Shown: one piece after another, positions 1-64,000 of the stretch
Numbering within the stretch: position 1 is the first letter of the stretch
Layout of the letters: each line of letters opens with the position of its first letter
Assembly (NCBI GenBank): GCA_016845225.1
Contig: JAERTB010000016.1
Span: 13,923 to 77,922 of the forward strand
Length of the DNA: 64,000 nt
Reading direction: 5' to 3'
Origin: Candidatus Woesearchaeota archaeon
Lineage (GTDB): Archaea > Nanobdellota > Nanobdellia > SCGC-AAA011-G17 > UBA489
Program-made: the position numbers and the translations under genes
Notes under the pieces: generated by a model
Seen by the model: only the letters and a program-made list of their open reading frames with translations
Database searches by the model: none
What the model was told of the DNA's origin: nothing

Positions 1-372
1 ATTTTTTTCTATTTTTACAACTTCTTTTTTTACTTCTTTTTCAACTTCTTTTCCAGAAATAGTTGGTTTCTTTTTTAATCTCATAAAAGAAAATAGTTTA
101 CTTATGAGCGTAAATTTTACTTCTTTTTCAACTTCAATTGGCCTCTGTTTTTCTTTATCATAGTAGGTCCATTCTAAGTCCTCATCTTTAGATTTTTTAG
201 TTTTCTTTTCTAGTTTTTTAATACTTGAAATTTCAAAGACAGAGAATCCAACCAGCATAACACCAATAGTTGCCGCAAATATGGCATAAACACTATTAGT
301 ATTTAGAAAATAGACTGAAGAAATAGTTGATATGATTCCTACTGTCAACAGAACGTAAAATAACCCCTTCAT
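1..372 (-). CDS. Hypothetical membrane protein with Lys/Glu-rich tail, partial (5' end at 372, runs off window start)
   Basis: Manual reverse-complement translation from ATG at 372 reads MKGLFYVLLTVGIISTISSVYFLNTNSVYAIFAATIGVMLVGFSVFEISSIKKLEKKTKK...KEVEKEVKKEVVKIEKN with no stop before position 1. It has one or two TM helices followed by a K/E-rich low-complexity region. It is not in the ORF track, presumably because it is incomplete. Confidence 0.35.
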   Translation of the reverse strand, partial: MKGLFYVLLTVGIISTISSVYFLNTNSVYAIFAATIGVMLVGFSVFEISSIKKLEKKTKKSKDEDLEWTYYDKEKQRPIEVEKEVKFTLISKLFSFMRLKKKPTISGKEVEKEVKKEVVKIEKN

Positions 373-432
373 CCTAATATTACACTCTCAAAATTATTTA
401 TAAACTGTTTGATAATCATAAAAATGCCAATT

Positions 433-1500
433 TTACTGTTCATAGTAAACTTTTAGATCATATGCACTTGTTTCTAAATTAGGATAAACAATATCATAAA
501 CTGGGGGACTCATAAACCCTTTTCTGTGATTAAGTGTATCTCCTCTAAGTTTAATTTTCATTTCAACTCTAGATTCTCCTAATAGGGCATTGGATTCTGA
601 ATATCCATAATAACCAGTTTCAAAAGTATTTCCCATTGTTATATCTGGAAGTATAATCGCTAACCCTTTAGTGGTTTTTTCACTTGTTGGATTACTCGCA
701 AGAACCAACCAATTAAATCCAATTGTTCTATTATTCACTCCGTAGGTTCCCCACGAACTACTACTCACATGCTGACGATACATAGTAGTCAGTGGGTTAG
801 TATAACTAATCATATCATCAAATTCAAGTTCTTTAGTTAATGTTTGAGCACTTCCTTTAGTTTCAAAATTGATAGTTACACAATTAGCAGGAGTTCCACA
901 ATTTGCACCAGGAATTCCTCCACTCAATTCTTCAACCTCAAAAGGAAACATATTGCCGTAAACATAAGTAAAATTAATTTCTTCAGTATTTGTAATATTA
1001 AATCCATTTAAGTAAATCATATTATACGGATGAGAAACATATTCTATATACATATTTGGAGAATTTTTTAAATAATATCTAGAAGATTTAACTTGGCCAG
1101 CATCACTTAATATCAAGTCACTCTCTCCAAAAAGAGGAAAATTACTAAAATTAACATAGCCTTGTTCATTTAATCGACTATTAAAAATATTCAATTGTTT
1201 TCTTATCTCGTTTTTTTCAATTAAACTTTCATCAGCAAATAAAGCATCAATAATGATGCTATCATTTGAAAAAGAAATATCGAATGAATCTTTTCCAAGA
1301 GCGTCATTCATTTTGCTAATGCTTTTAGAAATGGATTTGTCCAAATTATAAAATCTTTCACTTTCAATAAACTCTTTAATTCTATTTTCTGAAGTTTCAG
1401 AATTATTCAAAATAACTCCTGCAAAAGAAAGTACAGTCAAACTAACAAAAACTAAACCCAGCGTCAATAAAATTCCTTTTTTTGATTTCATTGAAGCCAT
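433..1500 (-). CDS. Class III signal peptide (archaeal type IV pilin-like) protein, 355 aa; large extracellular domain, possible pilus adhesin
   Basis: The N-terminus MASMKSKKG|ILLTLGLVFVSLTVL has the basic-Gly cleavage motif followed by a hydrophobic helix. It is the last gene of six tightly overlapping pilin-like genes on the same strand. Confidence 0.55.
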   Translation of the reverse strand: MASMKSKKGILLTLGLVFVSLTVLSFAGVILNNSETSENRIKEFIESERFYNLDKSISKSISKMNDALGKDSFDISFSNDSIIIDALFADESLIEKNEIRKQLNIFNSRLNEQGYVNFSNFPLFGESDLILSDAGQVKSSRYYLKNSPNMYIEYVSHPYNMIYLNGFNITNTEEINFTYVYGNMFPFEVEELSGGIPGANCGTPANCVTINFETKGSAQTLTKELEFDDMISYTNPLTTMYRQHVSSSSWGTYGVNNRTIGFNWLVLASNPTSEKTTKGLAIILPDITMGNTFETGYYGYSESNALLGESRVEMKIKLRGDTLNHRKGFMSPPVYDIVYPNLETSAYDLKVYYEQ

Positions 1501-2267
1501 ATTCTAAACCTCGCCTTATGCATTCCTTCAAAATATTCTCTAGAATCGTCATCAAAACCTGCATACCATCTTTCTCCGGATCCAATAAACTGGTCGTCAG
1601 GAATTTCTGCTTCAGTTCTTGTGGAGATAGTATATGCCGGATCGTCTAAAACCTTCAACCAATTAACTTGGAAGTTATTTGTTCCGTCAGCTATAACGTT
1701 TAATAAGCTAACTCCTGTAGTAAATGGTACTGGAACAGTTGTAGTGTAAGTACAATCTACATCATTTATGCCTTTAGAAGCACAAATTGAAGTCATAGAG
1801 TATTGAGTTCCTCCAAGACCAATTCCTAATGAGGGAGTTCTAGATGGAGCATTTGTTATTTTAGCATTAACTTGCACATGTAAATTCCCTCCACTAACTA
1901 AAGAGAGAGTATTAATTGAAGTTTTAAGGTTCGAACTACTAAGTGCACAATCTCCTCCACTACAAACATTTCTTGCACCATCATGGAAATCAATACTCAT
2001 GTTGTATCCTGAAGGTAAAAAATCATAAACATTAATATCTGCAAAATTTTCATTTCTTAAAGCATCATCTAACTGTCCACTTTCATCAAACATTGAAATC
2101 ACATCATAACCTCTTTTAATGACCTGAGTTTGTGAAAGGGACTCTCTTGACGTGCTAGTAAAATAGTATGTAGTATTTACAAGCATAATTAGAATAACTG
2201 TTGCTGCAATAGCTCCATCTAAGGCAAAGATTATTCCTTTCTTTTTTCTTAATGGTCTAAGGTTCAT
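1488..2267 (-). CDS. Class III signal peptide (archaeal type IV pilin-like) protein, 259 aa
   Basis: The N-terminus MNLRPLRKKKG|IIFALDGAIAATVILIMLV is a prepilin-type signal. It overlaps its neighbours by 13 and 4 nt, which indicates an operon. Confidence 0.6.
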   Translation of the reverse strand: MNLRPLRKKKGIIFALDGAIAATVILIMLVNTTYYFTSTSRESLSQTQVIKRGYDVISMFDESGQLDDALRNENFADINVYDFLPSGYNMSIDFHDGARNVCSGGDCALSSSNLKTSINTLSLVSGGNLHVQVNAKITNAPSRTPSLGIGLGGTQYSMTSICASKGINDVDCTYTTTVPVPFTTGVSLLNVIADGTNNFQVNWLKVLDDPAYTISTRTEAEIPDDQFIGSGERWYAGFDDDSREYFEGMHKARFRIWLQ

Positions 2268-2824
2268 TGACTAAGTAACACCTCAACAGTCCCATAAACA
2301 TAAGCTGCTCCAGGAGTAGGTTCATACATAACATCTCTTGCAAGATTAACTGAGAATTTTCCTCCTCCACTCATTTTTCCAACTGAAAAAACAACATCAC
2401 TATTCGCATCTTTAATTCTTAAACCAAAATCATATTGGCCTGCATGAAATACTTCCTTTATCTCATCTTCCCCAAAAGCCACGAGGGCAGTAATTTTATC
2501 ATAAGGGATTTTATATTCCTCATCAATTATTCCTATGAAATCAATAGCATCAGAATTAGCTCCTTGTTCTAAAACCAAATAGTCCCAATTATCCGGACTT
2601 CCTGGAGTCTTTAACAACATATCAGATACTTGAAAAGTTTTAACCACAATATCGTCATGATCCATTCGGTTAATTAATCTAATATGGTAAAGGTTCCAAA
2701 GAACAGAAGTAATTGTAATCAACACAATAAATATTCCAATAGCTACAAATAAATCTGTTATTGCGGCCTGTCCTTTTTTTCTTTTGTACATATTAATAAT
2801 CTCCAACAATATAATATTCCACAT
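2264..2824 (-). CDS. Class III signal peptide (archaeal type IV pilin-like) protein, 186 aa
   Basis: The N-terminus MYKRKKGQ|AAITDLFVAIGIFIVLITITSV is a canonical K-G-Q motif plus hydrophobic segment of archaeal prepilins. Confidence 0.65.
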   Translation of the reverse strand: MWNIILLEIINMYKRKKGQAAITDLFVAIGIFIVLITITSVLWNLYHIRLINRMDHDDIVVKTFQVSDMLLKTPGSPDNWDYLVLEQGANSDAIDFIGIIDEEYKIPYDKITALVAFGEDEIKEVFHAGQYDFGLRIKDANSDVVFSVGKMSGGGKFSVNLARDVMYEPTPGAAYVYGTVEVLLSQ

Positions 2825-3503
2825 CTAAAACTTTAACATTAGATTCTAAGTTTATACTTTCAACACTAGTTTTTGCTTGAACTGTGTGTTCTCCAAAAGA
2901 ACTAAACGCTCCAGTAAATTGTAACTCCTCTTCATTAACAAACACAGTTATAACTTCTTCAAAATCTAAATAAATTTTAGTATTTTCATCAAAATATTTT
3001 CCAATAACTACAAAATCAACCTCTTCATTTTCAATAGTTGGCATCCCACCTTGACCTATTGCAGGCACAGGGATTTTAGCAGGGTTGGGATTAACTGTTA
3101 AAATTTCTGGAGCATTGCCAAAGAAAAGTCCATCAGTTGTTTTGATTATCTGAATAATTCCTTCACCTGCACTATCGTCTTCTACAGTTGGCAGTATAGG
3201 CACAGTAATTTCATCTCCCCCAGGAGTTTCAACAGATATTTCATTTTCCACTATTTGATAATCATAATCAGAAGTCACCTTCAATGAGTTTCCAATCCCT
3301 AAATTAGAAACAGTAAATAAAGCATTGGATAATTCAACAGCAGTTTGTACTCTACTTTCAACACCCATTCTTTCATTAAGGTTGTTCATCATAGTCCCAA
3401 TTAGGGGAATAGTTACAATTAACACAAGTCCAACTATTATCAAAACTTCTATTGATCCTCCTTGTCCTTTTTTATTAAATAACACTTTATGAAATTGCCG
3501 CAA
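2793..3503 (-). CDS. Class III signal peptide (archaeal type IV pilin-like) protein, 236 aa
   Basis: The N-terminus ...LFNKKGQGGSIEVLIIVGLVLIVTIPLIG is prepilin-like, and the gene overlaps its neighbours. Confidence 0.6.
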   Translation of the reverse strand: MRQFHKVLFNKKGQGGSIEVLIIVGLVLIVTIPLIGTMMNNLNERMGVESRVQTAVELSNALFTVSNLGIGNSLKVTSDYDYQIVENEISVETPGGDEITVPILPTVEDDSAGEGIIQIIKTTDGLFFGNAPEILTVNPNPAKIPVPAIGQGGMPTIENEEVDFVVIGKYFDENTKIYLDFEEVITVFVNEEELQFTGAFSSFGEHTVQAKTSVESINLESNVKVLDVEYYIVGDY

Positions 3504-3903
3504 TACTCAAGACTCCTTCATTATTACTCACTGTAAACTCCTCACCCATTAAAACATAATTTGCCTTATCAAGGACACCATTAAAAGAACAAATAATTTC
3601 AATTTCACTAGGTCCTCCATCCATCCTGTCTCCCAAAATAATTAATCCAGAGTTTAAAATATTTAATTTATGGCGTGTCTTAAACCAAGATTCATAACCA
3701 TCTCCTAATGTAGCAACTCTTTCCAATGCATTGGACACCATAACACAATCATTTTTCTTTTGTACAGTTTCCCTAGTTCTTTCAACATCTAATTTTTTTG
3801 TGAAAGTTACAGAACTAAGCATAATAAATATCAATAATAAAACACCGACAGAATACATAATCTCGATACTTATCTGGCCTTTTTTTCTCAAATTCATTAC
3901 CAT
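3487..3903 (-). CDS. Class III signal peptide (archaeal type IV pilin-like) protein, 138 aa
   Basis: The N-terminus MVMNLRKKGQ|ISIEIMYSVGVLLLIFIML is prepilin-like. Confidence 0.6.
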   Translation of the reverse strand: MVMNLRKKGQISIEIMYSVGVLLLIFIMLSSVTFTKKLDVERTRETVQKKNDCVMVSNALERVATLGDGYESWFKTRHKLNILNSGLIILGDRMDGGPSEIEIICSFNGVLDKANYVLMGEEFTVSNNEGVLSIAAIS

Positions 3904-4319
3904 GATATGTCCACCGCACTTTCATTTACACTCTTAACCTTAAGATGGTAAGTTCCAGAGTCAGAAGGAATTGTTCCATAAATTAGAGGTTTAACTCCTG
4001 CATGAATATCTGAAATTCCTCCTGCAAATTCAATCTGTAATAAAATCTCACTTGCACCTGTCGCCACATCATTAACCAACGCAGCAGTCTTAATTCCCTT
4101 AGGAGCAGTAATCACCACAATTTCCATAGAATCTGGGCCCATGGAATGAACAGCATCTACGGCTTTAGACAACCTACTAACATAACTTTCCAATTGGCTA
4201 TCTCTAATTGCATTATTAGTTTCAACAGTGGAATAATGCACTAAAGGAATAAGAAAAAATAATAGAAGTCCAGTTAGGATAACATATTCTATTCCTGCCT
4301 GTCCTCTTTTTTTCACCAT
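3897..4319 (-). CDS. Class III signal peptide (archaeal type IV pilin-like) protein, 140 aa; first gene of pilin operon
   Basis: The N-terminus MVKKRGQ|AGIEYVILTGLLLFFLIPLV is a textbook archaeal prepilin signal. An AT-rich promoter region lies upstream at 4320-4430. Confidence 0.65.
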   Translation of the reverse strand: MVKKRGQAGIEYVILTGLLLFFLIPLVHYSTVETNNAIRDSQLESYVSRLSKAVDAVHSMGPDSMEIVVITAPKGIKTAALVNDVATGASEILLQIEFAGGISDIHAGVKPLIYGTIPSDSGTYHLKVKSVNESAVDISW

Positions 4320-4472
4320 CTCTTCTAATTTGTAATTAAATCTATAAAAGTTTTTTCTTAATAAATAACCTTTAAATTTTAACAGTTTAAGCGTTTTTCT
4401 CTTAAATTAAATTAATAGAAAATAATATAAGTGTCCTACATTTCTTATTTCAAAACTATGGAGGTGTTTTTA

Positions 4473-4628
4473 ATGAAATGCGATTGTCCAAAATGGTGTA
4501 ATTGGTTACTTCTAATTGCAGGTATACTATATGTTGCTGGAGATTTAGGCTATGGTCCTGGTCTTTGGGGAATTAACGTATGGCATTTCCTTGTATTATT
4601 ATGGGGAATAGTTAAAGTAGCTAAATAA
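4473..4628 (+). CDS. Small membrane protein (51 aa) with CDCPKWC motif
   Basis: The start is ATG at 4473, preceded by GGAGGTG six nt upstream (Shine-Dalgarno-like). The sequence MKCDCPKWCNWLLLIAGILYVAGDLGYGPGLWGINVWHFLVLLWGIVKVAK has one or two TM helices. It is followed by a hairpin plus T-run terminator. The ORF track gives a longer version from 4431. Confidence 0.4.
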   Translation: MKCDCPKWCNWLLLIAGILYVAGDLGYGPGLWGINVWHFLVLLWGIVKVAK

Positions 4629-4641
4629 AACTAATAGTTTT

Positions 4642-4674
4642 AAGGAAATGGGCTCTGGTCCATTTTCCTTTTTT
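4642..4674. terminator. Bidirectional intrinsic-terminator-like hairpin between convergent genes
   Basis: AAGGAAATGG-gctctggt-CCATTTTCCTT forms a 10-bp stem with one bulge, followed by TTTT. It sits between the stops of 4473..4628 (+) and 4673..5371 (-). Confidence 0.4.
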
Positions 4675-5371
4675 ATATTTCTAAATTTTTAAATTTTCCA
4701 AAATTATATACTTTATCTTCTATGATAAAAATTTCAAAATCTTTTATTCCGTTTTCTAAGTAAGGGCTAAGAAATTTCTCCTGCCTTATATCTGAACCAA
4801 CAGCAAGAGAACTAAAAGAAGGTATCACAATTAAATTTTTTCTTTTCCATTTTCCTTTTAAGAAACATTTAAATTTTTCTCCAGGTTTTTCAACAAAACT
4901 AATTGAAGGATGTTCATGTCCAATGATAATTGTTTTTTCTTTACAATTAAATAATTTATCTCCATGAACAATGAATAAATCATCTAAAATAAACTTTTCA
5001 ACAAAACTAACTTTTTTGCCATAATTTTTAATGATTGGTTCAAGTAACACATCATGATTTCCCTTAACAATAACAACCACATAAGATTTAATTAACTCAT
5101 CAAGCATTCTTGTTATTGAAGACCACTCTTGTTTTGAAATTCTACCGAATTCATGCTTTATATCGCCATTAAACACAATTCTCTTTAAATCACCACATTT
5201 AGAAATAGTATTATTTATTCTTTCTAAAGCATCTTCTGTTTGAAATCTTGGAATCATTACTCCTTTTTTATTCAAATATTCTTCGTAACCAAATTGAAGA
5301 TCTCCAATTATAAGAGTATCTTTGTATTTCAAACCCAAATCAATTATCTCTAAATTCTTTTGAATTTTCAT
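4673..5371 (-). CDS. Calcineurin-like metallophosphoesterase
   Basis: The motifs GDLQFG (GDxxxG-like), NGDIKHEFG, GNHD and GHEHP match the metallophosphoesterase motif set. Confidence 0.7.
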   Translation of the reverse strand: MKIQKNLEIIDLGLKYKDTLIIGDLQFGYEEYLNKKGVMIPRFQTEDALERINNTISKCGDLKRIVFNGDIKHEFGRISKQEWSSITRMLDELIKSYVVVIVKGNHDVLLEPIIKNYGKKVSFVEKFILDDLFIVHGDKLFNCKEKTIIIGHEHPSISFVEKPGEKFKCFLKGKWKRKNLIVIPSFSSLAVGSDIRQEKFLSPYLENGIKDFEIFIIEDKVYNFGKFKNLEI

Positions 5372-5378
5372 TCTAAAA

Positions 5379-7052
5379 TTACATTTCTTCAGGAGCTTTA
5401 ATTCCCAATAAATTCAAACCAGAATCAATAACAATCCTAACATTATCTACCAATAAAATTCTTAGTTTCAACAATTCTTCTTCACTACCAATTATTTTAT
5501 GTTTTGCATAGAAACTATTAAACAATCCACATAAATCTAACAAATATCTTGCAATAACCGAAGGTTTATACTGTTTTGCAGCCTGATCAATCACATTTTC
5601 AAAATTTCCAAGATGTTTAATTAACTTTAATTCTTCTTCACTAGTGATCTTATTCCATTTCAATCCTGTTTTTTTAATTTTAATTTCTGATTTTTTAAGA
5701 ACAGAACAACATCTTGCATGGGTATATTGTACGTAAGGTCCACTCTCTCCCTCAAAATTTAAAATTCTATCCCAGTCAAACTCAACATCCTTAACTCTAT
5801 CACTACTAAGATCTCCAAAGATTATTGCTCCAATTCCTACCATCTTTGCAACTTCGTCTTTATTTTTTAGTTTTGGATTCTTTTCAGAGATTATTTTTTT
5901 TGCAAGTTCAATTCCTTTATCTAAAACATCTTCTAAAAATATAATATTTCCTTTTCTTGTAGACATTCCTAAGAAGTGTCCGAAGTCCACGTGTTCAAAC
6001 TTAGACTCGTCATGACCCATTTTACCTAAAACACTAAAAAGTTGCTTAAAATGCAGTTTTTGTGGCGCTCCAACTATGTATAGTAACTTATCTGCTTTGT
6101 ATTTCTTTAATCTGTAAAGTGCAGCTGCCAAATCCCTCGTATGGTAAGTAGATGATCCATTACTTTTCTTTAACATAAAAGGAGGCATCTTTTCTAATTC
6201 AACAACTAATGCCTCGTCACTTATTTCAGTTTTAACTTTTTTCTCAAGTGCTTTAATTGCAGCATCCATCTTATCATTATAGAAAGATTCTCCGTCATTA
6301 GAATCAAACTTAATATTTAATTCAGCATAATACTCTTCAAATTCTTTCAATGAAAGTTCTTTGAACATTTCCCAAATGCCTAGGCTTTTTTTATTTCCAT
6401 TTTCTAATTTTTTGAATTCTTCTCTTGCTTCTTCATCCAAATCTGGATTTATTTTTGCTTCATCATGAAATTTAACATAAATGTCTAATAAATGTTTAAT
6501 TGGGTCTTTTTTTAATTTCTTTTCTTCTCCCCAGTTTTCATAAGCGACAATTAGTTTTCCAAACTGAGTTCCCCAATCCCCTAGATGATTAACCCCTATA
6601 CAATTATATCCTCTAAATTTTAATATTCTATAAATTGAATTTCCAATAACTGTACTTCTCAAGTGTCCAATCCCAAAAGGTTTTGCAATATTTGGAGAAG
6701 AATAATCCATCACAACAGTTTTTCCTTTACCTTCATTTGCAGATCCATAACACTCTTTACTTTTACTTATTTCACTAAGTACATTTTGTACAACATTTTC
6801 AGACTTAATAAAAAAGTTAAGATAGGCTCCTTTAGTTTCAATTTTTTCAATAAAATCTAATTTAATTTCTTTAGAAAGTTCTTTAGCAAGTTCATTTGGT
6901 TTCTTTCCACTTTTTGAAGCAAATTTAAAGCAAGGAAATGCATAATCTCCTAAAGAATACTCTGGTGGAACTTCTAAAGCTTCAACTACTTCTTTTTTAG
7001 TTACCTTAAGACTCTTTGAAACAGTCTTTGCAATCTCATCTCCAAAATTCAT
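5379..7052 (-). CDS. argS: Arginine--tRNA ligase
   Basis: A class I aaRS with SSPNIAKPFGIGHLRS (the HIGH-equivalent region of ArgS) and GMSTRKG (KMSKS-like). The 557-aa length is typical of ArgS. Confidence 0.9.
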   Translation of the reverse strand: MNFGDEIAKTVSKSLKVTKKEVVEALEVPPEYSLGDYAFPCFKFASKSGKKPNELAKELSKEIKLDFIEKIETKGAYLNFFIKSENVVQNVLSEISKSKECYGSANEGKGKTVVMDYSSPNIAKPFGIGHLRSTVIGNSIYRILKFRGYNCIGVNHLGDWGTQFGKLIVAYENWGEEKKLKKDPIKHLLDIYVKFHDEAKINPDLDEEAREEFKKLENGNKKSLGIWEMFKELSLKEFEEYYAELNIKFDSNDGESFYNDKMDAAIKALEKKVKTEISDEALVVELEKMPPFMLKKSNGSSTYHTRDLAAALYRLKKYKADKLLYIVGAPQKLHFKQLFSVLGKMGHDESKFEHVDFGHFLGMSTRKGNIIFLEDVLDKGIELAKKIISEKNPKLKNKDEVAKMVGIGAIIFGDLSSDRVKDVEFDWDRILNFEGESGPYVQYTHARCCSVLKKSEIKIKKTGLKWNKITSEEELKLIKHLGNFENVIDQAAKQYKPSVIARYLLDLCGLFNSFYAKHKIIGSEEELLKLRILLVDNVRIVIDSGLNLLGIKAPEEM

Positions 7053-7092
7053 AAAAAAAGGTTCACAGAATTAGGTTATATAGTTTTCTGAA

Positions 7093-7911
7093 TTAGTTCA
7101 AAACTGAGATAGCTGGTTTCATACTATTCCAATTTTTATCAAACATTCCTTGCATTGCAGAAGCAAAATAAGGGGTTTGCACCCATACTCCTACATCATA
7201 AGTAGGATGAACTTCTTCATCATTCATAACCATAAACATTAAATCTTTATTGTCTACTATACAAAATCTTGATTTAACATCTGCAGTATGCCTGACTTCT
7301 GCAACCTTTGAAACACTACTAATTGATTTTTCAGCATCTTTTGTTACGGGGGCAGCAATTCTAATTTCAACACCTTTCTTTTTTAATCTATTAAATTCAG
7401 GTTTTAATGCTTCTATTTTTCTCATAACTCCTTTAGATGAAGTCATAATCACTACAGATTTTTCTGCTTCCTTAACCATTGCTTCAAGATGTGTGTAAAT
7501 ATTATGTCTTCCCCTTAGTGCACCAGCAAGATCGCTAGGTTCTACAAAATCAACTCCTTGGTTGTGCAATGCATCTAATTCTTCAAGAACTTCTCCACCC
7601 TTAAGGTTATCAAGTCTTTTTATTCTGTCAACAGTTTCATTGCTAACATATTTTTTAACTTTTTCAATAACTCCTTTTGGTTCAATTGCTAAATACTTGA
7701 TAGGTTTACCAAGTTTCATAATAATAAATCCTTTTTTTTCTAGTGATTCTAGAACATCATACGCTCTTGATCTTGGAACATCTCCAATATCACTAAGTTC
7801 ACCAGCAGTAGAAACTCCACGAGAAAGAAGTGCAGTCCATATTTTTGCTTCATATAAGTTAAGTCCAAATAGGCTTCTTATTTTACTTAAAAATTCTTCT
7901 TTGACAATCAT
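7093..7911 (-). CDS. TrmB-family transcriptional regulator
   Basis: The N-terminal winged HTH YEAKIWTALLSRGVSTAGELSDIGDVPRSRAYDVLESLEKKGFI matches the TrmB N-terminal domain, and there is a C-terminal sensor-like domain. Confidence 0.7.
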   Translation of the reverse strand: MIVKEEFLSKIRSLFGLNLYEAKIWTALLSRGVSTAGELSDIGDVPRSRAYDVLESLEKKGFIIMKLGKPIKYLAIEPKGVIEKVKKYVSNETVDRIKRLDNLKGGEVLEELDALHNQGVDFVEPSDLAGALRGRHNIYTHLEAMVKEAEKSVVIMTSSKGVMRKIEALKPEFNRLKKKGVEIRIAAPVTKDAEKSISSVSKVAEVRHTADVKSRFCIVDNKDLMFMVMNDEEVHPTYDVGVWVQTPYFASAMQGMFDKNWNSMKPAISVLN

Positions 7912-8042
7912 TTTAAATTATCTCCATAGTTTAAACAATGAAAAATGATTACTCACCCTTCCCTCTTTTTTGTTAAACACTGGTTTAGTTATAAATGAAT
8001 ATTACTCCATGCTAGTATATAAGTATTGTTATTTTTAAGTTG

Positions 8043-9719
8043 TTATTTGTTTTGACTATTGTAAAGTGTCTTCACATTATCAATAAAAGAAATTTCACTT
8101 AAGGGTTTGTCATATCTTATTTGAATTATTCTAGGAAATCTTAATGCATAACCAGAAGTATATGTTGGACTTTCTTGTATTTCTTCATAAGAAACTTCCA
8201 CAACAATTTTAGGTTTTACTCTTACTTCTTTTCCATTTTCAGAAATTATTAATTTTGTTAATTCATTAGTTATGTTTTCAAAACTATTTAAGTTTCCTTC
8301 TTCTGGTTTTTCCTTTAACCCTGTTGAAACTTTTCCAACTTCTAAATATTCATCTCCTTGCTTACATGCAACAGTAAATGAAGTTAGCCACTTAGCACGT
8401 TTACCTTCTCCCCATTCAGATTTAACAACAACTAAGTCTAATGAATCCATTACTTCTTTTAGTTTAGCCATGTAACCTACATATCTTCCTGGCCTGTAGG
8501 GCGAATCTAAAGCTTTAAACATGATTCCTTCATGTCCATCTTTCAACGATTTCTTAAAGAATTTTTCAACTTTTTTCTCATCATCAGTTATTATTAATTC
8601 AGATAAAACAATTTTCTTTTTACTTTGTTTTACAATCTTTTCTAATTGTTTTCTTCTATCTTCAAAATCAGTCTCAGTTAAGTCTTTACCATCACAAGAG
8701 ATTAAATCAAATGCATTTATTTCAACAGGAAATTCTTTTGCAGTTTTTTCAGTATCATATTTTCTTTTAATTCTCTGAGATATTTTTTGAAATGGTAAAT
8801 ACTTTTCACTTTTAACATCATAACCAACAACTTCACAATCAACAATGTATTTTTTAGCATTAATAAAATTCTTTGAGTTTTCTACAACATCTGGAAATTG
8901 TTCAGTAACTTCTTCCATGTTTCTTGTAAATAATCTTATTTCTTTACCATCATTGTGAATTTGCATTCTAAATCCATCGTATTTAAATTCCAAAGCGGCA
9001 GGAGAACCAACAGCAGAAAATCCTTCAGGTATACTTTTAGAAAGTACTGCAAGCATTAGTTTCAAAGGCCTTCCTGCCTTTATTTTAACGCTTTTTAGTT
9101 TATTTTTTTTAGCAAGAATTGCCACCTCTCCATAATCTGCAAGCACATTAGATGCATGATCTACGTCATCACTTTCAACATCAAATGCTTGTGTAATAGA
9201 ATCTCTAATTATTCCATCAGCAATTCCAATTCTTAAAACTTCTAATACAGTTCTTGAGACGTATTTAGCCTCATCAGGACTAGCACTACTAAGTAACTCT
9301 GCAACATAACCTATTTTTCTATCAACACTTCCAGAGCCTTCCATTTCTGCAAGTTTTCTTAAATTTTCAACAACTTTCTTAATAGTTAATACTTCACTAA
9401 AAAGTGTTTTTTGAGTTTTCTTTTTTGAAAAATTAGCAGTTACGTCTCCTAAATCTCCAACTTTATTCATTTCAATTTCAATTTCTTGAGAACTACTTCC
9501 AGTAGATGAACCGATTGCCTTAATCAATAATTTAGAAGAAAATCCTATTTTTCTTGGATCCCAACTAGGAAATACTCTCCCATTTAACAAATAAACAATA
9601 TTTTCTAAATCATTTTCATCTGCTTTTTTTAAAAATTCAGAAATAATCTTGGTCTTTTCCAATCTTTTACTAGTATTGCCTATTTCTTCATAGACTTTAA
9701 CTAACTCTTTATACTCCAT
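8043..9719 (-). CDS. lig: ATP-dependent DNA ligase
   Basis: The KxDGxR adenylation motif is present as EFKYDGFRMQIH. The 558-aa length is typical of archaeal Lig, and OB-fold-region motifs are present. Confidence 0.9.
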   Translation of the reverse strand: MEYKELVKVYEEIGNTSKRLEKTKIISEFLKKADENDLENIVYLLNGRVFPSWDPRKIGFSSKLLIKAIGSSTGSSSQEIEIEMNKVGDLGDVTANFSKKKTQKTLFSEVLTIKKVVENLRKLAEMEGSGSVDRKIGYVAELLSSASPDEAKYVSRTVLEVLRIGIADGIIRDSITQAFDVESDDVDHASNVLADYGEVAILAKKNKLKSVKIKAGRPLKLMLAVLSKSIPEGFSAVGSPAALEFKYDGFRMQIHNDGKEIRLFTRNMEEVTEQFPDVVENSKNFINAKKYIVDCEVVGYDVKSEKYLPFQKISQRIKRKYDTEKTAKEFPVEINAFDLISCDGKDLTETDFEDRRKQLEKIVKQSKKKIVLSELIITDDEKKVEKFFKKSLKDGHEGIMFKALDSPYRPGRYVGYMAKLKEVMDSLDLVVVKSEWGEGKRAKWLTSFTVACKQGDEYLEVGKVSTGLKEKPEEGNLNSFENITNELTKLIISENGKEVRVKPKIVVEVSYEEIQESPTYTSGYALRFPRIIQIRYDKPLSEISFIDNVKTLYNSQNK

Positions 9720-9759
9720 GGGAAAACTTAAATAAATCAGAGATATAAAGGTTTCTTAG

Positions 9760-10419
9760 ATGGAATTTGATAAAGCAGTACTTTCAAGAAGAACTTGTAG
9801 AGATTACAGTTCAGAGACACTTTCTATGGGTAAAATCGCAGATATTTTAGATATTGCTAGGTTTTCTCCTTCTTCAGGAAATTTACAAAATTGGCAATTT
9901 ATTATTGTTAGAGATCAAGAGAAAAAAGAAAAAATAGCAGATATTTGTAAAGGGCAAACTTGGATGTCCGATGCTCAAGCACACATTGTTGTTTGTAATA
10001 AATCAAAAGAAGTAGAAAAAAATTATCCCGATAGGGGAAAATTATATGCTACTCAAAATTGTGCAATACTTTCAGCAAATATCATCTTAAAGGCTGCAGA
10101 TCAAGGTGTCGGTTCTGCATTAGTTGGAGCATTTGATGAATATGAATTACAAAAATTATTAGATATACCAGAAGATGCAATTCCAGAAATGGTAATCACT
10201 TTAGGTTATCCTGAATCATTAGATGAAGATCAACCAAGAATTGATTTGAAATATTTATGTTACTTTGAATCTTGGGGTAAAAAAGAAGACAAAAAAGATT
10301 TCTGGCCAGTTACTAAACACTCAAAAAAACTGGTAAAAAAAGCTTCTCAGGCAAAAACCAGAGCTTCAACAAAATCTAAAGGCCTAATAAGAAAAGCTAA
10401 AAATAAATTAAAAAAATAA
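9760..10419 (+). CDS. Nitroreductase-family protein with Lys-rich C-terminal tail
   Basis: A nitroreductase fold is suggested by RRTCRDYS...IARFSPSSGNLQNWQFIIV. The C-terminal roughly 40 aa are highly basic (KKLVKKASQAKTRASTKSKGLIRKAKNKLKK). Confidence 0.65.
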   Translation: MEFDKAVLSRRTCRDYSSETLSMGKIADILDIARFSPSSGNLQNWQFIIVRDQEKKEKIADICKGQTWMSDAQAHIVVCNKSKEVEKNYPDRGKLYATQNCAILSANIILKAADQGVGSALVGAFDEYELQKLLDIPEDAIPEMVITLGYPESLDEDQPRIDLKYLCYFESWGKKEDKKDFWPVTKHSKKLVKKASQAKTRASTKSKGLIRKAKNKLKK

Positions 10420-10433
10420 AAGAGTTGTAAGTT

Positions 10434-10832
10434 TTACTTACAACAGAATGCGGCGACATGGAAGCGGTTCATAGAATTAAATCCACATCCCCAAGAATCA
10501 GTTGAATGATTTCCTGGGCCACCGCCACCATATCTGAATTCAGGATAACTCCATTGTAATTCTCCTCCACTAGGAGATTTACATCCTCCGCCATAAACTG
10601 TGGGTTTATTGTTTGGACAACTGGTTGAAACAACCATACCCATAGCGCCAGGGGCTTCAATTTTTTCTACCCACTCACAATTTTGTCCAATTCTATTCTT
10701 ACTAAACGTTTGCGCACCAGTGATATCATTTCCATCAAAACTTCCTAAACTAGTTGCTAAAAAAGCAGCAGCTAAAACAAGTAAAACTGGAATTAATAAA
10801 GCACGATGACTTTCGCCTTTTCTTACTCTCAT
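10434..10832 (-). CDS. Small secreted Cys/Gly-rich protein (132 aa)
   Basis: The signal peptide is MRVRKGESHRALLIPVLLVLAAAFLATSLG. The mature part has 8 Cys and Gly runs (GGGCKSPSGG, YGGGGPGNHS, GCGFN, AAFCCK). The region looks GC-richer than its flanks by eye. Confidence 0.45.
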   Translation of the reverse strand: MRVRKGESHRALLIPVLLVLAAAFLATSLGSFDGNDITGAQTFSKNRIGQNCEWVEKIEAPGAMGMVVSTSCPNNKPTVYGGGCKSPSGGELQWSYPEFRYGGGGPGNHSTDSWGCGFNSMNRFHVAAFCCK

Positions 10833-10964
10833 AAATTAACACCTCCGTTATTATTTATTTATGATTATTACTTAACAAAAAGAGACAATTCCATATATAT
10901 ATCTTTTTATTTTGAAAGAAATTTTAAAAAAAATTAAATGTCTTGTGAAAAAGAAAAAAGCGCC

Positions 10965-11038
10965 GATGCCATAATAAGAAGTGGCATCAGCAAAACACAA
11001 GACACGAAAAAGGGCAATTCTTTTGGGGGTTGCCCTTT
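10965..11038 (-). terminator. Tandem hairpins plus U-run downstream of ftsZ
   Basis: Hairpin B at 11009-11038 is AAAGGGCAA-ttcttttggggg-TTGCCCTTT. Hairpin A at 10965-10988 is GATGCCA-taataagaag-TGGCATC. On the minus-strand transcript they are followed by UUUUUUCUUUUUC. Confidence 0.4.
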
Positions 11039-12135
11039 TAGTATGATCTGCGAGCAGGTTGGCTTTCAAAACCAACCATATCGATGCCCAAGTCATCTGC
11101 AACTTGGACTGCTTCTTTAGCTGCCACTTGAGTTTGGCTTGACCTTCCCAAAATGTAAGGGGAAGTTACACCAGTAACAATTGTCATAACTCTTAATCTT
11201 CCAGCCATGTTTCCATCAATTCTTGCACCCCAGATTACATTTGCGTCTGTATCTAAAGCTTCAGTAATGATTTCTCCAATTCTGTTAACTTCTTCAAGAG
11301 TTAAGTCTTCACCTCCACTTACATGGATTAAAGCACCAGAAGCTCCATCATAACTTACATCCAGTAATGGATTAGTTAATGCTCTTCTTGTTGCTTCTTC
11401 AACTCTTGATTCAGTATCTGATTCACCAATTCCAATAACTGATACGTCACCATTTGACATGATTGCTCTTACATCAGCATAATCTAAGTTTACTAATGAA
11501 GGAATAGCAATTGTTTCAACAATTCCTTTAATCATTGTACTAATCAGTTCATTTGCAACTGCAAATGCTTGTTGAATAGGTAAGTTACCTGCAATGTTTA
11601 CCAGTCTATTGTTATCAATAACAATTACTGTGTCACAAGCTTCTCTTAATTGTTGTAGGCCAAATTCAGCCTTATCAACTCTAGCTCTTTCAATCTCGAA
11701 TGGCATTGTAACCGTTCCAATAACAATTGATCCAGTTTCTTTAGCTAATTGTGCAACAACAGGAGCACTTCCTGTACCTGTTCCACCACCAAGACCAGCA
11801 CATACAAATACCATGTCTGATTCTTTCATAAAATTCTTAAGATCATGAATAGATTCTTTTGCAGCTTCTCTTCCTCTTTCAGGGAATCCACCACATCCAA
11901 GTCCTCTTGTTAATTCTGTACCAATCAATAAATTACCATCACAGTTAGTAATGTCTAAGTGTTGCTTATCTGTATTGATTGCGTAAATCTTAGCACCTTT
12001 TAGGCCTTTTTTGTGTAACCAAGAAACCATATTGTTTCCTCCACCACCACATCCGATTACTCTGATGTTAGCCTCTCCTACCTTATTGTCTATAGCTGGT
12101 GCATTTTTTAATGCGTCTTGTATTAAATTTTCCAT
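11038..12135 (-). CDS. ftsZ: Cell division GTPase FtsZ
   Basis: The tubulin/FtsZ signature GGGTGTGSAPVVA and the N-terminal GTP-binding GCGGGGNN are present. The length is 365 aa. Confidence 0.9.
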   Translation of the reverse strand: MENLIQDALKNAPAIDNKVGEANIRVIGCGGGGNNMVSWLHKKGLKGAKIYAINTDKQHLDITNCDGNLLIGTELTRGLGCGGFPERGREAAKESIHDLKNFMKESDMVFVCAGLGGGTGTGSAPVVAQLAKETGSIVIGTVTMPFEIERARVDKAEFGLQQLREACDTVIVIDNNRLVNIAGNLPIQQAFAVANELISTMIKGIVETIAIPSLVNLDYADVRAIMSNGDVSVIGIGESDTESRVEEATRRALTNPLLDVSYDGASGALIHVSGGEDLTLEEVNRIGEIITEALDTDANVIWGARIDGNMAGRLRVMTIVTGVTSPYILGRSSQTQVAAKEAVQVADDLGIDMVGFESQPARRSY

Positions 12136-12308
12136 TTTTCTTTTTCCCCCGTTTTTTGGTTTGTTTTTTTTGCGAGTATTTTTTGTGTGTACTTCATCAC
12201 CACAATATTTATATTATAGTTCCAACTACTACACTTTGTTAAAGATCTAATGATTCGTGATTTAAATCTTGGAGAACATATAAGTCAATCTAATATAAGT
12301 CATTCAGA

Positions 12309-12377
12309 TTTAGCCGATCTGTGTGTTGATTAAGTTTTAGCCGAACTCAATCGTTGGAATTAAATAAATTTTAGCCG
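12309..12377. promoter_or_regulatory. Three copies of TTTAGCCGA spaced about 27-33 bp in the ftsZ/gatD divergent intergenic region, followed by repeated (A)TATATAAAT TATA-like boxes
   Basis: Direct repeats of TTTAGCCGA lie at 12309-12317, 12336-12344 and 12369-12377. Three ATATATAAAT-like elements lie at about 12420-12470, ahead of the gatD start at 12514. Confidence 0.3.
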
Positions 12378-12513
12378 ATGAATTTAATTCGCTTGTCTAA
12401 TTCTATATAAAAACTAAAAGTAATATATAAATACTATTTAAATACAATATATAAATCAAAGTATATAAATGGTTATTTAACAAATAATTAATTTTTAATA
12501 AAACTAAGAGAGA

Positions 12514-13821
12514 GTGTTAATATTGAAAGCTAATCTAACAGTAAACAATAAAGTAAAGCTAACTACTAAAGATTCAAAAGTTTTTGAAGGAATAGTTTTA
12601 CCAGATACAAATTCTAAGAAAGTTGTACTAAAATTAGATTCAGGATACAATATAGGAATACTAATTTCTAACATCAAAGAAGTAAAAATCCTTTCAAAAC
12701 CAAAGAAAAACATAACAAAAAAGAAAACAACAGCTAAAATTAACAAAAAACTTCCAACAATCTCCATTCTTCACACTGGAGGAACAATTGCAAGTGAAGT
12801 TGATTATGAAACTGGCGCAGTTATTGCGAAATTTACTCCTGAAGAACTTTTATCAAAATTTCCAGAACTAAAAACCGTATGTAACATTAATTCATCATTA
12901 ATTGGCAACATGTTTTCAGAAGACATGAGATTCTCACACTACAATAAATTACTAACTGCAATCCAAAAAGAGATCAAAAAAGGGGCAGATGGAATAATTA
13001 TTACTCATGGAACAGATACATTAGCATACACTTCAGCAGCATTAGCATTCGCTTTAGAAGGCTTAAACACTCCAATTCTACTAGTAGGGGCTCAAAGAAG
13101 CTCAGACAGGGGTAGTAGCGATGCATTCCTAAATCTTCTTGGAGCTTGTCAATATCTATCAAATAGCAATTTTTCAGAAGTAGGTATTTGTATGCATGAA
13201 AGTTCAGACGATAAATCCTGTTTAATACTTTCTCCAACAAAAACAAAGAAGTTTCATTCATCTAGAAGAGATGCTTTCCAATCAGTTAATGCAGAACCAA
13301 TAGCAAGAGTATTTTCAGATGGAAAATATGAGAATATTTCAAAATTACATTCAACAGAATCCAAACTAACAGTAAAACCTTTCAAAGAGAATATCAAAGT
13401 AGGTATTCTAAAAGCACATCCTAACATGTTTGCTAAAGAAATAACCAATTATTCTACTGGATTTAATGGGTTAATCATAGAAGGGACAGGTTTAGGACAC
13501 TTGCCAGTAAATGAAACAGATAAAGAAACAAAAGAAAATTCAAAAATTCTAAGAGCAATAAAATCCTTATCAAAATCAATTCCAGTATTCATGACAACAC
13601 AAACAACCTTCGGTAGAGTAAACATGAATGTTTATTCTTCTGGTAGAAAATTAAAAGAAATTGAAATCTCTGGAGATTATAATGATATGTTAACAGAAAC
13701 TGCATTCATCAAAATGTCGTGGGTACTTAGTAATTATCCTAAATCAAAAGTAAATGAACTAATGAATCAAAATCTTCGTGGCGAAATTTCAAAACGTTCA
13801 AGCAAAAAGGAATTCTTATAA
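12514..13821 (+). CDS. gatD: Glutamyl-tRNA(Gln) amidotransferase subunit D (GatD)
   Basis: An asparaginase-family core (ISILHTGGTIAS; GIIITHGTDTLAYTSAALAF) sits behind an N-terminal roughly 90-aa GatD-specific domain. It lies immediately upstream of a GatB/E-family gene. The start is GTG at 12514. Confidence 0.85.
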   Translation: MLILKANLTVNNKVKLTTKDSKVFEGIVLPDTNSKKVVLKLDSGYNIGILISNIKEVKILSKPKKNITKKKTTAKINKKLPTISILHTGGTIASEVDYETGAVIAKFTPEELLSKFPELKTVCNINSSLIGNMFSEDMRFSHYNKLLTAIQKEIKKGADGIIITHGTDTLAYTSAALAFALEGLNTPILLVGAQRSSDRGSSDAFLNLLGACQYLSNSNFSEVGICMHESSDDKSCLILSPTKTKKFHSSRRDAFQSVNAEPIARVFSDGKYENISKLHSTESKLTVKPFKENIKVGILKAHPNMFAKEITNYSTGFNGLIIEGTGLGHLPVNETDKETKENSKILRAIKSLSKSIPVFMTTQTTFGRVNMNVYSSGRKLKEIEISGDYNDMLTETAFIKMSWVLSNYPKSKVNELMNQNLRGEISKRSSKKEFL

Positions 13822-13845
13822 AAACTTAAACACTAATTTTAAACC

Positions 13846-15267
13846 ATGCAATTAGACTATAAAAAATTAGGATTCAAATCTGGTTTAGAAATACATCAAC
13901 AATTAGAAACACATAAACTATTTTGTAATTGTCCTTCAATAGTTCACGATAAAAATCCAGATATCAAATTCGAAAGAAAACTTAGAACTTCTGCAGGAGA
14001 ATCAGGCAAAATAGATCAAGCAGCAAAATATGAATCAAAAAAACAAAAAACCTTTCTTTACGAAGCATGTTCAACTTCTTCTTGTTTAGTAGAATACGAT
14101 GAAGAACCACCTACACAAGTAAATCAAGAAGCTCTAGAAATAGTACTGCAAGCAGCATTATTGCTAAATGCGACACCCGTAGATGAAGTAAGGGTTATGA
14201 GAAAAACAGTAATTGATGGTTCAAATGTTTCTGGTTTTCAAAGAACAATGTTAATAGCAACTGACGGTTACATAGAAACTTCAAAAGGAAAAGTAACTGT
14301 AGATAGTATCTGCTTAGAAGAAGAATCGGCAAGAAAGATAGAAACAAAACCCAACTACACCAAATTCAGATTAGACCGATTAGGAGTTCCATTAATTGAA
14401 GTTGCAACAGATGCATCAATTAAAGATCCAGAACACTGTCAAGAAGTAGCATCAATTCTCGGAATGATATTAAGGTCAACAAATAAAGTAAAGAGAGGAA
14501 TTGGAACCATAAGACAAGATGTAAATGTTTCAATTAAAGGCCATCCAAGAGTCGAAATCAAAGGGTTTCAAGATCTAAAAAGTATTCCCAAAATAATCGA
14601 ATTTGAAGTAAAAAGAGAAATTAAAGAATCAAAAAATAAAGTAGACTCTCATGTAAGAAAAGCAAATTCTAATTTAACCACTTCTTACTTAAGACCTATG
14701 CCGGGGGCAGCAAGAATGTATCCAGAAACAGATGTTCAACCAATACTATTAACAAAACAATTCATTAAACAAATAAAAATCCCAGAACTAATCACAGAAA
14801 AAGCAATCAAATTAGAAAAGAAATACAAACTTTCACCAACTTTGGCACAAGAGTTAGTAAATAATGAATTATTCATAATCTTAACAAAACAATTCAAAAA
14901 ACTTCAACCAACATTTATTGCAAAAACAATTTTAGAAATGCCAAAAGAAATAAGTAAAAGATTCAACCTTCCAAAAGAAAATTTAAAACCTTACCATTTT
15001 GAATCTGTTTTAGAAGCATTAAATGAAAACAAAATCAACGAATCAGCAGTATTACAAATTCTAGCAGATGCTGCAAATAATAAAAAAATAGACTTCAAAA
15101 AATACAAAAAAGTAGATTCTTCTCAAATAGAATTAGAAATAAAAAAACTAGTAGAATCTAACAAAAACGTCTCTCCTAATGGTTTAATGGGTTTAATCAT
15201 GAAGAATTACCGAGGAAAGGTAGACGGAAAAAAAGCAATGGAATTAATCAATAAGTATCACAAATAA
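13846..15267 (+). CDS. gatE: Glutamyl-tRNA(Gln) amidotransferase subunit E-like (GatB/GatE family), compact 473 aa
   Basis: The N-terminus MQLDYKKLGFKSGLEIHQQLETHKLFCNCPS is GatE-like. A C-terminal YqeY/GatB tail domain is present. The gene is adjacent to gatD. It appears to lack the roughly 100-aa AspRS-like insertion of canonical GatE. Confidence 0.7.
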   Translation: MQLDYKKLGFKSGLEIHQQLETHKLFCNCPSIVHDKNPDIKFERKLRTSAGESGKIDQAAKYESKKQKTFLYEACSTSSCLVEYDEEPPTQVNQEALEIVLQAALLLNATPVDEVRVMRKTVIDGSNVSGFQRTMLIATDGYIETSKGKVTVDSICLEEESARKIETKPNYTKFRLDRLGVPLIEVATDASIKDPEHCQEVASILGMILRSTNKVKRGIGTIRQDVNVSIKGHPRVEIKGFQDLKSIPKIIEFEVKREIKESKNKVDSHVRKANSNLTTSYLRPMPGAARMYPETDVQPILLTKQFIKQIKIPELITEKAIKLEKKYKLSPTLAQELVNNELFIILTKQFKKLQPTFIAKTILEMPKEISKRFNLPKENLKPYHFESVLEALNENKINESAVLQILADAANNKKIDFKKYKKVDSSQIELEIKKLVESNKNVSPNGLMGLIMKNYRGKVDGKKAMELINKYHK

Positions 15268-15301
15268 ACTTAAATACCAAATAACTACTATTTTTAACAA
15301 G

Positions 15302-16612
15302 ATGACAAGAACATATATCTCTGAATTATCAAACTTAAAAGATGGAGACAAAGTAACCATAAATGGGTGGGTTGCAGCAGTAAAAGATCTTTCTAAAGTT
15401 AAATTCGTTATTTTAAGAGATAAAACTGGAGAAATTCAAACTGTAGCAGTTAATGGAAAAACTCCAGAAGAAACATTCAGTAATATTACCAAAATCCCTC
15501 ATGAAAGTGCAATTTCAATAACAGGTTCATTAAAAGAAAGTAAAATTGCAAAAGCAGGTTATGAAGTAGTTATAGATAATTTCGAAATTCTAAACAAAGC
15601 AGAAACTCCTTTACCAATAGATACAACTCCAAAATCAAATACTAACATAGACAAAAGGATTGATTATAGATATTTAGATACTAGAAGACCAAAAGTTAGG
15701 GCAATCTTCAACATAAGAAGTGCAATTGTAAGGGCAGTTACTGAATTCTTTGACAATGAAGGATTTACAAATATCACAACTCCAAAACTTACAGCTGCAG
15801 GTGTAGAATCAGGAGCAGAAATGTTTGAAGTAAAATATTTTAACAAAAATGCATTCCTCTCACAATCACCACAAATTTACAAACAAATGATGGTCGGAGC
15901 AGGTTTTGAAAAAGTATACGAAATTGGTCCAGTTTTTAGAGCAGAAAAAAGTCATACTACCAGACATCTAACAGAGTTTACAGGATTAGATATGGAGATG
16001 GGATTCATCAAAGATGTTGGAGACGTAATGGACGTTATTGAAAACTTATTCAAACACACATTAAAACATGTTAAAGAAAATTGCAAATCAGATTTAGAAC
16101 TTTTAGAAATTGAAGTTAATATTCCCAAAGAAATTCCAAGAATTTCAATGAAGGAAGCAAAAGAAATTTTAGAAAAAGAAGGAAAAAAACTAAAAGAATC
16201 GGACGACCTAGACTCAGAAGCAGAAGAACTTTTAGGAAAATTAATGTTAAAAGAACATAATTCAGAATTCGTATTCGTAACAGACTATCCTTGGGAAGTA
16301 AGACCTTTCTACCACATGAAACCAGAAGACAATCCAAAAGGAACTTGTTCTTTTGATTTAATTTGGAATGGTGTAGAAATTGCAACTGGTGCTCAAAGAG
16401 AACACAGATATGATATTCTAAAACAACAAGCAGATGAAAAAGGAATTAAATTAGATGAAATGAAAGAATACTCTGATTTATTCAAGTTCGGATGTCCTCC
16501 TCACGGCGGAATTGGTTTAGGATTAGATAGAATGGTTCAAAGACTTCTAAAATTAAACAACGTAAGGGAAGCAATTCTTTTACCTAGAGACCCTGAAAGA
16601 CTTACGCCGTAA
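15302..16612 (+). CDS. aspS: Aspartate--tRNA ligase (archaeal type)
   Basis: A class II aaRS with motif 2 FRAEKSHTTRHLTEFTGLDMEM and motif 3 GGIGLGLDRMVQRLL. An N-terminal OB anticodon-binding domain is present. The length is 436 aa. Confidence 0.9.
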   Translation: MTRTYISELSNLKDGDKVTINGWVAAVKDLSKVKFVILRDKTGEIQTVAVNGKTPEETFSNITKIPHESAISITGSLKESKIAKAGYEVVIDNFEILNKAETPLPIDTTPKSNTNIDKRIDYRYLDTRRPKVRAIFNIRSAIVRAVTEFFDNEGFTNITTPKLTAAGVESGAEMFEVKYFNKNAFLSQSPQIYKQMMVGAGFEKVYEIGPVFRAEKSHTTRHLTEFTGLDMEMGFIKDVGDVMDVIENLFKHTLKHVKENCKSDLELLEIEVNIPKEIPRISMKEAKEILEKEGKKLKESDDLDSEAEELLGKLMLKEHNSEFVFVTDYPWEVRPFYHMKPEDNPKGTCSFDLIWNGVEIATGAQREHRYDILKQQADEKGIKLDEMKEYSDLFKFGCPPHGGIGLGLDRMVQRLLKLNNVREAILLPRDPERLTP

Positions 16613-16652
16613 GCCCAAAATCTATTTAAATCTCATATTTCTTAGTTTAACT

Positions 16653-17951
16653 ATGAAAACTAAATTTATTTCAATTCAAGAAGCATTAGATAAGGGAAAA
16701 GGGGAAGTTTCCATCAGAGGTTGGGCTCACAGACAAAGAGGTTCAAACAAATTAAAATTCGTAGTTCTTAGAGACGTATCAAATATTATTCAATGTGTTT
16801 TAAAGAAAGAAGATTTAGAAAAACAGTGGGAAGAAATAGACAAAATACAAGTTGAAACTTCATTACAATTCACAGGAACTTTATCAAAAGATGAAAGAGC
16901 ACCAACAGGTTATGAACTAAAAGTAAAAAAAGTAGACATAATCGGAACTTCAGATAAGTTTCCAATTACTAAAGATCAAAGTTATGAATATACATTAGAT
17001 ATGCGTCATCTTTCAATAAGAAGCAGGAAGATGATTGCAACACTAAAAATAAGAAGCACTGTTTTTGGAGCAATTCACGAATACTTTAGATCAAAAGGTT
17101 TCTATGAATATCACAGTCCTTCATTCACACCAAACGCTGCAGAAGGAGGGTCAACATTATTCAAAGTAGATTATTTTGGAAAAGAAATGTTCCTAACGCA
17201 AACTTGGCAATTATATGCTGAAGCAGGAATTCAAGCTTTAGAAAAAATTTACACAATAGCTCCAAGTTTTAGAGCAGAAAAAAGCAAAACTTCCAGACAC
17301 TTAACAGAATACTGGCATGCAGAAATGGAAGAAGCATGGACTACTTTTGATAACATCCAAGATCATGCAGAAGCATTACTAAAATTAATTATTTCTAAAG
17401 TTCTAAAAGAAAACAAAAAAGAATTAGAAGTTCTTGGAAGGGATTTAAAGAAGTTAGAACCGACTACAAAAAAAGCATTCCCTAGAATGACTTACGATGA
17501 AGTTTTAAAAATATTAGAAAAGAAAGCCAACATGAAAATTCCGTGGGGAAAAGATCTAAGAACAATTGAAGAAGACGAATTATCTAAAATGTATGATACC
17601 CCTGTTATTGTTACTGGCTATCCTAAACAAGTAAAAGCATTTTACATGAAAGAAGACCCAAAAAACCCTAAAGTTGTTCAAGGATTTGATGTTATTGGAC
17701 CAGAAGGATATGGAGAATTAGTTGGAGCAAGTCAAAGAGAAGAAGATATTGATAAATTAATAGAAGAACTTAAAGCAGAAGGAGAGGATCCAAAAGAGTA
17801 CGAGTGGTATTTAGATACCCGAAGATACGGTTCAATGCCAAGAGGTGGTTTTGGAATGGGAGTAGAAAGAATTATTTCTTGGATTTGCGGATTAGATAAT
17901 ATAAAGGACGCTATCGCTTTCCCAAGAACAATGACTCGACTTAAACCATGA
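16653..17951 (+). CDS. asnS: Asparagine--tRNA ligase
   Basis: A class IIb aaRS with FRAEKSKTSRHLTEYWHAEMEEAW and GGFGMGVERIISWICGLDNIKDAIAFPR. The length is 432 aa. Confidence 0.85.
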   Translation: MKTKFISIQEALDKGKGEVSIRGWAHRQRGSNKLKFVVLRDVSNIIQCVLKKEDLEKQWEEIDKIQVETSLQFTGTLSKDERAPTGYELKVKKVDIIGTSDKFPITKDQSYEYTLDMRHLSIRSRKMIATLKIRSTVFGAIHEYFRSKGFYEYHSPSFTPNAAEGGSTLFKVDYFGKEMFLTQTWQLYAEAGIQALEKIYTIAPSFRAEKSKTSRHLTEYWHAEMEEAWTTFDNIQDHAEALLKLIISKVLKENKKELEVLGRDLKKLEPTTKKAFPRMTYDEVLKILEKKANMKIPWGKDLRTIEEDELSKMYDTPVIVTGYPKQVKAFYMKEDPKNPKVVQGFDVIGPEGYGELVGASQREEDIDKLIEELKAEGEDPKEYEWYLDTRRYGSMPRGGFGMGVERIISWICGLDNIKDAIAFPRTMTRLKP

Positions 17952-18253
17952 AACCTGATCCTAGAGATTATATTGGTAAGAGATATTTAGAGAAATTAAA
18001 CTATCTCTCAGAGATCTTATCGGATAAGTTAATCTTTGGAAAAGATCCCTCAAATTTTGATTTATATATTGAAGATTATGAAGGTACGTTATTTCCCAAA
18101 TGTTATTATCATTCTTGTAAAGACCATAATTTAGATGAAATTGAAAATAAGCTGGTTTTATTAGAAACAGACGACAAAATCGAGAGATTTTTCTTTCATG
18201 AATCTTGTTTAGATTCTTTAGTTCTTGAAGGAATTCCCTTAAACCACCAGTAA
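17948..18253 (+). CDS. Hypothetical small protein with Cys/His cluster, translationally coupled to asnS
   Basis: It shares an ATGA overlap with the asnS stop. The 101-aa sequence contains CYYHSC...HESC, a possible metal site. Confidence 0.4.
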   Translation: MKPDPRDYIGKRYLEKLNYLSEILSDKLIFGKDPSNFDLYIEDYEGTLFPKCYYHSCKDHNLDEIENKLVLLETDDKIERFFFHESCLDSLVLEGIPLNHQ

Positions 18254-18330
18254 TTCACAGAAAAGTTTATATATCAATTTCTAGCTTAAACTATCTATTA
18301 ACTAAAATTATTAATTGACACTACTATAAA

Positions 18331-19284
18331 ATGGATATAGATGAATATCTCAAGAAAAAGAAAGAATTAGAAGGTAAGAAAGAACTTCTAGAGAAAAAGA
18401 AAACTGTTGAAAAAAAGAAAACAGCACCTAAAAAAGAAGTAGTTATTAAAAGAAACACAGAAATTAGTAAAGTCGAGCCAAATTCTCCAAATTATTCACC
18501 AAATCCTCACCACTATCCTAATTATAATCACCCAAAAGACAATATGCAGTGGGTATTTCTCGGATTAGCATTTTTTGTAGCATTATTAATTGTAGGAGTT
18601 TATTTCTTATCTAACTTTATGAAAGATTCTTCAGTAGATGACAGATCTCCAGAAGTTATTGAGTTAGAAAAAAAATTAGAAGAACTTCAAAAGAGTCTAG
18701 AACAAGAAAAACTATTAGAAGAAAATAAAACAGAAGAACAAACTAACGAAACTACAAATGAAACCTCTAACGAATCAGGAGAAGAATCAATTGGACCAGA
18801 AGTTGAAATAAAACTAATCGATGAACACACTGATGATATTAGTATGGGCACATTTGATTCAAGCGGAAAAATTAACGGACAATTAATTATCTTACAAAGC
18901 AACACAGGAGATGCATTAAGATATGAATATAGATTATCTATAGTAAATAAAGAACTTACAGTTATTCAATGTAAAGTAGATAAGGCAACTGAGATTGATA
19001 CAGATGAAGATGGAACTTACGATGATACAGATTACCATCTAGACAGATATGTTTTAGAAATGGATGTTGGCGATGAAGAAATTATTGCAGACAGTGTAAC
19101 TGCTTTAGGTTCAGCAAAAGTAACTTACGAAGCAAGATGTTACTTCTGTTCAAATTCTCAATGTGAAGCAAATTCGGTGACTGGTGATCCTGGAGTTTTC
19201 ACAGATGGAGAATCAGTTGAATCAGCAAAACTAAAAGTAATTATTAGGCCAAACACACTAGATAACAACACAAATAGCAGTTAA
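18331..19284 (+). CDS. Membrane protein: N-terminal K/E coiled-coil, single TM, acidic extracellular domain
   Basis: The KKKELEGKKELLEKKKTVEKKK N-terminus is followed by a TM helix WVFLGLAFFVALLIVGVYFL and then an acidic Thr/Glu/Asp-rich domain containing cysteines. Confidence 0.5.
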   Translation: MDIDEYLKKKKELEGKKELLEKKKTVEKKKTAPKKEVVIKRNTEISKVEPNSPNYSPNPHHYPNYNHPKDNMQWVFLGLAFFVALLIVGVYFLSNFMKDSSVDDRSPEVIELEKKLEELQKSLEQEKLLEENKTEEQTNETTNETSNESGEESIGPEVEIKLIDEHTDDISMGTFDSSGKINGQLIILQSNTGDALRYEYRLSIVNKELTVIQCKVDKATEIDTDEDGTYDDTDYHLDRYVLEMDVGDEEIIADSVTALGSAKVTYEARCYFCSNSQCEANSVTGDPGVFTDGESVESAKLKVIIRPNTLDNNTNSS

Positions 19285-19421
19285 TTTACTAAATTAATTG
19301 CATCGTTTGATTTTTCTTTCAAAAAATCTCCAGTAATCATAATTAGGTCTTTAGTAATGTCTGTGTAGAAATATAATCCTAGGATAATTAACACCAATAA
19401 GATTATCACTAAATTTCTCAT
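19281..19421 (-). CDS. Possible small membrane peptide (46 aa)
   Basis: The ORF reads MRNLVIILLVLIILGLYFYTDITKDLIMITGDFLKEKSNDAINLVN. A TTATAAAT box lies about 22-29 nt upstream of the ATG, consistent with an archaeal leaderless transcript. It is below the ORF-track size cutoff. Confidence 0.2.
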   Translation of the reverse strand: MRNLVIILLVLIILGLYFYTDITKDLIMITGDFLKEKSNDAINLVN

Positions 19422-19499
19422 AATCTAAAAAACCTTCTAGAATTTATAATGTTTTTGATTGAATAAACTTAAATAATAAACAATTCTTAGATTCCATAT

Positions 19500-19573
19500 G
19501 GGCCCGTAGCATAATTTGGATAGTGCGTCCGGCTTCGGACCGGTTGATCAAGGTTCAAATCCTTGCGGGCTCA
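19500..19573 (+). tRNA. tRNA-Arg (anticodon UCG)
   Basis: A manual cloverleaf gives acceptor GGGCCCG/CGGGCTC, D-stem GCAT/GTGC, anticodon stem TCCGG/CCGGT with loop CTTCGGA, T-arm CAAGG-TTCAAAT-CCTTG, and discriminator A. The length is 74 nt. Confidence 0.75.
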
Positions 19574-19612
19574 TTCAAAACTTATTTAAAGAAATAATTA
19601 AGTTTCAAACAC

Positions 19613-20677
19613 ATGGTGATAAGTAATATTCTATATGGTTCATTTTTAGAAAATCCTTTTCTAAAATTTTTATTTATAGTATTTGTATTTTACATACTTT
19701 CTAGAATTGTTCAATTAGTAATTTTAGGAAACATAAGAAGACTTACTAAAAAAACTAAAACAAAATTAGACGATTTAGTAGTTGATGCAATCAAAAAACC
19801 CTTGTTAAGATTTTTAGCATTAATCGGAGTAAAGATTGCAGTAAACGTTTTACCTTTATCTGAAAAAGTTCTTTCAGTTTTCCACCATATAATTAACTCA
19901 TTATTGATGTTTGTAGTAGTTTTACTTATGATTAAACTAATGGATATATTAATTAATGTCTGGGGAAAAAACTGGGCTAAAAAAACAGAGAGCAGTTTAG
20001 ATGATGATATCCTTCCATTACTTCACAAAACATCTCATGTAGTTCTTATGACTGTCGGAGCATTCTTTATTTTAGGAGAGTGGAATGTAGATGTAACAGG
20101 ACTTTTAGCAGGAGTAGGTATAGCAGGTTTAGCAATAGGTTTTGCTGTAAAAGATTCTTTGGCAAATATTTTCGGAGGAATAAGTATTATTTTAGATAAG
20201 GCACTAAAAGTCAATGATGTTATTAAGTTAGACAATGGAAGTACTGGGACAATTGCAGACATTGGATTAAGAAGTACAAAAATTAGAACTTGGAACAATG
20301 AATTATTAATTATCCCTAATGGAACATTAGCAAATAGCACAATTCAAAATTATAAAAAGCCAGATCTAAGTGTAAGAACTGAAGTTTCCTTCGGAGTAGA
20401 ATATGGTTCAGATATTGACAAAGTAAAAGATTTAGTTGAAAAAACTTTAAAAAAAGTTCCAAAAGTTATGAAAACAAACAAGGATAAGCCTATCCAAGTA
20501 TTATTCTTAAACATGGGAGATTCAGCATTAGAATTTAAAGCAAGATTTTGGGTAAAGAATTATGGAGATAAATTTTCAACAAAAATAAGGGCAACAGAAG
20601 ACATCTACAAAGCGTTAACAAAGAGTAAGATTGGAATCCCGTTCCCTACAAGAACTGTTTTCTTAAAGAAGGAATAA
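19613..20677 (+). CDS. mscS: Small-conductance mechanosensitive channel (MscS family)
   Basis: N-terminal TM helices are followed by the MscS core GLLAGVGIAGLAIGFAVKDSLANIFGGISIILDKALKVNDVIKL and a beta-domain. Confidence 0.85.
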   Translation: MVISNILYGSFLENPFLKFLFIVFVFYILSRIVQLVILGNIRRLTKKTKTKLDDLVVDAIKKPLLRFLALIGVKIAVNVLPLSEKVLSVFHHIINSLLMFVVVLLMIKLMDILINVWGKNWAKKTESSLDDDILPLLHKTSHVVLMTVGAFFILGEWNVDVTGLLAGVGIAGLAIGFAVKDSLANIFGGISIILDKALKVNDVIKLDNGSTGTIADIGLRSTKIRTWNNELLIIPNGTLANSTIQNYKKPDLSVRTEVSFGVEYGSDIDKVKDLVEKTLKKVPKVMKTNKDKPIQVLFLNMGDSALEFKARFWVKNYGDKFSTKIRATEDIYKALTKSKIGIPFPTRTVFLKKE

Positions 20678-20708
20678 CCTTTAAATAACCTAATCAATTC
20701 TCAATCCT

Positions 20709-22139
20709 ATGGCAAAAGAATCCAAAGAAGGAATTACAGTAAAGAAGAGCGAAAACCTTTCTGAGTGGTATAATCAAGTTGTTCAAAAAGCAGAGCTAGC
20801 AGATTATAGTGCAGTAAAGGGATGCATGGTAATTCGTCCTCATGGATATGCAATATGGCAAAAAATTCAAGAATATTTTAATCAAGTATTAAAAGAAAAT
20901 AAAGTAAAGAATTCTTACTTTCCATTATTTATTCCAGAATCATTTTTTAAAAAAGAAGCAGAACATGCTGAAGGCTTTTCACCAGAAGTTGCATGGATTG
21001 AAAACAAAGACAAAGATACTAAAGAAAGATTAGCAGTAAGGCCTACATCAGAAACAGTAATGTATGATTCTTATTCAAGATGGGTTCGTTCGTGGAGAGA
21101 TCTTCCATTAAAAATTAACCAGTGGGCAAATGTAGTAAGATGGGAAACTAAAGCAACCAAATTATTTCTAAGAACAAGAGAATTTTTATGGCAAGAAGGG
21201 CATTGTGTTTATGCGACAGAAGAAGAATGCGATAAAGAAACACAGTTATGGATTGAAGAATACAGAAAATTATCAGAAGACTTACTAGCAACCCCTGTTT
21301 TAGTTGGTAAAAAAACAGATGTAGAAAAATTCTCAGGAGCAGATTACACATTAACGATTGAATCAATTATGCCTGATGGAAAAGCATTACAAGCAGGAAC
21401 TTCACATAACCTGGGTCAAAGTTTTGCAAAATCCTTTGGAATTTCTTTTTTAGATGAAAATTCAAAAAAACAACTTCCTTGGCAAAATTCATGGGGAGTA
21501 TCTACGAGGTTAATTGGAGGATTAGTTATGCTTCATGGAGATGATAAAGGTTTAGTCTTACCTCCAAGAATTGCACCAATACAAGGAGCAATAGTGCCCA
21601 TTTTCTTTGAAAAAACAAAGAAAGAGACATTAAAAGAAGCAAAGAAGATTTATAATTCACTTAACAAGCATTTTGATGTAGAATTAGATGATAGAGAATA
21701 CCAATCGGCAGGTTGGAGATTTAGTGATTGGGAATTAAAGGGAGTTCCCATTAGAATTGAATTAGGACCAAAAGATATTGAAAAACAACAAGCAGTATTA
21801 GTTAGAAGGGATACTGGTAAAAAAGAATTTGTGAAACTAAAGGATGTTTCTAAAAGATTTGAAGAATTACTAGAAGAAATTCAAGATAATCTTTTATCAA
21901 ATGCAAAGAAACAAATGAAATCACAAATCATTGATGTTAAAAACAAAAAAGAACTAACAAAAGCAATTAAAGAAAATAAAGTTGTTAGAATGAATTTCTG
22001 TGGAACAAAGGAATGTGAAGAGAAAATTAAAGAAGATACTAGTGCTACAAGCAGATGCATAATTAAAAAAGCAAAAGGAAATTGTGCAAATTGTGATGGA
22101 GAAGCAAAAGAACAAATATACTTCTCTAAATCTTATTAA
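20709..22139 (+). CDS. proS: Proline--tRNA ligase (archaeal/eukaryotic type)
   Basis: Class II motifs are present (RPTSETVMYDSYSRWVRSWRDLPLKINQWANVVRWE; FLRTREFLWQEGH). A C-terminal Zn-binding domain ends in Y. The length is 476 aa. Confidence 0.9.
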   Translation: MAKESKEGITVKKSENLSEWYNQVVQKAELADYSAVKGCMVIRPHGYAIWQKIQEYFNQVLKENKVKNSYFPLFIPESFFKKEAEHAEGFSPEVAWIENKDKDTKERLAVRPTSETVMYDSYSRWVRSWRDLPLKINQWANVVRWETKATKLFLRTREFLWQEGHCVYATEEECDKETQLWIEEYRKLSEDLLATPVLVGKKTDVEKFSGADYTLTIESIMPDGKALQAGTSHNLGQSFAKSFGISFLDENSKKQLPWQNSWGVSTRLIGGLVMLHGDDKGLVLPPRIAPIQGAIVPIFFEKTKKETLKEAKKIYNSLNKHFDVELDDREYQSAGWRFSDWELKGVPIRIELGPKDIEKQQAVLVRRDTGKKEFVKLKDVSKRFEELLEEIQDNLLSNAKKQMKSQIIDVKNKKELTKAIKENKVVRMNFCGTKECEEKIKEDTSATSRCIIKKAKGNCANCDGEAKEQIYFSKSY

Positions 22140-24187
22140 AATAAGTTTCCAATCCAATTAAAGATTCTACCGTACCAAGGAACATTTTTAACAATAATGT
22201 GTAATGCTTTCTGCTCAACATATTTCATTCCAAGTTCATCTCTGTAACTTACTTCAAATTTAATATCGCTCAATAATTGTTTTCCCTGAGTATTTATTGT
22301 AATAGTTCTAACTTCTCTTTCTTTAAAAGTTTCATAACTCATTTCACCAAATTCAAACTCAATCAACAAATCATTCACATTTGTATTTGAACTTACATCG
22401 AAACTTATCTCTACATCTTCTTTATAGTTAACCTCGGCAGGTTCTGGGTTACTTATTCTTATTTCGGGAATAGGGATAGCAGAAACATCAATATAATGAT
22501 ATTTAGCCTTATTATTGCCCTCAACAATCAAGGGAATTCTCATACCTGTAGTAATATCATAGTCTTTAATTAATACTTCTTCTTCTCCAGATCCCAAAGA
22601 AATAGTCTGACAATCATCCAAGAAACAAGCCTCAAAAGTTATTTTATTGCTTGCTAAATTTTCTAAATTACATTCAATTCTAGCAACATCGCCAGCATAA
22701 TAAGTTTTTTTATTAGTGCTACAATCTACAGCAATCTCCTCAAAACTTTCTTTTTCAGCTCTATCTCTATGGGCTTCAACAATTGCTTCTGCAAATTCTT
22801 TAGAATAAACATCCATCTCATCCCCATATTTAATGGTTCCAGAATCGGTTTCTCCATACATGCTGTTAATTTCAAAAGTAGTAGTATAAACATAGTCTGG
22901 ATCCGCCTCAGGAATTTCAACAATCCAATAAACAGATTTTTCTTCTTTAGGTTCTAATAAAACTCTTCTAACATTACTTTCAGTTAAATCTGGAGCTTTA
23001 GTTACAATTAATTTAGTAGACATATAACTATTCTGTAAATTTTTTATTTTAACTTCTACTGGAACATAACTTCCAAATCCAACTTCACTCTTAACAGGTA
23101 AAACTTCCAACACAACTGCGCCTGCTTTTTCTCCTCCAACACTAACCTCTTTAGTTTTAATATCTAAACTTCCAACATCTAAATCAATTCCGTTAGCTTT
23201 CCAAGAATATTTTGCAGTTGGACTTCCAGAATCAGGATCATCCTTTAATTTGATGTGAGAAGGGTCTAACCACCCATATTCTCCAAAAGTAACATCAAAA
23301 GGAACCCATCCATATTCAGGGAAATAAACCTCTGCCCACCCGTGTGGCCCCCAATCATATCCTATGTTACTATAAACCATTCCAGAAACAAATCTCGCAG
23401 GAATTCCAACAGAACGTAAAAATGAAATAAATAAGTTAGTCATTTCATCACAAACTCCTTTTTTATTTTCTAAAACCCAAGAACTTGGTTGAACAGCTTC
23501 TGCAGTTAAGGTAGTAAGATTATAATTGATGTTTAGATTAGTCCATTCAGCAACCTTGAAAACAGCAGAGTATAAATCATCATCAGTACCAATAATTTCT
23601 TCAGCCTTTCTTTCTATTTTTGTATTAATATCAATAAACTCCGTTGGTCTAGTAAACGTAAGAACTGTCGCATCAGTTTTTATTAATGGAAATTTAATTT
23701 TTTCTTCAACTCTAAATAAATCATTAGTAACTTTTATTTTTGCAGTATATCCATAATTTAATTTATTTCCATTTGTCTCTTGCCACAAATATAATATTTC
23801 TTGACTTCCCTGTTGAACACTTGCATCAGGTGTAGAAAAAATATCTAAATTTTGTACATTCTGCCTTTCATCATTTCTAGGAAAAAAAGAAACATCACTT
23901 TTAATAAAATCAATCACATAATCAGAATCCAAATAATTAACAGTAATGTCCGAAGCAACTTCCAACTCCATTTCTACATACTGGACTTCATTGTAGTTTT
24001 CAACTTGTTCTCCTAAAACACTACTAGAAAATAATATTAATAAAACAACCAAAATCCCTCTAAATCTCATAGATTCTCCCATTAAACTAGATTTAAATAG
24101 TTTTAGATTAATAATAAAATATATAAGTGAGCTAATCAAAAAAATTAATAGAAAGAGGTAATAAAAATGGAATTTTTCATGAATCAC
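22136..24187 (-). CDS. Secreted transglutaminase-like (Cys-His-Asp) domain protein
   Basis: A transglutaminase-like core is seen as KGVCDEMTNLFISFLRSVGIPARFVSG...GPHGWAEVYFPEYGWVPFDVT. A signal-like segment MRFRGILVVLLILFSSSVLG begins at internal Met codons (24082 or 24070), which may be the true start. Confidence 0.6.
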   Translation of the reverse strand: MIHEKFHFYYLFLLIFLISSLIYFIINLKLFKSSLMGESMRFRGILVVLLILFSSSVLGEQVENYNEVQYVEMELEVASDITVNYLDSDYVIDFIKSDVSFFPRNDERQNVQNLDIFSTPDASVQQGSQEILYLWQETNGNKLNYGYTAKIKVTNDLFRVEEKIKFPLIKTDATVLTFTRPTEFIDINTKIERKAEEIIGTDDDLYSAVFKVAEWTNLNINYNLTTLTAEAVQPSSWVLENKKGVCDEMTNLFISFLRSVGIPARFVSGMVYSNIGYDWGPHGWAEVYFPEYGWVPFDVTFGEYGWLDPSHIKLKDDPDSGSPTAKYSWKANGIDLDVGSLDIKTKEVSVGGEKAGAVVLEVLPVKSEVGFGSYVPVEVKIKNLQNSYMSTKLIVTKAPDLTESNVRRVLLEPKEEKSVYWIVEIPEADPDYVYTTTFEINSMYGETDSGTIKYGDEMDVYSKEFAEAIVEAHRDRAEKESFEEIAVDCSTNKKTYYAGDVARIECNLENLASNKITFEACFLDDCQTISLGSGEEEVLIKDYDITTGMRIPLIVEGNNKAKYHYIDVSAIPIPEIRISNPEPAEVNYKEDVEISFDVSSNTNVNDLLIEFEFGEMSYETFKEREVRTITINTQGKQLLSDIKFEVSYRDELGMKYVEQKALHIIVKNVPWYGRIFNWIGNLF

Positions 24188-24499
24188 GATACACTAAGAA
24201 TTTTTACGTTATTAGCTATGATTATGGCCTTGATGGCAACTTCATTTTATATCAACATTGCGTTCATAGCTAAAAAGAAAAAATGCAATGTAACCATGGC
24301 AATTGCCTTTACCTTTCTTTCAATCTCATTAATTTTAGAAGTAATGAATGTCTTTCATGTAATATACACTGGATCATTAGCAAGACTATTTTTAATAGCT
24401 TCACTTATGTGTATCATTTTTTGTTCAAAATGTCTCAAAGATGCATGTACTGACAATAAGTGTAAGACAAACAAACATTCAAAGAAAAGAAAAAAATAA
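24167..24499 (+). CDS. Hypothetical small membrane protein
   Basis: It has three predicted TM helices and a basic C-terminus. Confidence is reduced because it overlaps the annotated 5' end of the upstream minus-strand gene. Confidence 0.3.
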   Translation: MEFFMNHDTLRIFTLLAMIMALMATSFYINIAFIAKKKKCNVTMAIAFTFLSISLILEVMNVFHVIYTGSLARLFLIASLMCIIFCSKCLKDACTDNKCKTNKHSKKRKK

Positions 24500-25063
24500 T
24501 CATTTTTTACTATTTTCAATTAGCTTTTTAGTTAACTTATAATTAGAGTATCCTAAGAATAAAGTCAAAAACAATAAAATAAAAACAATTGTTCCAACAA
24601 GTATTTTTTCAAAATCTTTTACTTTTTTAACATAAATTCTTTGACTAGCTTCAGATGAATGAGAGTTATATTCTGCAACTACTTTAAGAGTATAATCTCC
24701 TTCTTCTAAAGATAAAGGGATTTTTATTTTTTTAACTTTAGTTAAACTAGTATGTACTGCAACAGTTTCAGAAAATTCCACTGGAGTTTTCTTTCCTGCA
24801 ACATCCACTAAAGAATATTTTAAGATAATATCTTTTGGCCCATTCATTTGAAATTTAGTCATTTTAAGTGTTACAGCCAATTCTTCTCCAAGAGCAATCT
24901 CTCCATATTCGGGCAATACTTCCATAGATAAATCAAATGAATATGCAGCATTTACAAAAGAGGTACAAACTAAGAATAAACCAAATAATAAGATAAATTG
25001 CCCTCTTTTCATAATCATTTTAATATTTAAACACTTAAATAGATTTCTTAAACTTATTTCCAC
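24500..25063 (-). CDS. Secreted protein with C-terminal TM anchor
   Basis: It has a signal peptide (MKRGQFILLFGLFLVCTSFVNA) and a C-terminal TM (TIVFILLFLTLFLGY) with basic tail KLTKKLIENSKK. Confidence 0.45.
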   Translation of the reverse strand: MEISLRNLFKCLNIKMIMKRGQFILLFGLFLVCTSFVNAAYSFDLSMEVLPEYGEIALGEELAVTLKMTKFQMNGPKDIILKYSLVDVAGKKTPVEFSETVAVHTSLTKVKKIKIPLSLEEGDYTLKVVAEYNSHSSEASQRIYVKKVKDFEKILVGTIVFILLFLTLFLGYSNYKLTKKLIENSKK

Positions 25064-25965
25064 AAATCTCCTCTAAATACTTTTTTTAGGAAATCTTTTT
25101 CTTCATTCCACTTAAGCTTAATTTTCTTGTAAATGCATCCAATAAATAAAACAATCAATTCAATAGAGTCTAGTAGTTTCAAAATTAATAATTTCAAAAA
25201 AGGGTTAATTTTATCTTTAACTAATGGTCTTATCCAAGAAACAGATTTTTGTTCTACAGCATTAAAAGAATCAACATAATACTCTTTCTTTTCTAATTTT
25301 TTTCTTTGTTTTAGATATTTTTTCAGAACAACAACCATTCCCAAAATTAAGAAAACACTCAATAATAAATAATAAAATAAATAGGATTTCTCTTTCAATA
25401 TTTCTTCAACAACTTCAAAACTCATTTCACTTTCAGCTGTTTTTCCATCGTAAAGCACATCTATTTTTACATTATATTCTCCTTCAATTAATTCTTCACT
25501 CAAAGTAAGTGTTTTAATAAAATTCATTTTAGTTTCAACGCCTATATTTTCAGTTTCAGTATGGATCAAATTTCCACTATTATCAAAAATACTATAAATT
25601 ACTTGGGCATTTGTTGTTTCATCAATTAAACCAAATTTAAGTAAATCAACTTCAAAAGAGACTTCTTTAGCCCCTTTTTCTAATGTTTCATCCTTTTCTA
25701 TTATTTTTCCTATAACATCAAATAATGCACTTTCTTTTGGTGCAGGGCTTCTTCTACTAGGTCTGGAGGGCGCCCTTCTCTCACTACTTGGTGCAGAAGG
25801 AACTATGTTTGAAAGTTGATGGCCAGAATTTCCAGCACTACTTGAGTCGGAAGAAGCAATACTTCCCATTGTAAAAGAGTCATCCCCATCATCAAAAAAT
25901 GTAGAATCTCCTAAAACAGGATGAGAAAATAAAATTAAAAAGATTAAAAATATTTTAATTTTCAT
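25054..25965 (-). CDS. Secreted Ser/Pro-rich protein with TM anchor
   Basis: It has signal peptide MKIKIFLIFLILFSHPVLG, a Ser/Pro/Arg-rich linker, a beta-rich domain, then TM LFYYLLLSVFLILGMVVVL and a cytoplasmic tail. Confidence 0.45.
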   Translation of the reverse strand: MKIKIFLIFLILFSHPVLGDSTFFDDGDDSFTMGSIASSDSSSAGNSGHQLSNIVPSAPSSERRAPSRPSRRSPAPKESALFDVIGKIIEKDETLEKGAKEVSFEVDLLKFGLIDETTNAQVIYSIFDNSGNLIHTETENIGVETKMNFIKTLTLSEELIEGEYNVKIDVLYDGKTAESEMSFEVVEEILKEKSYLFYYLLLSVFLILGMVVVLKKYLKQRKKLEKKEYYVDSFNAVEQKSVSWIRPLVKDKINPFLKLLILKLLDSIELIVLFIGCIYKKIKLKWNEEKDFLKKVFRGDLWK

Positions 25966-25966
25966 T

Positions 25967-27037
25967 TTAACCTATACAAGGACCGCTGCTTCTATATAAT
26001 TTTCCATTAGAATCAAGACAAGCATAATCATTACCCGTTCCGCTCAATCCTTCAATAGTAATATTTCCAGAATCATCAATTACCATCCGAGTATTTAATC
26101 CACTAGCCCCAGTTCTAAAAGTAATCTCTCCTCCACTAACACTTCCAGCATCAATAAATACGTCTCCTGGAAAATAAGCTTCAGTAATTCCGTACAATTG
26201 AATTCCGGCACCACTTATTGGGTCTGTAATATTTGGAGCAGAAACAATTCTAATTGCATCTGCAGTATTATTCAATAAGATTGCAGGTCCAAATGTATCA
26301 TATCTTTTGATTTGTAAGGCTTCGATTTCAGCAGTTTCCGTAATGGTTAGATTCGTAGAAAATATTTTAGTAATTCTATTTGTTAAATCTCCTAAGAAGT
26401 CAAACAAACCGCTTGAACCAGTAACGTTGCCATCTGCCTTTATATTGCTAGTAGTATTTATCTCTCCAGAAATATTTATATTTCCAGAACCATTTATTAC
26501 TCCGCTAAATGCTATATCTTGAACAGATAACTTAGTAACTCTATTACTCAAACTTCCCAAATAAGTAAAGAAGCCAAATGAGCCACTAACATTTCCTCCA
26601 GCAGTAATGTCTTCTTCAACAACTAAATTACTTCCAGTGCCATTAACAACAAGAGTTCCATTAATTTCATCATCAACATCTTTTCTTAAATACATAAAAG
26701 AACTTCTCAACAATCTTCTATCTCCTTGATCTGCACCAGCAATATTTATATTCAACCAATAATCATTTTCACTAGTTGTTACATTACAAACTTCCCCAAC
26801 ATTGTATTGTGTGGTTTTCCATTCACCAAATGAACCAGTAGTCAAACTAGAGGTATTTGAATAACAAATATTTCCCCCAGTACTAGCATCATAAACAGTA
26901 AAATTAAAAGAATAAGTTCCTTCATAAAAAGTACTTCCACTATAATATTGCCCTTGCCAAACAGAAATATCTTCGGCAACAACAAAATTACTAATTAAAA
27001 AAAAGAACAAAATTAGGAACAACACACCGTTTTTCAT
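25967..27037 (-). CDS. Secreted repeat protein, many N-glycosylation sequons
   Basis: It has a signal peptide. Internal repeats include GNVSGSFGFFTYLGSLSNRVTKLSVQD and GNVTGSSGLFDFLGDLTNRITKIFSTN. It carries 15 or more N-x-S/T sequons. Confidence 0.5.
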   Translation of the reverse strand: MKNGVLFLILFFFLISNFVVAEDISVWQGQYYSGSTFYEGTYSFNFTVYDASTGGNICYSNTSSLTTGSFGEWKTTQYNVGEVCNVTTSENDYWLNINIAGADQGDRRLLRSSFMYLRKDVDDEINGTLVVNGTGSNLVVEEDITAGGNVSGSFGFFTYLGSLSNRVTKLSVQDIAFSGVINGSGNINISGEINTTSNIKADGNVTGSSGLFDFLGDLTNRITKIFSTNLTITETAEIEALQIKRYDTFGPAILLNNTADAIRIVSAPNITDPISGAGIQLYGITEAYFPGDVFIDAGSVSGGEITFRTGASGLNTRMVIDDSGNITIEGLSGTGNDYACLDSNGKLYRSSGPCIG

Positions 27038-27068
27038 ACAATTAAATTACTAGTCTATATATATATAT

Positions 27069-28103
27069 TTAACTATCAAACTCTTTTCTAAGTAATTTAA
27101 CAAATTCCGGAAAATCTTCCATTTTTACAGAAGCACCACAAGCATTAGCATGTCCGCCACCATGTCCATCAATAACTTCTAATACCTTATTCAGAGCAGG
27201 TAAAACTGGTTTTTCCTTACTTCTCAAACTCATTCTAACATCGCCATTTACTTCTCTTCCGACAATTATCAAATCTTTATCAACCCTATACAATAGTTCA
27301 TTTGATAATCCTCCAGTGTAACTATTCTTTCCACCAGGATAAGTAAAAACAAAAACCTCTCCTTCTTCATTTTGACTCAAAGCATCTTTCAACAATTCTT
27401 TATATTCTTTATTTATTCTTTCATATTTTTCATAAATCATTTTTCCATATACAGTTGTCTGTTCAAACACTTCAACTGGATCTTTAACATGTTCCCATGC
27501 TTCAATACAATCATTCATACTTTCAGTAGTTCCTTTCAAAGAATAAGCCAACATTCCAACAATTTTACCATATTCACTATCAAACATTAAACTAGGAGGA
27601 GTATCAAAATCTCCTAACATTTTTTTATATTTAAAATTCTTTAAAACATCTTCACTAGGAACATTCCAATCTGCAATAATCCCTGCAACTGCCACCCATT
27701 CATTATCTTCAACAACTTTATATGCCCAATAACAAGTAGGAAGATTATTTGGTTCTTCTCCATTCATAGGATTATAATAATTAACACCCTTTCTTTCTAA
27801 TGGTTGATGGTGGTCTAACCAAACAATTGGAACATGAATAGAATCAATAGTCTCTTGATCTAAATATGGCTTATCTAAAACAACAACTAAATCAGGTTTA
27901 TGTTTTAAAACAGCAGCATGATAAACTGCCGTAGCATTTGGAGAAGATTTTACACATACTCCTCTACCTTTTCCATAGTGTTTTTTTAACAATAAATATG
28001 ATGTTAGTCCGTCAGGATCATCATCAAAGAAAAACAGAGGATTTTCTGATTTTTCTAAAAAAGTTCTAATTTCCTTTATTTCTGATTCACTTATCATAGT
28101 CAA
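27069..28103 (-). CDS. DHH/DHHA1-family phosphoesterase (NrnA/RecJ-like)
   Basis: The motifs FFFDDDPDG, LDHHQP (DHH) and GGGHANACG (the DHHA1 GGGH motif) are present. Confidence 0.75.
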   Translation of the reverse strand: MTMISESEIKEIRTFLEKSENPLFFFDDDPDGLTSYLLLKKHYGKGRGVCVKSSPNATAVYHAAVLKHKPDLVVVLDKPYLDQETIDSIHVPIVWLDHHQPLERKGVNYYNPMNGEEPNNLPTCYWAYKVVEDNEWVAVAGIIADWNVPSEDVLKNFKYKKMLGDFDTPPSLMFDSEYGKIVGMLAYSLKGTTESMNDCIEAWEHVKDPVEVFEQTTVYGKMIYEKYERINKEYKELLKDALSQNEEGEVFVFTYPGGKNSYTGGLSNELLYRVDKDLIIVGREVNGDVRMSLRSKEKPVLPALNKVLEVIDGHGGGHANACGASVKMEDFPEFVKLLRKEFDS

Positions 28104-28149
28104 AACCTATCATAAATGCTTATAAATGCTCCCATAATCCATATTTATC

Positions 28150-28473
28150 ATGTTAGAAGAGTTCATAGCAACAATGCCATTATGGCAAAAATTAACAGCA
28201 TATGCCTTTTTACTAATTGGATTATTCATTTTTGTAAAAACAAGTAAATTAAAAATCTTAGGCAGACCAGTAATCCCTTTAAAATATAGAATATCTTTAG
28301 CATTATTCTTTCCAATCTTATTCGTTTTAGGAATTGTTTTTGGAGCAGTAATCTTTGGAGTGTTAATCACAATGTTACTAGTAGCATTTGCATTAAGTAT
28401 ATTCACAGGAAAGAAACCCAAATTACCTAAGTTTCCAAAATTTAAAATAAATATAATAAGAAAAAATTTGTAA
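28150..28473 (+). CDS. Hypothetical small membrane protein
   Basis: It has three TM helices (LTAYAFLLIGLFIFV; LALFFPILFVLGIVFGAVIFGVLITMLLVAFALSIF). It is preferred over the overlapping antisense ORF 28110..28487. Confidence 0.4.
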   Translation: MLEEFIATMPLWQKLTAYAFLLIGLFIFVKTSKLKILGRPVIPLKYRISLALFFPILFVLGIVFGAVIFGVLITMLLVAFALSIFTGKKPKLPKFPKFKINIIRKNL

Positions 28474-28486
28474 TGGGTTTTACCCA

Positions 28487-29026
28487 CTACTTACGAACTT
28501 TCTCAGCGCCGTTACCTTTTCTTCTTAGGCCACGACTCTTTTTATGGGCAGATGTTAATCCTCTATTTGTTCTGCCAGTATTCTTTCCAGCAGTAATCCA
28601 ACTAAGTTTTTTATCTTTCTTAATTGAAGGACTGTTTCTATCAACCAAGATTACATCATACCAGATGTTTTTTCCATCTTTAGCTAAAAAATAACTATTC
28701 AAAACTTCACAGTTAGGGTATTTTTTACTTGCTCTACCTTCACAAACTGCTTGATAATTAATATCTAAAATCTTAAGCATTCTTCTTGTCTTAGACCTTC
28801 TACCTTTCTTAATCAATGGTCTTCTTCTTCCACCTCTAAGAGCTCTTACTCTTACAACAAGAATTCCTTCTTTTGCTCTATAACCTAAACTTCTAGCTCT
28901 TGCCAAGTTTTCAGGTCTAGCAACTCTTTGTACAGCTAATGTACGTCTCCAATCCGCAAGTTTATTTCTTCTCGCTTCAGGAGTTATGTTTTTTACGCTT
29001 TCTCTAATTGATTTGTATAATCCCAT
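28487..29026 (-). CDS. rpl15e: Ribosomal protein L15e
   Basis: Its features resemble archaeal L15e, including RRNKLADWRR, RPENLARARSLGYRAKEGILVVRVRALRGGRRRP, FPNCEVLNSY, WYDVILVD and LSWI. Confidence 0.9.
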   Translation of the reverse strand: MGLYKSIRESVKNITPEARRNKLADWRRTLAVQRVARPENLARARSLGYRAKEGILVVRVRALRGGRRRPLIKKGRRSKTRRMLKILDINYQAVCEGRASKKYPNCEVLNSYFLAKDGKNIWYDVILVDRNSPSIKKDKKLSWITAGKNTGRTNRGLTSAHKKSRGLRRKGNGAEKVRK

Positions 29027-29124
29027 TTTTGCACTTCCATTGTTTTAGTTTTATTTGCAGTTCAGACGAGTGAAGCCCACATTCCGCAAAATAACGTCAG
29101 AAATCCCTCTTTTAAACGTTTTGG

Positions 29125-30258
29125 TTAAATTAAATAGGTCAAATACATCAATCCAGATATAACAAATGACGCTTTAACGTTCAAGAATACAGTTACAGCA
29201 CCTAAGACGATTAAACGTCCAATTCCAGTCATAAAACCTCTAAAAACAACATATTCGCTCAAATATTTTTTCTTCACAACATTATCAAAAGCAAGTGTAT
29301 TGAAAGGGACAGTAACCATTTCATGTAAAAATGAACTAATAATGGTCAATAGAGCCAATAATAATACTCCTTCAATCCACATTCTTGAAAACCAAGTCAA
29401 TGCACAAAGCACTCCCCCTATTCTTAAAATCATTCTTAATCTTCCTCTATTTTCGACAGATCCAAATAAAAATGAACCAACAATAGCAGCAAATTCAGCT
29501 ATTAAAAAAATTAATCCCATTTCTGCATACACGCCTAAAGCTGCAAACAAGAATATTGGCCAGAAAACAAATTCAACAATATTGACCCCTCCAATAGACA
29601 TCATTTTAACTGCACCTTTTTTAGAAAGTTTAGATAAATCTTTTAAGCTACATTTGAAAGGTTCATGATAATTTTTAGTAAATAAAATTGGGAAAACGCT
29701 CAACAACAACAAAATACTAGCGACAATAAACAACATTGTAAAATCAAATAAAGTAATTAAAAGTCCTCCAATAAAGGGTCCAAGCATTGCAGAAAGCAAA
29801 GTAGTTCCGCTTAAGAATCCTACTTCTTCACTTCGATGTTTCTTATCTGAAGATCTAATAAAATGTGTAACAAAAGGTATCCAATAAAATGATTCAGCTA
29901 AACCTAACAAAATTGCAAAATAATTAATACTTATTCCTAATGTAACAAAATTATACAACCCATAGTAAAATATTGCAAACATTGGAGCAGTAATTATTGC
30001 CAATCTTTTCAATCCAAATTTACTTGCGAGTTTACCTGCAAAGGGTGCAGCAAGAATATATGTTACAGTATTAACAACATAGAAAGTCAAAACATGTTGT
30101 AAATCTAATCCTTGTTCAAGCATCAAAAATAAAGGAATAAATATTCCCACCATGCTTAGTGCCAAAGTTTTAAGACTAGTTGCAGCATACATCTCCCTAA
30201 GTTCTTTATTTTTTAAAATTAGATGAGCATAATGGATGTGGTGTCTGTGATGTTGCAT
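29125..30258 (-). CDS. MFS-type transporter
   Basis: It has about 12 predicted TM helices with an MFS-like layout. The length is 377 aa. Confidence 0.55.
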   Translation of the reverse strand: MQHHRHHIHYAHLILKNKELREMYAATSLKTLALSMVGIFIPLFLMLEQGLDLQHVLTFYVVNTVTYILAAPFAGKLASKFGLKRLAIITAPMFAIFYYGLYNFVTLGISINYFAILLGLAESFYWIPFVTHFIRSSDKKHRSEEVGFLSGTTLLSAMLGPFIGGLLITLFDFTMLFIVASILLLLSVFPILFTKNYHEPFKCSLKDLSKLSKKGAVKMMSIGGVNIVEFVFWPIFLFAALGVYAEMGLIFLIAEFAAIVGSFLFGSVENRGRLRMILRIGGVLCALTWFSRMWIEGVLLLALLTIISSFLHEMVTVPFNTLAFDNVVKKKYLSEYVVFRGFMTGIGRLIVLGAVTVFLNVKASFVISGLMYLTYLI

Positions 30259-30314
30259 AGTATAATCAAAATCCTTTTCTTTTTAAACATTTTTAAATAG
30301 TTTATAAAAATCAT

Positions 30315-30575
30315 ATGCTTCAAGATATAGTCTTTTTTCTAAATATCTTTAAAAGAATACTAAGCCCTTCAAATCTAGATTATACAATGATTTCAAACAT
30401 TTTCAAATCAATTATCGGATTGTTAGTAATAGTCTTGAGTTTAATGTTATTATCTCATCAAGCATGGTATTCTGCAACACTCAGTTTAATCAAAGGTTCA
30501 GTAGTAATATTAATGATTCTTGCAGGTCTTTTATTAACATTTTTGGGTTTAAGTGAATTAAAAAACGAAATTTAG
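30315..30575 (+). CDS. Hypothetical small membrane protein
   Basis: It has two TM helices, in the intergenic slot between divergent genes. Confidence 0.3.
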   Translation: MLQDIVFFLNIFKRILSPSNLDYTMISNIFKSIIGLLVIVLSLMLLSHQAWYSATLSLIKGSVVILMILAGLLLTFLGLSELKNEI

Positions 30576-31819
30576 AAAAAATTTGTAAGTTTAGTCTGTG
30601 TTTTTAATTTTTCAAGCATAACACTTTTACTAAGTATACAATTAATATCAAATCCTAATTCTTGTTGAATAATTTCTCTACCTCTTTCAAACATTTGTTT
30701 TTTATTTTCAAAAGTAACTGGAAATGTATTCATAGTTTTTCTCATAGCTTCTCTAACAACAAAAACTCCTAATGAAGCCCAATACTCTGGAGTTTCAAAT
30801 CTCAAAACCAAAGCAGAAGATTGTTTCCTATTTTTTTTCATATTTTCAACCAAAGGCAATCTTGCAGCATAATATCCTCCAACACAGTTACTTGCATATT
30901 TTTTTCTACCATAAAAATCTTCATAATCTGTAGCCACAGATATCTCTTCGCCAGGGTTCCAAGAACTTCCAGGCAGATACAATTCAAATAATTCATAAGA
31001 AAAAACATCTGGGAATAAAAATACTAAATAATAATTTCCTAAAAAATTTCCAAAATATAATGTATGTTCTTCATTAACATTAAGGTGTTTAACATCTGAA
31101 ATAATCTTTTTACCAATTGTATCATCAACAGCAGTAATACTCCACCTAGTCGGCACTAATTTCCTATTTTTCCCAACACCCAATGCGCCTAAAGAAAGTA
31201 CCTGTGAAAGTTTTTGATCATCTACATTTTTTTTGTATAAATAATCTAATGCCTCTGCAGCACCTAAGTCAGTATCATAAAATGCTTTTTCAATAGGTTT
31301 ATTCAATTTGGGGTTTTCTGCAAGTTTTACATCTTTAAGTTCTCCACGAGATCCAAGTGGACTATTTACTTTGTCAAAACTTAAACCTAGTTTTACTTTT
31401 TTCTTAAGCTGAAATTCCATATCTACTTGTTTTTTTGCCATTCCCACTTCCTGAGCAACATCAAAGAACTTTCCTCCAGAGTTTCCTCTAGCACAATGAA
31501 CATTTCCCTTAAATCTAGAATTTATTAAATTTCCACGATATTTCAAAATATTATTTATCTCAACATTATTTTCGACCCATCTTTTATGTGAATCATAAAT
31601 TTCCACATCATCAACTCTTACAGGAGGTGCAAGAATTCCCACATTAACATTAGGATATTTCAATTTAGATCCAATAAATATTGAAGGGGGCGAATTAGAA
31701 AAGAATTCATCACTAAACACTTCCTTTGCTTTCGGTTGAGGAATGCTCTTATAAGAAGCAGTAAGGTCTTTCTTCTGATATTTAATTTTAGAGCTGTCCA
31801 GATTAAATATTCCCGCCAT
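30572..31819 (-). CDS. Conserved hypothetical protein (415 aa)
   Basis: It is a soluble protein with HCARGNSGG and a C-terminal alpha/beta region. No confident family assignment can be made from sequence alone. Confidence 0.45.
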   Translation of the reverse strand: MAGIFNLDSSKIKYQKKDLTASYKSIPQPKAKEVFSDEFFSNSPPSIFIGSKLKYPNVNVGILAPPVRVDDVEIYDSHKRWVENNVEINNILKYRGNLINSRFKGNVHCARGNSGGKFFDVAQEVGMAKKQVDMEFQLKKKVKLGLSFDKVNSPLGSRGELKDVKLAENPKLNKPIEKAFYDTDLGAAEALDYLYKKNVDDQKLSQVLSLGALGVGKNRKLVPTRWSITAVDDTIGKKIISDVKHLNVNEEHTLYFGNFLGNYYLVFLFPDVFSYELFELYLPGSSWNPGEEISVATDYEDFYGRKKYASNCVGGYYAARLPLVENMKKNRKQSSALVLRFETPEYWASLGVFVVREAMRKTMNTFPVTFENKKQMFERGREIIQQELGFDINCILSKSVMLEKLKTQTKLTNFF

Positions 31820-31918
31820 AGAAATAATTCATCGTCTTCTATTAAATATGTTATTGCCCTGGAAGGTAAGTATGGTAAGTACAGAAAACCTTTTAATTAA
31901 CCTCAAGAATCTCCTAAT

Positions 31919-32488
31919 ATGGCAATATTTTCACTAATAGAACTGGTAAGATTAATCCTAATGAGTGCAGCAATAGGTTACATTCTTATGGATTTTATTA
32001 AAAGTCCAACTACAGTTAACAACCCTTTATATCCTAAGAAAATGTTTAGTTGGGAAGATTTTAGATTTGCAACAATAGTTACTGCTCCAGGAATTGTTCT
32101 CCATGAATTAGGCCATAAATTTGTAGGACTAGCAATGGGAATTCAAACTGAATTTTTTGCATCTAAATTTGGATTATTTTTAGGAATATTTCTAAAGTGG
32201 ATTGGAAGTCCATTTATCATTTTCGCACCAGGTTATGTTTCTTTAGCTGGAACAATAACACATTTTCAAAGATTTTTAACTGCCTTTGCAGGCCCTGCAA
32301 TGAATCTTCTAATGTTTTTTGGAGCATATTTAATTTTAGATAGAAAGAGAAATCTTACAAGGAATCAAGCAATAGCATTACACCTAACAAAAAAGATAAA
32401 CTTGTTCTTATTTGCATTTAATTTAATACCTCTTCCACCATTTGATGGATATCATGTATTCTCAAGTTTATTCAAAATGATTTTTTAA
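31919..32488 (+). CDS. Membrane-embedded HExxH zinc metalloprotease (M50/S2P-like)
   Basis: A HELGH motif (VLHELGHKFVGLAMG) lies in a TM context. A second conserved region is LIPLPPFDGYHVF. The length is 189 aa. Confidence 0.55.
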   Translation: MAIFSLIELVRLILMSAAIGYILMDFIKSPTTVNNPLYPKKMFSWEDFRFATIVTAPGIVLHELGHKFVGLAMGIQTEFFASKFGLFLGIFLKWIGSPFIIFAPGYVSLAGTITHFQRFLTAFAGPAMNLLMFFGAYLILDRKRNLTRNQAIALHLTKKINLFLFAFNLIPLPPFDGYHVFSSLFKMIF

Positions 32489-32489
32489 A

Positions 32490-33350
32490 TTATTTTTTTG
32501 ATTTTAATAATTTACCAAGAAAACCTTTTTTCTTCTTAGGTTCTTTAATTGTTTTTTCTTTTTCTACTTTTTTTTTACTTGTTGCTTTCTTAGTAGTCTT
32601 CTTCGCAGTTTTCTTAGTAGTCTTCTTCGCAGCTTTCTTAGTAGTCTTCTTCGCAGCTTTCTTAGTAGTCTTCTTCGCAGCTTTCTTCACAACTTTCCCT
32701 TCCTTAAGAGCTTCTTTTTCTTTTTCTGCTTTCTTTAATGCTTTAGCTTCTGCTCTAGCTGCATCCTTTTCTTCCTTTTCCTTAGCAAGTGCCTTTTCTA
32801 GTTTTTTAGATTCTGCAGCTTTGTGTTTAGTTAGTAATTCGCTTGAAATTTTGTAATGTTCTCTATCTTTTTTTAATATTCTATTAAGTTCTCTTCTTCT
32901 CTTAGCAGCATCCTGTTCTTCTAGAATTTCTCCACAAGATTCACAAAAAAACTGGGATTCTAATGCCTCTTCTTCACTTACTTTAGTTCTACAAGGTTTA
33001 CAAACATAAAGCCTAGTATCTTCAATATGTTCTAGTTCATATTCATTTTTTTCTATACTTTTCTTCTTCATATCTTCGATAAGGCCAACTGCTTTTGGAA
33101 CATTAAATGCCCAAAAATAAATGTACCATCCTTTAACCGCATCCTTTTTTCTTGTAAATGAGACCAAATTATATTCTTGAAGCCTATAAATCATATTTCT
33201 AACTGCATTTACAGAAATTCCTAATTTTTCAGCTATTTTGAACTCAGAAACATTCTTTCTAGCTTTAAGCAATACATGTAACAATTTAACAGTATCAGAA
33301 CCAGCTATATTTTTAACAAGATCAATAATTATTTCTTCAGGAACTTTCAT
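32490..33350 (-). CDS. tfe: Transcription factor E alpha (TFE) with extended Lys-rich C-terminal tail
   Basis: An N-terminal winged helix is followed by a zinc ribbon CKPCRTKVSEEEALESQFFCESCG. The tail carries a K/E/A-rich region and (AAKKTTKK)x4. Confidence 0.7.
   Translation of the reverse strand: MKVPEEIIIDLVKNIAGSDTVKLLHVLLKARKNVSEFKIAEKLGISVNAVRNMIYRLQEYNLVSFTRKKDAVKGWYIYFWAFNVPKAVGLIEDMKKKSIEKNEYELEHIEDTRLYVCKPCRTKVSEEEALESQFFCESCGEILEEQDAAKRRRELNRILKKDREHYKISSELLTKHKAAESKKLEKALAKEKEEKDAARAEAKALKKAEKEKEALKEGKVVKKAAKKTTKKAAKKTTKKAAKKTTKKTAKKTTKKATSKKKVEKEKTIKEPKKKKGFLGKLLKSKK
32585..32680. repeat. 4 x 24-nt perfect or near-perfect tandem repeat inside the tfe tail
   Basis: The unit cttTCTTAGTAGTCTTCTTCGCAG repeats at 32585-32608, 32609-32632, 32633-32656 and 32657-32680. 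It encodes AAKKTTKK repeats on the minus strand. Confidence 0.7.
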
Positions 33351-33397
33351 CGTAGGAATTATAAAAATATGAGCCTTATTTAAATAACTTGCGCATT

Positions 33398-35053
33398 TTA
33401 ACGTCCATCAAATAAATAATTGCCCAAATCCCGTAATTTTTTCAGGTTTTCACCTTCATATATATCTTCAAGTTCCTCAAAATGAGATTTACAACATTCC
33501 ATATGGTGTTTTTTTGCTAATTCTAACTCTTTTCCTGCAAATTTTTCACTCAAACTACACAATCTCAGATTTTCTAAAATTCCCAAAATATGCCCATATT
33601 TCATAGATTTTTCAAAACTATCTACAACTCCAGAATCGAAAGCATTTTCACAATAGCTTGTTAACTGATTCTTCCTTTCTTCAAATCCTTCAAAAACATT
33701 CAAGCAAGAATAATTATCTATCAATGTAATTGGGTCCATATAGGGTAATCCAATTTTGCTTTTTTCAAAATCAATTATACAAGGAGCCCCCTTCCTATTC
33801 AAAACTATGTTTCCTGGATGCAAATCTCCATGGACAATTCCCTTCCAACAATCTCTTGAATCAATAAATAAAAAATTTAATCTTTCAACTAATGCGTCGG
33901 AATATCTTTTATCTAAATCTCTCTTAAAATTTTGCTTATCAAACAAATTCATAGCGCCACTGATGTTCTTATTAGATTTTAATTGCAATAATAATAAATT
34001 TTCAAGACTAGTCGTTATAATTTCTTTTCCTTCTTCATAATGTTTCAAATCTAAATAATCTTTCAAATTAAAATTACCTGCATTTTTAGTAATACTAAAT
34101 ATTTCTCCCTCAACATTTAGAAGTTTAAGGGGCCTAACAAATTTATTTTTTGAATCTTCAAAAAAAGAATAAATAAACTCTGTTTTTTCATAGTCTTCAA
34201 TAATTTCTTTAGGATTTTTTCCAGTTTTAAATATAAATAATCTGTTTGCCAGATCAGAGTTAGATAAATAAATTTCATTTGAGCTATTCTTTAAGGTATT
34301 CTTTTTTGTTGTTTTAACTTTTTCAATAGCCGTTCTAAATACCTCTTCAGAACCTTCTTTATTTTCATTTTCTAATATTTGTCCAAGAATACATGCACTA
34401 TTCAAAATATCTTCATCAGTATTTCCTCTTTCAATGTTTAGTCTTAACAAATTTTCAGATTCGTCTATTAGTCCCCCTACATATGCTTCTAAAGCATAGT
34501 TTAAATTTTGTGAGGGGTTTATGTTTTCAGAACCCTTTCCTCTTTTTAACCGCAATTTAGAAAATATGCTTAAAATTAATTTTTCAGCAAAATTGGGTTT
34601 TTGATTATAACTTTGTGCATAATCTAAAACTTCTACTAATTCTTCAAGACTTTCATTCTCAAAATTATTAAGTTTTAGTTTATTGATTTTTTCATCAACA
34701 GTTCCGTCTGCCAAATGATTGTTTTGCAAAAATTTAGCTTCAAGTTGGCTAAATTCTGAAAAATTTTTCATTGATGCCTGTGCCTTCCCAATTTTATATA
34801 TATCATAAATCATTTTTGGGTGGAACATTCTCAAAGTTTGTTTAAGGGGTATGCTAGAGGCAAATAATCCATAACTAGCCAACCCTCCAATAATTCCTAT
34901 CTCAAAAGATTCTGCATTTTCACCTAAAAATTTGCCCATAAATACTGCTGGAACCAATGCTCCTAGTTTTCTTAAGTTTCTTAATTTATTTTCTTTTAGA
35001 ATTGATTCTAAATTTTGTTCATATTCGTTTCTCTCTTTTTCAATAAGATCCAT
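33398..35053 (-). CDS. Phosphotransferase/kinase-like (APH/ChoK fold) protein
   Basis: A catalytic-loop-like HGDLHPGNIVL plus IIDFEKS (the DFG equivalent) sits in the C-terminal half. An N-terminal 300-aa helical domain is also present. Confidence 0.5.
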   Translation of the reverse strand: MDLIEKERNEYEQNLESILKENKLRNLRKLGALVPAVFMGKFLGENAESFEIGIIGGLASYGLFASSIPLKQTLRMFHPKMIYDIYKIGKAQASMKNFSEFSQLEAKFLQNNHLADGTVDEKINKLKLNNFENESLEELVEVLDYAQSYNQKPNFAEKLILSIFSKLRLKRGKGSENINPSQNLNYALEAYVGGLIDESENLLRLNIERGNTDEDILNSACILGQILENENKEGSEEVFRTAIEKVKTTKKNTLKNSSNEIYLSNSDLANRLFIFKTGKNPKEIIEDYEKTEFIYSFFEDSKNKFVRPLKLLNVEGEIFSITKNAGNFNLKDYLDLKHYEEGKEIITTSLENLLLLQLKSNKNISGAMNLFDKQNFKRDLDKRYSDALVERLNFLFIDSRDCWKGIVHGDLHPGNIVLNRKGAPCIIDFEKSKIGLPYMDPITLIDNYSCLNVFEGFEERKNQLTSYCENAFDSGVVDSFEKSMKYGHILGILENLRLCSLSEKFAGKELELAKKHHMECCKSHFEELEDIYEGENLKKLRDLGNYLFDGR

Positions 35054-35061
35054 GAGTATGA

Positions 35062-36300
35062 TTAAAACTTAGTTAAAACAAAAAATAATGCAGCACCAAC
35101 AACACCAACAATTAAACCAAATACAAATGGCCAAGGAGTTTCTTTGGGTTCTTCATCTTTAATTTCTTTTTCAGTTTCTTCTTCTTGTTCTTCATCAGAA
35201 TTAGCAGTTTCTAATACTTCTTCCTTCTTTTCTTCCTCTTTCTCTGTTCCATTAGGTGTTTTGTCCCACCCATCACACATTCCATCTCCATCAGAATCTA
35301 AATCACAACCATCAACTTCAACAACACATCCAGGAACATGGTCAGAAGGACAAGCATCTACATCATCATTAACTCCATCTCCATCAGAATCTAAGGGAGT
35401 ATCTACGGGTTCTTCCTTAACATCTAGTTTAAACTCAAAAATTTCTCCATGCAATCCTCCATCAATTTCTCCACTAAGTTCTAATTTAATATCATATTCG
35501 TCGACATCATAGTCGCTTAAATCCAATACGACTTTTCTGGCAACGCCAACTTCGCCACCTTTAACATCGTCGTCCCCAACAGAATAGTCTTTTTCAGCAT
35601 CATCAACATAAATTACAACTTTAACATCCTTATCATTAAATTCAAAACTATCATTGGAGAAAGTATTTTTATAACTTACAACAATATCTACATCATCTCC
35701 AACATAGGCAGTAACAGTATTTCCCTCACTTATATTATCTGCATCTTCACCATCAATTTCAACGCCAACTTCGCCACTATAAAATTCTAAATTATTCTCA
35801 ACCTGAACAGTTACAGGAATTATTTCAGAAACTCCGAACTCATCCATCAAAGTATCATTTAGTGTCAAATTCTGTGCAATCCCGCTAATATTAACTTTCC
35901 CTACATTCCATGAAACTTCGTTAAAATTTTCATCTATTGCATCCATTCCTGCAGGAATTGTTAAGGTAATTGAACTAACATTAACAGATTTATTTAATAG
36001 GTCATCGGGAATGTTTTCAACAAAGTTAGATGAAGTTATGGGATTTCCACTCAAAGAACTATTTGGATTAAATATAAAGTTAATAGTGCCAATACTATAA
36101 TTCTCATAATCATTAGTTAAAGTAAGGCTAACACTGTCACTATCTCCGTGTTCAAAAGTACTTCCTCCAAAAGTAAGGTTAGTAACATCAACACTAAAAC
36201 TAGCAACACCAAAAGAAACTAGCAACACTAAAAATAAACCAGAAAGAATCATTAATCTATTTTTCAATAAAGTCTTTCTAAGTATCATATCTTTTAACAC
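35062..36300 (-). CDS. Acidic cell-surface protein with Asp-rich Ca-binding-like repeats and C-terminal TM anchor
   Basis: It has a signal/anchor at the N-terminus, N-x-S/T sequons, DSDGDGVNDDVDACPSD and CDLDSDGDGMCDGWD (thrombospondin-type-3-like), and a C-terminal PWPFVFGLIVGVVGAALFFVLTKF. Confidence 0.5.
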   Translation of the reverse strand: MLKDMILRKTLLKNRLMILSGLFLVLLVSFGVASFSVDVTNLTFGGSTFEHGDSDSVSLTLTNDYENYSIGTINFIFNPNSSLSGNPITSSNFVENIPDDLLNKSVNVSSITLTIPAGMDAIDENFNEVSWNVGKVNISGIAQNLTLNDTLMDEFGVSEIIPVTVQVENNLEFYSGEVGVEIDGEDADNISEGNTVTAYVGDDVDIVVSYKNTFSNDSFEFNDKDVKVVIYVDDAEKDYSVGDDDVKGGEVGVARKVVLDLSDYDVDEYDIKLELSGEIDGGLHGEIFEFKLDVKEEPVDTPLDSDGDGVNDDVDACPSDHVPGCVVEVDGCDLDSDGDGMCDGWDKTPNGTEKEEEKKEEVLETANSDEEQEEETEKEIKDEEPKETPWPFVFGLIVGVVGAALFFVLTKF

Positions 36301-36373
36301 CCAAAAACCTACTTTTTAAAGTTTCCCAGTATCTACCCTAAGGTTTATAAACAATATTCAGAAACTTATAAAC

Positions 36374-38218
36374 ATGCCAATTGCAGAAAATTCTCAAACT
36401 CCAGAAATGGACAAAAAGACTAAAGAAGAGATTTTAAAGAAAGTAGAAAAGATGAAGGCAAAGGTAGAATCCTTCAAAAAGAAACTTCTAACTAAAAATA
36501 AAAAAGATGTTCTAGGAATGGCAGTATTACCTCCTGAAAGATTTGAGGATGCAGTAAACAGGTTAAAAACAGAGAATTTAGATGAGAAACAGTTAAGAAA
36601 AAGAATCGAAGAAGAAAAACAAAAAATAAACGTTCTAATCTTACTAGATGATCAAGAATTAAAATCTCCAAAAGAGAAATATAACCTAATAAAAAAAGTA
36701 GAAGAAACATCAATAAAAGTTGCAGAAACAGTTGACAAATTAATAAAACCTCAAGCAATGCTTATGTCTGAAGTAAGAGAAGCATGTTATGATGGGAAAT
36801 CGGAAGTTCTAAGATTATTAACAACTAGTGTTCATATCCATGATCCAAAAGATGTTTTAGGCGCAATTAAAGTTAGTGAAATTCACAAATCAATGGTTCT
36901 AAGAAAATTCGAAAAATATATTGTTTCCTATATTGCAGTTGGAAGCTTATTCAGAGGAGACGCATCAAGTCATGACATTGATGTAGCTGTAATTATTGAT
37001 GACACAGATGTAAAAAGAATGAGTCGTGGAGAATTAAAAGAAAAACTTTCAAGCATTATTCGTTCAATGGGATTCGAAGCAAGTGACATTGCACAAGTAA
37101 AAAAAGTATTTCACATACAAGTATATATTTTAACAGATTTCTGGGATGGAATAAGAGACGCAACTCCTGTATTCTTCACTTTCTTAAGAGATGGAATTCC
37201 TTTATACGACAGAGGGGTATTCATGCCTCAAAAATTATTATTAAACATGGGTAAAATCAAACCGAGTCCAGAAGCAATTGAAATGCACATGGATGTAGGT
37301 GGAAGATTAATTGAAAGATCAAAAGGAAAACTCTTAAGCATAGTCGCAGAAGATTTATACTATGCGGCCCTAAATCCTTCACAATCAGCACTTATGCTTC
37401 AAGGTTATCCTCCTTCAACACCAAGAGAAACAATGAGGTTAATGGATGAAATCTTTGTAAAAAAGGAAAAATTAATGACTTCTAAAGATGTTGAGGCATT
37501 AAAGAATGCATTTAAAATCTATAAAGAAATTGAACATGGAAAACTAAAAGAAATTTCTGGAAAAGAAATAGACAAATTAACAAAAGAAGTTTCAGATTAT
37601 TTTACAAAAATCAAAGTTATTGTAAAGAAATTAGAGAAGAAAGCAGTAAAAGAAACTGCAAGCAGTTTATTAGATTCAATAACAGAAGCACTAATTAATT
37701 TAATGAAATTAGAAAATCTTTCAACAAGCAAGGCAGACTTAACAAAAAACTTTGCAAAATTAGTTAGCAAGGGACATTTCAATAAAAAAGAAAAAGAATT
37801 ACTAACAAATACTTTAGAATTAACAAAGAAAGCTTCATCAAAAGAAGAACTTGAAAAATTAAGAAGAGAATCTTCACAATTACTAAGAAAGATTCAAAGA
37901 CATGCTCAAACAGAAAGAGGAAAAGAGATAGACAGAGCAAAAATCAGAGTAAAATTCGGAGATCAATTTGGAGATATTTATTTACTAGATAAAGAAATTT
38001 ACATGGTTGGAGATATTGATTCTCAAACAAAAGCAGTTTCTAAAGCAAGAATGCTTCCTTCAGGAAAATTAGGCACAGTAAAACCTTCAACTATGGAGGA
38101 GCTAGACAAGATATTAACAACAGCTAAAATCCCTCCGAGAGTATTCATCAAAGAGGCTCTCTTCGAGGATTTAAAGAAGATTTTTGGTAAAGATGTAGAA
38201 GTTTTAATCACATCTTAA
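36374..38218 (+). CDS. Pol-beta-superfamily nucleotidyltransferase-domain protein with long coiled-coil regions (614 aa)
   Basis: The minimal NTase motif is present as GSLFRGDASSHDIDVAVIIDD (hG[GS]x9-13DhD). N- and C-terminal K/E-rich coiled coils flank it. Confidence 0.5.
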   Translation: MPIAENSQTPEMDKKTKEEILKKVEKMKAKVESFKKKLLTKNKKDVLGMAVLPPERFEDAVNRLKTENLDEKQLRKRIEEEKQKINVLILLDDQELKSPKEKYNLIKKVEETSIKVAETVDKLIKPQAMLMSEVREACYDGKSEVLRLLTTSVHIHDPKDVLGAIKVSEIHKSMVLRKFEKYIVSYIAVGSLFRGDASSHDIDVAVIIDDTDVKRMSRGELKEKLSSIIRSMGFEASDIAQVKKVFHIQVYILTDFWDGIRDATPVFFTFLRDGIPLYDRGVFMPQKLLLNMGKIKPSPEAIEMHMDVGGRLIERSKGKLLSIVAEDLYYAALNPSQSALMLQGYPPSTPRETMRLMDEIFVKKEKLMTSKDVEALKNAFKIYKEIEHGKLKEISGKEIDKLTKEVSDYFTKIKVIVKKLEKKAVKETASSLLDSITEALINLMKLENLSTSKADLTKNFAKLVSKGHFNKKEKELLTNTLELTKKASSKEELEKLRRESSQLLRKIQRHAQTERGKEIDRAKIRVKFGDQFGDIYLLDKEIYMVGDIDSQTKAVSKARMLPSGKLGTVKPSTMEELDKILTTAKIPPRVFIKEALFEDLKKIFGKDVEVLITS

Positions 38219-38259
38219 GTCAAAAAGCTTAAAAACCGAAATTCTATAAAAAAGACACT

Positions 38260-38517
38260 ATGGAAGCACAAATATCCAATTTTAGGCTAGGAAGGCACAC
38301 AAAGTCCAATAATCACATGATTTTGATAGTTCCTGGCGTAGATAGCAAAGAAAAGGCAGATGCAATGAAAGACAAAGTAGTAGTCTGGAAATCAACTGCT
38401 GGTAAAGAAATTAAGGGTGTAGTGGCTTCAGCACATGGAAATAAAGGTGCAATCAGAGTTATATTTGAAACAGGAATGCCGGGTCAAGCTATTGGCACAA
38501 AAGTGGAGATTCAATAA
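38260..38517 (+). CDS. rpl35ae: Ribosomal protein L35Ae
   Basis: The 85-aa sequence with VVWKS..GK.IKG.V...HGNKGAIRV.FE.G.PGQA.G..VEI matches the L35Ae pattern. Confidence 0.85.
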   Translation: MEAQISNFRLGRHTKSNNHMILIVPGVDSKEKADAMKDKVVVWKSTAGKEIKGVVASAHGNKGAIRVIFETGMPGQAIGTKVEIQ

Positions 38518-38523
38518 TTAAAA

Positions 38524-39048
38524 ATGGCAACATTAAGAAGAGGACATTGTAGTTCCCCAGTAAAAAGGGCATACACTAGAAAAAGTAAGTATAGAAGAAA
38601 GAATTACATTAGAGCAGTTCCAACTAACAAAGTAATTAGATATGATATGGGTGAAAAATCAAAAGAATTTCCGTGTAAAGTAGAAATTAAGGTTAAAGCT
38701 CCAATTCAAATTAGACACAACGCATTAGAAAGTTGTAGACAAATTATTAACAGACACTTAGCAAAACTAATTGGAACAGATTATTATTTTAAATTAAATG
38801 TTTATCCTCATCAAGTAATTAGAGAAAACAAAATGCTTACAGGTGCAGGATCAGACCGTATGCAGACAGGAATGCAGCGTTCCTTTGGTACAGCTACAGG
38901 TGTAGCTGCTAGACTAAAAAAGAATCAAACTATTTTTTCAGTAAAAGTAAATAAAGAAAATGTTAATCATGCAAAAGCTGCATTAAAGAAAGCAACACCA
39001 AGAATGCCTGGCCAATTTTCAATTACTTCTGTCGAAATTAAAAAATAA
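38524..39048 (+). CDS. rpl10e: Ribosomal protein L10e (uL16)
   Basis: YTRKSKYRRKNYIRAVPTNKVIRYDMG and SDRMQTGMQRSFGTATGVAARL match L10e/uL16 conserved blocks. Confidence 0.85.
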   Translation: MATLRRGHCSSPVKRAYTRKSKYRRKNYIRAVPTNKVIRYDMGEKSKEFPCKVEIKVKAPIQIRHNALESCRQIINRHLAKLIGTDYYFKLNVYPHQVIRENKMLTGAGSDRMQTGMQRSFGTATGVAARLKKNQTIFSVKVNKENVNHAKAALKKATPRMPGQFSITSVEIKK

Positions 39049-39480
39049 TTTTTTATAATTTTATTTATGTCATAGATATCTCTCTATAATCAATCAAATC
39101 TTAGAAAATAAATAACTAACAAAACTCACAAACGTTATCAGATTTTGTAATTTTTGGTTTACCTTTCTTTTTCTTTTTCTTTTTAAAAATATCAAAGATC
39201 CCCATATCTAAAAAAATCAGTTTTTGTATATTTAAATCTTTCTTGAAAATGTTTCACCAACTAGTAATCATATACTCTTAAATAAATAAACCTATTCAGT
39301 ATATCAATGAACATAATCAGTAGTATGCCAAGTTATAGAACAACACTTACTACTGTGAAGAATATTTCTATTAAATTCAACTAAACCGGCTCAAGTCTTT
39401 GGTTGTTTTCAACATCAATTGGTTTGGGCCTTACTTCTAAGACATAATTAGAGTTATCTAAATTAAATGAACTATCATAA

Positions 39481-39747
39481 ATGGAGGAAATTAAAAAAAT
39501 GGTTCAACAAATGGATGCAGGATTAGTTCCTGATAGAGTACAAAGGCCATGTAGGTTATGTATGGCAGATCAAGCACATTACAGAATGGGAGAAGTAGAA
39601 GCGGATGAATTGGGATTATTAAGCGCAGAATTCCAATGTATGGGATGTATGGAAATAGTTCCAGTAGCCGTAGGAAGAGAGGAGTTTAAACATGAAGAAA
39701 TATATATTAGGTCCATCAATAATCCCAAACCTACAACATCTTTTTGA
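39481..39747 (+). CDS. Possible small zinc-ribbon protein (88 aa)
   Basis: It has CRLC...(27 aa)...CMGC. Its composition is somewhat GC-richer than the flanks. It overlaps the 3' end of the convergent minus-strand ORF by 17 nt. Confidence 0.3.
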   Translation: MEEIKKMVQQMDAGLVPDRVQRPCRLCMADQAHYRMGEVEADELGLLSAEFQCMGCMEIVPVAVGREEFKHEEIYIRSINNPKPTTSF

Positions 39748-40000
39748 TTTTGTCAGGGTATTCAGGGAAGTATTTAGTAATTACCATAATGTCAAATTCA
39801 CTTAGTATAGACTCTTTTGGTTCTCTTTCTAATAAAAATTCAAAAGATTTCTCAATTAACAATTCTTTACTACACATTTTATCACATAACATTTGCCAAT
39901 CCTGTTCATGAACAAAAATAGTATGTTCCGTAGTTTCACCGTTCTCCTGTATTCTAACTAAAAATTCATCTTCGTTTATTTTCTCAACAATGATTTCCAT
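39731..40000 (-). CDS. Hypothetical small protein downstream of M42 peptidase
   Basis: The 89-aa ORF is acidic and lies immediately downstream (2-nt gap) of the peptidase gene on the same strand. Confidence 0.4.
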   Translation of the reverse strand: MEIIVEKINEDEFLVRIQENGETTEHTIFVHEQDWQMLCDKMCSKELLIEKSFEFLLEREPKESILSEFDIMVITKYFPEYPDKIKKML

Positions 40001-40001
40001 T

Positions 40002-41024
40002 TTACAAACAAATCCTTGGCGGATTTTTTAAAAGAAGTTCGATTAACTTTATTGCATCTTTAATATCTTGTTTATGTGCAACACTTGTAGTTGTATGGAT
40101 GTTTCTAACTGCAACCCCAACGACGCCACAAGGAAGTCCACCCTTAGAAACTGCAACATTCAATGCATCAGTTGTTCCAAAATCACTAACGTCTGGTTGG
40201 AATGGAATTTTATTTTTTCTTGCAATATCAAACAACCACTTATTGATACATCTAGTAGTCATCATTTCTCCATCTTTAACCACAACAACAGGGCCATGAC
40301 CCAAACATTTAACTGCGCCACCCATCTTTCCATCTCCGGCTTCTGTAACATCTACAACGATTGCATAATCTGGATCAATTGAATAAACAGAAGTTTTAGC
40401 ACCAAATAATCCAATCTCTTCTTGAACAGTAAACACATAATACATATCAGCTTTAGATTTTTTTAATTTTTTAGCCAATTCAATTAACATATAACAACCA
40501 ACTCTATCGTCTAGAGCCTTACCAGAAACAAAGTCTCCGCCTTCACCAAGTTCTAAATAGTCTTTTACAATATAAACATAATCTCCGGGAATAACTCCTG
40601 CCTTATCTACTTCTTCTCTAGTCATACCTACATCAACATATAAATTGCCCATGCCTGGCAGTTCTTCTAATTCATTACTGTCCTGGATATCTCTGGTAGT
40701 AATTAATCCTTCAAGCTTCTTACCTTTACTAGTAACTACTTGGACATTTTCTCCAAGCAAGGTGATGGGTTCCAAACCACCAATTGCAGAAATAAAAATT
40801 TTACCTTCTCTATCAACTTCTCCAACCATTAAACCTACTTCGTCCATGTGAGCTGCAAGCATTACAGAAACACCTTTGCCTTTTTGTCTAGCAATAAGAT
40901 TCCCATACTTATCTGTATACATCTCATCAACATACGGTTTAAGCTCTTTTTTGATAAGTGTTCTAACTACTGATTCATTTCCACTAGGACCTTGTGCTTC
41001 GCTAAGTTTTTTTAGAAGATTCAT
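40002..41024 (-). CDS. M42-family (TET/FrvX-like) aminopeptidase
   Basis: A metal-binding block MLAAHMDEVGLMV is present, with additional DVTEAGDG and VAVRNIHT blocks. The length is 340 aa. Confidence 0.8.
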   Translation of the reverse strand: MNLLKKLSEAQGPSGNESVVRTLIKKELKPYVDEMYTDKYGNLIARQKGKGVSVMLAAHMDEVGLMVGEVDREGKIFISAIGGLEPITLLGENVQVVTSKGKKLEGLITTRDIQDSNELEELPGMGNLYVDVGMTREEVDKAGVIPGDYVYIVKDYLELGEGGDFVSGKALDDRVGCYMLIELAKKLKKSKADMYYVFTVQEEIGLFGAKTSVYSIDPDYAIVVDVTEAGDGKMGGAVKCLGHGPVVVVKDGEMMTTRCINKWLFDIARKNKIPFQPDVSDFGTTDALNVAVSKGGLPCGVVGVAVRNIHTTTSVAHKQDIKDAIKLIELLLKNPPRICL

Positions 41025-41127
41025 ACTTCACCTCTATACAATTCAAATCTCTCAATTTATTTAAAACTTTCTTTATAAATCTCTTAAACAAAAGCATATA
41101 AATCCATTATTTCTATCAAATTGTGAA

Positions 41128-42933
41128 ATGGCAAGAAGAATAGCAATCATAGAGCAGGACAAGTGTCACCCAGATAAATGTGGTAACTTACTTTGTGCTA
41201 GACTGTGTCCTGTCAATAGAAAGGGAGAAGATTGTATTTCTAAAGGAGAATTAACAAAAAAAGCAATTATTGATGAAAAACAATGTACTGGGTGCGGAAT
41301 TTGTCCAAAAAGATGTCCTTTTGAAGCAATTCACATTATAAATTTACCAGAAAAATTAGAAGGAAACCCTATTCACAGATTTGGAAAAAACTCTTTTGAA
41401 TTATTCAATCTTCCGACAATTAAACCAGGTTCAGTAGTTGGATTAATTGGAAGAAATGGAATTGGAAAATCAACAGCTTTTGAAGTTTTAGCAGGAAACA
41501 TAACGCCTAACAATGGAAATTATGAGACTGAAATTACAGAAGAGAATATTAAATTACTAAAAGAAAGTATTTTACAAAAATATTCAAATTCTCAAACTGG
41601 AGAATATTTAACAAAAGTTTTTGATAAAAAAATAACAATTTCCTACAAACCACAAAGAATAGAATTACTTCCAAAACTATTTACTGGAAAAGTTATCGAA
41701 TTATTAGAAAAAGTTGATGAAAAAGGAAAATTGAATGAGATGATGGAGTTATTAGACATAACTCAAGTAAAAGATAATACTATCTCTGATTTATCTGGAG
41801 GAGAACTACAAAAAGTAGCAATCATTGCAACAGCATTAAAGAAAGCAGATGTATATTATTTTGATGAACCTTCTTCATTCTTAGATATTACTTCGAGAGT
41901 TAAGATGGCAAAATTAATCCAGTCATTAAAAGAAGATAATTCAGCAGTTATGGTTATTGAACATGATATTGCAACTCTAGATTATATTTCAGATGAAATC
42001 CAAATAGTATACGGTGAAAGGGCATGTTATGGTGTTACATCTATCTCTAAAGGAGTAAGAAATGGGATTAATGATTATTTAGAAGGATACCTGCCAGAGG
42101 ATAATGTGCGTTTCAGAGATTATCAAATTAAATTCTCAAGATCAATTGCAGAATTAAAAGAAGATGCAGATACTTTAGTTTCTTATAAAAATTTAAAAAA
42201 ATCTTTTGAAAATTTCAAAATGAATGTAGAAGAAGGAGAAATAAAACGTGGAGAGGTTTTAGCAATCATGGGTTCAAATGGATTAGGTAAATCTACATTT
42301 TTAAAAATGATTTCAAATAAAATAAAAGCAGACGAGGGGGAAATAGAAGGAGAATCAGAAATGAAAATTTCTTACAAACCTCAATACCCTGAACCAGAAG
42401 ATATTGTAGTAGAAGACTATCTTAAACATCATGCAGGTAAGGAAATGCAATCTGGATGGTATGAACAAAATATTTTAGAAAAGTTAAATATTAAATCAAT
42501 TCTAAAAAATAATTTAAAAAATCTATCTGGAGGAGAACTACAAAAAGTATTTGTTGCGGGGTGTCTTTCTGGCGAATCAGATTTAATTGTTTTAGATGAA
42601 CCTTCAGCATTCATAGATATAGAAGATAGAATTAATATTGCAGAAGTAATTAAAGAATTTACCAGAAAAAAAGAGATTGCATGCGTAGTAGTTGATCACG
42701 ATGTTCAATTTATAGAATATCTCGGAGATAAGATGCTAGTATTCGAAGGAATTCCGGGAAAAGAAGGGTCTGTTTATGGTCCATGTCCAAAAGAAGAAGG
42801 GATGAACAGAGTTCTAAAGATGTTAGAAATAACTTACAGAAAAGATAAAGATACAAATAGGGCAAGAATCAACAAACCAAATTCACAATTAGACAAAGAA
42901 CAGAGAACAAGCGGAAATTATTACTACATTTAA
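41128..42933 (+). CDS. abcE1: ABCE1/RLI ribosome-recycling ATPase
   Basis: An N-terminal 2x[4Fe-4S] domain (CHPDKCGNLLCARLCP; CTGCGICPKRCPFEAI) is followed by twin ABC cassettes (GRNGIGKST, LSGGELQKV, GSNGLGKST). Confidence 0.9.
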   Translation: MARRIAIIEQDKCHPDKCGNLLCARLCPVNRKGEDCISKGELTKKAIIDEKQCTGCGICPKRCPFEAIHIINLPEKLEGNPIHRFGKNSFELFNLPTIKPGSVVGLIGRNGIGKSTAFEVLAGNITPNNGNYETEITEENIKLLKESILQKYSNSQTGEYLTKVFDKKITISYKPQRIELLPKLFTGKVIELLEKVDEKGKLNEMMELLDITQVKDNTISDLSGGELQKVAIIATALKKADVYYFDEPSSFLDITSRVKMAKLIQSLKEDNSAVMVIEHDIATLDYISDEIQIVYGERACYGVTSISKGVRNGINDYLEGYLPEDNVRFRDYQIKFSRSIAELKEDADTLVSYKNLKKSFENFKMNVEEGEIKRGEVLAIMGSNGLGKSTFLKMISNKIKADEGEIEGESEMKISYKPQYPEPEDIVVEDYLKHHAGKEMQSGWYEQNILEKLNIKSILKNNLKNLSGGELQKVFVAGCLSGESDLIVLDEPSAFIDIEDRINIAEVIKEFTRKKEIACVVVDHDVQFIEYLGDKMLVFEGIPGKEGSVYGPCPKEEGMNRVLKMLEITYRKDKDTNRARINKPNSQLDKEQRTSGNYYYI

Positions 42934-43006
42934 TCAAATAGTTTAAAACATATATACCAATTCTATCAAATCTTTATAAATAATTAAATACTTACTAATT
43001 CTCAAC

Positions 43007-43059
43007 ACACAAGATATAGTGGTCCATATAATAAAAATACACTATCTCTAGTAGAGTGT
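43007..43059. promoter_or_regulatory. Two candidate NrdR boxes upstream of nrdR
   Basis: Box 1 at 43007-43022 is ACACAAGATATAGTGG, matching the NrdR-box consensus acacWAtATaTWgtgt at 14 of 16 positions. Box 2 at 43039-43059 is ACACTATCTCTAGTAGAGTGT, an imperfect palindrome with ACACT/AGTGT arms. Their centres are about 34 bp apart, 20-70 bp upstream of the nrdR ATG at 43079. Confidence 0.4.
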
Positions 43060-43078
43060 TACCTTGGAGTGATTAATC

Positions 43079-43522
43079 ATGTTATGTCCCTACTGTCAAA
43101 ATCAAGATACAAAAGTAATAGACAGTAGAGAAACAGAAAACGAAGAAGCAACAAGAAGACGTAGAGAATGTCTCAAATGTCAAAAAAGATTCACAACTTA
43201 TGAACGAGTTGAAACAGATTTGAGAGTAATAAAAAAAGACGGAACAGTAACTAATTATCAAAGAGACAAATTAAAATTAGGAATTTTAAAATCTTGTGAA
43301 AAAAGACCAGTTGAAACAGAAACGATTCATAATACCGTTAACAAAATAGAAGCAGAGTTAAGAGAAAAACAAAAAACAGACATCCCTTCAAAATTAATTG
43401 GAGAATTAGTTATGAAGGAATTAAAGAAATTAGACAAAATAGCATATATCAGATTCGCATCAGTCTACAAAGACTTTGAAGATATTGGTTCATTTGAAGA
43501 TGAACTAAAAAAACTAAAATAG
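43079..43522 (+). CDS. nrdR: Transcriptional repressor NrdR
   Basis: An N-terminal zinc ribbon MLCPYCQNQDTKVIDSRE...CLKCQKRFTTYERVE is followed by an ATP-cone. It is 147 aa and lies immediately upstream of the RNR gene. Confidence 0.85.
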   Translation: MLCPYCQNQDTKVIDSRETENEEATRRRRECLKCQKRFTTYERVETDLRVIKKDGTVTNYQRDKLKLGILKSCEKRPVETETIHNTVNKIEAELREKQKTDIPSKLIGELVMKELKKLDKIAYIRFASVYKDFEDIGSFEDELKKLK

Positions 43523-43535
43523 GGGAGAAAATAAA

Positions 43536-45641
43536 ATGAGTTTAGAATCAAAAATTAATTACACAAATGGAGACTTAAAGAATCCAATACAAACAAGAAT
43601 AGTAGAGCGTCTTAACGATGAAAGTTATGTTCCTTTTGAATTAGATCATGGATTTGTAAACAAATACCAAAAAGAAAAAGCCCCCTTTGGTTTTAATGGA
43701 TTAGGAGAAATTACATTTTATAGAACTTATTCTAGACTTAAAGAAGACGGCTCAAATGAAAATTGGGCAGATACTGTAGAACGTGTAGTTAATGGAACAT
43801 ATAACATGCAAAAAAGATGGATTGAAGAAAGGGGTATTGATTGGAGTGAAGCAAAAGCACAAGACAGTGCGCAAGAAATGTATGATAGAATGTTTAATAT
43901 GAAGTTTCTTCCACCTGGAAGAGGACTCTGGGGAATGGGAAGTGCTATTACAGAAGAGAGAGGAACATATGCAGCATTAAACAATTGCGCATTTGTTTCT
44001 ACAGAAAATTTACAAGAAGATTATTCAAAACCATTTACTTTCTTAATGGATGCTTCAATGTTAGGAGTGGGAGTAGGTTTTGATACAAAGGGTGCAGGAA
44101 AAGTAATCATCAGGGGCCCAGATCAACACAGGCAAAAAGAAATGTATGATGTACCTGACTCAAGGGAGGGATGGGTAAAAAGTGTAGGAATTTTATTGGA
44201 TAGTTATTTTTTAGGAACTCCTGAAGTTGAATTTGGTTATGACAGATTAAGACCAGAAGGAGAATTGATCAAAGGATTTGGAGGAAAAGCTTCAGGTCCG
44301 GACCCATTAAGAGAACTTCATAAGAATGTCCGAGGAGTATTAAACAAAGAAAGAGGCAGGCCTATGTCAACAAGAGCAATTGTAGACATACAAAACCTAA
44401 TTGGTAAATGTGTAGTTGCAGGGAATGTGAGAAGAACTGCAGAAATTTCTTTCGGTGATCCTTTCTCAGACGAATATTTAGATTTAAAGAATTACAAAGT
44501 TAATCCAGAAAGAGAAGCACATGGATGGGCAAGTAATAATTCTGTTTTTGCAGAATTGGGAATGGATTATTCAGATATTGCAGAAAGAATTAGAATTAAT
44601 GGTGAACCTGGAATTGCGTGGTTAGACAATATGAAAGAGTTTGGCCGTATGAATGGTCAAAAAGATCACAAAGATCATAGAGCTGGTGGAGGAAATCCAT
44701 GTTTAGAACAAACATTAGAAAGTTATGAGTTATGTTGTTTAGTTGAAAACTTTCCAAATAGGCACGAATCCATGGAAGATTTCTTACGAACACTAAAATT
44801 TTCATATTTATATGCTAAAACTGTAACTCTTGGAGAAACACATTGGCCAGAAACCAACAGAGTTCTATTAAGAAATAGAAGGATAGGTTGTTCAGTTAGC
44901 GGAGTTGCTCAATTTGTTTCAGACAAAGGAATTGGGGAATTAGAAACTTGGTTGAACGAAGGTTATGATACAATAGATAAATACGATGAAGTTTACAGTG
45001 ATTGGTTATGTATTCCAAGATCAATTAAAACAACTTCAGTAAAGCCTTCTGGAACTGTTAGTCTTTTAGCTGGTTCAACTCCTGGAGTTCATTTTCCAGC
45101 ATCAGAGTATTACATAAGAAGAGTAAGACTTGCAAAAAACAGTGACATTGTTGATCATTTAGCAGAAGCAGGATATCCTTTAGAACCTGCAGTAGGTTCA
45201 GAAGACTCCACACTGGTAACAGAAATTCCCGTTCATGCAGGAGAAGGAATAAGAACAGAAGACGATGTTTCCATGTGGGAACAATTAGGAATTGCTGCAT
45301 TCCTGCAAAAACATTGGGCAGATAATCAAATAAGTTGTACAGTTAAGTTTGATCCAGAAACAGAAGGAAAAGACATTCAACATGCATTAGATATTTATCA
45401 ATCCCAACTTAAGGGGATCAGTTTTTTACCTAAATTAGAAGAAGGAGCATATCCTCAAATGCCTTATGAACCAATAAACAAAGAAGAATATGAAGAAAAA
45501 CTTTCACACCTTAAACCTTTAAACCTAGGGCAAATAAAAAATGAAAAAGCTATTCCAGAAAAATTCTGCGACGGAGATACATGTGCTTTAGAAATGGCAA
45601 CTGAAGAAGTTAAACAAACTGAAGAGGTCAAGGTACAATGA
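43536..45641 (+). CDS. nrdJ: Class II (adenosylcobalamin-dependent) ribonucleotide reductase
   Basis: A 701-aa monomeric-type RNR with active-site region GGGNPCLEQTLESYELCCLVE and a C-terminal redox Cys pair CDGDTC. Confidence 0.8.
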   Translation: MSLESKINYTNGDLKNPIQTRIVERLNDESYVPFELDHGFVNKYQKEKAPFGFNGLGEITFYRTYSRLKEDGSNENWADTVERVVNGTYNMQKRWIEERGIDWSEAKAQDSAQEMYDRMFNMKFLPPGRGLWGMGSAITEERGTYAALNNCAFVSTENLQEDYSKPFTFLMDASMLGVGVGFDTKGAGKVIIRGPDQHRQKEMYDVPDSREGWVKSVGILLDSYFLGTPEVEFGYDRLRPEGELIKGFGGKASGPDPLRELHKNVRGVLNKERGRPMSTRAIVDIQNLIGKCVVAGNVRRTAEISFGDPFSDEYLDLKNYKVNPEREAHGWASNNSVFAELGMDYSDIAERIRINGEPGIAWLDNMKEFGRMNGQKDHKDHRAGGGNPCLEQTLESYELCCLVENFPNRHESMEDFLRTLKFSYLYAKTVTLGETHWPETNRVLLRNRRIGCSVSGVAQFVSDKGIGELETWLNEGYDTIDKYDEVYSDWLCIPRSIKTTSVKPSGTVSLLAGSTPGVHFPASEYYIRRVRLAKNSDIVDHLAEAGYPLEPAVGSEDSTLVTEIPVHAGEGIRTEDDVSMWEQLGIAAFLQKHWADNQISCTVKFDPETEGKDIQHALDIYQSQLKGISFLPKLEEGAYPQMPYEPINKEEYEEKLSHLKPLNLGQIKNEKAIPEKFCDGDTCALEMATEEVKQTEEVKVQ

Positions 45642-46069
45642 TTAACATAAAGTTCAAAAAATTACATGAAGACGCATTAATTCCTGCATATGCAAAACAA
45701 GGAGATGCAGGAATGGATGTTTGTTCAATTGATAATTATGAACTTTCTCCAAATAATTCTATTTTAGTTAAGACAGGGTTGGCAATGGAACTTCCATTTG
45801 GATATGAAGCACAAGTTAGACCTCGTTCAGGTTTAGCATACAAAAATCAAATAACTGTGTTAAATTCTCCTGGAACTATCGATTCAGGCTACAGAAATGA
45901 AATTGGTGTAATATTAATTAATCATGGAAAAGAAATTTTTAACATTAAAAAAGGGGAAAGGATCGCACAGTTAGTTATTGCAAAACACGAAACACCTACA
46001 ATTGAAGAAGTTATTAAACTTACTGAATCTGAAAGAGGCTTAGGCGGTTTTGGAAGTACTGGAAAATAA
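45638..46069 (+). CDS. dut: dUTP diphosphatase
   Basis: The motifs AGMDV, RSGLA and GTIDSGYRNE are present, with C-terminal ERGLGGFGSTG. It shares a 4-nt overlap with nrdJ. Confidence 0.85.
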   Translation: MINIKFKKLHEDALIPAYAKQGDAGMDVCSIDNYELSPNNSILVKTGLAMELPFGYEAQVRPRSGLAYKNQITVLNSPGTIDSGYRNEIGVILINHGKEIFNIKKGERIAQLVIAKHETPTIEEVIKLTESERGLGGFGSTGK

Positions 46070-46441
46070 TTACAAATCAAAACCAACTAGAAGTGTAGCT
46101 TCCTCTGGTTTCAAAGAAAGTTTTAAACTATCAATCAATTCTTGATGCATTTTAAATCCAGGAGATGAAGATACCACATTATCTGCAGTTATTTCTGGAA
46201 AACTAATCCCTGGAAAAGTAATATTGTTGCCTTCAGTCTTAACAATTGCATCTGTAGGATCTCTAAAACTAGAATCATGAGATAATAGTAGGGTGTGTCT
46301 TCTTTTCAAAGACTCAAAAACTCCATGGTTATTTGTTTCTTCAACATTCATTATTCTCTCTTTAAATCCATCGTCCAGAACTTTAAGTACAGTCAGTCCT
46401 TGAATTTTATTAAGATCTTCTTTAATTTTTAATAATTCCAT
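46070..46441 (-). CDS. Hypothetical protein
   Basis: A 123-aa ORF with typical local composition. No recognisable motif was found. Confidence 0.35.
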   Translation of the reverse strand: MELLKIKEDLNKIQGLTVLKVLDDGFKERIMNVEETNNHGVFESLKRRHTLLLSHDSSFRDPTDAIVKTEGNNITFPGISFPEITADNVVSSSPGFKMHQELIDSLKLSLKPEEATLLVGFDL

Positions 46442-46492
46442 GACTCAAACTTAATACATATATTTTTAAAAGTTTCCAATATTAATCACTTA

Positions 46493-46780
46493 ATGGAAGA
46501 TAAAAATGATTATTTAGAAGATATAGTCGTTTCCTCGCCAGCATATAGGCTAGATAAGCGAGAAATTGATTTAATTTACTTAAAATTTGATAATTTAGAG
46601 AATCAAGAAAAAGCAGAAGTTAAAGAAGTTTTTACATCTTTATGTTACGACAGAGGATATTGTTGTAGCAGAGGGGTGGATTATGAGAGTTTAAGTTCAT
46701 TGGATAATCCAGATAAATTTAAAGAAGTAGTTGTAGATGCTTACAGATTATATTCTTCTAGAAAAGAGAAACTCACATAG
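46493..46780 (+). CDS. Hypothetical protein
   Basis: A 95-aa acidic ORF containing YCCSRG. No recognisable family was found. Confidence 0.35.
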   Translation: MEDKNDYLEDIVVSSPAYRLDKREIDLIYLKFDNLENQEKAEVKEVFTSLCYDRGYCCSRGVDYESLSSLDNPDKFKEVVVDAYRLYSSRKEKLT

Positions 46781-47609
46781 CACTTTTCAGAGCCTTAATT
46801 GCTACTTCCAATTGTTTGTCATCTGGTTCATTAGTAGTTATTTTTTGCAACCATAATCCTGGCGTAACTAATAGTCCTAAAATTTTGCTAGGATTTCTAG
46901 CATTCAATCTTAATAATTCATAACTAATCATAGCAATAATTGGAATTAATACAAGTCTATGTAACAACTTAATCCACCAACTTTCGCTCCAAACCAGAGA
47001 GAACATTATAATACTAATAACCAATACAATAAAGATAAATGAAGTTCCACATCTAGGATGGATTGTTGAAAATTTCTTAGCATTTTTTACAGTTAGTGCT
47101 TTTCCAGATTCATAACAACTAACAGCCTTATGTTCTGCTCCATGATACTGAAAAATTCTTTTAACATCTTCAAATCTAGAAATAAACCACAAATAGCCTA
47201 CAAAAAATATAACTCTCCAAATTCCATCAACTATGTTGAAAATAATCCTATCTTCTGAAGCAAACTTGCTCAACCATAAGGGAAGTACAATAAACAATCC
47301 AATAGCAATTGAAAAAGAAAATATCAACATAAAGAAAATTCCCCAACTTCCAATTTCTTCTTCCTCTTCCAAACTTTCATTACTGCTCCAAGTTAATGCC
47401 TTAGTTCCAATTATCAACATCTCAAATAATGAAATTAATCCTCTCAAAAATATCATATCTTTAAATTTTTCAGAAATATTGCTTCTTTTTTCAATTTTAG
47501 TTTTAATTTTACCGTTTTCTTTACGCACAGCAATTGCTATTTTCTTCCTACTAGCCATCATTACGCCTTCCATAACGGCCTGTCCGCCAATATATTCTTT
47601 CATAATCAT
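46773..47609 (-). CDS. Polytopic membrane protein, DUF1385-like (HGAEHK motif)
   Basis: HGAEHKAVSCYESG lies between TM helices, with HPRCGTSF downstream. This resembles the YqhQ/DUF1385 family (from memory). Confidence 0.45.
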   Translation of the reverse strand: MIMKEYIGGQAVMEGVMMASRKKIAIAVRKENGKIKTKIEKRSNISEKFKDMIFLRGLISLFEMLIIGTKALTWSSNESLEEEEEIGSWGIFFMLIFSFSIAIGLFIVLPLWLSKFASEDRIIFNIVDGIWRVIFFVGYLWFISRFEDVKRIFQYHGAEHKAVSCYESGKALTVKNAKKFSTIHPRCGTSFIFIVLVISIIMFSLVWSESWWIKLLHRLVLIPIIAMISYELLRLNARNPSKILGLLVTPGLWLQKITTNEPDDKQLEVAIKALKSAM

Positions 47610-47653
47610 TCAATCTAAACAAGATTTAAAAAGCTTTAGAGCATTAAAAAACT

Positions 47654-47806
47654 CATGAAATGCGACGTTTGCAAGGAAAAAATAGAAGAAAATTTCCTAC
47701 AAAAAATCCAAGGAACATACATAGGCTCAGGTAAAAGTAAAAAAGCAATTTGTCAAAACTGTCAAAAAACTCATTCTATTGAAGAATTAAAAGAGAAATT
47801 AAAATA
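47654..47806 (+). CDS. Small zinc-ribbon protein (50 aa)
   Basis: MKCDVCKEKIEENFLQKIQGTYIGSGKSKKAICQNCQKTHSIEELKEKLK has CxxC...CxxC. It fills a gap upstream of the tRNA. It is below the ORF-track size cutoff. Confidence 0.3.
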
Positions 47807-47811
47807 ACTCT

Positions 47812-47883
47812 CGCCACCGTGGCTCAATGGTAGAGCATCGCTCTCGTAAAGCGAAGGTTGAGGGTTCAAGTCCCTTCGGTGGC
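47812..47883 (+). tRNA. tRNA-Thr (anticodon CGU)
   Basis: The cloverleaf has acceptor GCCACCG/CGGTGGC, D-arm GCTC-AATGGTA-GAGC, anticodon stem TCGCT/AGCGA with loop CTCGTAA, and T-arm GAGGG-TTCAAGT-CCCTT. The length is 72 nt. Confidence 0.8.
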
Positions 47884-47957
47884 TTTTAGATCAAAATTTT
47901 AGTATTAGATAGGTTTATATATTATTAGTTACTAATTAGTAGTGAATATATATTAAA

Positions 47958-48722
47958 ATGAATCTATTAAATAAAATATTGGCGGCTTCAGCCATAACTT
48001 TGGGCTCCTGTACATCAATGGAGAGTAATTCAAAATTCGACCCTTTAGCAGATAATTCTCCAAATTATATTTTACAAACTAATGAATATCTTACTAAAAC
48101 AGAAAATGAAATTTTAGATAATGCTGATAAAAATAGAGTTATGATGTTCGGAGAAGACCATAATAATCAAAAAGATGATGCATTTTTCAAATATATGCTA
48201 CCTAAATTAAAAGAAAAAGGATATGCTCGTTTAGGAATAGAATTAGATAGAGAAAGAGATAATGGAAGTTTAGAAGATTATATTTCAGAAAGTTCCACCC
48301 AATCAGAATTTTTAGGAAATCTTCAAGCATCTCTAAACTATTTTGGAGACAATCATATTGATATCATAAATAAAGCAAAGGAGAACAACATAGATGTTTT
48401 TTTTTATGACTCAACACCTCAAAAACAAAAAGAAATATTTTCAAATGAAAGAGAAGTTAATTCTTTAAAAAATATTATTGATGAAGGTCTTTTAGATGAT
48501 CCAAATTCTAAGTTTTTAATTTATTGTGGAGGCATACATATAATTGAAAAATCTTTCAAAGAAGATGGAGAAATAAAAGCCAAGTTAGGAAAATTATTAA
48601 ACCATTACACTGAAGGCAAAACCTATTCAATTGCAATCGGAGATTTTTTTAATTCAACTGAATATTCTGATATTGTTGTAGATTTAGAAAAGATTAATTT
48701 CCTGAACCCAGTCCAACCATAA
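47958..48722 (+). CDS. Lipoprotein-like secreted protein of the ChaN/TraB/Tiki (GumN) superfamily
   Basis: Signal plus LGSC lipobox-like N-terminus; VMMFGEDHNNQKDD (GExH motif) and YCGGIHI (GxxH) resemble ChaN/Tiki-family motifs. Confidence 0.45.
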   Translation: MNLLNKILAASAITLGSCTSMESNSKFDPLADNSPNYILQTNEYLTKTENEILDNADKNRVMMFGEDHNNQKDDAFFKYMLPKLKEKGYARLGIELDRERDNGSLEDYISESSTQSEFLGNLQASLNYFGDNHIDIINKAKENNIDVFFYDSTPQKQKEIFSNEREVNSLKNIIDEGLLDDPNSKFLIYCGGIHIIEKSFKEDGEIKAKLGKLLNHYTEGKTYSIAIGDFFNSTEYSDIVVDLEKINFLNPVQP

Positions 48723-50376
48723 GGAATGCCCCATCAGGCAAATAGGCTGATTCTTCTGGAGTAGTTCCCTCTCCAGTATATGTGTTAGCAATTCCTACTG
48801 TTGCTGTGATTTTCATGTTTCCAAGTTCATACAAACAAGCCTGAATACTAGCGTCATAAGTAACTGCTGGATCTCCCGTAGTAGTTACTAATCCTTGGGC
48901 AGCTAATTGAAATCTCGGATCAAATGGTAAATCGGTTTCCATCGTTTGCAACATAAATCCTGCACCGTAGGTGTGATACTCATCATTTTCATTCGAAGCA
49001 CTTAACCCAAATAAATTATTACCTGCCCCTGCAAGAGAGGTACTAACATGAGTAGATATTGGTAAACTTAAATCCGTCCAAGGAATATTAATGTTTTCCC
49101 AAAGACCATAAGTCATCCCAGTAGTATAAAGTCCTTCTCCATTCCCTGGTTTAAACCCATAATTCAAACCAATTTTGCTAGGATATCTCATATTCAATGT
49201 TGTGGCTGCCCAATCTTTAGCAGCGTCAGGATAACTAGCTGCAAACTCATTTAATTGACTATAAAGTTGTGTGCATTCTGTATTTTGACTTCCTCCATTA
49301 AATCCTCCAAAAGGTGAACCGATTTCTCCGCTACTACTTTCAATGCAACTATCTCCAAATTTTTTACCAAAACAATCGGGATCATATCCTGGCCCCTTTA
49401 CAATGGCACAACTTTGAGATACACATTCAAGATGTGTAATGTCTTCAAGATTTCCTACTGCAGTGGGGTTTCCTCCACTTTCTTTACAGTCCTGATTTGA
49501 ATCGCAGTCTCCGCCTGAACCACCAGGAATACAAATGTTTCCCAAGCATCCAAGTTCACAATCTTCCGGTTTATCGCACGCAACGCCACTAGTTACAGTT
49601 TTATCGCAAGCTAATTCTCCGCTGCAATATGTAATCTCAACAAGAGGGATAGGATCTTGATTGCTCCCTCCGGGGCGCCCAGTTCCAGTATGCCCTTGAA
49701 TTCCAGTAATGCTATTAGTTTGTTTTGCCAACCAAGGATTAGTGATTATTAAACTTTCACCAAAAAATTCATATTCTATGAATCGAATTTCTACTGCTAC
49801 ACTTAAATGTCCTTTTTCAGTTAATTCATTATTACCCTGAAGGGTTCCTTGTGAAACTGCCATAGGCGCCATCATTTTTTTAGGAGAAGAAGTTTCACTA
49901 TAAACATAATAAACTACTTGTTGAAGGTTGTTTTTTTCTTTTGCAATATATATCTTGCCAGCTTTATAATGGTTTAAGGCAGTAATTATAAAATTTTCAG
50001 GATTATGTTGATATAACTCAGTTTTAACATATTCTATCATGTGCCCATAACTCTCAGTGATCTGTTCAAAAGAAAATTCAACTACCTCTCCATCACTAAG
50101 TTGATAACTTCTTAAATCACCATACGGAAATAAATTATAATTATAACCCTCAAGTTCTTTTTCCTTATTCAAACATTTTTTTATTAAAGGGATTTCCATA
50201 GCTTTCTCAACTTCTCCAGTTCCATCGGGAATCATTGTAATTTTTTTACTCAAACTAAAGCATTTATTTTTTTCAAATCCAAAAGCATTTCCACTGATTA
50301 TCCCTTCAAAATTAGCAGACATAAATGATGCTAAAAGGATTATACTCACTAAAATCCACAACCCTCTTTTTTCCAT
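48694..50376 (-). CDS. Secreted Cys-rich protein (560 aa), unknown function
   Basis: It has signal peptide MEKRGLWILVSIILLASFMSA. A central module has about 20 Cys (CDKTVTSGVACDKPEDCELGCLGNICIPGG...DCDSNQDCKESGG). It is visibly GC-richer. It shows a 29-nt convergent overlap with 47958..48722. Confidence 0.5.
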   Translation of the reverse strand: MEKRGLWILVSIILLASFMSANFEGIISGNAFGFEKNKCFSLSKKITMIPDGTGEVEKAMEIPLIKKCLNKEKELEGYNYNLFPYGDLRSYQLSDGEVVEFSFEQITESYGHMIEYVKTELYQHNPENFIITALNHYKAGKIYIAKEKNNLQQVVYYVYSETSSPKKMMAPMAVSQGTLQGNNELTEKGHLSVAVEIRFIEYEFFGESLIITNPWLAKQTNSITGIQGHTGTGRPGGSNQDPIPLVEITYCSGELACDKTVTSGVACDKPEDCELGCLGNICIPGGSGGDCDSNQDCKESGGNPTAVGNLEDITHLECVSQSCAIVKGPGYDPDCFGKKFGDSCIESSSGEIGSPFGGFNGGSQNTECTQLYSQLNEFAASYPDAAKDWAATTLNMRYPSKIGLNYGFKPGNGEGLYTTGMTYGLWENINIPWTDLSLPISTHVSTSLAGAGNNLFGLSASNENDEYHTYGAGFMLQTMETDLPFDPRFQLAAQGLVTTTGDPAVTYDASIQACLYELGNMKITATVGIANTYTGEGTTPEESAYLPDGAFLMVGLGSGN

Positions 50377-50410
50377 ATTACTTTATTCTGAGAATTATAT
50401 ATATATGTTT

Positions 50411-50812
50411 CTATTTACCTAATTTTATCTTACCTGGACCAACAGTATAAAGTGCAAACAATCCACCAAGAATTGCAATATTTTTTTGCAAGCTAATTAT
50501 TTGTGCACCATCAGTAAAATCTAAATGGAATATTAAAGTCGCAGGTATCAAAAACATTGCTAACATTAAAGCGCCAACTTCAAGTTTGTAACCAGTCAAT
50601 ACAAACAATCCACCAACAATCAAAAATGTCACAGCAAAATAATAAAATACTTCCACGCCAACCATTCCTGCAGAAGACATATAATCTTTAATCAATGAAG
50701 GATTCAGGATCTTATTAATCCCTGCCATTAAAAATATTCCAGAAATAAATATTCTAGAAAGTAAAAGCACATAGTCATTATGTTTAAATTTTCTTTTAAC
50801 CATAGTATTCAT
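50411..50812 (-). CDS. DoxX-family membrane protein
   Basis: It has four TM helices and AGINKILNP. The 133-aa length fits DoxX. Confidence 0.5.
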   Translation of the reverse strand: MNTMVKRKFKHNDYVLLLSRIFISGIFLMAGINKILNPSLIKDYMSSAGMVGVEVFYYFAVTFLIVGGLFVLTGYKLEVGALMLAMFLIPATLIFHLDFTDGAQIISLQKNIAILGGLFALYTVGPGKIKLGK

Positions 50813-50841
50813 CTAATTAACCGGCTTATAATCTTTTCTAA

Positions 50842-51483
50842 TTAAATTAAGCTATAAATGCCTAATAAAGCCAATAAAATTAAAGCAGCCCCAACAACCC
50901 TAAAAATAATTCTAACAATCTTTTCTGTAATTTTTTCTCTATTTGCTTTAACAACAAAAATCATTCCTACAGAACCTGCAAAAATTCCCAAACCTGCAAA
51001 AATAGAAAAAAGTACAACACTAAATAAACTTCCCAAATTAATAAAATCAAATGAAATAAGTAATGCTGCAATTGCAGACCAACTTAACATAATACTTGGA
51101 TTTAATGCAATCATCATTGCACCAGTGATAAAAGAACCTTTAACATCTTCGTAAGTTGCTTGAACAAATGTTCTCTTCATTCTAAATGATCTAATAGATA
51201 AAAAGTAAGCGCCAACAACTAAAAATATCAAAGAACTCAGTCCCCTTATCCACAAATTAAAATTAGCTGAGCCCCGAACAAATATTCCTATAACACTTAT
51301 TCCTAAACCACAATAAAGGGCCTCCATCAAAGAAGTTCCAAAACTCATTGCAACACCTTCAGTATGTTTTCCATTCAATGCACGATGAAGGATTAATGAT
51401 GAAGCGGGACCTAACACAGGGATAATTGCCCCAAAGAAACCAACAAAAAAAGAAAGTAAAGAAATGTTAAGGCTGTTTATCAT
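50842..51483 (-). CDS. LysE/RhtB-type small exporter
   Basis: A roughly 210-aa, 6-TM layout consistent with the LysE/RhtB superfamily. Confidence 0.5.
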   Translation of the reverse strand: MINSLNISLLSFFVGFFGAIIPVLGPASSLILHRALNGKHTEGVAMSFGTSLMEALYCGLGISVIGIFVRGSANFNLWIRGLSSLIFLVVGAYFLSIRSFRMKRTFVQATYEDVKGSFITGAMMIALNPSIMLSWSAIAALLISFDFINLGSLFSVVLFSIFAGLGIFAGSVGMIFVVKANREKITEKIVRIIFRVVGAALILLALLGIYSLI

Positions 51484-52012
51484 TTATATTTCCTCTAACA
51501 CTATTAACCAATTGTTTAACATAATTGGGAGTATTAATAATTAAACTATCAAAACTAAAACCTGCATAAGATTTTTTATTATTTATTGCTCTTAAAATTC
51601 TAGTAACATTTCCTCCAACAACTAAACCTGCAAGACCATATCCAACTAATTCATTATCAAAACTATTTGCAGCAAGATAATATTGAGGCGACATTGCAAT
51701 ATTAATTAAAGAATTTTGGATTGTAAGCTTGTATCCTTCTTTTCCAGCAACTTTGGCAAACTCTTCTTGATCTTCTTGTGTCATAGTTCCTCCAACATAA
51801 GCTTGAAAAGCAGAATCAATAAATCCGTGCATATTTTTCTTTTTTTTCAAAAATCTATAGGTCTTAATTAATTGTTTATTGATGATTCCAGTATTTTTTC
51901 CATTTCTAAAATAAAAATCCCACACATCTTCAAATTCTTTTTCTTCTGCTGAAAGGTCTTTATTTACATCATAGAACTCATTTTCAGTTATATTTTCTAA
52001 GTCTTTTACCAT
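51467..52012 (-). CDS. Hypothetical protein
   Basis: A 181-aa soluble ORF sharing a 17-nt overlap with the downstream exporter gene. Confidence 0.4.
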   Translation of the reverse strand: MVKDLENITENEFYDVNKDLSAEEKEFEDVWDFYFRNGKNTGIINKQLIKTYRFLKKKKNMHGFIDSAFQAYVGGTMTQEDQEEFAKVAGKEGYKLTIQNSLINIAMSPQYYLAANSFDNELVGYGLAGLVVGGNVTRILRAINNKKSYAGFSFDSLIINTPNYVKQLVNSVRGNINDKQP

Positions 52013-52281
52013 TTTAGAGGATTCTCAAAGAAATTGGGCCATTTAAACTTTACCTATTTATAAACAGTCAAAATTATAAACTCAAAAAGCTTCATAAAAT
52101 CATGTCAAACTATTCAACAAAGAAAAAGTCAAACTATTCAGACAGCAATGCTAAATCAAATAACTATTCAATCAATCCCTCAACAAACAAAGTAACTTTG
52201 TATGTTTCTAATAACCAAGTTAAAGAGAAAAAAGGAATCTGCACATGTAAGAAAAAAGGTCCTTGTAGGGGAACTTGCAGA

Positions 52282-52755
52282 TTATAATTTTTTAAATAAT
52301 TTTTTAGCTTCTTCTTTATCTAAACTAGATTTAAATGCAAGCATTTCAACTAAATGAGGTTCAATTCTCATAATATCTTTTCCAGTAATTATTCCAACCA
52401 ATTTACCTTCATCAATAACAGGCAAATGTTTAATTTCAGAATTGCCCATTAGTACCATTGCATCATAAATATCTCTTGTGCTTTCAATAGAAATAAGATT
52501 TTCATCTGCAACACCATCAACAATAGTCTCCTTTGGATCATTTTTTTCTGCAACTACTTTTCTAACTACATCTTGTTCAGTAATTATTCCAACAGGAGAA
52601 TCTTCTTTTAAAATTACAATACTTCCAACTTTAGCAGTTTTCATTTGATTAGCAACATCACAAATACTTATGTCACATTCAGCAGTTTGAACATCTCTGT
52701 TCATAATCTCATAAACTTTATAGCCTGTTTCCATATTTTTATTTAATCTCCTCAA
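52282..52755 (-). CDS. Tandem CBS-domain protein
   Basis: It has two CBS motifs (VGIITEQDVVRKV; VGIITGKDIMRIE). The length is 157 aa. Confidence 0.8.
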   Translation of the reverse strand: MRRLNKNMETGYKVYEIMNRDVQTAECDISICDVANQMKTAKVGSIVILKEDSPVGIITEQDVVRKVVAEKNDPKETIVDGVADENLISIESTRDIYDAMVLMGNSEIKHLPVIDEGKLVGIITGKDIMRIEPHLVEMLAFKSSLDKEEAKKLFKKL

Positions 52756-52838
52756 GTATATAATCTTTCTGGCTTTTTAAATTAAAATTTTGTAACTCTC
52801 AAAAAGTAGTCTCAAAAGAAAGCTTTTTAAAATGAATT

Positions 52839-53558
52839 TTGAAGCATACATTTGAAATGATAATAGATAGTCATACGCATATCGGATTTGAAGACAAGTA
52901 CCAAAATCAAGGTCCTAAAGAGCTAATAAGGCTAATGGATAGGGCAGGAATAGATAAATCTGTGATTTTTCCATTTGGACCAGTTTTTTCAAAAAATCAA
53001 TCCTATCATTCAGAAAACATCAAAATTAGCAGATATTCCAATAATCCCCGGTTCATTACATTCGGAAGAGTAAATCAATTAGCATCGGATTCTCTTGAAG
53101 AAGTTGATAGAATAAATGATTTAAAATTTAAAGGAATAAAAATTCATACTGATGCAGTTCCTTTAAACCCATATACTGATTTAGTAAAAAAGTTAAATGA
53201 GTATCACTTACCAATATTAATACATACAGGAAACAATAAAAATGCAGATGTTGAGAATTTAAAACATCTAAAATATGAAGGAAATATTATAATTGGCCAT
53301 GGAGGAAAAGATAATGTTTCAAGCGCAATTGAATTAGTAAATTCAAGAAATAATTTTTACATTGAAACATCACTGCTTTCACTAAGCAGAACAAAAAAAC
53401 TAATCAGAGAAGTTAAAGATAAATCAAAAATACTCTTTGGTTCAGATGCACCTTATGATTTACCAGAATTAGAAGTTAAAAAAATAATGCATGCATGTGA
53501 TTATGACAGAGGATTAGTAAGGGACATTTTGGGAAAAAATTTGGAGAAAATATTATGA
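52839..53558 (+). CDS. Amidohydrolase-2-family (TIM-barrel metal-dependent hydrolase) protein
   Basis: It has N-terminal IIDSHTHIG, downstream IKIHTD, HTGN and GHGG metal-ligand-like motifs, and a 4-nt overlap with the next gene. Confidence 0.6.
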   Translation: MKHTFEMIIDSHTHIGFEDKYQNQGPKELIRLMDRAGIDKSVIFPFGPVFSKNQSYHSENIKISRYSNNPRFITFGRVNQLASDSLEEVDRINDLKFKGIKIHTDAVPLNPYTDLVKKLNEYHLPILIHTGNNKNADVENLKHLKYEGNIIIGHGGKDNVSSAIELVNSRNNFYIETSLLSLSRTKKLIREVKDKSKILFGSDAPYDLPELEVKKIMHACDYDRGLVRDILGKNLEKIL

Positions 53559-54646
53559 ACACAAAAACAAAATACAATACCTTAATATTGACAAGGGGAA
53601 GAGACATGACTCCAGATTCTACAGAATTAGCATTAGCATTTGAAGCAACAAATAGAAATCATAAAGTTTCTTTTCAAAAACCTGAAAATTTTTACGTAAA
53701 AGATGGAAAATTATTTGGAATTACTCATAGGCCAAATGCAGAGTCAATAGACTCCTACGAGGCATTTGGACATTATGTAGAAAATGAGTCTTTCATGAAA
53801 CAAGAAAACATTCCTCTAGAAGATTTTGATATCATTTTCTCAAGAGTAGCATATAGAAATCCAGATGAAAAAAGAGAATTTGAAAATATGTGCATTTACT
53901 TGTCTTCATTACAATCATTAAATCCAAGAGTTACAATGGTAAATTCTCCATTGGGAATGGTCATGGCTGGTGCAAAAATTTACGAAACACTTAACCTAAA
54001 AACATACATGCCAGAAACACACATTACTAAAGATTCCAAACGTCTAGAAAAATTAATGAAAGACGCAGCATTAGAAAAACAAGGAATTATTGGAAAACCA
54101 ATTGACGGCATGGGTGGGAGTGGCGTTATTGAAATTCCTCCAAGTGGTTACAGAGGATTAAGAACGCTAGCAGAAGTGTTAGTTGAACCTTTAGAAAGTA
54201 CTTCTTCAATTCCTGCAATCATTCAATCTAAGTTGGAAGGAGTAGATCGTAGAATTTTAATTATGGGTGAAGAAATTCTTGGCGCATACAAAAGGGTGCC
54301 AGTGGAAGAAGAAATAAGGGCAAATATTCATTTAGGTGGAACAGTTCAACCTTATGAACTACAAGACATTGATAGAGAGATAGTAAGTAACGTAGCAGAG
54401 ACAATAAAGAGAGACGGATTATATTTCTGCGGATTAGATATCATGGGGCCAGAGGAAAATGGAACAATTGAAAATACCCGGATGTTAGAATTAAATGTGA
54501 GGTGTCCAGGTTCAATTAAAAGTTTGGAATCATTAGCAGAATCTTATCATGAAAAGGCAGAAATAAGGAATGCTGCAGCAAATAAGATTGTTAGATATGC
54601 AGAAGATTTACATGAAGACAAGCTATCTTCATTAGATCAAGAATAA
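53555..54646 (+). CDS. ATP-grasp ligase of the glutathione-synthetase (GshB)/RimK type
   Basis: It shows blockwise similarity to the bacterial GshB C-terminal half (KPIDGMGGSGVIEI; RILIMGEEILGAYKRVP...NIHLGGT; GLDIMG...ELNVRCPGS). The N-terminal pre-ATP-grasp domain is GshB_N-like. Confidence 0.65.
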   Translation: MNTKTKYNTLILTRGRDMTPDSTELALAFEATNRNHKVSFQKPENFYVKDGKLFGITHRPNAESIDSYEAFGHYVENESFMKQENIPLEDFDIIFSRVAYRNPDEKREFENMCIYLSSLQSLNPRVTMVNSPLGMVMAGAKIYETLNLKTYMPETHITKDSKRLEKLMKDAALEKQGIIGKPIDGMGGSGVIEIPPSGYRGLRTLAEVLVEPLESTSSIPAIIQSKLEGVDRRILIMGEEILGAYKRVPVEEEIRANIHLGGTVQPYELQDIDREIVSNVAETIKRDGLYFCGLDIMGPEENGTIENTRMLELNVRCPGSIKSLESLAESYHEKAEIRNAAANKIVRYAEDLHEDKLSSLDQE

Positions 54647-54687
54647 TCCACTAATTTTATAAACTGTTCAAGAGCAAGAATACTTAC

Positions 54688-54773
54688 GTGGGTGTCCCAT
54701 AGTCTGGTCAATTGGGCAGGACTTAAGATCCTGTGACTTAGTGTCTACGAAGGTTCGAATCCTTCCACCCACA
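54688..54773 (+). tRNA. tRNA-Leu (anticodon UAA), long variable arm
   Basis: It has acceptor GTGGGTG/CACCCAC, anticodon stem CAGGA/TCCTG with loop CTTAAGA, a 15-nt variable arm TGACTTAGTGTCTAC, T-arm GAAGG-TTCGAAT-CCTTC and discriminator A. The length is 86 nt. Confidence 0.8.
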
Positions 54774-54777
54774 GTTT

Positions 54778-55116
54778 TTACCTATTATCTCCATTACCCT
54801 TAACCTTATTTCTTTTTACTCTGCTTTTTATTTTTTCTAAATTGATTTTAGCAACTTCGTCCATTTCAAAATTCAGTTCACTACAAAGATTAGCCAAATA
54901 CCACAAAACATCGCCCATCTCTTTTCCAATCGCATCTCTAGTATCTGGGCTAACCTTGCCCTCACAGTCTCTAAAGATTTTTTTTACCTTCTCAGCAACT
55001 TCTCCAGATTCTCCACAAAGGCCCATCGTAGGGTATGTTAAATTCTTCCCAACATTTGGATAACTAGCAGTTTTTCTAGCAAGTTTTTGATATTTGTTTA
55101 AATGCATAAATATCAC
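54778..55116 (-). CDS. MazG-like nucleotide pyrophosphohydrolase
   Basis: It has the MazG/NTP-PPase EExGE...DxLWY signature (GLCGESGEVAEKV; EMGDVLWYLANL). The length is 112 aa. Confidence 0.75.
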   Translation of the reverse strand: MIFMHLNKYQKLARKTASYPNVGKNLTYPTMGLCGESGEVAEKVKKIFRDCEGKVSPDTRDAIGKEMGDVLWYLANLCSELNFEMDEVAKINLEKIKSRVKRNKVKGNGDNR

Positions 55117-55208
55117 TTAATTATTCGATTAATAAGAATTTATCAAACTCAAAATAGATAATTTTCCCCAATACTTTTAAAAAAGAAAATCTTCATGAAT
55201 AAACCAGC

Positions 55209-55280
55209 GCCACCGTAGCTCAGTGGTAGAGCACTACATTGGTAATGTAGAGGTCGCGAGTTCAAGTCTCGTCGGTGGCT
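55209..55280 (+). tRNA. tRNA-Thr (anticodon GGU)
   Basis: It has acceptor GCCACCG/CGGTGGC, D-arm GCTC-AGTGGTA-GAGC, anticodon stem CTACA/TGTAG with loop TTGGTAA, and T-arm GCGAG-TTCAAGT-CTCGT. The length is 72 nt. Confidence 0.8.
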
Positions 55281-55364
55281 TCTTAACGCACTTACCGTAC
55301 TTACTCCTTGCCCGCCAAAACTATATCAAACAATTATAACTTCTTTCTCCAAGGAGGAAACCTC

Positions 55365-55469
55365 ATGAAGCAGCCAAAAAAGTCAAAAATCAAGATGGAC
55401 AAGTATATCAAAAAAACGCATGATAACTGGTCTGTATTAGAAGATTTTGGAATATATTTTTTGCAGTAA
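55365..55469 (+). CDS. Mini-ORF (34 aa) with perfect Shine-Dalgarno
   Basis: AAGGAGG lies 7 nt upstream of ATG. The ORF reads MKQPKKSKIKMDKYIKKTHDNWSVLEDFGIYFLQ and is located just 3' of tRNA-Thr. Confidence 0.25.
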   Translation: MKQPKKSKIKMDKYIKKTHDNWSVLEDFGIYFLQ

Positions 55470-55558
55470 TATATATCCAAAATTTTTCTTTTTTTTCTCT
55501 AACAACATTTAAAAGTAAGTACAGCCTATTAAATGATATATTAATGGAGACTTAAAAA

Positions 55559-55852
55559 ATGAGCAAAGATCTAAAAGACATAATTTCAGAAGAAAATTAC
55601 GGCGATCCAAATACGCACAAAAAGGGGAGATATTCTAGAACTAATTTACCTAGGCCTTCAAATTACACAGAAGAATTAGAATTTCAAGCCGATTTACAAG
55701 AGGGAATTACTGAATTTCTAAAAGATATTGATTATGATCCATTAACAGACGATGTACAATATCAAGACATCTTATCTCCAGCTGATGAATTAGACATTTT
55801 AGAAGGAAAAATTTATCATGTAGATATCGGCAGAAAAGATACTAATTACTAA
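55559..55852 (+). CDS. Hypothetical acidic protein
   Basis: A 97-aa ORF with no recognisable domain. Confidence 0.35.
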   Translation: MSKDLKDIISEENYGDPNTHKKGRYSRTNLPRPSNYTEELEFQADLQEGITEFLKDIDYDPLTDDVQYQDILSPADELDILEGKIYHVDIGRKDTNY

Positions 55853-55863
55853 TTTGAATTACC

Positions 55864-56451
55864 TCAAAGGTAATTCTTTCTTTCCATTCTTTCTCTTATT
55901 TGTTTAATAGTTACACAAACATAAGTGCGAGACTTATCCAAAACATCTGCAATATCTATATTTTTATAACCTAAAAGTTTCATATCTAATGTCAATAGTT
56001 TAGAAGGATTTAAACCATAAACCAAATCGTCTAAAGTTTCTTTAGCACACATAACATCAAATCCTGAGGGTGTTTTAAAATCTTCCAATACATAGGCTGA
56101 TTGTTCTGGGTTAAATTCTTCAGAATTTATGTTTGTAGAGTAAGTTTGAGGTTTATTTTCTAATCTCATGTATTTAGTCAAAACATCTCTGATTCCAAAA
56201 TCAATATGCATTCCTGCAAATTTTCTAAATGTTAGTCCTCTATCCTCTTCATATTTTCTTGCAGCTTTAAGCAATCCATCAATTGCCCCATCATAAAATT
56301 CTTCATCAGAAATTTTATAGAATCTGCGACCATATCTTTGAGAAATAGTTTCTGCCAAATTTAATAAATAATCTTTATCATTTTCAATTATTTCTTTTTC
56401 ATCACTAGTAAGGACCCTATTGCCTATTCTTTCCATATACATTTTAAACAA
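55864..56451 (-). CDS. Sigma-70-family-like protein (region 2 plus region 4 HTH), 195 aa
   Basis: DGAIDGLLKAARKYEEDRGLTFRKFAGMHIDFGIRDVL aligns by eye with sigma region 2.2-2.4 (EGNIGLMKAVEKFD..RG.KFSTYA..WI...I). The C-terminal LTLDMKLLGYKNIDIADVLDKSRTYVCVTIKQIRERM fits a region-4-like HTH pattern. Confidence 0.5.
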   Translation of the reverse strand: MFKMYMERIGNRVLTSDEKEIIENDKDYLLNLAETISQRYGRRFYKISDEEFYDGAIDGLLKAARKYEEDRGLTFRKFAGMHIDFGIRDVLTKYMRLENKPQTYSTNINSEEFNPEQSAYVLEDFKTPSGFDVMCAKETLDDLVYGLNPSKLLTLDMKLLGYKNIDIADVLDKSRTYVCVTIKQIRERMERKNYL

Positions 56452-56515
56452 TCGTCCTTAATATCCTTATTGGTTTTACAGATACTCTTAAAAATCCAAA
56501 TTTCAAAATAAAACT

Positions 56516-57004
56516 ATGGAAAATTTCAAAGAAAAATACAAAATATTGCGAGAAAAATACAATTTGCCATCATATGAAGAGTTAGATAAGAATTTTGAAA
56601 TATTAAACTCAAAACCGGTAGTAGAGGTTTCTTTTCCGTTAGCAGTGGTAAGGAGAAGAATGTGTGAAAAACTATCCTGGATATCTTCAGGAATTCAAAA
56701 TATTATTCAACCAAATCCTTCTTCCTTAGTATGTATAGAGGAGTCCTCTTTTTTTACAAAAGAAGAAAAGAAAGAAAGATTAATCAAATTATTAAAAGAA
56801 TTAATGTATTTGATAAGGAAATCAATAGATTTAGATATAGATAATTCAGAAGAAAAAGATGCAGAATACATAAGTGAAACATTCAACAAATGGAATGAAT
56901 TAAAACATAAAATAAAAGAATTTAGTAAAAAGATGAAAGATGGTTGGAAAAAGGAAGTAAAAGTTTCTAAAAAACCAAAAACTAATCACAATTACTTAGG
57001 TTAG
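56516..57004 (+). CDS. Hypothetical protein
   Basis: A 162-aa K/E-rich ORF with no recognisable domain. Confidence 0.35.
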   Translation: MENFKEKYKILREKYNLPSYEELDKNFEILNSKPVVEVSFPLAVVRRRMCEKLSWISSGIQNIIQPNPSSLVCIEESSFFTKEEKKERLIKLLKELMYLIRKSIDLDIDNSEEKDAEYISETFNKWNELKHKIKEFSKKMKDGWKKEVKVSKKPKTNHNYLG

Positions 57005-57041
57005 CCAAAACCTTAATAAATTTAGATTTGACTATATAATC

Positions 57042-57641
57042 ATGAAAAAGGGGCAGGTATATCTTTTAGCAGTAATTATTATGGGATTTCTAATCTACAC
57101 AATGTTACTTCCAGTTAATTTTCTAAAAACTTCAGAAATAGATGACGATTTTCAAGAAATTTCAAAGAATTATCAATTAGAAAGTGCAAAACTTCTAAAT
57201 GAATTATTAAACACTCAAAACTTAAATCAAGATTTTGTTGAAGGAAGGTTTCTTAATTTCACTGTAGCATTTACATCTTACTCCAAATCAAAAAATCCTA
57301 ACTTCGGATTAGTTTATGCATTTCCTTTCAACAATAAAGTATTTTTAGGAAATTACGCAGATTCTCCATTAAATTATACTCAAACAGATCAAATACAAGG
57401 ATGTTTGTCAGATGTAACTGCAGCAATATCTTTATTGGGTATAGATGTATCCTCTCCAGACATAGATGTGGGCACCTATACCGATTGCATGACTTCAATA
57501 ACCTACCCTTTAAATGACAAGTTAGATTTAATCTTGGACAACTCAGAATATTCATTCACACTTTCAGATTCAACTTCAAACTTAATAATAATTAACAAAG
57601 AAAGCATTGAAGGAGATGTTAAAATCTTCATAAGTGAATAA
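57042..57641 (+). CDS. Class III signal peptide (pilin-like) protein, 199 aa
   Basis: The N-terminus MKKGQ|VYLLAVIIMGFLIYTMLLPV is prepilin-like. Confidence 0.55.
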   Translation: MKKGQVYLLAVIIMGFLIYTMLLPVNFLKTSEIDDDFQEISKNYQLESAKLLNELLNTQNLNQDFVEGRFLNFTVAFTSYSKSKNPNFGLVYAFPFNNKVFLGNYADSPLNYTQTDQIQGCLSDVTAAISLLGIDVSSPDIDVGTYTDCMTSITYPLNDKLDLILDNSEYSFTLSDSTSNLIIINKESIEGDVKIFISE

Positions 57642-58119
57642 AAAAACTAATAAACAAAATAAAACACTAAATAACATGCAAAAAAACAAAAGAGGAGTTT
57701 CACCAGCAATAAGTTGGATATTGTTAATAGGATTTACAATGGCTTTAGCAGGTTTTTCAATGACTTGGATGAGAGAAACAGCATCATCAACTTCTGAAAA
57801 AATGGTAGATAATGTGGGTTCTGATTTAGAATGTGGAGATGTTTCAATAAATGCATACGAAGAAACTTCAACAACAACAGGTTGTTCAAAAGTAAACATC
57901 ATCAACAGAGGTTTTTTCACAGTCACTGGTGTAAAAGTTAGATCCGGAAGTGGATTAGAAGAAATTACTCAAGAAATAAAACCAACACAAGAAGCATTAA
58001 TAAATCCAACAATAAGTAGTTTTTTACCAAATAATGAAATAGGAATCATTCCACAAATATCTTATAAAGATTCAAATCTAGTTTGTATAAATAAAGAGGT
58101 TAGAATAAAATGCACATAA
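57634..58119 (+). CDS. Archaeal type IV pilin (Pilin_N-type N-terminus)
   Basis: QKNKRG|VSPAISWILLIGFTMALAGFSMTW matches the archaeal pilin/flagellin N-terminal domain. The true start is probably the internal MQKNKRG at about 57676. Confidence 0.65.
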   Translation: MNKKTNKQNKTLNNMQKNKRGVSPAISWILLIGFTMALAGFSMTWMRETASSTSEKMVDNVGSDLECGDVSINAYEETSTTTGCSKVNIINRGFFTVTGVKVRSGSGLEEITQEIKPTQEALINPTISSFLPNNEIGIIPQISYKDSNLVCINKEVRIKCT

Positions 58120-58568
58120 CTAAAAAGGGAGTTTCACCATTAATCGCAACAAGTATTCTAATTGGTTTCGCAGTAGTTATTACTACTATAGTAATCCTTT
58201 TTGGAGGAGAACTAATTGAAGAGATTCAGCAAAAACAAGGGAAAACATTAACAAAAACAATTCAGTGCGATAACATGCATTTCAAAGTTACAGATATTAT
58301 TAACGATGATATTTGGTTATTGAATGATGGAACTACAGATATTCACGCATTTATGTTAAGATACAAAGGAGATGATGCAGAATATGTAAATTCCCATCTA
58401 AAAACCACAATCCCTGCAGGAGGATCAGGAAAAATAACTGCTGCAACTCCTCCAGGAATAGGAAAATTAAACACATTAACAATTTTTGCTAAAAGTGCGG
58501 CAGGGCCAGAAGGAAGCATTATTTGGGGCACATGCGGGTCTACAGAAACATCTGTAAACTTTCCATAA
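58110..58568 (+). CDS. Archaeal type IV pilin
   Basis: The N-terminus MHITKKG|VSPLIATSILIGFAVVITTIV is pilin-type. Confidence 0.7.
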   Translation: MHITKKGVSPLIATSILIGFAVVITTIVILFGGELIEEIQQKQGKTLTKTIQCDNMHFKVTDIINDDIWLLNDGTTDIHAFMLRYKGDDAEYVNSHLKTTIPAGGSGKITAATPPGIGKLNTLTIFAKSAAGPEGSIIWGTCGSTETSVNFP

Positions 58569-58619
58569 CAGTAAACTTTAATAATAACAAATAGTAAAAA
58601 TTAAACGAGGTAATTAACA

Positions 58620-59084
58620 ATGATTAAAAACAAAAGAGGAATTTCACCATTAATCGCAACAGTTCTATTAATTGGATTCGCAGTAGCTCTAGCAGCTGTA
58701 GTAATGACATGGGGCCTAGACTTCATTAAATCAACAGCAGACACAACAGAGCAACAAACTGAAAACACTTTAATTTGTGCAACTGAACTTTCTTTTGCAA
58801 TATCTAACGTAGATCTTATCACAGGAACAGTTACAGTAGATAATCGTGGACAAGTAGATATTAACAGTTTAGCATTTAGGGTTTATAATGCATCAGGCGT
58901 AACAACTAATGTAACTACAGAAACAATTGCAAAGTTTGAAGTTAAAACTTTAACTCCTACAATTACTGGTTCAAATTTAATAGGTTCAGACGTAACAAAG
59001 GTTGAAGCAATTGCAACAGTTCCAGGAAGTTCTGGACAAGGTGACATAATCTGTTCCCAAAATTTGCAATCATATCAAATTTAA
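58620..59084 (+). CDS. Archaeal type IV pilin
   Basis: The N-terminus MIKNKRG|ISPLIATVLLIGFAVALAAVVMTWG is pilin-type. It is a paralogue of the 58110 gene. Confidence 0.7.
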   Translation: MIKNKRGISPLIATVLLIGFAVALAAVVMTWGLDFIKSTADTTEQQTENTLICATELSFAISNVDLITGTVTVDNRGQVDINSLAFRVYNASGVTTNVTTETIAKFEVKTLTPTITGSNLIGSDVTKVEAIATVPGSSGQGDIICSQNLQSYQI

Positions 59085-59126
59085 GTTTAATGGAGTAATC
59101 ACTCCATTTTTTCTTTTTATTTTAAC

Positions 59127-59663
59127 ATGACTATTAATTCCAAAGAAAAGCAAGGCCAAATATGGATTTCTGCAATTCTATTTTTATCAATTGGAGTTAT
59201 GATTATTGTATTAATACTTTCAGCAATTATGCCAGTAGTAGATAGATTAGCAGATAGAAACACTCTTTCCTCAACAAAGAATCTTTTACTAGAAATGGAT
59301 GAAACAATTAAAACAGTTGCAAGAGAAGGGCCAGGCAGTCAAAGAAACTTAGATATCACTCTAAACAAAGGAGAATTATACTTCCAAAATGATACCTATC
59401 AAATTAAATGGATCATGGAAACAGAGTCAGAAATAATGGAAAAAGGAATAGATATTCCTGAAGGAAACATAGTGCAACATCTAAATGCTACAAGAGTGGA
59501 TCAAATATCAAACCTAATGCTTTGGATAACCTCAAATAAATACAACACCTCAATCAATTCACAATTTTCCAATCCTTTTACTGGCAAACACACATTAACA
59601 GTAAAACATACAGGAATAATACACCCTAACGACAATCCATTAATTGAATTAAAAATAACTTAA
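59127..59663 (+). CDS. Pilin-like / minor pilin protein
   Basis: The N-terminus KEKQGQ|IWISAILFLSIGVMIIVLILSAIMPV is prepilin-like. Confidence 0.5.
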   Translation: MTINSKEKQGQIWISAILFLSIGVMIIVLILSAIMPVVDRLADRNTLSSTKNLLLEMDETIKTVAREGPGSQRNLDITLNKGELYFQNDTYQIKWIMETESEIMEKGIDIPEGNIVQHLNATRVDQISNLMLWITSNKYNTSINSQFSNPFTGKHTLTVKHTGIIHPNDNPLIELKIT

Positions 59664-59719
59664 TGAGAAACTATTAAAAAAGCCAAAACACAGTATATAA
59701 TTATCAAAAATAGAGGTGT

Positions 59720-61309
59720 ATGGTGGATAATTCAACTAAAAGAGGGTCTTCTGAATCAGTGCCTATTCCGGCAGCAGATTTTGGAATAGAAAAAGCAACA
59801 GAGATACCATCCTTGCCAGATTTCTCAGAAAAAAGAAAAATAGATATCAAATATCCGCTAATCAAACCATATGCTTATGCACATATTCATTGGGATGAAG
59901 ATCAAAAAGAAGTGATTTATGAATTAAAAGAGCCACCATTAAATCTAAAGGAAAAACATGTTCTCAAAGAATTAGAAAAAGGATTAGAAGAATTAATCAA
60001 TATTAGTTTCATTAATATTAAAGATAAAGAAGCAGTAATTTCTTACTTAGAAAAGAATGCAAGAGTTCTATTAGCAGAGTTAGGATTAAAACCGCCAAAA
60101 GAAGTATTCCTAAAATTAATGTATTATATTTATAGGGACTTTGTTGGTTTAAACAGAATTGAAGCATTAATGAATGACTACCATATAGAAGATATTGAAT
60201 GTAATGGTTCAAATTTAGAATTGTATATAGTTCATAGAAAGTATAGAAATCTAAAAACAAATATCACTTTCAAATCCAATGATGAATTAACTTCTTTCGT
60301 TGAAAAACTTTCTCAAAAATGTGGAAAGTATATTTCATATGCTAGTCCAATCTTAGATGGAAGATTACCAGATAAAAGCAGAGTTAATGCAACCTATACG
60401 CAAGATATTTCTTCAAGAGGTCCAACCTTCACAATTCGTAAATTTACTAGTGAGCCTTGGAGTCCAATCAAACTAATTGATGTAAAAACAGCAAGTCCAG
60501 AACTTTTAGCATATTTGTGGATGTTAATAGAGTATGAATCAAACATCGTAGTAATTGGGGGAACAGGTTCAGGTAAAACTTCATTTTTAAACAGTATAGC
60601 CTTCTTTATACCTCCTCAATCAAGAATTGTTTCAATAGAAGATACACATGAATTAAATCTACTACACACTAACTGGTTACCTTCAGTTTCTCGTGAAGCC
60701 ACAGGGGTAGGGACAGAAGGAAAATTCGGAGAAGTTTCATTATTTACCTTACTAAAAGCAAGTTTTAGACAAAGGCCAGACTACGTTATCGTGGGAGAGA
60801 TTAGAGGTCAAGAAGCATTTGTTTTATTCCAGGGAGCTGCATCGGGACATCCCACAATGTGTACTATGCACGCAGAAGATGTTGAAACAATGATCAGAAG
60901 ATTAGAAACTCCTCCAATTAGTTTACCTCCATCATTAGTAGAAACCTTAGATGCAGTTTGTGTAATGACTCAAACAAAAGTAAATGGTAAGGAAGTTAGA
61001 AGATTAAAAAGTGTAACTGAAGTATTGAAAGTTGGTCAAAAATTAGGAACTGTAGAAAAAAATGTTCCATTTATTTGGGATCCAAAAACAGATAAATTCT
61101 TTTTCAAAAAACAAAGTGCATTATTCCAAAAATTACAAAAAGAATTTGGAATGGACGAACAAACAATACAAAAAGAATTTCAAAGAAGAACTACTTTACT
61201 TTGGACACTATATAAAAAAGGAATTTCAGGATATTCAGAAGTACAAAAAATAATCAGTGCTTATTCAAAATCTCCAGAAGAAGTCCTAAGAAGATTTAAC
61301 ATTCAATAA
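59720..61309 (+). CDS. Type IV pilus/archaellum-type assembly ATPase (FlaI/TadA/VirB11 superfamily)
   Basis: Walker A VVIGGTGSGKTSFLNS, Walker B DYVIVGEIRG and His-box TMHA are present, along with an N-terminal FlaI-like domain. The length is 529 aa. Confidence 0.85.
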   Translation: MVDNSTKRGSSESVPIPAADFGIEKATEIPSLPDFSEKRKIDIKYPLIKPYAYAHIHWDEDQKEVIYELKEPPLNLKEKHVLKELEKGLEELINISFINIKDKEAVISYLEKNARVLLAELGLKPPKEVFLKLMYYIYRDFVGLNRIEALMNDYHIEDIECNGSNLELYIVHRKYRNLKTNITFKSNDELTSFVEKLSQKCGKYISYASPILDGRLPDKSRVNATYTQDISSRGPTFTIRKFTSEPWSPIKLIDVKTASPELLAYLWMLIEYESNIVVIGGTGSGKTSFLNSIAFFIPPQSRIVSIEDTHELNLLHTNWLPSVSREATGVGTEGKFGEVSLFTLLKASFRQRPDYVIVGEIRGQEAFVLFQGAASGHPTMCTMHAEDVETMIRRLETPPISLPPSLVETLDAVCVMTQTKVNGKEVRRLKSVTEVLKVGQKLGTVEKNVPFIWDPKTDKFFFKKQSALFQKLQKEFGMDEQTIQKEFQRRTTLLWTLYKKGISGYSEVQKIISAYSKSPEEVLRRFNIQ

Positions 61310-61314
61310 TCAAG

Positions 61315-61497
61315 ATGTCTTTAGAATCAATAAAACAAAATGCTCAAAGCATAATCTCTGCAAATGAAAAATACTCTCAATTAGTTTTAAAGCCAACACA
61401 TGATAAAAAAGAAGCAGAAAAATTAAAAAAATACATCTTAACACTATCTAACACAATTTCTAAACAGTTAGGGGAAGTAAAGAAAGATGTCGATTAG
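61315..61497 (+). CDS. Small coiled-coil protein between ATPase and platform genes
   Basis: A 60-aa ORF that overlaps the next start by 11 nt. It has no recognisable domain. Confidence 0.3.
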   Translation: MSLESIKQNAQSIISANEKYSQLVLKPTHDKKEAEKLKKYILTLSNTISKQLGEVKKDVD

Positions 61498-62773
61498 CGA
61501 TAATGCTCAAGAAATTATTTCTTTAGTTTCCCAATTAGAAAAAGAACTTGTTCCTAAAAAGAAGCACGAACTTATAGAAAAGATAGAAAAAGCGAATCAA
61601 CGAATTCAATCAGAAGTTTCTTCAGAATCAAGACCATTATTATATACAGGAGTAATGGATAAACTTCCAGCAAAATCAACTGCTCCAGAACCTTCTCCAC
61701 CTACACCAGAAAAGCCACATAAGCAACCTGGACCAATTCAAACTAAACAAATTAAGAAAAAGAAAACATCACCAAAAACAAAAAAGAAATTGATGGAAGA
61801 GTTAAAGATTAATCAAGAAGATTTAGAAAAAGCATATCCTAAAAGAAAAACAAAGAGTTCAAAAAAAAGTGACTTCACAGTTTATGTTACAAGTCCTTTT
61901 GGAAAACTTTCAAATCAATTCTTCGGAAACTATGTTTCAAATCTATTCGATAAAAAGAAGCCATTCATCAGAAATTTAGCAGATTCAGTAAGAATATCTG
62001 GAATGCCTATTCTATCAAGAACTTATATCAGTATGATGTATTTCTCTTCATTAGTTGGATCAATGCTTGCAATGTTAGTAGCATTGGTAGTTTCGTATCT
62101 TGCAGGGCTAAGCATTACAATTATGGCAGTATCAATGATTATCTCTCTAATTAGTGTAGGACTTTTAGTATTTCTTGGAATGTATGCATATCCTGCATCG
62201 GAGGCATCAGCAAAATCTAGGGCAATAGACAATGACTTACCTTTCGCAACAATTCACATGGCGGCAGTAGCAGGTTCAGGTGCACAACCCATAGCAATGT
62301 TTAGGTTGTTATTAAAATCTGGAGAATATAAAGGATTAGAAAGCGAAATAAAAAAAATCGTAAACTTAGTTAATCTATTTGGCTATGACCTTTCAACAGC
62401 ATTAAAGAACGTATCATTAAGAACTCCCTCAAGAAGATTTAAGGAGTTATTAACTGGAATTGCATCAACAATTGAATCCGGAGGAAGTCTAAAATCTTAT
62501 CTTAAAGGCGTTGCAGATGAATCGATGACAACCTACAGATTAGAACGAAAGAAGTACGTTGAATCTTTAGCAACATATTCAGACATCTACACAGGAGTTT
62601 TAATCGCAGCACCATTATTATTCATGGTAGCACTTACAATTATAAACATGGTCGGAGGACAAGTTGGAGGATTAGAGGTATCTACTTTAGCATGGGGCGG
62701 AACATTATTGGTTTTACCTATTGTAAATATATTATTTTACATTTTCCTAAACATTTCACAACCTGGAGAATAA
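61487..62773 (+). CDS. Pilus platform membrane protein, TadB/FlaJ-like (one T2SSF domain) with Lys/Pro-rich N-terminal extension
   Basis: After a roughly 170-aa hydrophilic N-terminus (PEPSPPTPEKPHKQPGP; K-rich) come 2 TM, a cytoplasmic T2SSF-like domain (AIDNDLPFATIHMAAVAGSGAQPIAMF), then 2 TM. Confidence 0.65.
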   Translation: MSISDNAQEIISLVSQLEKELVPKKKHELIEKIEKANQRIQSEVSSESRPLLYTGVMDKLPAKSTAPEPSPPTPEKPHKQPGPIQTKQIKKKKTSPKTKKKLMEELKINQEDLEKAYPKRKTKSSKKSDFTVYVTSPFGKLSNQFFGNYVSNLFDKKKPFIRNLADSVRISGMPILSRTYISMMYFSSLVGSMLAMLVALVVSYLAGLSITIMAVSMIISLISVGLLVFLGMYAYPASEASAKSRAIDNDLPFATIHMAAVAGSGAQPIAMFRLLLKSGEYKGLESEIKKIVNLVNLFGYDLSTALKNVSLRTPSRRFKELLTGIASTIESGGSLKSYLKGVADESMTTYRLERKKYVESLATYSDIYTGVLIAAPLLFMVALTIINMVGGQVGGLEVSTLAWGGTLLVLPIVNILFYIFLNISQPGE

Positions 62774-62774
62774 A

Positions 62775-63635
62775 ATGTCAAGATTAAAATTTAAACCAGT
62801 TTATACATTGAGCATATTAGCAGGAGTAATGGTAATTCTTCTTGCAATTAAATTCCAATTTGGAGAAAGATTTTTCTTTCCATTAATCATTTTATCCTTA
62901 GTTGTTTCATCACTTCATTTTTGGATTGATTTTTTTGCAGAACAAAATAGACAAAAATTAATCGAAGTAATGTTTTTAGAATTTATTAGAAATCTTTCAG
63001 AATCAATTAAATCAGGAATTTCTATTCCAAGATCTATTCAAAACATAGCAAAAAGAGATTATGGAGAGTTATCTCCTTACATAAAAAAATTATCTAACCA
63101 GATAGAATGGGGGATACCAACAAGAAAAGCTCTTCAAACATTTGCAGAAGATACAGAGAATAGAGTGATAATAAGGTCAATTTCATTAGTTTCTGAAGCA
63201 GAAAAATCAGGAGGAGATATTACAGACATTTTATCTTCGGTAGTTGAATCTGTAGTAAGTGTTAAACAAATAAAAGAAGAAAGAAAATCCCAAATTCATG
63301 CCCAAGTAGTTCAAGGGTACATAATCTATTACGTCTTCATTGGAATCATGTTAGTCTTAGATTTATGGCTATTTCCCCAATTAACTGGTGTTGAAACCTC
63401 TTCTTCAATTCAGGCAGGGGCAAGTGGTGTGGGTGGAATGGGATTGGCTGGAGCAGGTGGAGGCGCATTAGACATGGGCCCAATATTTCTTACATTAATA
63501 TTAATCCAAGGATTTTTTGCAGGAATAATGATTGGGAAATTTTCAGAGGGAACAATCAAAAACGGATTATTACATTCATTGATAATGATGGTTTCAGCTG
63601 CGCTGATAATTACAACATTAAAGGGAGGAATATGA
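62775..63635 (+). CDS. Pilus platform membrane protein, TadC/FlaJ-like (second T2SSF domain)
   Basis: It has 2 TM, a cytoplasmic T2SSF-like domain (SGISIPRSIQNIAKRDYGELSPYIKKLSNQIEWGIPTRKALQTF) and C-terminal TMs with a Gly-rich loop. It starts 1 nt after the previous stop. Confidence 0.65.
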   Translation: MSRLKFKPVYTLSILAGVMVILLAIKFQFGERFFFPLIILSLVVSSLHFWIDFFAEQNRQKLIEVMFLEFIRNLSESIKSGISIPRSIQNIAKRDYGELSPYIKKLSNQIEWGIPTRKALQTFAEDTENRVIIRSISLVSEAEKSGGDITDILSSVVESVVSVKQIKEERKSQIHAQVVQGYIIYYVFIGIMLVLDLWLFPQLTGVETSSSIQAGASGVGGMGLAGAGGGALDMGPIFLTLILIQGFFAGIMIGKFSEGTIKNGLLHSLIMMVSAALIITTLKGGI

Positions 63636-64000
63636 TTTTAAACAAAAAAGGAATTGGATACGTGGATTGGATTATCAGTATGGGATTATTCATCGTGGTA
63701 GTTTCAATGACATTCATATTTCTTAAACCAGGAGTTACTGCAGAGTTTGAATCTAAAGATCTTTTAGAAATAGTAGAATCTAATTTCCTCGAAGAATATA
63801 CATGGTCTTCAATAAGTATTCCAATTGCAGTACATAAGTTGAATCAAGCAGGAATAGTTTCAAAAATTGAAATAACTGAAAATACTGGAAATCAATGGGA
63901 TGTTAAATCTTATCATTCTAAACATACAACTTTCGCAGTAACCACTAACACACAAACAAACACTGCAACAATAACTTGTAGTCCAGAAGGAGGAATCTGT
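63633..64000 (+). CDS. Class III signal peptide (pilin-like) protein, partial (runs off window end)
   Basis: The N-terminus MILNKKG|IGYVDWIISMGLFIVVVSMTFIFL is prepilin-like. No stop occurs before 64000. Confidence 0.4.

What the first reader, a model, noticed from the sequence alone, without database searches (positions are those of the whole stretch)
433..4319. Second, machinery-less operon of six overlapping class III signal-peptide (pilin-like) genes, including two large putative adhesins
Six co-directional genes overlap by 4-32 nt. All begin with [KR]-G-(Q) plus a hydrophobic helix (KRGQAGIEY, KKGQISIE, KKGQGGSIE, KKGQAAITDL, KKKGIIFALDG, KKGILLTLG). Sizes rise from 138 aa to 355 aa toward the distal end, suggesting major or minor pilins plus tip or adhesin subunits. 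There is no ATPase or platform gene nearby. These substrates would have to be serviced by the 59.7-63.6 kb machinery or one elsewhere. That arrangement is typical of modular surface-structure toolkits in DPANN-type archaea.
Basis: partly seen in the sequence, partly recalled or inferred. Interest (0 to 1): 0.5.

Follow-up and report, generated by a model that had tools for sequence, protein, structure and literature searches.

The report
Pilin genes beside their own machinery
The six overlapping genes do encode pilin-like proteins of a marine Woesearchaeota (DPANN) archaeon, but they are not orphans: their own pilus-assembly motor lies immediately downstream, just past the edge of the window, so this is an ordinary though poorly annotated archaeal type IV pilus locus.

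Summary
The six minus-strand genes at 433-4319 are real. Gene order is conserved in more than 12 Woesearchaeota loci. Each keeps a class III-type N-terminus: a basic leader of 6-11 aa ending in G or A, then about 20 hydrophobic residues. g1-g4 have Gln at +1. g1-g2, and g3 in most orthologues, have Glu at +5.

g1 belongs to a large family. 24 of 56 distant members match Pfam Class_IIIsignal. AlphaFold gives g1 a confident pilin-like shape (pLDDT 95.8). g2 and g3 are paralogues of g1. g4-g6 are lineage-specific.

The 'machinery-less' claim comes from where the window ends. An identical contig and all relatives continue with a 340-aa membrane protein, a T2SSE ATPase, two single-domain T2SSF platform genes and a KaiC-like ATPase. 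A conserved TATA box precedes g1, and another precedes the machinery genes.

No prepilin peptidase lies in the window. No adhesin domain was detected in g5 or g6. Such DPANN 'dark-matter pilin' islands next to TadB/TadC/ATPase genes, some with KaiC, are already described.

Verdict: a new member of a known kind (an archaeal Epd/Tad-like type IV filament locus), of modest interest.

The parts
4341..4356 (-). Putative archaeal promoter of the pilin operon: an A-rich BRE-like stretch (4351-4356) plus the TATA box TTTATAGA (4341-4348), 21 nt upstream of the g1 ATG
   Evidence: Read from the sequence. The same (A/G)CTTTTATAGATTT-type element sits at the same distance in L002, L004, L009 and L010, with TATA-like variants in L006 and L008. 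Promoter function is inferred.
3897..4319 (-). g1, 140 aa: prepilin-like protein with leader MVKKRG|QAGIEY (Gln+1, Glu+5, Tyr+6). It is the most conserved of the six and a candidate core or major subunit.
3487..3903 (-). g2, 138 aa: prepilin-like paralogue of g1 with leader ...RKKG|QISIE (Gln+1, Glu+5) and two invariant Cys
   Evidence: hhalign against the g1 family gives 96% probability over 67 columns, including the LG(D/P)G motif.
2793..3485 (-). g3, about 230 aa from GTG 3485 (longest ORF 236 aa from TTG 3503): prepilin-like paralogue of g1 with leader MLFNKKG|QGGSIE and a fast-evolving C-terminal part
   Evidence: hhalign against the g1 family gives 98% probability over 85 columns. Identity among orthologues is 26-36%.
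2264..2791 (-). g4, 175 aa from ATG 2791 (longest ORF 186 aa from 2824): class III-like protein with leader MYKRKKG|QAAITDL (Gln+1, Asp+6)
   Evidence: Only the N-terminus resembles the g1 family. No Pfam hit.
1488..2267 (-). g5, 259 aa: class III-like protein with leader ...KKKG|IIFALDGAIA. It is lineage-specific and has 4 Cys in the mature part (2 of them invariant across orthologues).
   Evidence: A profile search finds only 29 clusters, all unnamed or Woesearchaeota/Nanoarchaeota hypothetical proteins with no Pfam domain. There is a subthreshold DUF7288 hit.
433..1500 (-). g6, 355 aa: class III-like protein with leader ...KSKKG|ILLTLG. It is the largest and, with g3, the most divergent. 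It carries 6 N-glycosylation sequons.
   Evidence: (only 8 clusters among 5.8 billion). The AlphaFold model is of low confidence: helix 6-69 plus a beta-rich body.
394..424 (-). Intergenic signals between g6 and the machinery genes: a T5 run (420-424) and the TATA box TTTATAAATAA (394-404), about 22 nt before the next ATG. This is a putative terminator and internal promoter.
   Evidence: Sequence. A TTTATAAA core (CAGTTTATAAATAA-like in most) is present in all 7 loci compared. Function is inferred.
1..372 (-). 5' part (124 codons) of a 340-aa membrane protein ('mem340'), the first gene of the assembly-machinery unit. It is cut by the window edge.
   Evidence: The full gene is on the identical contig L001 at 6869-7891, followed by a T2SSE ATPase gene. 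It is conserved upstream of the ATPase in all relatives.

Best explanation
The six genes are the dedicated pilin set of a complete archaeal type IV filament locus with Epd/Tad-like organisation, in a marine Candidatus Woesearchaeota (DPANN) genome.

Shown:
- There are six tightly packed, syntenically conserved genes. Each product starts with a basic leader ending in Gly or Ala, followed by a hydrophobic helix.
- g1-g3 are paralogues of one large pilin-like family. This family carries the Gln+1/Glu+5(/Tyr+6) signature of EppA/TadV-type substrates.
- Directly downstream lie a membrane protein, a T2SSE ATPase, two single-domain T2SSF platform proteins and a single-domain KaiC-like ATPase.

Inferred:
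- The pilin operon is transcribed from its own TATA box, and the machinery genes from a second TATA box in the g6-mem340 spacer.
- The six preproteins insert into the membrane through the N-terminal helix. A prepilin peptidase encoded elsewhere removes the 6-11 aa leader after the conserved Gly or Ala.
- The adjacent ATPase and split platform polymerise the subunits into a surface filament.
- g1 is the most conserved, so with g2 and g3 it probably forms the core or shaft. g4-g6 are lineage-specific and larger, and probably act as minor, priming or tip subunits.
- g3 and g6 evolve fastest and are probably the exposed, partner-contacting parts.
- The KaiC-like ATPase probably modulates the motor, as FlaH and TadZ do in related systems.
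- The likely role is attachment to surfaces or host cells. DNA or nutrient uptake is also possible.
For: - ORFs and motifs are present. The motifs are conserved across 7-13 loci while the mature parts diverge.
- The identical contig extends into the machinery genes.
- The 11-gene cluster is conserved in Woesearchaeota.
- Domain hits: T2SSE, T2SSF twice, and KaiC at 1.6e-52.
- The two platform proteins map to the N- and C-terminal halves of FlaJ.
- The g1 family has 969 relatives, and 24 of 56 sampled hit Class_IIIsignal. One relative is named UPF0333 by its source.
- g2 and g3 are homologous to g1 beyond the signal peptide.
- g1-like modules are fused to vWA, MG2 or Ig domains in other proteins, as in modular pilins.
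- TATA boxes are conserved.
- Literature: Gln+1/Glu+5 are hallmarks of EppA substrates (PMC3875500). A split platform plus a FlaH-like ATPase defines Epd-like systems (PMC6668835). DPANN dark-matter pilins next to TadB/TadC are described (PMC6393860).
Against: - None of the six window proteins reaches a Pfam or NCBIfam threshold on its own. The best hit is PF04021 at 13.6 bits against a cut-off of 23.7.
- No prepilin peptidase lies in the 64-kb window or within 10 kb of the cluster in relatives.
- No short Flp- or EpdE-like major pilin was found. The tight coupling of six different genes leaves unclear which subunit is the major one.
- There are no expression, cleavage or filament data.
Confidence: 0.8

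Rival explanations
1. One reading: an orphan pilin operon whose products are assembled in trans by the second pilus machinery at 59.7-63.6 kb, or by one elsewhere.
For: Inside the window no ATPase or platform gene adjoins the six genes. Makarova et al. (PMC4858521) document archaeal ATPase/TadC modules that use pilins encoded in trans. The 59.7-63.6 kb locus is a bona fide T2SSE ATPase with two T2SSF genes.
Against: The identical contig and every relative carry a dedicated ATPase and two T2SSF genes 60 nt to about 1.1 kb downstream of g6, and the relatives whose contigs reach far enough also carry a KaiC-like gene. All these genes are in the same orientation, and the arrangement is conserved across loci whose g1 identity falls as low as 37%. 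The second locus has its own PilA-type pilins (KRGVSP..).
Confidence: 0.05
2. The locus builds a short pseudopilus or uptake device, analogous to the bacterial ComG or T2SS pseudopilin sets, rather than a long adhesive pilus. The six different subunits would form a piston or tip complex for DNA or nutrient import, or for secretion.
For: Six distinct pilin-like genes are tightly coupled, suggesting near-equal stoichiometry. No small high-copy major pilin was found. DPANN papers propose DNA import through pili (PMC9563170).
Against: No competence or secretion-substrate genes lie in the conserved neighbourhood. g1 is first after the promoter and the most conserved, which fits a major subunit. Relatives of g1 carry adhesion-type vWA or Ig domains.
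Confidence: 0.12
3. The locus is a divergent archaellum (motility) operon. It combines a FlaI-like ATPase, a FlaJ-like platform and a FlaH-like KaiC ATPase with N-terminally pilin-like subunits.
For: The best NCBIfam hit of the ATPase is FlaI (E 4e-83). The platform halves hit ArlJ/FlaJ. The KaiC-like protein weakly hits ArlH/FlaH.
Against: All scores are far below the equivalog cut-offs: FlaI 280 bits against 550, ArlH 42 against 215, ArlJ 31 against 550. No archaellin domain was detected in g1-g6, and no FlaF/G/C/D/E/X was detected anywhere in the cluster. The platform is split into two genes. The leaders are of the Gln+1/Glu+5 type, not archaellin type.
Confidence: 0.02
4. The N-termini are ordinary Sec signal peptides or signal anchors, and the six proteins are unrelated surface proteins that merely neighbour a pilus machinery.
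For: None of the six passes a curated pilin or signal model on its own. No peptidase was found nearby.
Against: - The conserved residues ([KR][GA], Gln+1, Glu+5) lie on the N-terminal side of the hydrophobic stretch.
- The hydrophobic helix of g1 continues unbroken to residue 60 and is followed by a beta domain in a high-confidence model.
- The family is linked to PF04021/UPF0333.
- Synteny with the machinery is strict.
Confidence: 0.03

Closest known systems
EppA-dependent (Epd) pili of Methanococcus maripaludis, i.e. Makarova clade 1 or 'Epd-like' archaeal T4P (PMC4858521, PMC3875500, PMC6668835)
   Same: - Several (at least 5) class III-signal minor-pilin-like genes of 130-300 aa.
- Leaders of 5-13 aa ending in Gly, with Gln+1 and Glu+5.
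- Membership of or relation to DUF361/PF04021.
- Two separate single-T2SSF-domain platform genes.
- A FlaH/KaiC-like secondary ATPase.
- Extra membrane proteins in the locus.
   Different: - No EppA gene in or near the locus.
- No roughly 70-aa major pilin found.
- g5 and g6 lack Gln+1/Glu+5.
- No DUF2341 adhesins and no FleN/MinD.
- Pilins and machinery are contiguous here but scattered in M. maripaludis.
- ATPase clade membership was not tested. The nearest solved ATPase is Archaeoglobus afGspE, not a Tad ATPase.
- The host is a DPANN archaeon, not a methanogen or Thermococcus.
Bacterial Tad/Flp (type IVc) pilus with TadE/TadF pseudopilins
   Same: - A split TadB/TadC-type platform and a TadA-like ATPase (TIGR03819, E 2e-50).
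- The g1 family carries G|xxxxEY, the Flp-type processing motif (my recollection of the Flp motif; Tyr+6 is mentioned in PMC3875500).
- One g1 relative weakly hits Pfam TadE.
   Different: - No secretin, TadZ, TadD/G or RcpB/C.
- g1 is a 134-aa globular pilin, not a 40-60-aa Flp.
- The secondary ATPase is KaiC-like, not TadZ.
- The cell envelope is archaeal.
DPANN 'dark-matter pilin' islands and Tad-like clusters with KaiC (Makarova et al. 2019, PMC6393860; Nanohaloarchaeota and Undinarchaeota clusters, PMC9563170)
   Same: - Runs of unannotated signal-peptide proteins next to an ATPase and TadB/TadC in DPANN genomes.
- Some clusters carry kaiC and lack a prepilin peptidase.
- Pilins go unannotated because they diverge fast.
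   Different: Those reports do not describe this six-family set with its fixed order, the g1-g3 paralogy, the mem340 partner or the two promoters. This lineage is marine Woesearchaeota.
Bacterial minor-pilin or pseudopilin operons (T2SS GspG-K, ComGC-GG, T4aP FimU-PilVWXE)
   Same: Five to six different pilin-like genes in one tightly coupled operon beside the ATPase and platform. Sizes generally increase, and the largest subunit is last. The presumed role is priming or tip formation.
   Different: No detectable sequence or fold homology to these families. The analogy is organisational only.

Membership tests
Archaeal class III signal-peptide / type IV pilin-like proteins | Short basic leader ending in Gly/Ala, immediately followed by about 20 hydrophobic residues | tested here: met
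   All six have leaders of 6-11 aa ending K/R-G, followed by a 20-residue stretch with mean Kyte-Doolittle hydropathy of 1.8-2.4. This is conserved in 7-13 orthologous loci, with G/A alternation at -1.
Archaeal class III signal-peptide / type IV pilin-like proteins | Match to a curated pilin or signal model (PF04021 Class_IIIsignal, PF07790 Pilin_N) above the gathering score | tested here: inconclusive
   For the window proteins, g1 scores 13.6 bits and g3 13.4 bits against a cut-off of 23.7; the others have no hit. However, 24 of 56 full-length distant homologues of g1 hit PF04021 at E<=0.01, best 8.6e-08. One relative is named UPF0333 by its source.
Archaeal class III signal-peptide / type IV pilin-like proteins | Pilin architecture: a long N-terminal alpha-helix followed by a beta-rich globular domain | tested here: met
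Archaeal class III signal-peptide / type IV pilin-like proteins | Genomic linkage to a T2SSE-family ATPase and T2SSF-family platform | tested here: met
   The ATPase and two T2SSF genes are co-directional and begin about 1.1 kb downstream of g6, on the identical contig and in all relatives.
Archaeal class III signal-peptide / type IV pilin-like proteins | Cognate A24-family prepilin peptidase (PibD/FlaK/EppA) in the genome, and actual cleavage after Gly | not testable with these tools
   None was found among the polytopic membrane ORFs of the window, either by a GxGD motif scan of all of them or by Pfam searches of seven of them. None lies within 10 kb of the cluster in relatives. The rest of the genome could not be read, and cleavage needs an experiment.
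Epd-like / Tad-like type IV filament systems (Denise 2019; Makarova clade 1) | Platform split into two genes, each with one T2SSF domain | tested here: met
   Proteins of 294 and 324 aa each carry one PF00482 domain. They align to the N- and C-terminal halves of ArlJ/FlaJ respectively.
Epd-like / Tad-like type IV filament systems (Denise 2019; Makarova clade 1) | Pilins with Gln at +1 and Glu at +5 (EppA-type substrates) | tested here: inconclusive
   Met by g1 and g2, and by g3 in most orthologues (Glu is at +6 in the window copy). g4 has Gln+1 but Asp+6. g5 and g6 have neither.
Epd-like / Tad-like type IV filament systems (Denise 2019; Makarova clade 1) | Secondary FlaH/KaiC-like (or TadZ-like) ATPase next to the motor genes | tested here: met
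   A 232-aa single-domain KaiC-like protein lies directly after the second platform gene. It scores PF06745 at 1.6e-52 and KaiC_arch_3 at 1e-40, below that model's cut-off.
Epd-like / Tad-like type IV filament systems (Denise 2019; Makarova clade 1) | Short (about 60-75 aa) major pilin and a dedicated EppA peptidase | tested here: not met
   No small Gln+1/Glu+5 ORF was found in the 64-kb window. No A24 peptidase lies in the window or the flanks of relatives. Either could lie elsewhere in the genome.
Epd-like / Tad-like type IV filament systems (Denise 2019; Makarova clade 1) | ATPase and platform branch inside the Epd-like/Tad clade in a phylogeny | not tested
   No reference set was available. 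Proxies are ambiguous. PDB ranking is afGspE 2e-75, then FlaI 5e-52, then CpaF 3e-45. The TadA-family model scores higher and the FlaI model lower than for the window's second ATPase.
Archaellum | Archaellin subunits plus FlaI, FlaJ and FlaH equivalogs and FlaF/G accessory genes | tested here: not met
   No archaellin or FlaF/G hit in g1-g6. Scores are FlaI 280 bits against 550, ArlJ 31 against 550 and ArlH 42 against 215.
Euryarchaeal clade 2 T4P with its own pilin set (Haloferax PilB4 type; Makarova 2016) | Signature pilin arCOG02911 and PilA-related pilins; ATPase in clade 2 | tested here: inconclusive
   arCOG models were not available. The only evidence is subthreshold hits of g5 to DUF7288 and g3 to DUF7321, about 14 bits against a cut-off of 27. 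The nearest solved ATPase is from Archaeoglobus.

The most novel reading that the evidence does not exclude
The g1 family consists of globular pilins of about 135 aa with the Flp-type G|QxxxEY processing motif. It is paired with a fissioned TadB/TadC-type platform and a KaiC/FlaH-like ATPase, and it is widespread in DPANN and other uncultured archaea. It could represent the archaeal lineage closest to the donor of the bacterial Tad system, with g1-g3 as counterparts of the TadE/TadF pseudopilins. In that case the fixed six-subunit set would be an archaeal equivalent of the bacterial minor-pilin priming or tip complex, used by Woesearchaeota to engage host cells.
Probability: 0.15. Interest if true: 0.55.

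Novelty: new member of a known kind. Interest (0 to 1): 0.3.

Why it matters
DPANN archaea are thought to live attached to hosts, yet pilins are routinely reported as missing from their pilus loci. This analysis assigns six hypothetical proteins of marine Woesearchaeota to a defined, syntenically conserved pilin set with its own promoter and its own machinery. It gives profiles that can annotate about a thousand related proteins. It also identifies the fast-evolving subunits g3 and g6 as candidates for host or surface contact. Finally, it corrects an inference caused only by where the window ended, which is useful for the scan itself.

Tried and rejected
- Pfam and NCBIfam on the six proteins gave only subthreshold hits.
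- The AFDB50 fold library was unavailable.
- Profile searches of the PDB with the g1 family and with mem340 found nothing significant.
- hhalign between g5 and g6, and between the g1 family and g4, shows only N-terminal similarity.
- A search for a prepilin peptidase among the window's polytopic membrane ORFs found MFS, MscS, DUF1385, DoxX, M50 and a LysE-like protein, but no A24 peptidase.
- A search for a small Flp- or EpdE-like major pilin in the window found none.
- The broad alignment A2 was too diverse for a genome scan, so A1 was used instead.
- The archaellum reading was rejected on curated cut-offs.
- Szabo et al. 2007 (FlaFind and EppA) was not held in the library. The EppA signature was taken from PMC3875500 instead.

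Full report
**1. Observation**

The ORF listing confirms six co-directional minus-strand ORFs:

| Gene | Coordinates | Length |
|---|---|---|
| g1 | 3897-4319 | 140 aa |
| g2 | 3487-3903 | 138 aa |
| g3 | 2793-3503 | 236 aa (TTG start) |
| g4 | 2264-2824 | 186 aa |
| g5 | 1488-2267 | 259 aa |
| g6 | 433-1500 | 355 aa |

Two starts need correcting. Orthologues and the local sequence show that g3 most likely starts at GTG 3485 (MLFNKKGQ) and g4 at ATG 2791 (MYKRKKGQ). The junctions are therefore a 7-nt overlap, a 1-nt gap, a 1-nt gap, a 4-nt overlap and a 13-nt overlap. The genes are still tightly coupled. Sizes do not rise strictly, because g4 is shorter than g3.

**2. The genes are real and the N-termini are conserved**

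The window matches Logan contig SRR13374099_51232 (L001) with 0 mismatches over 7240 nt. Orthologous clusters were recovered in two ways: from metagenome contigs (L002-L010) and from GTDB species representatives (L011-L023). Nearly all are titled Candidatus Woesearchaeota. The closest is isolate SI072_bin118, with 94% identity in g1.

Across seven loci the mature parts have diverged substantially:

| Gene | Identity to the window copy |
|---|---|
| g1 | 52-64% |
| g2 | 42-52% |
| g4 | 42-58% |
| g5 | 43-51% |
| g3 | 26-36% |
| g6 | 27-39% |

The N-terminal motifs nevertheless stay fixed:

- g1: [KR]RG|Q[AS]GIEY
- g2: [KR][GA]|Q[IV]SIE
- g3: K[GA]|Q..S[IM]E
- g4: K[GA]|QA[AV][IV]TDL
- g5: KKG|[IV]IF[AS]LDGAIA
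- g6: K[GA]|[IV][LF]LTLG

Leaders are 6-11 aa. Each is followed by 20 residues with mean hydropathy of 1.8-2.4. Six adjacent genes sharing this conserved feature cannot be chance.

**3. Are they class III (prepilin-type) signals?**

On their own the window proteins give only subthreshold Class_IIIsignal hits. g1 scores 13.6 bits and g3 13.4 bits against a cut-off of 23.7.

A profile of 19 close g1 homologues (A1) was scored against 1.84 billion representatives. It found 969 proteins at E<=1e-3 and 214 at E<=1e-10, matched over the full 140 residues. In 56 sampled members, Glu+5 is invariant and Gln+1 and Tyr+6 are nearly invariant. 24 of the 56 hit PF04021 at E<=0.01, best 8.6e-08. One is named 'UPF0333 family' by its source.

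Nair et al. (PMC3875500) give the signature of the M. maripaludis DUF361 pilins processed by EppA: leaders of 5-13 aa ending in Gly, with Gln+1 and Glu+5. g1 and g2 fit this exactly. g3 and g4 fit partly. g5 and g6 do not.

AlphaFold with the 56-sequence alignment gives g1 a pLDDT of 95.8. The model has one helix from residue 3 to 60 followed by a seven-strand beta domain. This is the pilin 'lollipop' layout, not a cleavable Sec peptide.

hhalign shows that g2 (96%, 67 columns) and g3 (98%, 85 columns) are homologous to the g1 family well beyond the signal, through a shared LGPG motif. g4 resembles it only at the N-terminus. g5 and g6 are unrelated to each other beyond the N-terminus.

g5 and g6 are restricted to this lineage. 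g5 has 29 clusters and g6 has 8, none with a Pfam domain.

In other metagenomic proteins the g1-like module sits at the N-terminus of long proteins carrying vWA, MG2 or Ig-like domains. This is the arrangement of 'modular pilins' and fits extracellular display.

**4. The operon is not machinery-less**

Window position 1 falls inside a gene that starts at 372 on the minus strand. On the identical contig this gene encodes a 340-aa membrane protein. It is followed by the 5' 318 codons of a T2SSE-type ATPase with a Walker A motif, GGTASGKTS.

In the relatives whose contigs reach far enough the order is:

g1-g6, mem340 (340-395 aa in the close relatives, up to 505 aa in more distant ones), T2SSE ATPase (about 480-500 aa), T2SSF (294 aa), T2SSF (324 aa), KaiC-like ATPase (about 230 aa).

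The same components recur in more distant Woesearchaeota: L018 and L020 co-linear, L021 and L023 with the machinery inverted. There is also a partial Micrarchaeota locus, L022.

- The two platform proteins align to the N- and C-terminal halves of FlaJ.
- The ATPase is nearest to Archaeoglobus afGspE among solved structures (2e-75), ahead of FlaI (5e-52) and CpaF (3e-45).
- The ATPase scores 280 bits on the FlaI equivalog, whose cut-off is 550.
- The KaiC-like protein hits PF06745 at 1.6e-52. It scores only 42 bits on ArlH, whose cut-off is 215.

This is therefore not an archaellum.

mem340 has two N-terminal TM helices, a Lys/Glu-rich linker, two more TM helices and a strongly conserved C-terminal domain of about 65 aa. 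That domain faintly resembles winged-helix proteins. Its role is unknown. It is a constant partner of the ATPase.

**5. Transcription signals**

The box TTTATAGA lies at 4341-4348, 21 nt before the g1 ATG. It is preceded by an A-run and is conserved in position in the relatives. This would give a leaderless or near-leaderless mRNA.

The 60-nt g6-mem340 spacer carries a T5 run and TTTATAAATAA at 394-404. The TTTATAAA core is present in all seven loci compared, 20-35 nt before the mem340 ATG.

I infer two adjacent transcription units, one for the pilins and one for the machinery. This is an inference from sequence only.

**6. What is missing**

**7. Comparison with known systems**

Makarova et al. 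2016 (PMC4858521) describe two relevant groups. Clade 1 (Epd) systems have two TadC genes, at least five minor pilins and extra membrane proteins. Clade 2 systems are often linked to KaiC-like ATPases.

Denise et al. 2019 (PMC6668835) define Epd-like systems by a fissioned platform plus a FlaH-like secondary ATPase, and derive the bacterial Tad system from them.

Makarova et al. 2019 (PMC6393860) state that in DPANN genomes runs of signal-peptide 'dark matter' genes next to the ATPase and TadB/TadC are diverse pilins. A Nanohaloarchaeota study (PMC9563170) reports DPANN Tad-like clusters with kaiC, without a prepilin peptidase and with no annotated pilins.

The present locus fits this known picture. 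What is new is the specific, fixed six-family set, its internal paralogy, the mem340 partner and the promoter layout.

**8. Mechanism and verdict**

The proposed mechanism is given under Best explanation. The six genes are the pilin set of a complete Epd/Tad-like archaeal type IV filament locus in a marine Woesearchaeote. The adhesin label is unsupported.

- Novelty: new member of a known kind.
- Interest: 0.3.
- Most novel reading not excluded: g1-type pilins and this locus type are close to the archaeal donor of the Tad system, and the six-subunit set is a minor-pilin or tip complex for host contact. I put this at about 0.15.

Noticed in passing
window 57042-64000 (+): A second, different type IV pilus locus. 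It has PilA-type pilins (KRGVSPAI, KKGVSPLIAT, KRGISPLIAT) and two KGQ-type proteins at 57042 and 59127. It also has an ATPase with a PilB3_C domain (59720-61309) and two T2SSF genes (61487-63635). A further class III-like ORF starts at 63632 and runs off the window. The 59127 protein is the only g1/g2/g3-like relative in this locus, at 21 bits to the wide g1 profile.
   Followed up: partly
window 55864-56451 (-): A 195-aa ORF sits divergently upstream of the second pilus locus and looks like a bacterial sigma-70 family protein. Pfam finds nothing, but phmmer against the PDB gives FliA (E 0.014) and RpoS (E 0.4) over sigma region 2. A sigma-like protein in an archaeal genome would be unusual. 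The evidence is weak.
   Followed up: partly
window 1-372 (-); L001 6869-7891: The membrane protein 'mem340' is always encoded just upstream of the ATPase gene and often overlaps it. Its architecture is 2 TM, a Lys/Glu-rich linker, 2 TM and a highly conserved C-terminal domain of about 65 aa that faintly resembles winged-helix proteins (PDB 2d1h, E 0.058). It has no Pfam family. It may be a motor scaffold or regulator.
   Followed up: partly
window 4431-4628 (+): A small ORF (called as 51 aa, 2 TM, with a CDCPKWC motif) lies divergently upstream of g1. An ORF of the same size and position occurs in most relatives (L002, L004, L009, L010). No Pfam hit.
   Followed up: no
proteins P0038-P0147 (metagenomic relatives of g1): The g1-like pilin module occurs as the N-terminal domain of 500-1200-aa proteins carrying vWA, MG2, Big_7 or Y_Y_Y/Big_13 domains. 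These are archaeal 'modular pilins'.
   Followed up: partly
window 48694-50376 (-): A 560-aa Cys/Gly-rich predicted secreted protein with N-terminus MEKRG|LWILVSIILLASF. It has no Pfam hit. It may be a surface protein.
   Followed up: no
L002 16858-20323 and equivalents in L004, L006: Downstream of the KaiC-like gene there is a conserved block. It has a divergent AsnC-type regulator, then an AbrB/MazE plus PhoU-domain protein (about 301 aa) and three proteins without Pfam hits (about 463, 225 and 164 aa), ending before alaS. The start of the block (AsnC, or AsnC plus the AbrB/MazE gene) is also visible at the ends of L008-L010. It is unclear whether this block belongs to the pilus system or is only syntenic.
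   Followed up: no
L004 1-2435: In one relative the DNA ligase gene upstream of the cluster carries faint intein/LAGLIDADG Pfam hits (896 aa against 558 aa in the window lineage).
   Followed up: no

What the first reader, a model, noticed from the sequence alone, without database searches (positions are those of the whole stretch)
43007..46069. nrdR-nrdJ-dut operon with predicted NrdR operator boxes in an archaeon
NrdR is a predominantly bacterial repressor. Here it sits directly upstream of a class II RNR and a translationally coupled dUTPase. Two sequences 20-70 bp upstream of nrdR resemble NrdR boxes: ACACAAGATATAGTGG matches the consensus acacWAtATaTWgtgt at 14 of 16 positions, and ACACTATCTCTAGTAGAGTGT is an imperfect palindrome. 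They are spaced at roughly three helical turns, as in bacterial NrdR operators. This suggests an intact, autoregulated, bacterial-style dNTP-supply regulon in an archaeal genome.
Basis: partly seen in the sequence, partly recalled or inferred. Interest (0 to 1): 0.55.

Follow-up and report, generated by a model that had tools for sequence, protein, structure and literature searches.

The report
NrdR-repressed RNR operon in Woesearchaeon
A marine DPANN archaeon carries a three-gene operon for making DNA building blocks, and two well-conserved docking sites for its own NrdR repressor sit just downstream of an archaeal TATA box; this is a clear but expected example of a system already known from bacteria and reported in some archaea.

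Summary
nrdR (43079-43522), a monomeric RTPR-type class II ribonucleotide reductase (43536-45641) and a trimeric-type dUTPase (45638-46069, ATGA overlap) form one + strand operon in an archaeal genome. Neighbouring genes include ABCE1/RLI, GatD/GatE and archaeal pilins.

Two NrdR boxes lie upstream: 43007-43022 and 43039-43054, with a 16-bp linker.
- A matrix built only from ten experimentally validated E. coli and S. coelicolor boxes ranks them 1st and 3rd of 63,985 positions in the window.
- The pair scores 30.5 bits. The next best pair scores 11.6, and the highest score in 200 simulated windows was 22.2.
- In related Woesearchaeota/DPANN loci the boxes and the linker length are conserved, while the linker sequence and the flanks are not.
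- C4, A6 and G13 are invariant in both boxes.

It starts 34 bp before box 1, so the boxes would cover about +4 to +51. The inferred mechanism is that dATP/ATP-loaded NrdR blocks archaeal RNA polymerase at the start site.

NrdR is already reported in 22% of archaeal genomes, so this is a new member of a known kind. One caveat: the ATP-cone Glu equivalent to S. coelicolor E56 is Thr here.

The parts
42973..42982 (+). Archaeal TATA box TTTATAAATA, preceded by an A-rich BRE-like stretch
   Evidence: The TTTAnAnA columns are invariant in alignment A2 of 7 lineages. Mean pairwise identity is 0.90, against 0.46-0.48 in the flanks. TTTAWATA starts 33-38 bp upstream of box 1 in 12 of 23 archaeal nrdR loci.
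43002..43006 (+). Predicted transcription start (inferred, not mapped)
   Evidence: Inference from the general rule that archaeal TATA boxes are centred about 26-27 bp upstream of the start site. No transcript data were available.
43007..43022 (+). NrdR box 1, ACACAAGATATAGTGG
   Evidence: 14 of 16 matches to the consensus, and all six key positions (C4, A6, A8, T9, T11, G13) are present. It ranks 1st of 63,985 positions with the bacterial-trained matrix, at 17.3 bits. Identity across lineages is 0.78.
43023..43038 (+). 16-bp linker between the boxes: length conserved, sequence not
   Evidence: Linkers are 15-16 bp in all close relatives, with sequence identity of only 0.40. The canonical length is 15-16 bp (PMC13584703).
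43039..43054 (+). NrdR box 2, ACACTATCTCTAGTAG
   Evidence: 12 of 16 matches. C4, A6, T9, T11 and G13 are present; position 8 is C. It ranks 3rd in the window at 13.2 bits. C4, A6, T11 and G13 are invariant across lineages. [quoted passage not shown]
43066..43073 (+). Shine-Dalgarno-like GGAGTGAT, 5 nt before the nrdR ATG
   Evidence: (A/G)GTGAT is conserved in alignment A2, with identity 0.73.
43079..43522 (+). nrdR: Zn-ribbon plus ATP-cone repressor, 147 aa
   Evidence: TIGR00244 at 194 bits against a cut-off of 124.65; PF22811 and PF03477. PDB NrdR entries 9FVR and 7P37 match at E=1e-41 and 3e-28. C3, C6, C31, C34, D15, R17, R26-29 and R37 are present.
43536..45641 (+). Class II (adenosylcobalamin) ribonucleotide reductase of the monomeric RTPR type, with no ATP-cone
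   Evidence: TIGR02505 at 347.2 bits against a cut-off of 340.05; PF17975 and PF21995. L. leichmannii RTPR 1L1L matches at E=1.6e-93, and the NPC(L)E active-site motif aligns. The gap after nrdR is 13 nt and contains GGGGAG.
45638..46069 (+). dut: trimeric-type dUTPase, whose start overlaps the nrdJ stop (ATGA)
   Evidence: TIGR00576 at 181 bits and PRK00601 at 177 bits, both above cut-off; PF00692. The overlap was read from the sequence. dut follows the RTPR-type gene in L081, L083 and L090.

Best explanation
This is a functional, autoregulated NrdR regulon in a marine Woesearchaeon (DPANN).

Promoter. Transcription of nrdR, the RTPR-type class II RNR and dut starts from an archaeal TATA/BRE promoter. 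The TATA box is at 42973-42982, and the start site is inferred at about 43002-43006.

Operator. The two 16-bp NrdR boxes, separated by 16 bp, lie immediately downstream and cover roughly +4 to +51.

Mechanism, by analogy with the S. coelicolor and E. coli structures. When dATP rises, NrdR carrying ATP in the inner ATP-cone site and dATP in the outer site forms a tetramer. Its two Zn-ribbon pairs bind both boxes and kink the DNA sharply. In this archaeal promoter that would leave TBP/TFB binding possible but block RNA polymerase loading or promoter escape. All three genes, nrdR included, would be shut off.

Why it makes sense. The RTPR-type reductase has no ATP-cone of its own, so NrdR supplies the dATP feedback at the level of transcription. 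A triphosphate reductase makes dUTP directly from UTP, so co-expressing dUTPase is logical.

What is shown: gene identities, box quality, conservation of the boxes and their spacing, and the conserved TATA box. What is inferred: the start-site position, nucleotide-dependent binding, repression, and the RNA polymerase block.
For: Gene assignments are above curated cut-offs.

Box statistics. The matrix from 10 validated bacterial boxes ranks the two boxes 1st and 3rd in the window. The pair scores 30.5 bits, against 11.6 for the next best and a null maximum of 22.2. The consensus pair score is 26/32, against a maximum of 24 in 300 simulations.

Location across loci. In 17 of 28 archaeal nrdR loci, the only pair of 18 bits or more in 5-8 kb is directly upstream of nrdR. 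Proteobacterial nrdR loci, whose upstream regions show no box pair in this scan, score 13-16/32 and served as an internal negative control.

Phylogenetic footprint across 7 lineages with 66-94% NrdR identity. Identity is 0.90 for the TATA box, 0.78 for box 1, 0.64 for box 2 and 0.73 for the SD, against 0.40-0.48 for linker and flanks. C4, A6 and G13 are invariant in both boxes, and the linker is always 15-16 bp.

TATA position. The TATA box starts 33-38 bp before box 1 in 12 of 23 archaeal loci.

NrdR residues. The DNA-contact residues D15, R17, R26-29 and R37 are conserved, as are the nucleotide-site residues equivalent to V48, K50, K62, K69, F124, V127 and Y128 (residue roles from PMC9110341).

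Exclusions. There is no riboswitch or other Rfam family in the leader.

Tolerance of deviations. E. coli and S. coelicolor NrdR bind each other's sites, and C at box position 8 is tolerated (PMC13584703).
Against: No transcript or binding data exist for any archaeal NrdR, so the start site and the repression are inferred.

The residue equivalent to S. coelicolor E56 is Thr58 here and in the two closest relatives. E56 bonds the inner-site adenine, and its mutation abolished nucleotide and DNA binding (PMC9110341).

Box 2 departs from the consensus at 4 positions, including A8.

Eleven of 28 archaeal loci showed no strong pair upstream of nrdR.

Only 64 kb of the genome was visible, so the full extent of the regulon is unknown.
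Confidence: 0.8

Rival explanations
1. The boxes are non-functional relics that arrived with a horizontally transferred bacterial nrdR-nrdJ cassette. The operon is expressed constitutively from the archaeal promoter.
For: NrdR is mainly bacterial. DPANN NrdRs interleave with CPR and other bacterial sequences in the rough tree. The E56-equivalent residue is Thr. Some archaeal loci lack strong pairs.
Against: The boxes and the 15-16 bp spacing are kept across lineages with only 53-94% NrdR identity, while the linker sequence and flanks have diverged to 0.40-0.48 identity. The six functionally critical positions are the invariant ones. The position relative to the archaeal TATA box is also conserved, which points to selection in the archaeal context.
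Confidence: 0.05
2. The palindromes act at the RNA level, as hairpins in the roughly 75-nt 5' leader that affect stability or translation, or they are bound by a regulator other than NrdR.
For: If the inferred start site is right, both boxes are transcribed. Each box is a partial palindrome that could form a short hairpin.
Against: The paired positions C4 and G13 are invariant rather than covarying. The motif matches a matrix trained only on sites shown experimentally to bind NrdR. The linker is constrained in length to the 15-16 bp that NrdR requires. No Rfam family matches the leader. The motif occurs only next to nrdR.
Confidence: 0.04
3. The promoter lies in the linker, where the window has ATATAATAAAAATA. 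NrdR would then repress by sandwiching and hiding the TATA box rather than by blocking the start site.
For: In this window the linker is A/T-rich and TATA-like.
Against: The linker sequence is not conserved: identity is 0.40, and L083 and L088 have G/C-containing linkers that are not TATA-like. The upstream TTTATAAATA is invariant, and its distance to box 1 recurs in 12 of 23 loci.
Confidence: 0.08
4. The match is chance similarity in AT-rich intergenic DNA.
For: The window is 31% G+C. Matches to the consensus with 3 or fewer mismatches are expected 1.7 times per window.
Against: A hit with 2 or fewer mismatches is expected 0.10 times. A pair score of 26/32 was never reached in 300 simulations. 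The matrix pair score is 30.5 bits against a null maximum of 22.2. The site is conserved in relatives.
Confidence: 0.01

Closest known systems
Streptomyces coelicolor nrdRJ operon (NrdR autoregulating itself and a class II RNR; cryo-EM structures 7P37, 7P3F, 7P3Q)
   Same: nrdR is the first gene and is co-transcribed with a class II RNR. Two 16-bp NrdR boxes with a 15-16 bp linker overlap the start-site region, so the repressor regulates itself. The Zn-ribbon DNA-contact residues and most ATP-cone residues are conserved (PMC9110341, PMC13584703).
   Different: The host is an archaeon with a TATA/BRE promoter rather than -35/-10 elements. The boxes lie wholly downstream of the TATA box. The RNR is the monomeric RTPR type, not the dimeric NrdJ type. 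dut is added to the operon. The protein is 147 aa and lacks the long C-terminal tail. E56 is replaced by Thr.
Haloarchaeal nrdR-nrdA-nrdB / nrdR-nrdB-nrdA operons (Lundin et al. 2010, PMC3019208)
   Same: An archaeal genome carries nrdR directly upstream of RNR genes, interpreted as acquisition from bacteria.
   Different: Those operons encode class I RNRs in Halobacteriales, some of them on plasmids. This one is a class II RTPR-type enzyme in a DPANN archaeon. That paper did not analyse NrdR boxes or promoter geometry.
Archaeal repressors that bind downstream of the TATA box and block RNA polymerase recruitment (for example MDR1, LrpA, Phr; from my own knowledge, not tested here)
   Same: The operator is placed over the start site, just downstream of TATA/BRE.
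   Different: Those belong to unrelated protein families (DtxR, Lrp, wHTH). NrdR is a Zn-ribbon/ATP-cone protein that senses dATP and ATP and bends DNA by about 180 degrees.
Lactobacillus leichmannii RTPR (PDB 1L1L)
   Same: The class II reductase here is its homologue (E=1.6e-93) and matches the same NCBIfam equivalog. It has the NPC-E thiyl-radical motif and a C-terminal Cys pair.
   Different: The archaeal host. The score is only just above the equivalog cut-off (347 against 340). Substrate phosphorylation state and B12 use were not tested.

Membership tests
NrdR transcriptional repressor (TIGR00244) | Full-length match to the curated equivalog model above its cut-off | tested here: met
   194 bits against a cut-off of 124.65, covering residues 1-146 of 147.
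NrdR transcriptional repressor (TIGR00244) | N-terminal Zn-ribbon with two CxxC motifs and the DNA-contact residues D15, R17, RRRR 26-29 and R37 | tested here: met
   C3, C6, C31, C34, D15, R17, R26-R29 and R37 are present and invariant among 19 DPANN sequences. Position 12 is K, as in E. coli. Residue roles are taken from PMC9110341.
NrdR transcriptional repressor (TIGR00244) | ATP-cone with the residues of the inner (ATP) and outer (ATP/dATP) nucleotide sites | tested here: inconclusive
   PF03477 scores 73 bits. The equivalents of V48, K50, K62, K69, F124, V127 and Y128 are kept, and R51 is replaced by K. The equivalent of E56 is T58 in this lineage but Glu in most DPANN NrdRs. The effect of that change is unknown.
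NrdR transcriptional repressor (TIGR00244) | A pair of 16-bp NrdR boxes with a 14-17 bp (or 24-27 bp) linker in an RNR promoter region | tested here: met
   Boxes at 43007-43022 and 43039-43054 with a 16-bp linker. They rank 1st and 3rd with the matrix, and the pair scores 30.5 bits. They are conserved in relatives.
NrdR transcriptional repressor (TIGR00244) | dATP/ATP-dependent tetramer binding to the boxes, and repression of RNR transcription | not testable with these tools
   This needs purified protein (MST or EMSA) and an archaeal transcription assay.
Class II RNR, monomeric RTPR type (TIGR02505) | Match to the equivalog above its cut-off and homology to L. leichmannii RTPR, including the active-site Cys motif | tested here: met
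   347.2 bits against a cut-off of 340.05. 1L1L matches at E=1.6e-93 with GNPC(L)E aligned to GTNPCGE. The RNR_Alpha and RNR-II insertion domains are present. The margin over the cut-off is small.
Class II RNR, monomeric RTPR type (TIGR02505) | Adenosylcobalamin dependence and NTP (not NDP) substrates | not testable with these tools
   A biochemical assay is required.
Trimeric dUTPase (Dut; TIGR00576, PRK00601) | Match above the cut-offs, with the conserved C-terminal and GTIDSGYR motifs | tested here: met
   181.3 bits against a cut-off of 102.55, and 177.3 against 103. The motifs GTIDSGYRNE and RGLGGFGSTG were read from the translation.
Archaeal TATA/BRE promoter | A TTTAWATA-like element about 26-27 bp upstream of a mapped transcription start | tested here: inconclusive
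   The element is present and invariant. No transcription start data are available.

The most novel reading that the evidence does not exclude
NrdR has been stably rewired into the archaeal transcription apparatus across DPANN lineages. The operator is fixed at a set distance (TATA start 33-38 bp before box 1), so that a dATP/ATP-sensing, DNA-bending bacterial-type repressor blocks archaeal RNA polymerase at +4 to +51. It would be the only dATP feedback on an RNR that has no ATP-cone of its own. The promoter-nrdR module stays constant while the RNR gene behind it is swapped between types. I found no study of the promoter geometry or function of any archaeal NrdR in the searchable literature.
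Probability: 0.6. Interest if true: 0.4.

Novelty: new member of a known kind. Interest (0 to 1): 0.3.

Why it matters
NrdR is being studied as an antibacterial target and as a model of regulation by the ATP-cone. All mechanistic work so far is bacterial, and some recent papers still state that archaea lack it.

This locus and its relatives show that the same operator grammar is under selection in DPANN archaea: critical C4 and G13, a 15-16 bp linker, and free linker sequence. Here it is placed against a TATA-box promoter.

That gives a concrete, testable case of a bacterial-type repressor working with the archaeal, eukaryote-like basal transcription machinery. It also shows that genome-reduced symbiont-like archaea keep dNTP-supply control. 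It does not change the current understanding of NrdR.

Tried and rejected
(1) The 21-nt palindrome as the unit of box 2. Rejected: only the first 16 nt align with the conserved C4/G13 register in relatives, and that register gives the canonical 16-bp linker.

(2) A TATA box inside the linker. Rejected because the linker sequence is not conserved.

(3) A riboswitch or other known RNA in the leader. No Rfam match at E<=1 in 42800-43700.

(4) A sigma-70-type promoter upstream of nrdR. The scan found none on the + strand between 42934 and 43078, and overall hits were at the level of shuffled sequence.

(5) Further regulon members in the window. No other pair scored above 22/32 or 11.6 bits. The candidates at 39311, 56536 and 18537 are at chance level.

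(6) The 143-aa ORF after the RNR in L085 as a diverged dut. There is no similarity.

(7) Origin of NrdR. A neighbour-joining tree of 87 sequences over 149 columns interleaves DPANN, CPR and some other bacteria. It has no support values, so the direction of transfer was not resolved.

(8) DNA for the P0011 locus (78% identity) was not retrievable.

(9) The 195-aa ORF at 55864-56451 looked regulator-like to me but has no Pfam match.
Full report
**What is there.** Three + strand ORFs fill the region.
- 43079-43522 encodes a 147-aa protein with Zn_ribbon_NrdR and ATP-cone domains. It matches the NrdR equivalog TIGR00244 at 194 bits against a cut-off of 124.65.
- 43536-45641 starts 13 nt after nrdR behind a GGGGAG. 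It encodes a 701-aa class II ribonucleotide reductase of the monomeric RTPR type: TIGR02505 at 347.2 bits against a cut-off of 340.05, and L. leichmannii RTPR 1L1L at E=1.6e-93 with the NPC-E active-site motif aligned. It has no ATP-cone.
- 45638-46069 encodes a trimeric-type dUTPase: TIGR00576 at 181 bits and PRK00601 at 177 bits. Its ATG overlaps the reductase stop codon as ATGA.

**The organism is archaeal.** The gene immediately upstream is ABCE1/RLI (PRK13409, 773 bits). The window also holds GatD/GatE, an ATP-dependent DNA ligase, L10e, and pilins with archaeal class III signal peptides next to a PilB-like ATPase. The best NrdR homologues (up to 94% identity) are labelled Woesearchaeota, Nanoarchaeota or Aenigmarchaeota by their sources, and many come from marine metagenomes including Tara.

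**The boxes.**
- Box 1, ACACAAGATATAGTGG, lies at 43007-43022. It matches ACACWATATATWGTGT at 14 of 16 positions and has all six positions that the literature calls highly conserved: C4, A6, A8, T9, T11 and G13 (PMC13584703).
It matches at 12 of 16 positions. C4, A6, T9, T11 and G13 are present, and position 8 is C.
- The linker is 16 bp, so the boxes are 32 bp apart centre to centre. That is the predominant 15-16 bp linker of bacterial sites.

**Is it more than chance?**
- A hit with 2 or fewer mismatches is expected 0.10 times per window.
- The two-box score of 26/32 is unique in the window. The next best is 22, and the maximum in 300 first-order Markov simulations of 64 kb was 24.
- I built a position weight matrix from only the ten E. 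coli and S. coelicolor boxes whose binding was measured (Table 1 of PMC13584703). With it, box 1 ranks 1st and box 2 ranks 3rd of 63,985 positions.
- The pair scores 30.5 bits. The next best pair scores 11.6. The per-window maximum in 200 simulations averaged 11.4 and never exceeded 22.2.

**Comparative evidence.**
- A scan of species-representative genomes returned 80 nrdR loci, 22 of them archaeal, mostly DPANN. Look-ups of close homologues added loci with 66-94% NrdR identity.
- With the bacterial-trained matrix, 17 of 28 archaeal loci have a box pair of 18 bits or more. In every case it is the only such pair in the 5-8 kb locus and sits directly upstream of nrdR.
- Proteobacterial nrdR loci, whose upstream regions show no box pair in this scan, score only 13-16/32 and act as an internal negative control.
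- I aligned the upstream regions of seven lineages (A2) and measured mean pairwise identity per segment:

| Segment | Identity |
|---|---|
| TATA element | 0.90 |
| Box 1 | 0.78 |
| Shine-Dalgarno | 0.73 |
| Box 2 | 0.64 |
| Linker | 0.40 |
| Other flanks | 0.45-0.48 |

- C4, A6 and G13 are invariant in both boxes, and the linker is always 15 or 16 bp. Conserved key positions, constrained spacing and free linker sequence are exactly what is described for bacterial NrdR sites.

- An invariant TTTATAAATA lies at 42973-42982 and starts 34 bp upstream of box 1.
- Across 23 archaeal loci with box pairs, a TTTAWATA match of 7/8 or better starts 33-38 bp before box 1 in 12 loci and 22-27 bp before it in 4 more.
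- The general rule, from established knowledge and not tested here, is that archaeal TATA boxes are centred about 26-27 bp upstream of the start site. That puts the start at about 43002-43006, box 1 at about +4 to +19 and box 2 at about +36 to +51, in a leader of about 75 nt.
- The A/T-rich linker of this window looks TATA-like, but it is not conserved in relatives and I reject it as the promoter.
- No sigma-70-like site lies on the + strand upstream of nrdR. No Rfam family, including any riboswitch, matches the leader.

[quoted passage not shown] Its two Zn-ribbon pairs bind the two boxes and kink the DNA at each (PMC9110341).
- The archaeal protein keeps the DNA-contact residues D15, R17, R26-29 and R37.
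- It keeps the nucleotide-site residues equivalent to V48, K50, K62, K69, F124, V127 and Y128, and R51 becomes K.
- I infer the same nucleotide switch. Given the operator position, I infer repression by excluding RNA polymerase from the start site rather than by hiding the TATA box.
- nrdR is the first gene, so the circuit regulates itself, as in the S. coelicolor nrdRJ operon.
- One deviation must be flagged. The residue equivalent to S. coelicolor E56 is Thr58 in this protein and its two closest relatives, and Glu in most other DPANN NrdRs. E56 bonds the inner-site adenine, and its mutation abolished nucleotide and DNA binding.
- The boxes remain conserved in that sub-lineage (window, L081, L083), which argues that the protein still works. 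This is not proven.

**Why dut is there (inference).** A triphosphate reductase produces dUTP directly from UTP, so stoichiometric dUTPase is sensible. In the relatives, dut follows the RTPR-type gene (L081, L083, L090) and a 990-aa RNR without an ATP-cone (L088). It is absent after RNRs that carry an ATP-cone, where CobA or another RNR follows (L085, L087, the P0011 locus). The sample is small.

**Comparison with what is known.**
- The closest system is the S. coelicolor nrdRJ operon.
- NrdR in archaea is not new. It is described as 'rare in archaea' (PMC9110341) and as present in 22% of archaeal genomes (PMC13584703). 'A few archaeal RNRs' are said to be controlled by it (PMC12051234). Haloarchaeal nrdR-nrdAB operons were tabulated in 2010 (PMC3019208).
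- Other recent texts still say archaea lack it.
- No searchable paper combines NrdR with DPANN or Woesearchaeota, and none discusses NrdR with archaeal promoter elements.
- The locus is therefore a new member of a known kind. The fixed geometry relative to a TATA box is a modest addition.

**Origin.** A neighbour-joining tree of 87 NrdR sequences places the window in a clade of marine Woesearchaeota. DPANN sequences in general interleave with CPR (Microgenomates-type) and a few other bacterial sequences. The protein is short and the tree has no support values, so I draw no conclusion beyond 'compatible with inter-domain transfer'.

**Verdict.** Interest is modest at 0.3.

Noticed in passing
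window 57634-63635: Three adjacent small ORFs (57634-58119, 58110-58568, 58620-59084) begin with K(R/K)G(V/I)SP(L/A)I followed by a hydrophobic helix, which is the archaeal class III (type IV pilin) signal. A PilB/T2SSE-type ATPase (59720-61309) and two T2SSF membrane proteins (61487-62773, 62775-63635) follow. This is probably an archaeal type IV pilus locus. Pfam Pilin_N matches only weakly (E=0.044).
   Followed up: partly
L081, L083, L085, L087, L088, L090 and the P0011 locus: The nrdR gene and its promoter/operator stay in place while the RNR gene behind them differs between related Woesearchaeota. It is RTPR-type with dut in some, ATP-cone/lgN/lgC type with a CobA adenosyltransferase in others, two such RNRs in L085, and a 990-aa lgC+TSCPD type with a DCD/dUTPase in L088. 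dut follows only RNRs that lack an ATP-cone.
   Followed up: partly
window 43250-43252 (NrdR residue 58): The Glu that bonds the inner-site adenine in S. coelicolor NrdR (E56) is Thr in this protein and in P0001 and P0005. It is Glu in most other DPANN NrdRs, and Gln or Ala in a few.
   Followed up: partly
window 46070-46441 (-): A 123-aa ORF with no family match lies convergent to dut and abuts its stop codon. A gene of similar length with no family on record sits in the same position in L081, L083 and L088, next to a DUF1385 gene; the products were not compared. Its function is unknown.
   Followed up: no
window 55864-56451 (-): A 195-aa ORF lies just upstream of, and divergent from, the pilus-like cluster. 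It has no Pfam match at E<=0.1. By eye the sequence looked regulator-like, with a helix-turn-helix-like C-terminus, but nothing supports this.
   Followed up: partly
window 12514-17951: GatD (12514-13821), GatE (13846-15267), an unassigned 436-aa ORF (15302-16612) and a class II Asp/Asn/Lys-type tRNA synthetase (16653-17951) are clustered. This is the archaeal tRNA-dependent Gln pathway placed next to an aminoacyl-tRNA synthetase.
   Followed up: no
window 47655-47884: A 50-aa ORF with two CxxC pairs (a zinc-ribbon-like mini-protein) lies immediately before tRNA-Thr(CGT) at 47813-47884. A 50-aa gene is called in the same place in L081 and L082.
   Followed up: no
L083 48-362 and L090 2309-2623: In two relatives a thioredoxin gene lies upstream of the nrdR operon (separated from it by RLI in L083), and L083 also has an ArsC-family gene downstream. 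These are possible reductants for the RNR. The window has RLI directly upstream instead.
   Followed up: no

Follow-up and report, generated by a model that had tools for sequence, protein, structure and literature searches.

Sigma factors define transcription initiation in bacteria, and archaea use TBP, TFB and TFE. Why, then, does a woesearchaeal chromosome carry a gene that resembles a bacterial sigma-70 factor, and what might its product do there? The gene lies in a stretch of 64,000 nucleotides from a Candidatus Woesearchaeota archaeon (GenBank assembly GCA_016845225.1, contig JAERTB010000016.1), hereafter referred to as the window. An initial annotation, made from the DNA letters and a list of translated open reading frames, had pointed to an ORF of 195 amino acids with by-eye matches to sigma regions 2 and 4. 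This ORF is present on the minus strand at 55864–56451, where the ORF listing of the window starts it at a TTG codon, with a start more likely at ATG 56436. An alignment of the 5' regions of five loci and an alignment of three proteins identified ATG 56436 (M6, MERIG...) as the sole start codon common to all loci, and because it alone is kept across the five loci the gene most likely spans 55864–56436 and encodes a polypeptide of 190 amino acids. The alternatives are ATG 56442 (M4, 192 aa), picked by gene callers in other assemblies, and TTG 56451 (195 aa).

In the numbering of the 195-aa ORF, the predicted protein comprises a sigma2-like domain with regions 2.1–2.4 (residues ~16–99; 56155–56406, minus strand), a low-confidence linker (residues ~100–129; 56065–56154, minus strand) with a pLDDT of 27–61 in both structural models described below, and a C-terminal sigma4-like helix-turn-helix (HTH) domain (residues ~130–191; 55879–56064, minus strand). 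A sigma3 domain is absent from the protein, which consists of sigma2, a short linker and sigma4 only. The linker sequence, KPQTYSTNINSEEFN, is strongly kept among close orthologues and is not kept in a lineage whose sigma-like protein is 32% identical.

The assignment to the sigma-70 family was based on profile comparisons. The initial annotation had proposed a search against the Pfam models Sigma70_r2 and Sigma70_r4, the lack of a significant match being grounds to abandon the assignment. A Pfam scan of the protein matched no family, these two included, even at E<=1; taken literally this counts against the proposal, and more sensitive methods overturned it. In NCBIfam, all 13 of the 13 sub-threshold matches were to sigma factors, most of them aligned over region 2. 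The best model was TIGR02937 (E=4.7e-5; residues 40–191 against model positions 25–163 of 165), with a score of 23.1 bits under its cut-off of 42.9, and the remaining models scored far under their own cut-offs; curated sigma-70 family thresholds were not reached in Pfam or NCBIfam. The region 2 similarity first seen by eye was recovered by HMMER, which pairs residues 38–88 with region 2 of FliA, in agreement with TIGR02937 and hhalign. Likewise, the presumed C-terminal region-4-like HTH was recovered as a sigma4 domain; the alignment to TIGR02937 extends to residue 191 and that obtained with hhalign to residue 192. The single PHROG match of the protein was 'RNA polymerase sigma factor', and tblastn against phage genomes gave two records only, both proteins of Enterocloster phages, with alignments that cover 90% of the sigma-like protein at E=4e-4.

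A word-indexed search revealed two close homologues, 94% and 73% identical to the sigma-like protein. The subfamily is tiny, with three 90%-identity clusters among 5.8 billion proteins, and word-indexed searches yield only 2–3 relatives. A full HMMER search with a three-sequence family profile against a library of 1.84 billion representative proteins resulted in 54 matches at E<=1e-3, nearly all of 165–200 aa; these included one further family member, P0003 (32% identity, E=2.5e-17), and about 50 proteins of 165–200 aa with E values from 1e-7 to 1e-3 that aligned over almost their full length. From 39 of the HMMER matches and the four family members a 43-sequence alignment (A2) was assembled. 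Pfam Sigma70_r2 is found in 33 of the 43 aligned sequences and region 4 models in 25–26 of them, and TIGR02937 was matched by all 37 sequences of the set without family members. Aligning the four-member family to the profile of these 37 sigmas with hhalign gave a probability of 99.9% (E=1.3e-32) over residues 14–192. Searched against the PDB, the family profile found FliA at E=0.31 only; profile A2, to which the four family members contribute, identified solved sigma factors with E values down to 7e-30. The homology statistics are far past chance, and hence the similarity is not coincidental: the protein is a true but very divergent member of the sigma-70 family.

A structural model calculated from the three-sequence family alignment was poor (pLDDT 47) and was set aside. 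The model based on the 43-sequence alignment had a pLDDT of 81, with helical domains at residues ~16–99 and ~130–191 and a disordered linker between them. When it was compared with the PDB using Foldseek, sigma factors made up all of the best 50 matches listed, and both the sigma2 and the sigma4 fold are present in the predicted structure. Since real sigma factors make up most of the alignment behind the good model, its agreement with the sequence evidence is corroboration and does not constitute independent proof.

Comparison of the two lineages known to carry the gene (see below) identified 44 invariant positions that cluster in the sigma2 and sigma4 structural cores, with sigma2 being the best-conserved part. 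Residues were mapped onto the numbering of E. coli sigma70, in which Q406, E407 and N409 are known beta-prime contacts and W433 and W434 melting residues. By this numbering the structural core is retained (G411, L412, A415, F419Y, G424, F427, Y430F and A431). At the contact positions Q406, E407 and N409 the protein has D, G (G/S in the family) and I, and in place of the tryptophans W433 and W434 it has M (M/L in the family) and H (H/K). These contact and melting positions also vary among the nearest relatives in bacteria and phages, and the residue comparison therefore does not discriminate between the models of function considered below.

Judged by profile similarity, the protein is closest to short sigmas from Bacillota and Bacillota phages (SigH, SigF/G and SigK/E-like), which are likewise sigma2 plus sigma4 proteins of 165–200 aa. 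Most of the 37 relatives also match the SigB/F/G, SigK, FliA or SigH models, and a close relative, P0005, matches Clostridium and Bacillus phage genes annotated as 'sporulation sigma factor'. 'Sporulation-like' phage sigmas reprogram Bacillota hosts (Schwartz et al., 2022; PMC9429907). The protein differs from this group in that identities are only 18–31% and in that its host is an archaeon, presumably without a cognate bacterial core enzyme. A scan of viral contigs detected no contig with a member of the family. The architecture of sigma2 and sigma4 only is also that of the ECF (group 4) sigmas; however, the TIGR02937 score (23.1 bits) lies under the 42.9 cut-off, no co-transcribed anti-sigma factor is found beside the gene, and the relatives score better on group 3 and SigH-type models than on specific ECF groups. 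Archaeal HTH regulators of the sigma4/LuxR/Tfx type are without sigma2, whereas the protein described here has a sigma2 domain as its best-conserved part.

The chromosome in which the gene resides is archaeal, as had been proposed on the basis of the neighbouring genes. The window encodes TFE, GatD/GatE, Nre, ABCE1 and archaeal pilins, the suspected tfe gene being that of TFE-alpha (32490–33350), and further an ATP-dependent DNA ligase and a PilB/PilC pilus machine, ABCE1 being the protein also called RLI. A scan of GTDB genomes identified one locus, with an orthologue of 74% identity in 'Candidatus Woesearchaeota archaeon SI072_bin118', and homologues of the 162-aa neighbour carry Woesearchaeota or Nanoarchaeota labels. 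The lineage of the sigma-like gene is marine. The profile searches and the archaeal flanking genes together support the core of the initial annotation, a bacterial-type sigma2 plus sigma4 protein encoded in a genuinely archaeal chromosome.

The immediate surroundings also agree with the earlier description of a tRNA-flanked patch with MazG and a mini-ORF with a perfect Shine-Dalgarno sequence. The patch (54688–55280) contains tRNA-Leu(TAA) at 54688–54773 and tRNA-Thr(GGT) at 55209–55280 on either side of a MazG-like gene (54778–55116, minus strand), in an order that is the same in loci L001, L002, L004 and L010. It is followed by the mini-ORF of 34 aa (55365–55469, plus strand), located behind an AGGAGG Shine-Dalgarno motif and encoding the motif YIK.THDNWSVLEDFG, with homologues at L001:10977-11171, L002:1657-1767, L011:4776-4922 and L015:4263-4433. 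An acidic protein of 97 aa (55559–55852, plus strand; dN/dS 0.44) is encoded convergently with the sigma-like gene and is lineage-specific, being found in the window, L001 and L017 and missing from L002–L004. Between the convergent genes an inverted repeat with a 9-bp stem (55856–55876), terminator-like in appearance, overlaps the sigma-like stop codon. On the other side, a gene for a 162-aa protein (56516–57004, plus strand; dN/dS 0.11) is divergent from the sigma-like gene and opens a type IV pilus operon; its product has no Pfam, PHROG or PADLOC family, and the homologues of this protein form 14 clusters. The archaeal type IV pilus locus proper (57042–63635, plus strand) comprises five pilin-like genes, a gene for a PilB-like ATPase (59720–61309) and genes for two T2SSF/PilC-like membrane proteins. 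Its identification relies on a weak Pilin_N match, on T2SSE and T2SSF matches and on pilin-like N-termini resembling class III signal peptides, for example MKKGQVYLLAVII and KRGISPLIATVLLIGFAV, and the locus is collinear in L001.

The arrangement of pilus operon, 162-aa gene, sigma-like gene, 97-aa gene (where present), mini-ORF, tRNA-Thr, MazG and tRNA-Leu recurs in L001, L010 and L017. Loci L002–L004 come from an NCBI genome assembly and the metagenome assemblies of TARA and JGI; they represent a second lineage with the order of the window minus the 97-aa gene. The sigma-like arrangement was thus found on six other contigs belonging to two lineages, and among all seven assembled contigs, that is, the window and the six loci, no sigma-like frame is interrupted or differs in length; a metagenome scan for further family members resulted in one locus. 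Identity between the window and the second lineage is 32% for the sigma-like proteins, compared with 48% for the 162-aa protein, 45% for a pilin-like protein and 63% for MazG. Between the window and L001 the sigma-like protein is 73% identical versus 82–96% for most neighbours, indicating that it evolves faster, and its dN/dS is 0.33, within a span of 0.03–0.44 for the twelve genes compared. GC content is flat at ~0.30 across the locus. The sigma-like gene is positionally conserved and under purifying selection.

The recurring junctions, the archaeal neighbours and the flat GC content exclude a chimeric assembly, mis-binning and a recent island. The lack of a Pfam match and the long spurious ORFs to which a 30% GC genome is prone might be held to favour an artefact, either a mis-binned or chimeric fragment of bacterial or phage origin or a low-GC ORF that resembles sigma factors by chance. 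However, the same junctions occur on both sides of the gene in GTDB, NCBI, ENA marine, TARA, JGI and Logan assemblies, the flanking genes are archaeal and the homology is statistically well beyond coincidence, and we regard this explanation as effectively refuted.

Related lineages without the gene delimit where it sits. In L011, L012, L015 and L016 the 162-aa gene heads the same pilin/PilB/PilC operon, and no ORF of these four loci matches the family profile or a broad sigma profile at E<=1. The sigma-less relatives keep the tRNAs and the mini-ORF, with MazG missing from between the tRNAs of L011. The interval from mini-ORF to operon consists of a 78 bp spacer in L011 and holds an unrelated 125-aa ORF in L015, and only the slot of 0.6–0.9 kb that holds the sigma-like gene varies between lineages. 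The slot that the gene fills is therefore small and variable, and the gene itself is patchily distributed. Sister lineages either lost it or never acquired it, and it is thus dispensable there. Neighbour-protein identities are ~45–60% between all lineages, values that fit a single gain followed by losses as well as a later gain.

An integration island or provirus at the tRNA was also considered and rejected in view of the backbone synteny, the flat GC content and the lack of phage or defence matches; no integrase was found, and PHROG and PADLOC searches gave nothing beyond 'sigma factor' and 'MazG'. Of the three explanations offered by the initial annotation, a virus or plasmid remnant of recent date does not hold, since tRNA-Leu, MazG, tRNA-Thr and mini-ORF form a conserved backbone in every sigma-bearing related lineage and GC is flat. 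The best fit is a combination of the other two, horizontal acquisition of a protein that may since have been repurposed for DNA binding. Because orthologues in the same position and orientation have diverged down to 32% identity, the acquisition would be an old one. The ancestor was very probably drawn from the pool of short sigmas in Bacillota and phages and inserted between the tRNA-Thr/mini-ORF pair and the first gene of the pilus operon. We hold with high confidence that the gene is a divergent, chromosomal woesearchaeal sigma2-linker-sigma4 gene of Bacillota or phage short-sigma ancestry which landed in the slot between tRNA-Thr/mini-ORF and the pilus operon and has since been vertically inherited under purifying selection.

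Patchiness and a variable slot would also be expected of a slowly decaying, functionless passenger left by an old bacterial or phage transfer, and the gene is indeed among the faster-evolving ones of the locus (73% identity versus 82–96% for most neighbours) and belongs to a tiny family (three 90%-identity clusters in 5.8 billion proteins) that stays under all curated thresholds. Decay is difficult to reconcile with intact frames of equal length in seven contigs from two lineages, a dN/dS of 0.33, which is clearly below 1, the 44 invariant positions in the sigma2 and sigma4 cores, and a start codon and promoter box that have both been retained. The small size and low gene number of DPANN genomes also speak against a passenger, and we consider this explanation improbable.

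Expression of the sigma-like gene may proceed from an archaeal TATA-type promoter. A candidate TATA box, ATATTAA (56458–56464, minus strand), occupies the positions 22–28 nt ahead of the conserved ATG, and the window, L001 and L002–L004 all carry it unchanged despite the 32% protein identity; the spacing suggests a leaderless or short-leader mRNA and archaeal-type expression. In the opposite direction, the pilus operon has a candidate TATA box, CTTAAAAAT (CTTAAAAA(T/C)C; 56487–56495, plus strand), ~25 nt ahead of the ATG with which the 162-aa gene starts. The TTAAA core and flanking positions of this box are invariant in 6 of 6 lineages aligned, three of them sigma-less, and the box is therefore not sigma-specific, nor does the operon depend on the sigma-like protein. 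A sigma-specific operator in the divergent promoter was rejected, as the box upstream of the pilus operon is kept where the sigma-like gene is missing. Sites resembling bacterial -35/-10 elements occurred at chance level (13 versus 9.4 +/- 2.7 expected).

The initial annotation had also suggested looking for an anti-sigma partner. A comparison of adjacent genes in sigma-plus and sigma-less loci revealed no anti-sigma-like gene conserved with the sigma-like gene and no dedicated partner gene among its neighbours. The 97-aa gene was rejected in this role as lineage-specific (missing from L002–L004), and the 162-aa protein as an anti-sigma partner and the mini-ORF as a dedicated partner because both are also present in sigma-less lineages. 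The lack of a neighbour that occurs only with the sigma-like gene agrees with Castelle et al. (2021; PMC8204110), who report no anti-sigma factors for DPANN sigmas.

What the protein does must be considered in the context of its host. No bacterial RNA polymerase (RNAP) genes were seen in the 64-kb window, and from the biology of the group we assume that none occur elsewhere in the genome. Given the archaeal TBP/TFB/TFE system of the host and that no bacterial core polymerase was seen, the protein is most likely no classical sigma factor. The explanation we favour as a whole, with a probability of about 0.55, is that of a horizontally acquired sigma factor domesticated as a sequence-specific DNA-binding regulator. 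In such a protein DNA binding would fall to the sigma4 HTH, with sigma2 as an additional module that binds DNA or protein. Plausible targets of the protein are the divergent promoter region of its own gene together with the neighbouring pilus operon, or other loci. The molecular mechanism is put forward more tentatively, at slightly less than even odds: a sequence-specific DNA-binding transcription regulator in which most likely no classical sigma activity is left. It runs against the domesticated-regulator explanation that the gene is dispensable in sister lineages and that it evolves faster than most of its neighbours. For the pilus operon as a target in particular, the identity of its TATA box in sigma-less lineages is a counter-observation.

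A pure HTH regulator would need no intact sigma2, yet sigma2 is the best-conserved part of the protein, which hints at a retained function involving protein–protein contacts or single-stranded DNA. The conserved sigma2 is the main observation that the regulator model explains poorly, and it sustains a more radical alternative in which the protein is still an initiation or specificity factor, acting on the archaeal RNAP by redirecting the polymerase or competing with TFE and Spt4/5. Here the docking site of sigma2 would be the Rpo1N clamp coiled-coil, the structural counterpart of the clamp helices of bacterial beta-prime, with sigma4 in contact with DNA upstream. A clamp coiled-coil is common to all multisubunit RNAPs, both domains and their spacing are kept down to 32% identity with sigma2 most conserved, and no other conserved partner was found. 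The sigma-factor passage of Castelle et al. (2021; PMC8204110) describes the function of DPANN sigmas as unclear, which leaves room for such a role. The gene is, however, dispensable in sister lineages, and the equivalents of Q406/E407/N409 and W433/W434 are replaced, the latter being a weak objection given that the nearest relatives vary likewise. We know of no precedent for a sigma factor acting on an archaeal RNAP, and overall this alternative appears unlikely. More speculatively, and rather improbably in our estimate, the woesearchaeal clade could run a hybrid transcription system in which the sigma-like factor works either against or together with TFB and TFE and perhaps switches pilus or host-attachment genes.

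Kinship with the sigmas that phages use to reprogram Bacillota hosts (PMC9429907), together with a position adjoining a pilus locus able to mediate cell contact, could suggest that the protein acts in trans on the bacterial RNAP of a partner or host of the episymbiont. Set against this, no signal peptide or secretion signal was seen in the sequence of the protein, a delivery system is not evident, and the known DPANN hosts, according to Castelle et al. (2021; PMC8204110), are archaea; action in trans is thus very improbable.

Sigma factors in DPANN archaea have been on record since 2021, when Castelle et al. (2021; PMC8204110) reported sigma-70 genes (fam00359) 'particularly prevalent in Woesearchaeota', ruled out mis-binning, saw no anti-sigma factors and called the mechanism unclear. 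By that description, fam00359 and the gene studied here have in common a location on archaeal Woesearchaeota contigs, no anti-sigma factor nearby, TBP/TFB/TFE-type transcription alongside and an unexplained function. They differ, again by description, in that the protein presented here is too divergent for any Pfam sigma model and belongs to a subfamily of three 90%-identity clusters; the sigma-factor passage of PMC8204110 makes no mention of a position at the head of a pilus operon or of presence and absence of the slot. The phenomenon is already published for DPANN and Woesearchaeota, and the sigma-like protein adds an unusually divergent member to an oddity that was known before. New here are its invisibility to Pfam, the affinity to phage and Bacillota sigmas, the pilus-operon position, the presence/absence polymorphism and the estimate of selection.

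Surveys of the family based on Pfam would miss members such as this one. For the role of DPANN sigma factors the locus offers a compact test case, with a protein of 190 aa, a conserved promoter, a fixed position at a pilus operon and sigma-plus and sigma-minus sister lineages. A sigma homologue under selection in an archaeon implies either a new job or contact with a non-cognate polymerase, and either outcome would inform how transferable parts of the transcription machinery are between domains.

The small open reading frame at 55365-55469 of the window (forward strand), which the initial annotation had described as a mini-ORF with a perfect Shine-Dalgarno sequence, proved to be a genuine micro-protein of 34-48 amino acids conserved across five woesearchaeal lineages. 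Its homologues, all sharing the motif Y(I/M).K.(H/N)DNWSVLEDFG with the window copy, were found at L001:10977-11171 (reverse strand) and L002:1657-1767 (reverse strand), two loci with the sigma-like gene, and at L011:4776-4922 and L015:4263-4433 (both forward strand), two related loci without it. The mini-ORF thus occurs irrespective of the sigma-like gene, and in all five lineages tRNA-Thr(GGT) lies directly upstream of it.

The space between tRNA-Leu(TAA) and this tRNA-Thr(GGT) is a second small variable slot, adjoining that of the sigma-like gene. Lineages with the sigma-like gene carry a MazG-like pyrophosphatase gene here (window 54688-55280, including both tRNAs), in place of which the corresponding region of L011 (L011:4079-4679) contains a 74-amino-acid ORF with a CxxC motif and an Ala/Glu-rich repeat. 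A glutathione-synthetase/RimK-type ATP-grasp enzyme encoded at 53555-54646 on the forward strand (GSH-S_ATP, E=1.4e-30) is another 'bacterial-looking' gene within this reduced archaeal genome. It adjoins an amidohydrolase-like gene, a pairing conserved in these DPANN genomes; the window copy of the latter is so labelled via its L011 counterpart, which matched Pfam Amidohydro_2.

Convergent with the sigma-like gene is a forward-strand gene (55559-55852) for a 97-amino-acid acidic protein that matched no family, is found only in the lineage of the window, L001 and L017, and has the highest dN/dS in the locus (0.44). Between these two genes lies an inverted repeat with a 9-bp stem (GAATTACCT...AGGTAATTC; 55856-55876), which overlaps the stop codon of the sigma-like gene and is followed by a T-rich run.

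The forward-strand gene at 56516-57004 encodes a helical protein of 162 amino acids, which matched no known family and whose dN/dS of 0.11 indicates strong purifying selection. Its homologues (P0056-P0069) are likewise helical, with the family spanning 158-162 amino acids, and H(N/H)Y(L/M)G is conserved at the C-terminus of these proteins and the window copy. Genes of this family head the type IV pilus operon in several Woesearchaeota/Nanoarchaeota lineages, whereas the copy in the MAG L013 is surrounded by copper-oxidase and cupredoxin genes. The archaeal type IV pilus locus of the window (57042-63635, forward strand) is complete, comprising one PilB-like ATPase gene, two T2SSF/PilC-like genes and five genes for pilin-like proteins whose N-termini resemble class III signal peptides. 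Values of dN/dS among the window pilins against L001 ranged from 0.03 to 0.31, and such widely unequal rates are as expected if some pilins lie exposed at the cell surface and take part in contact with the host.
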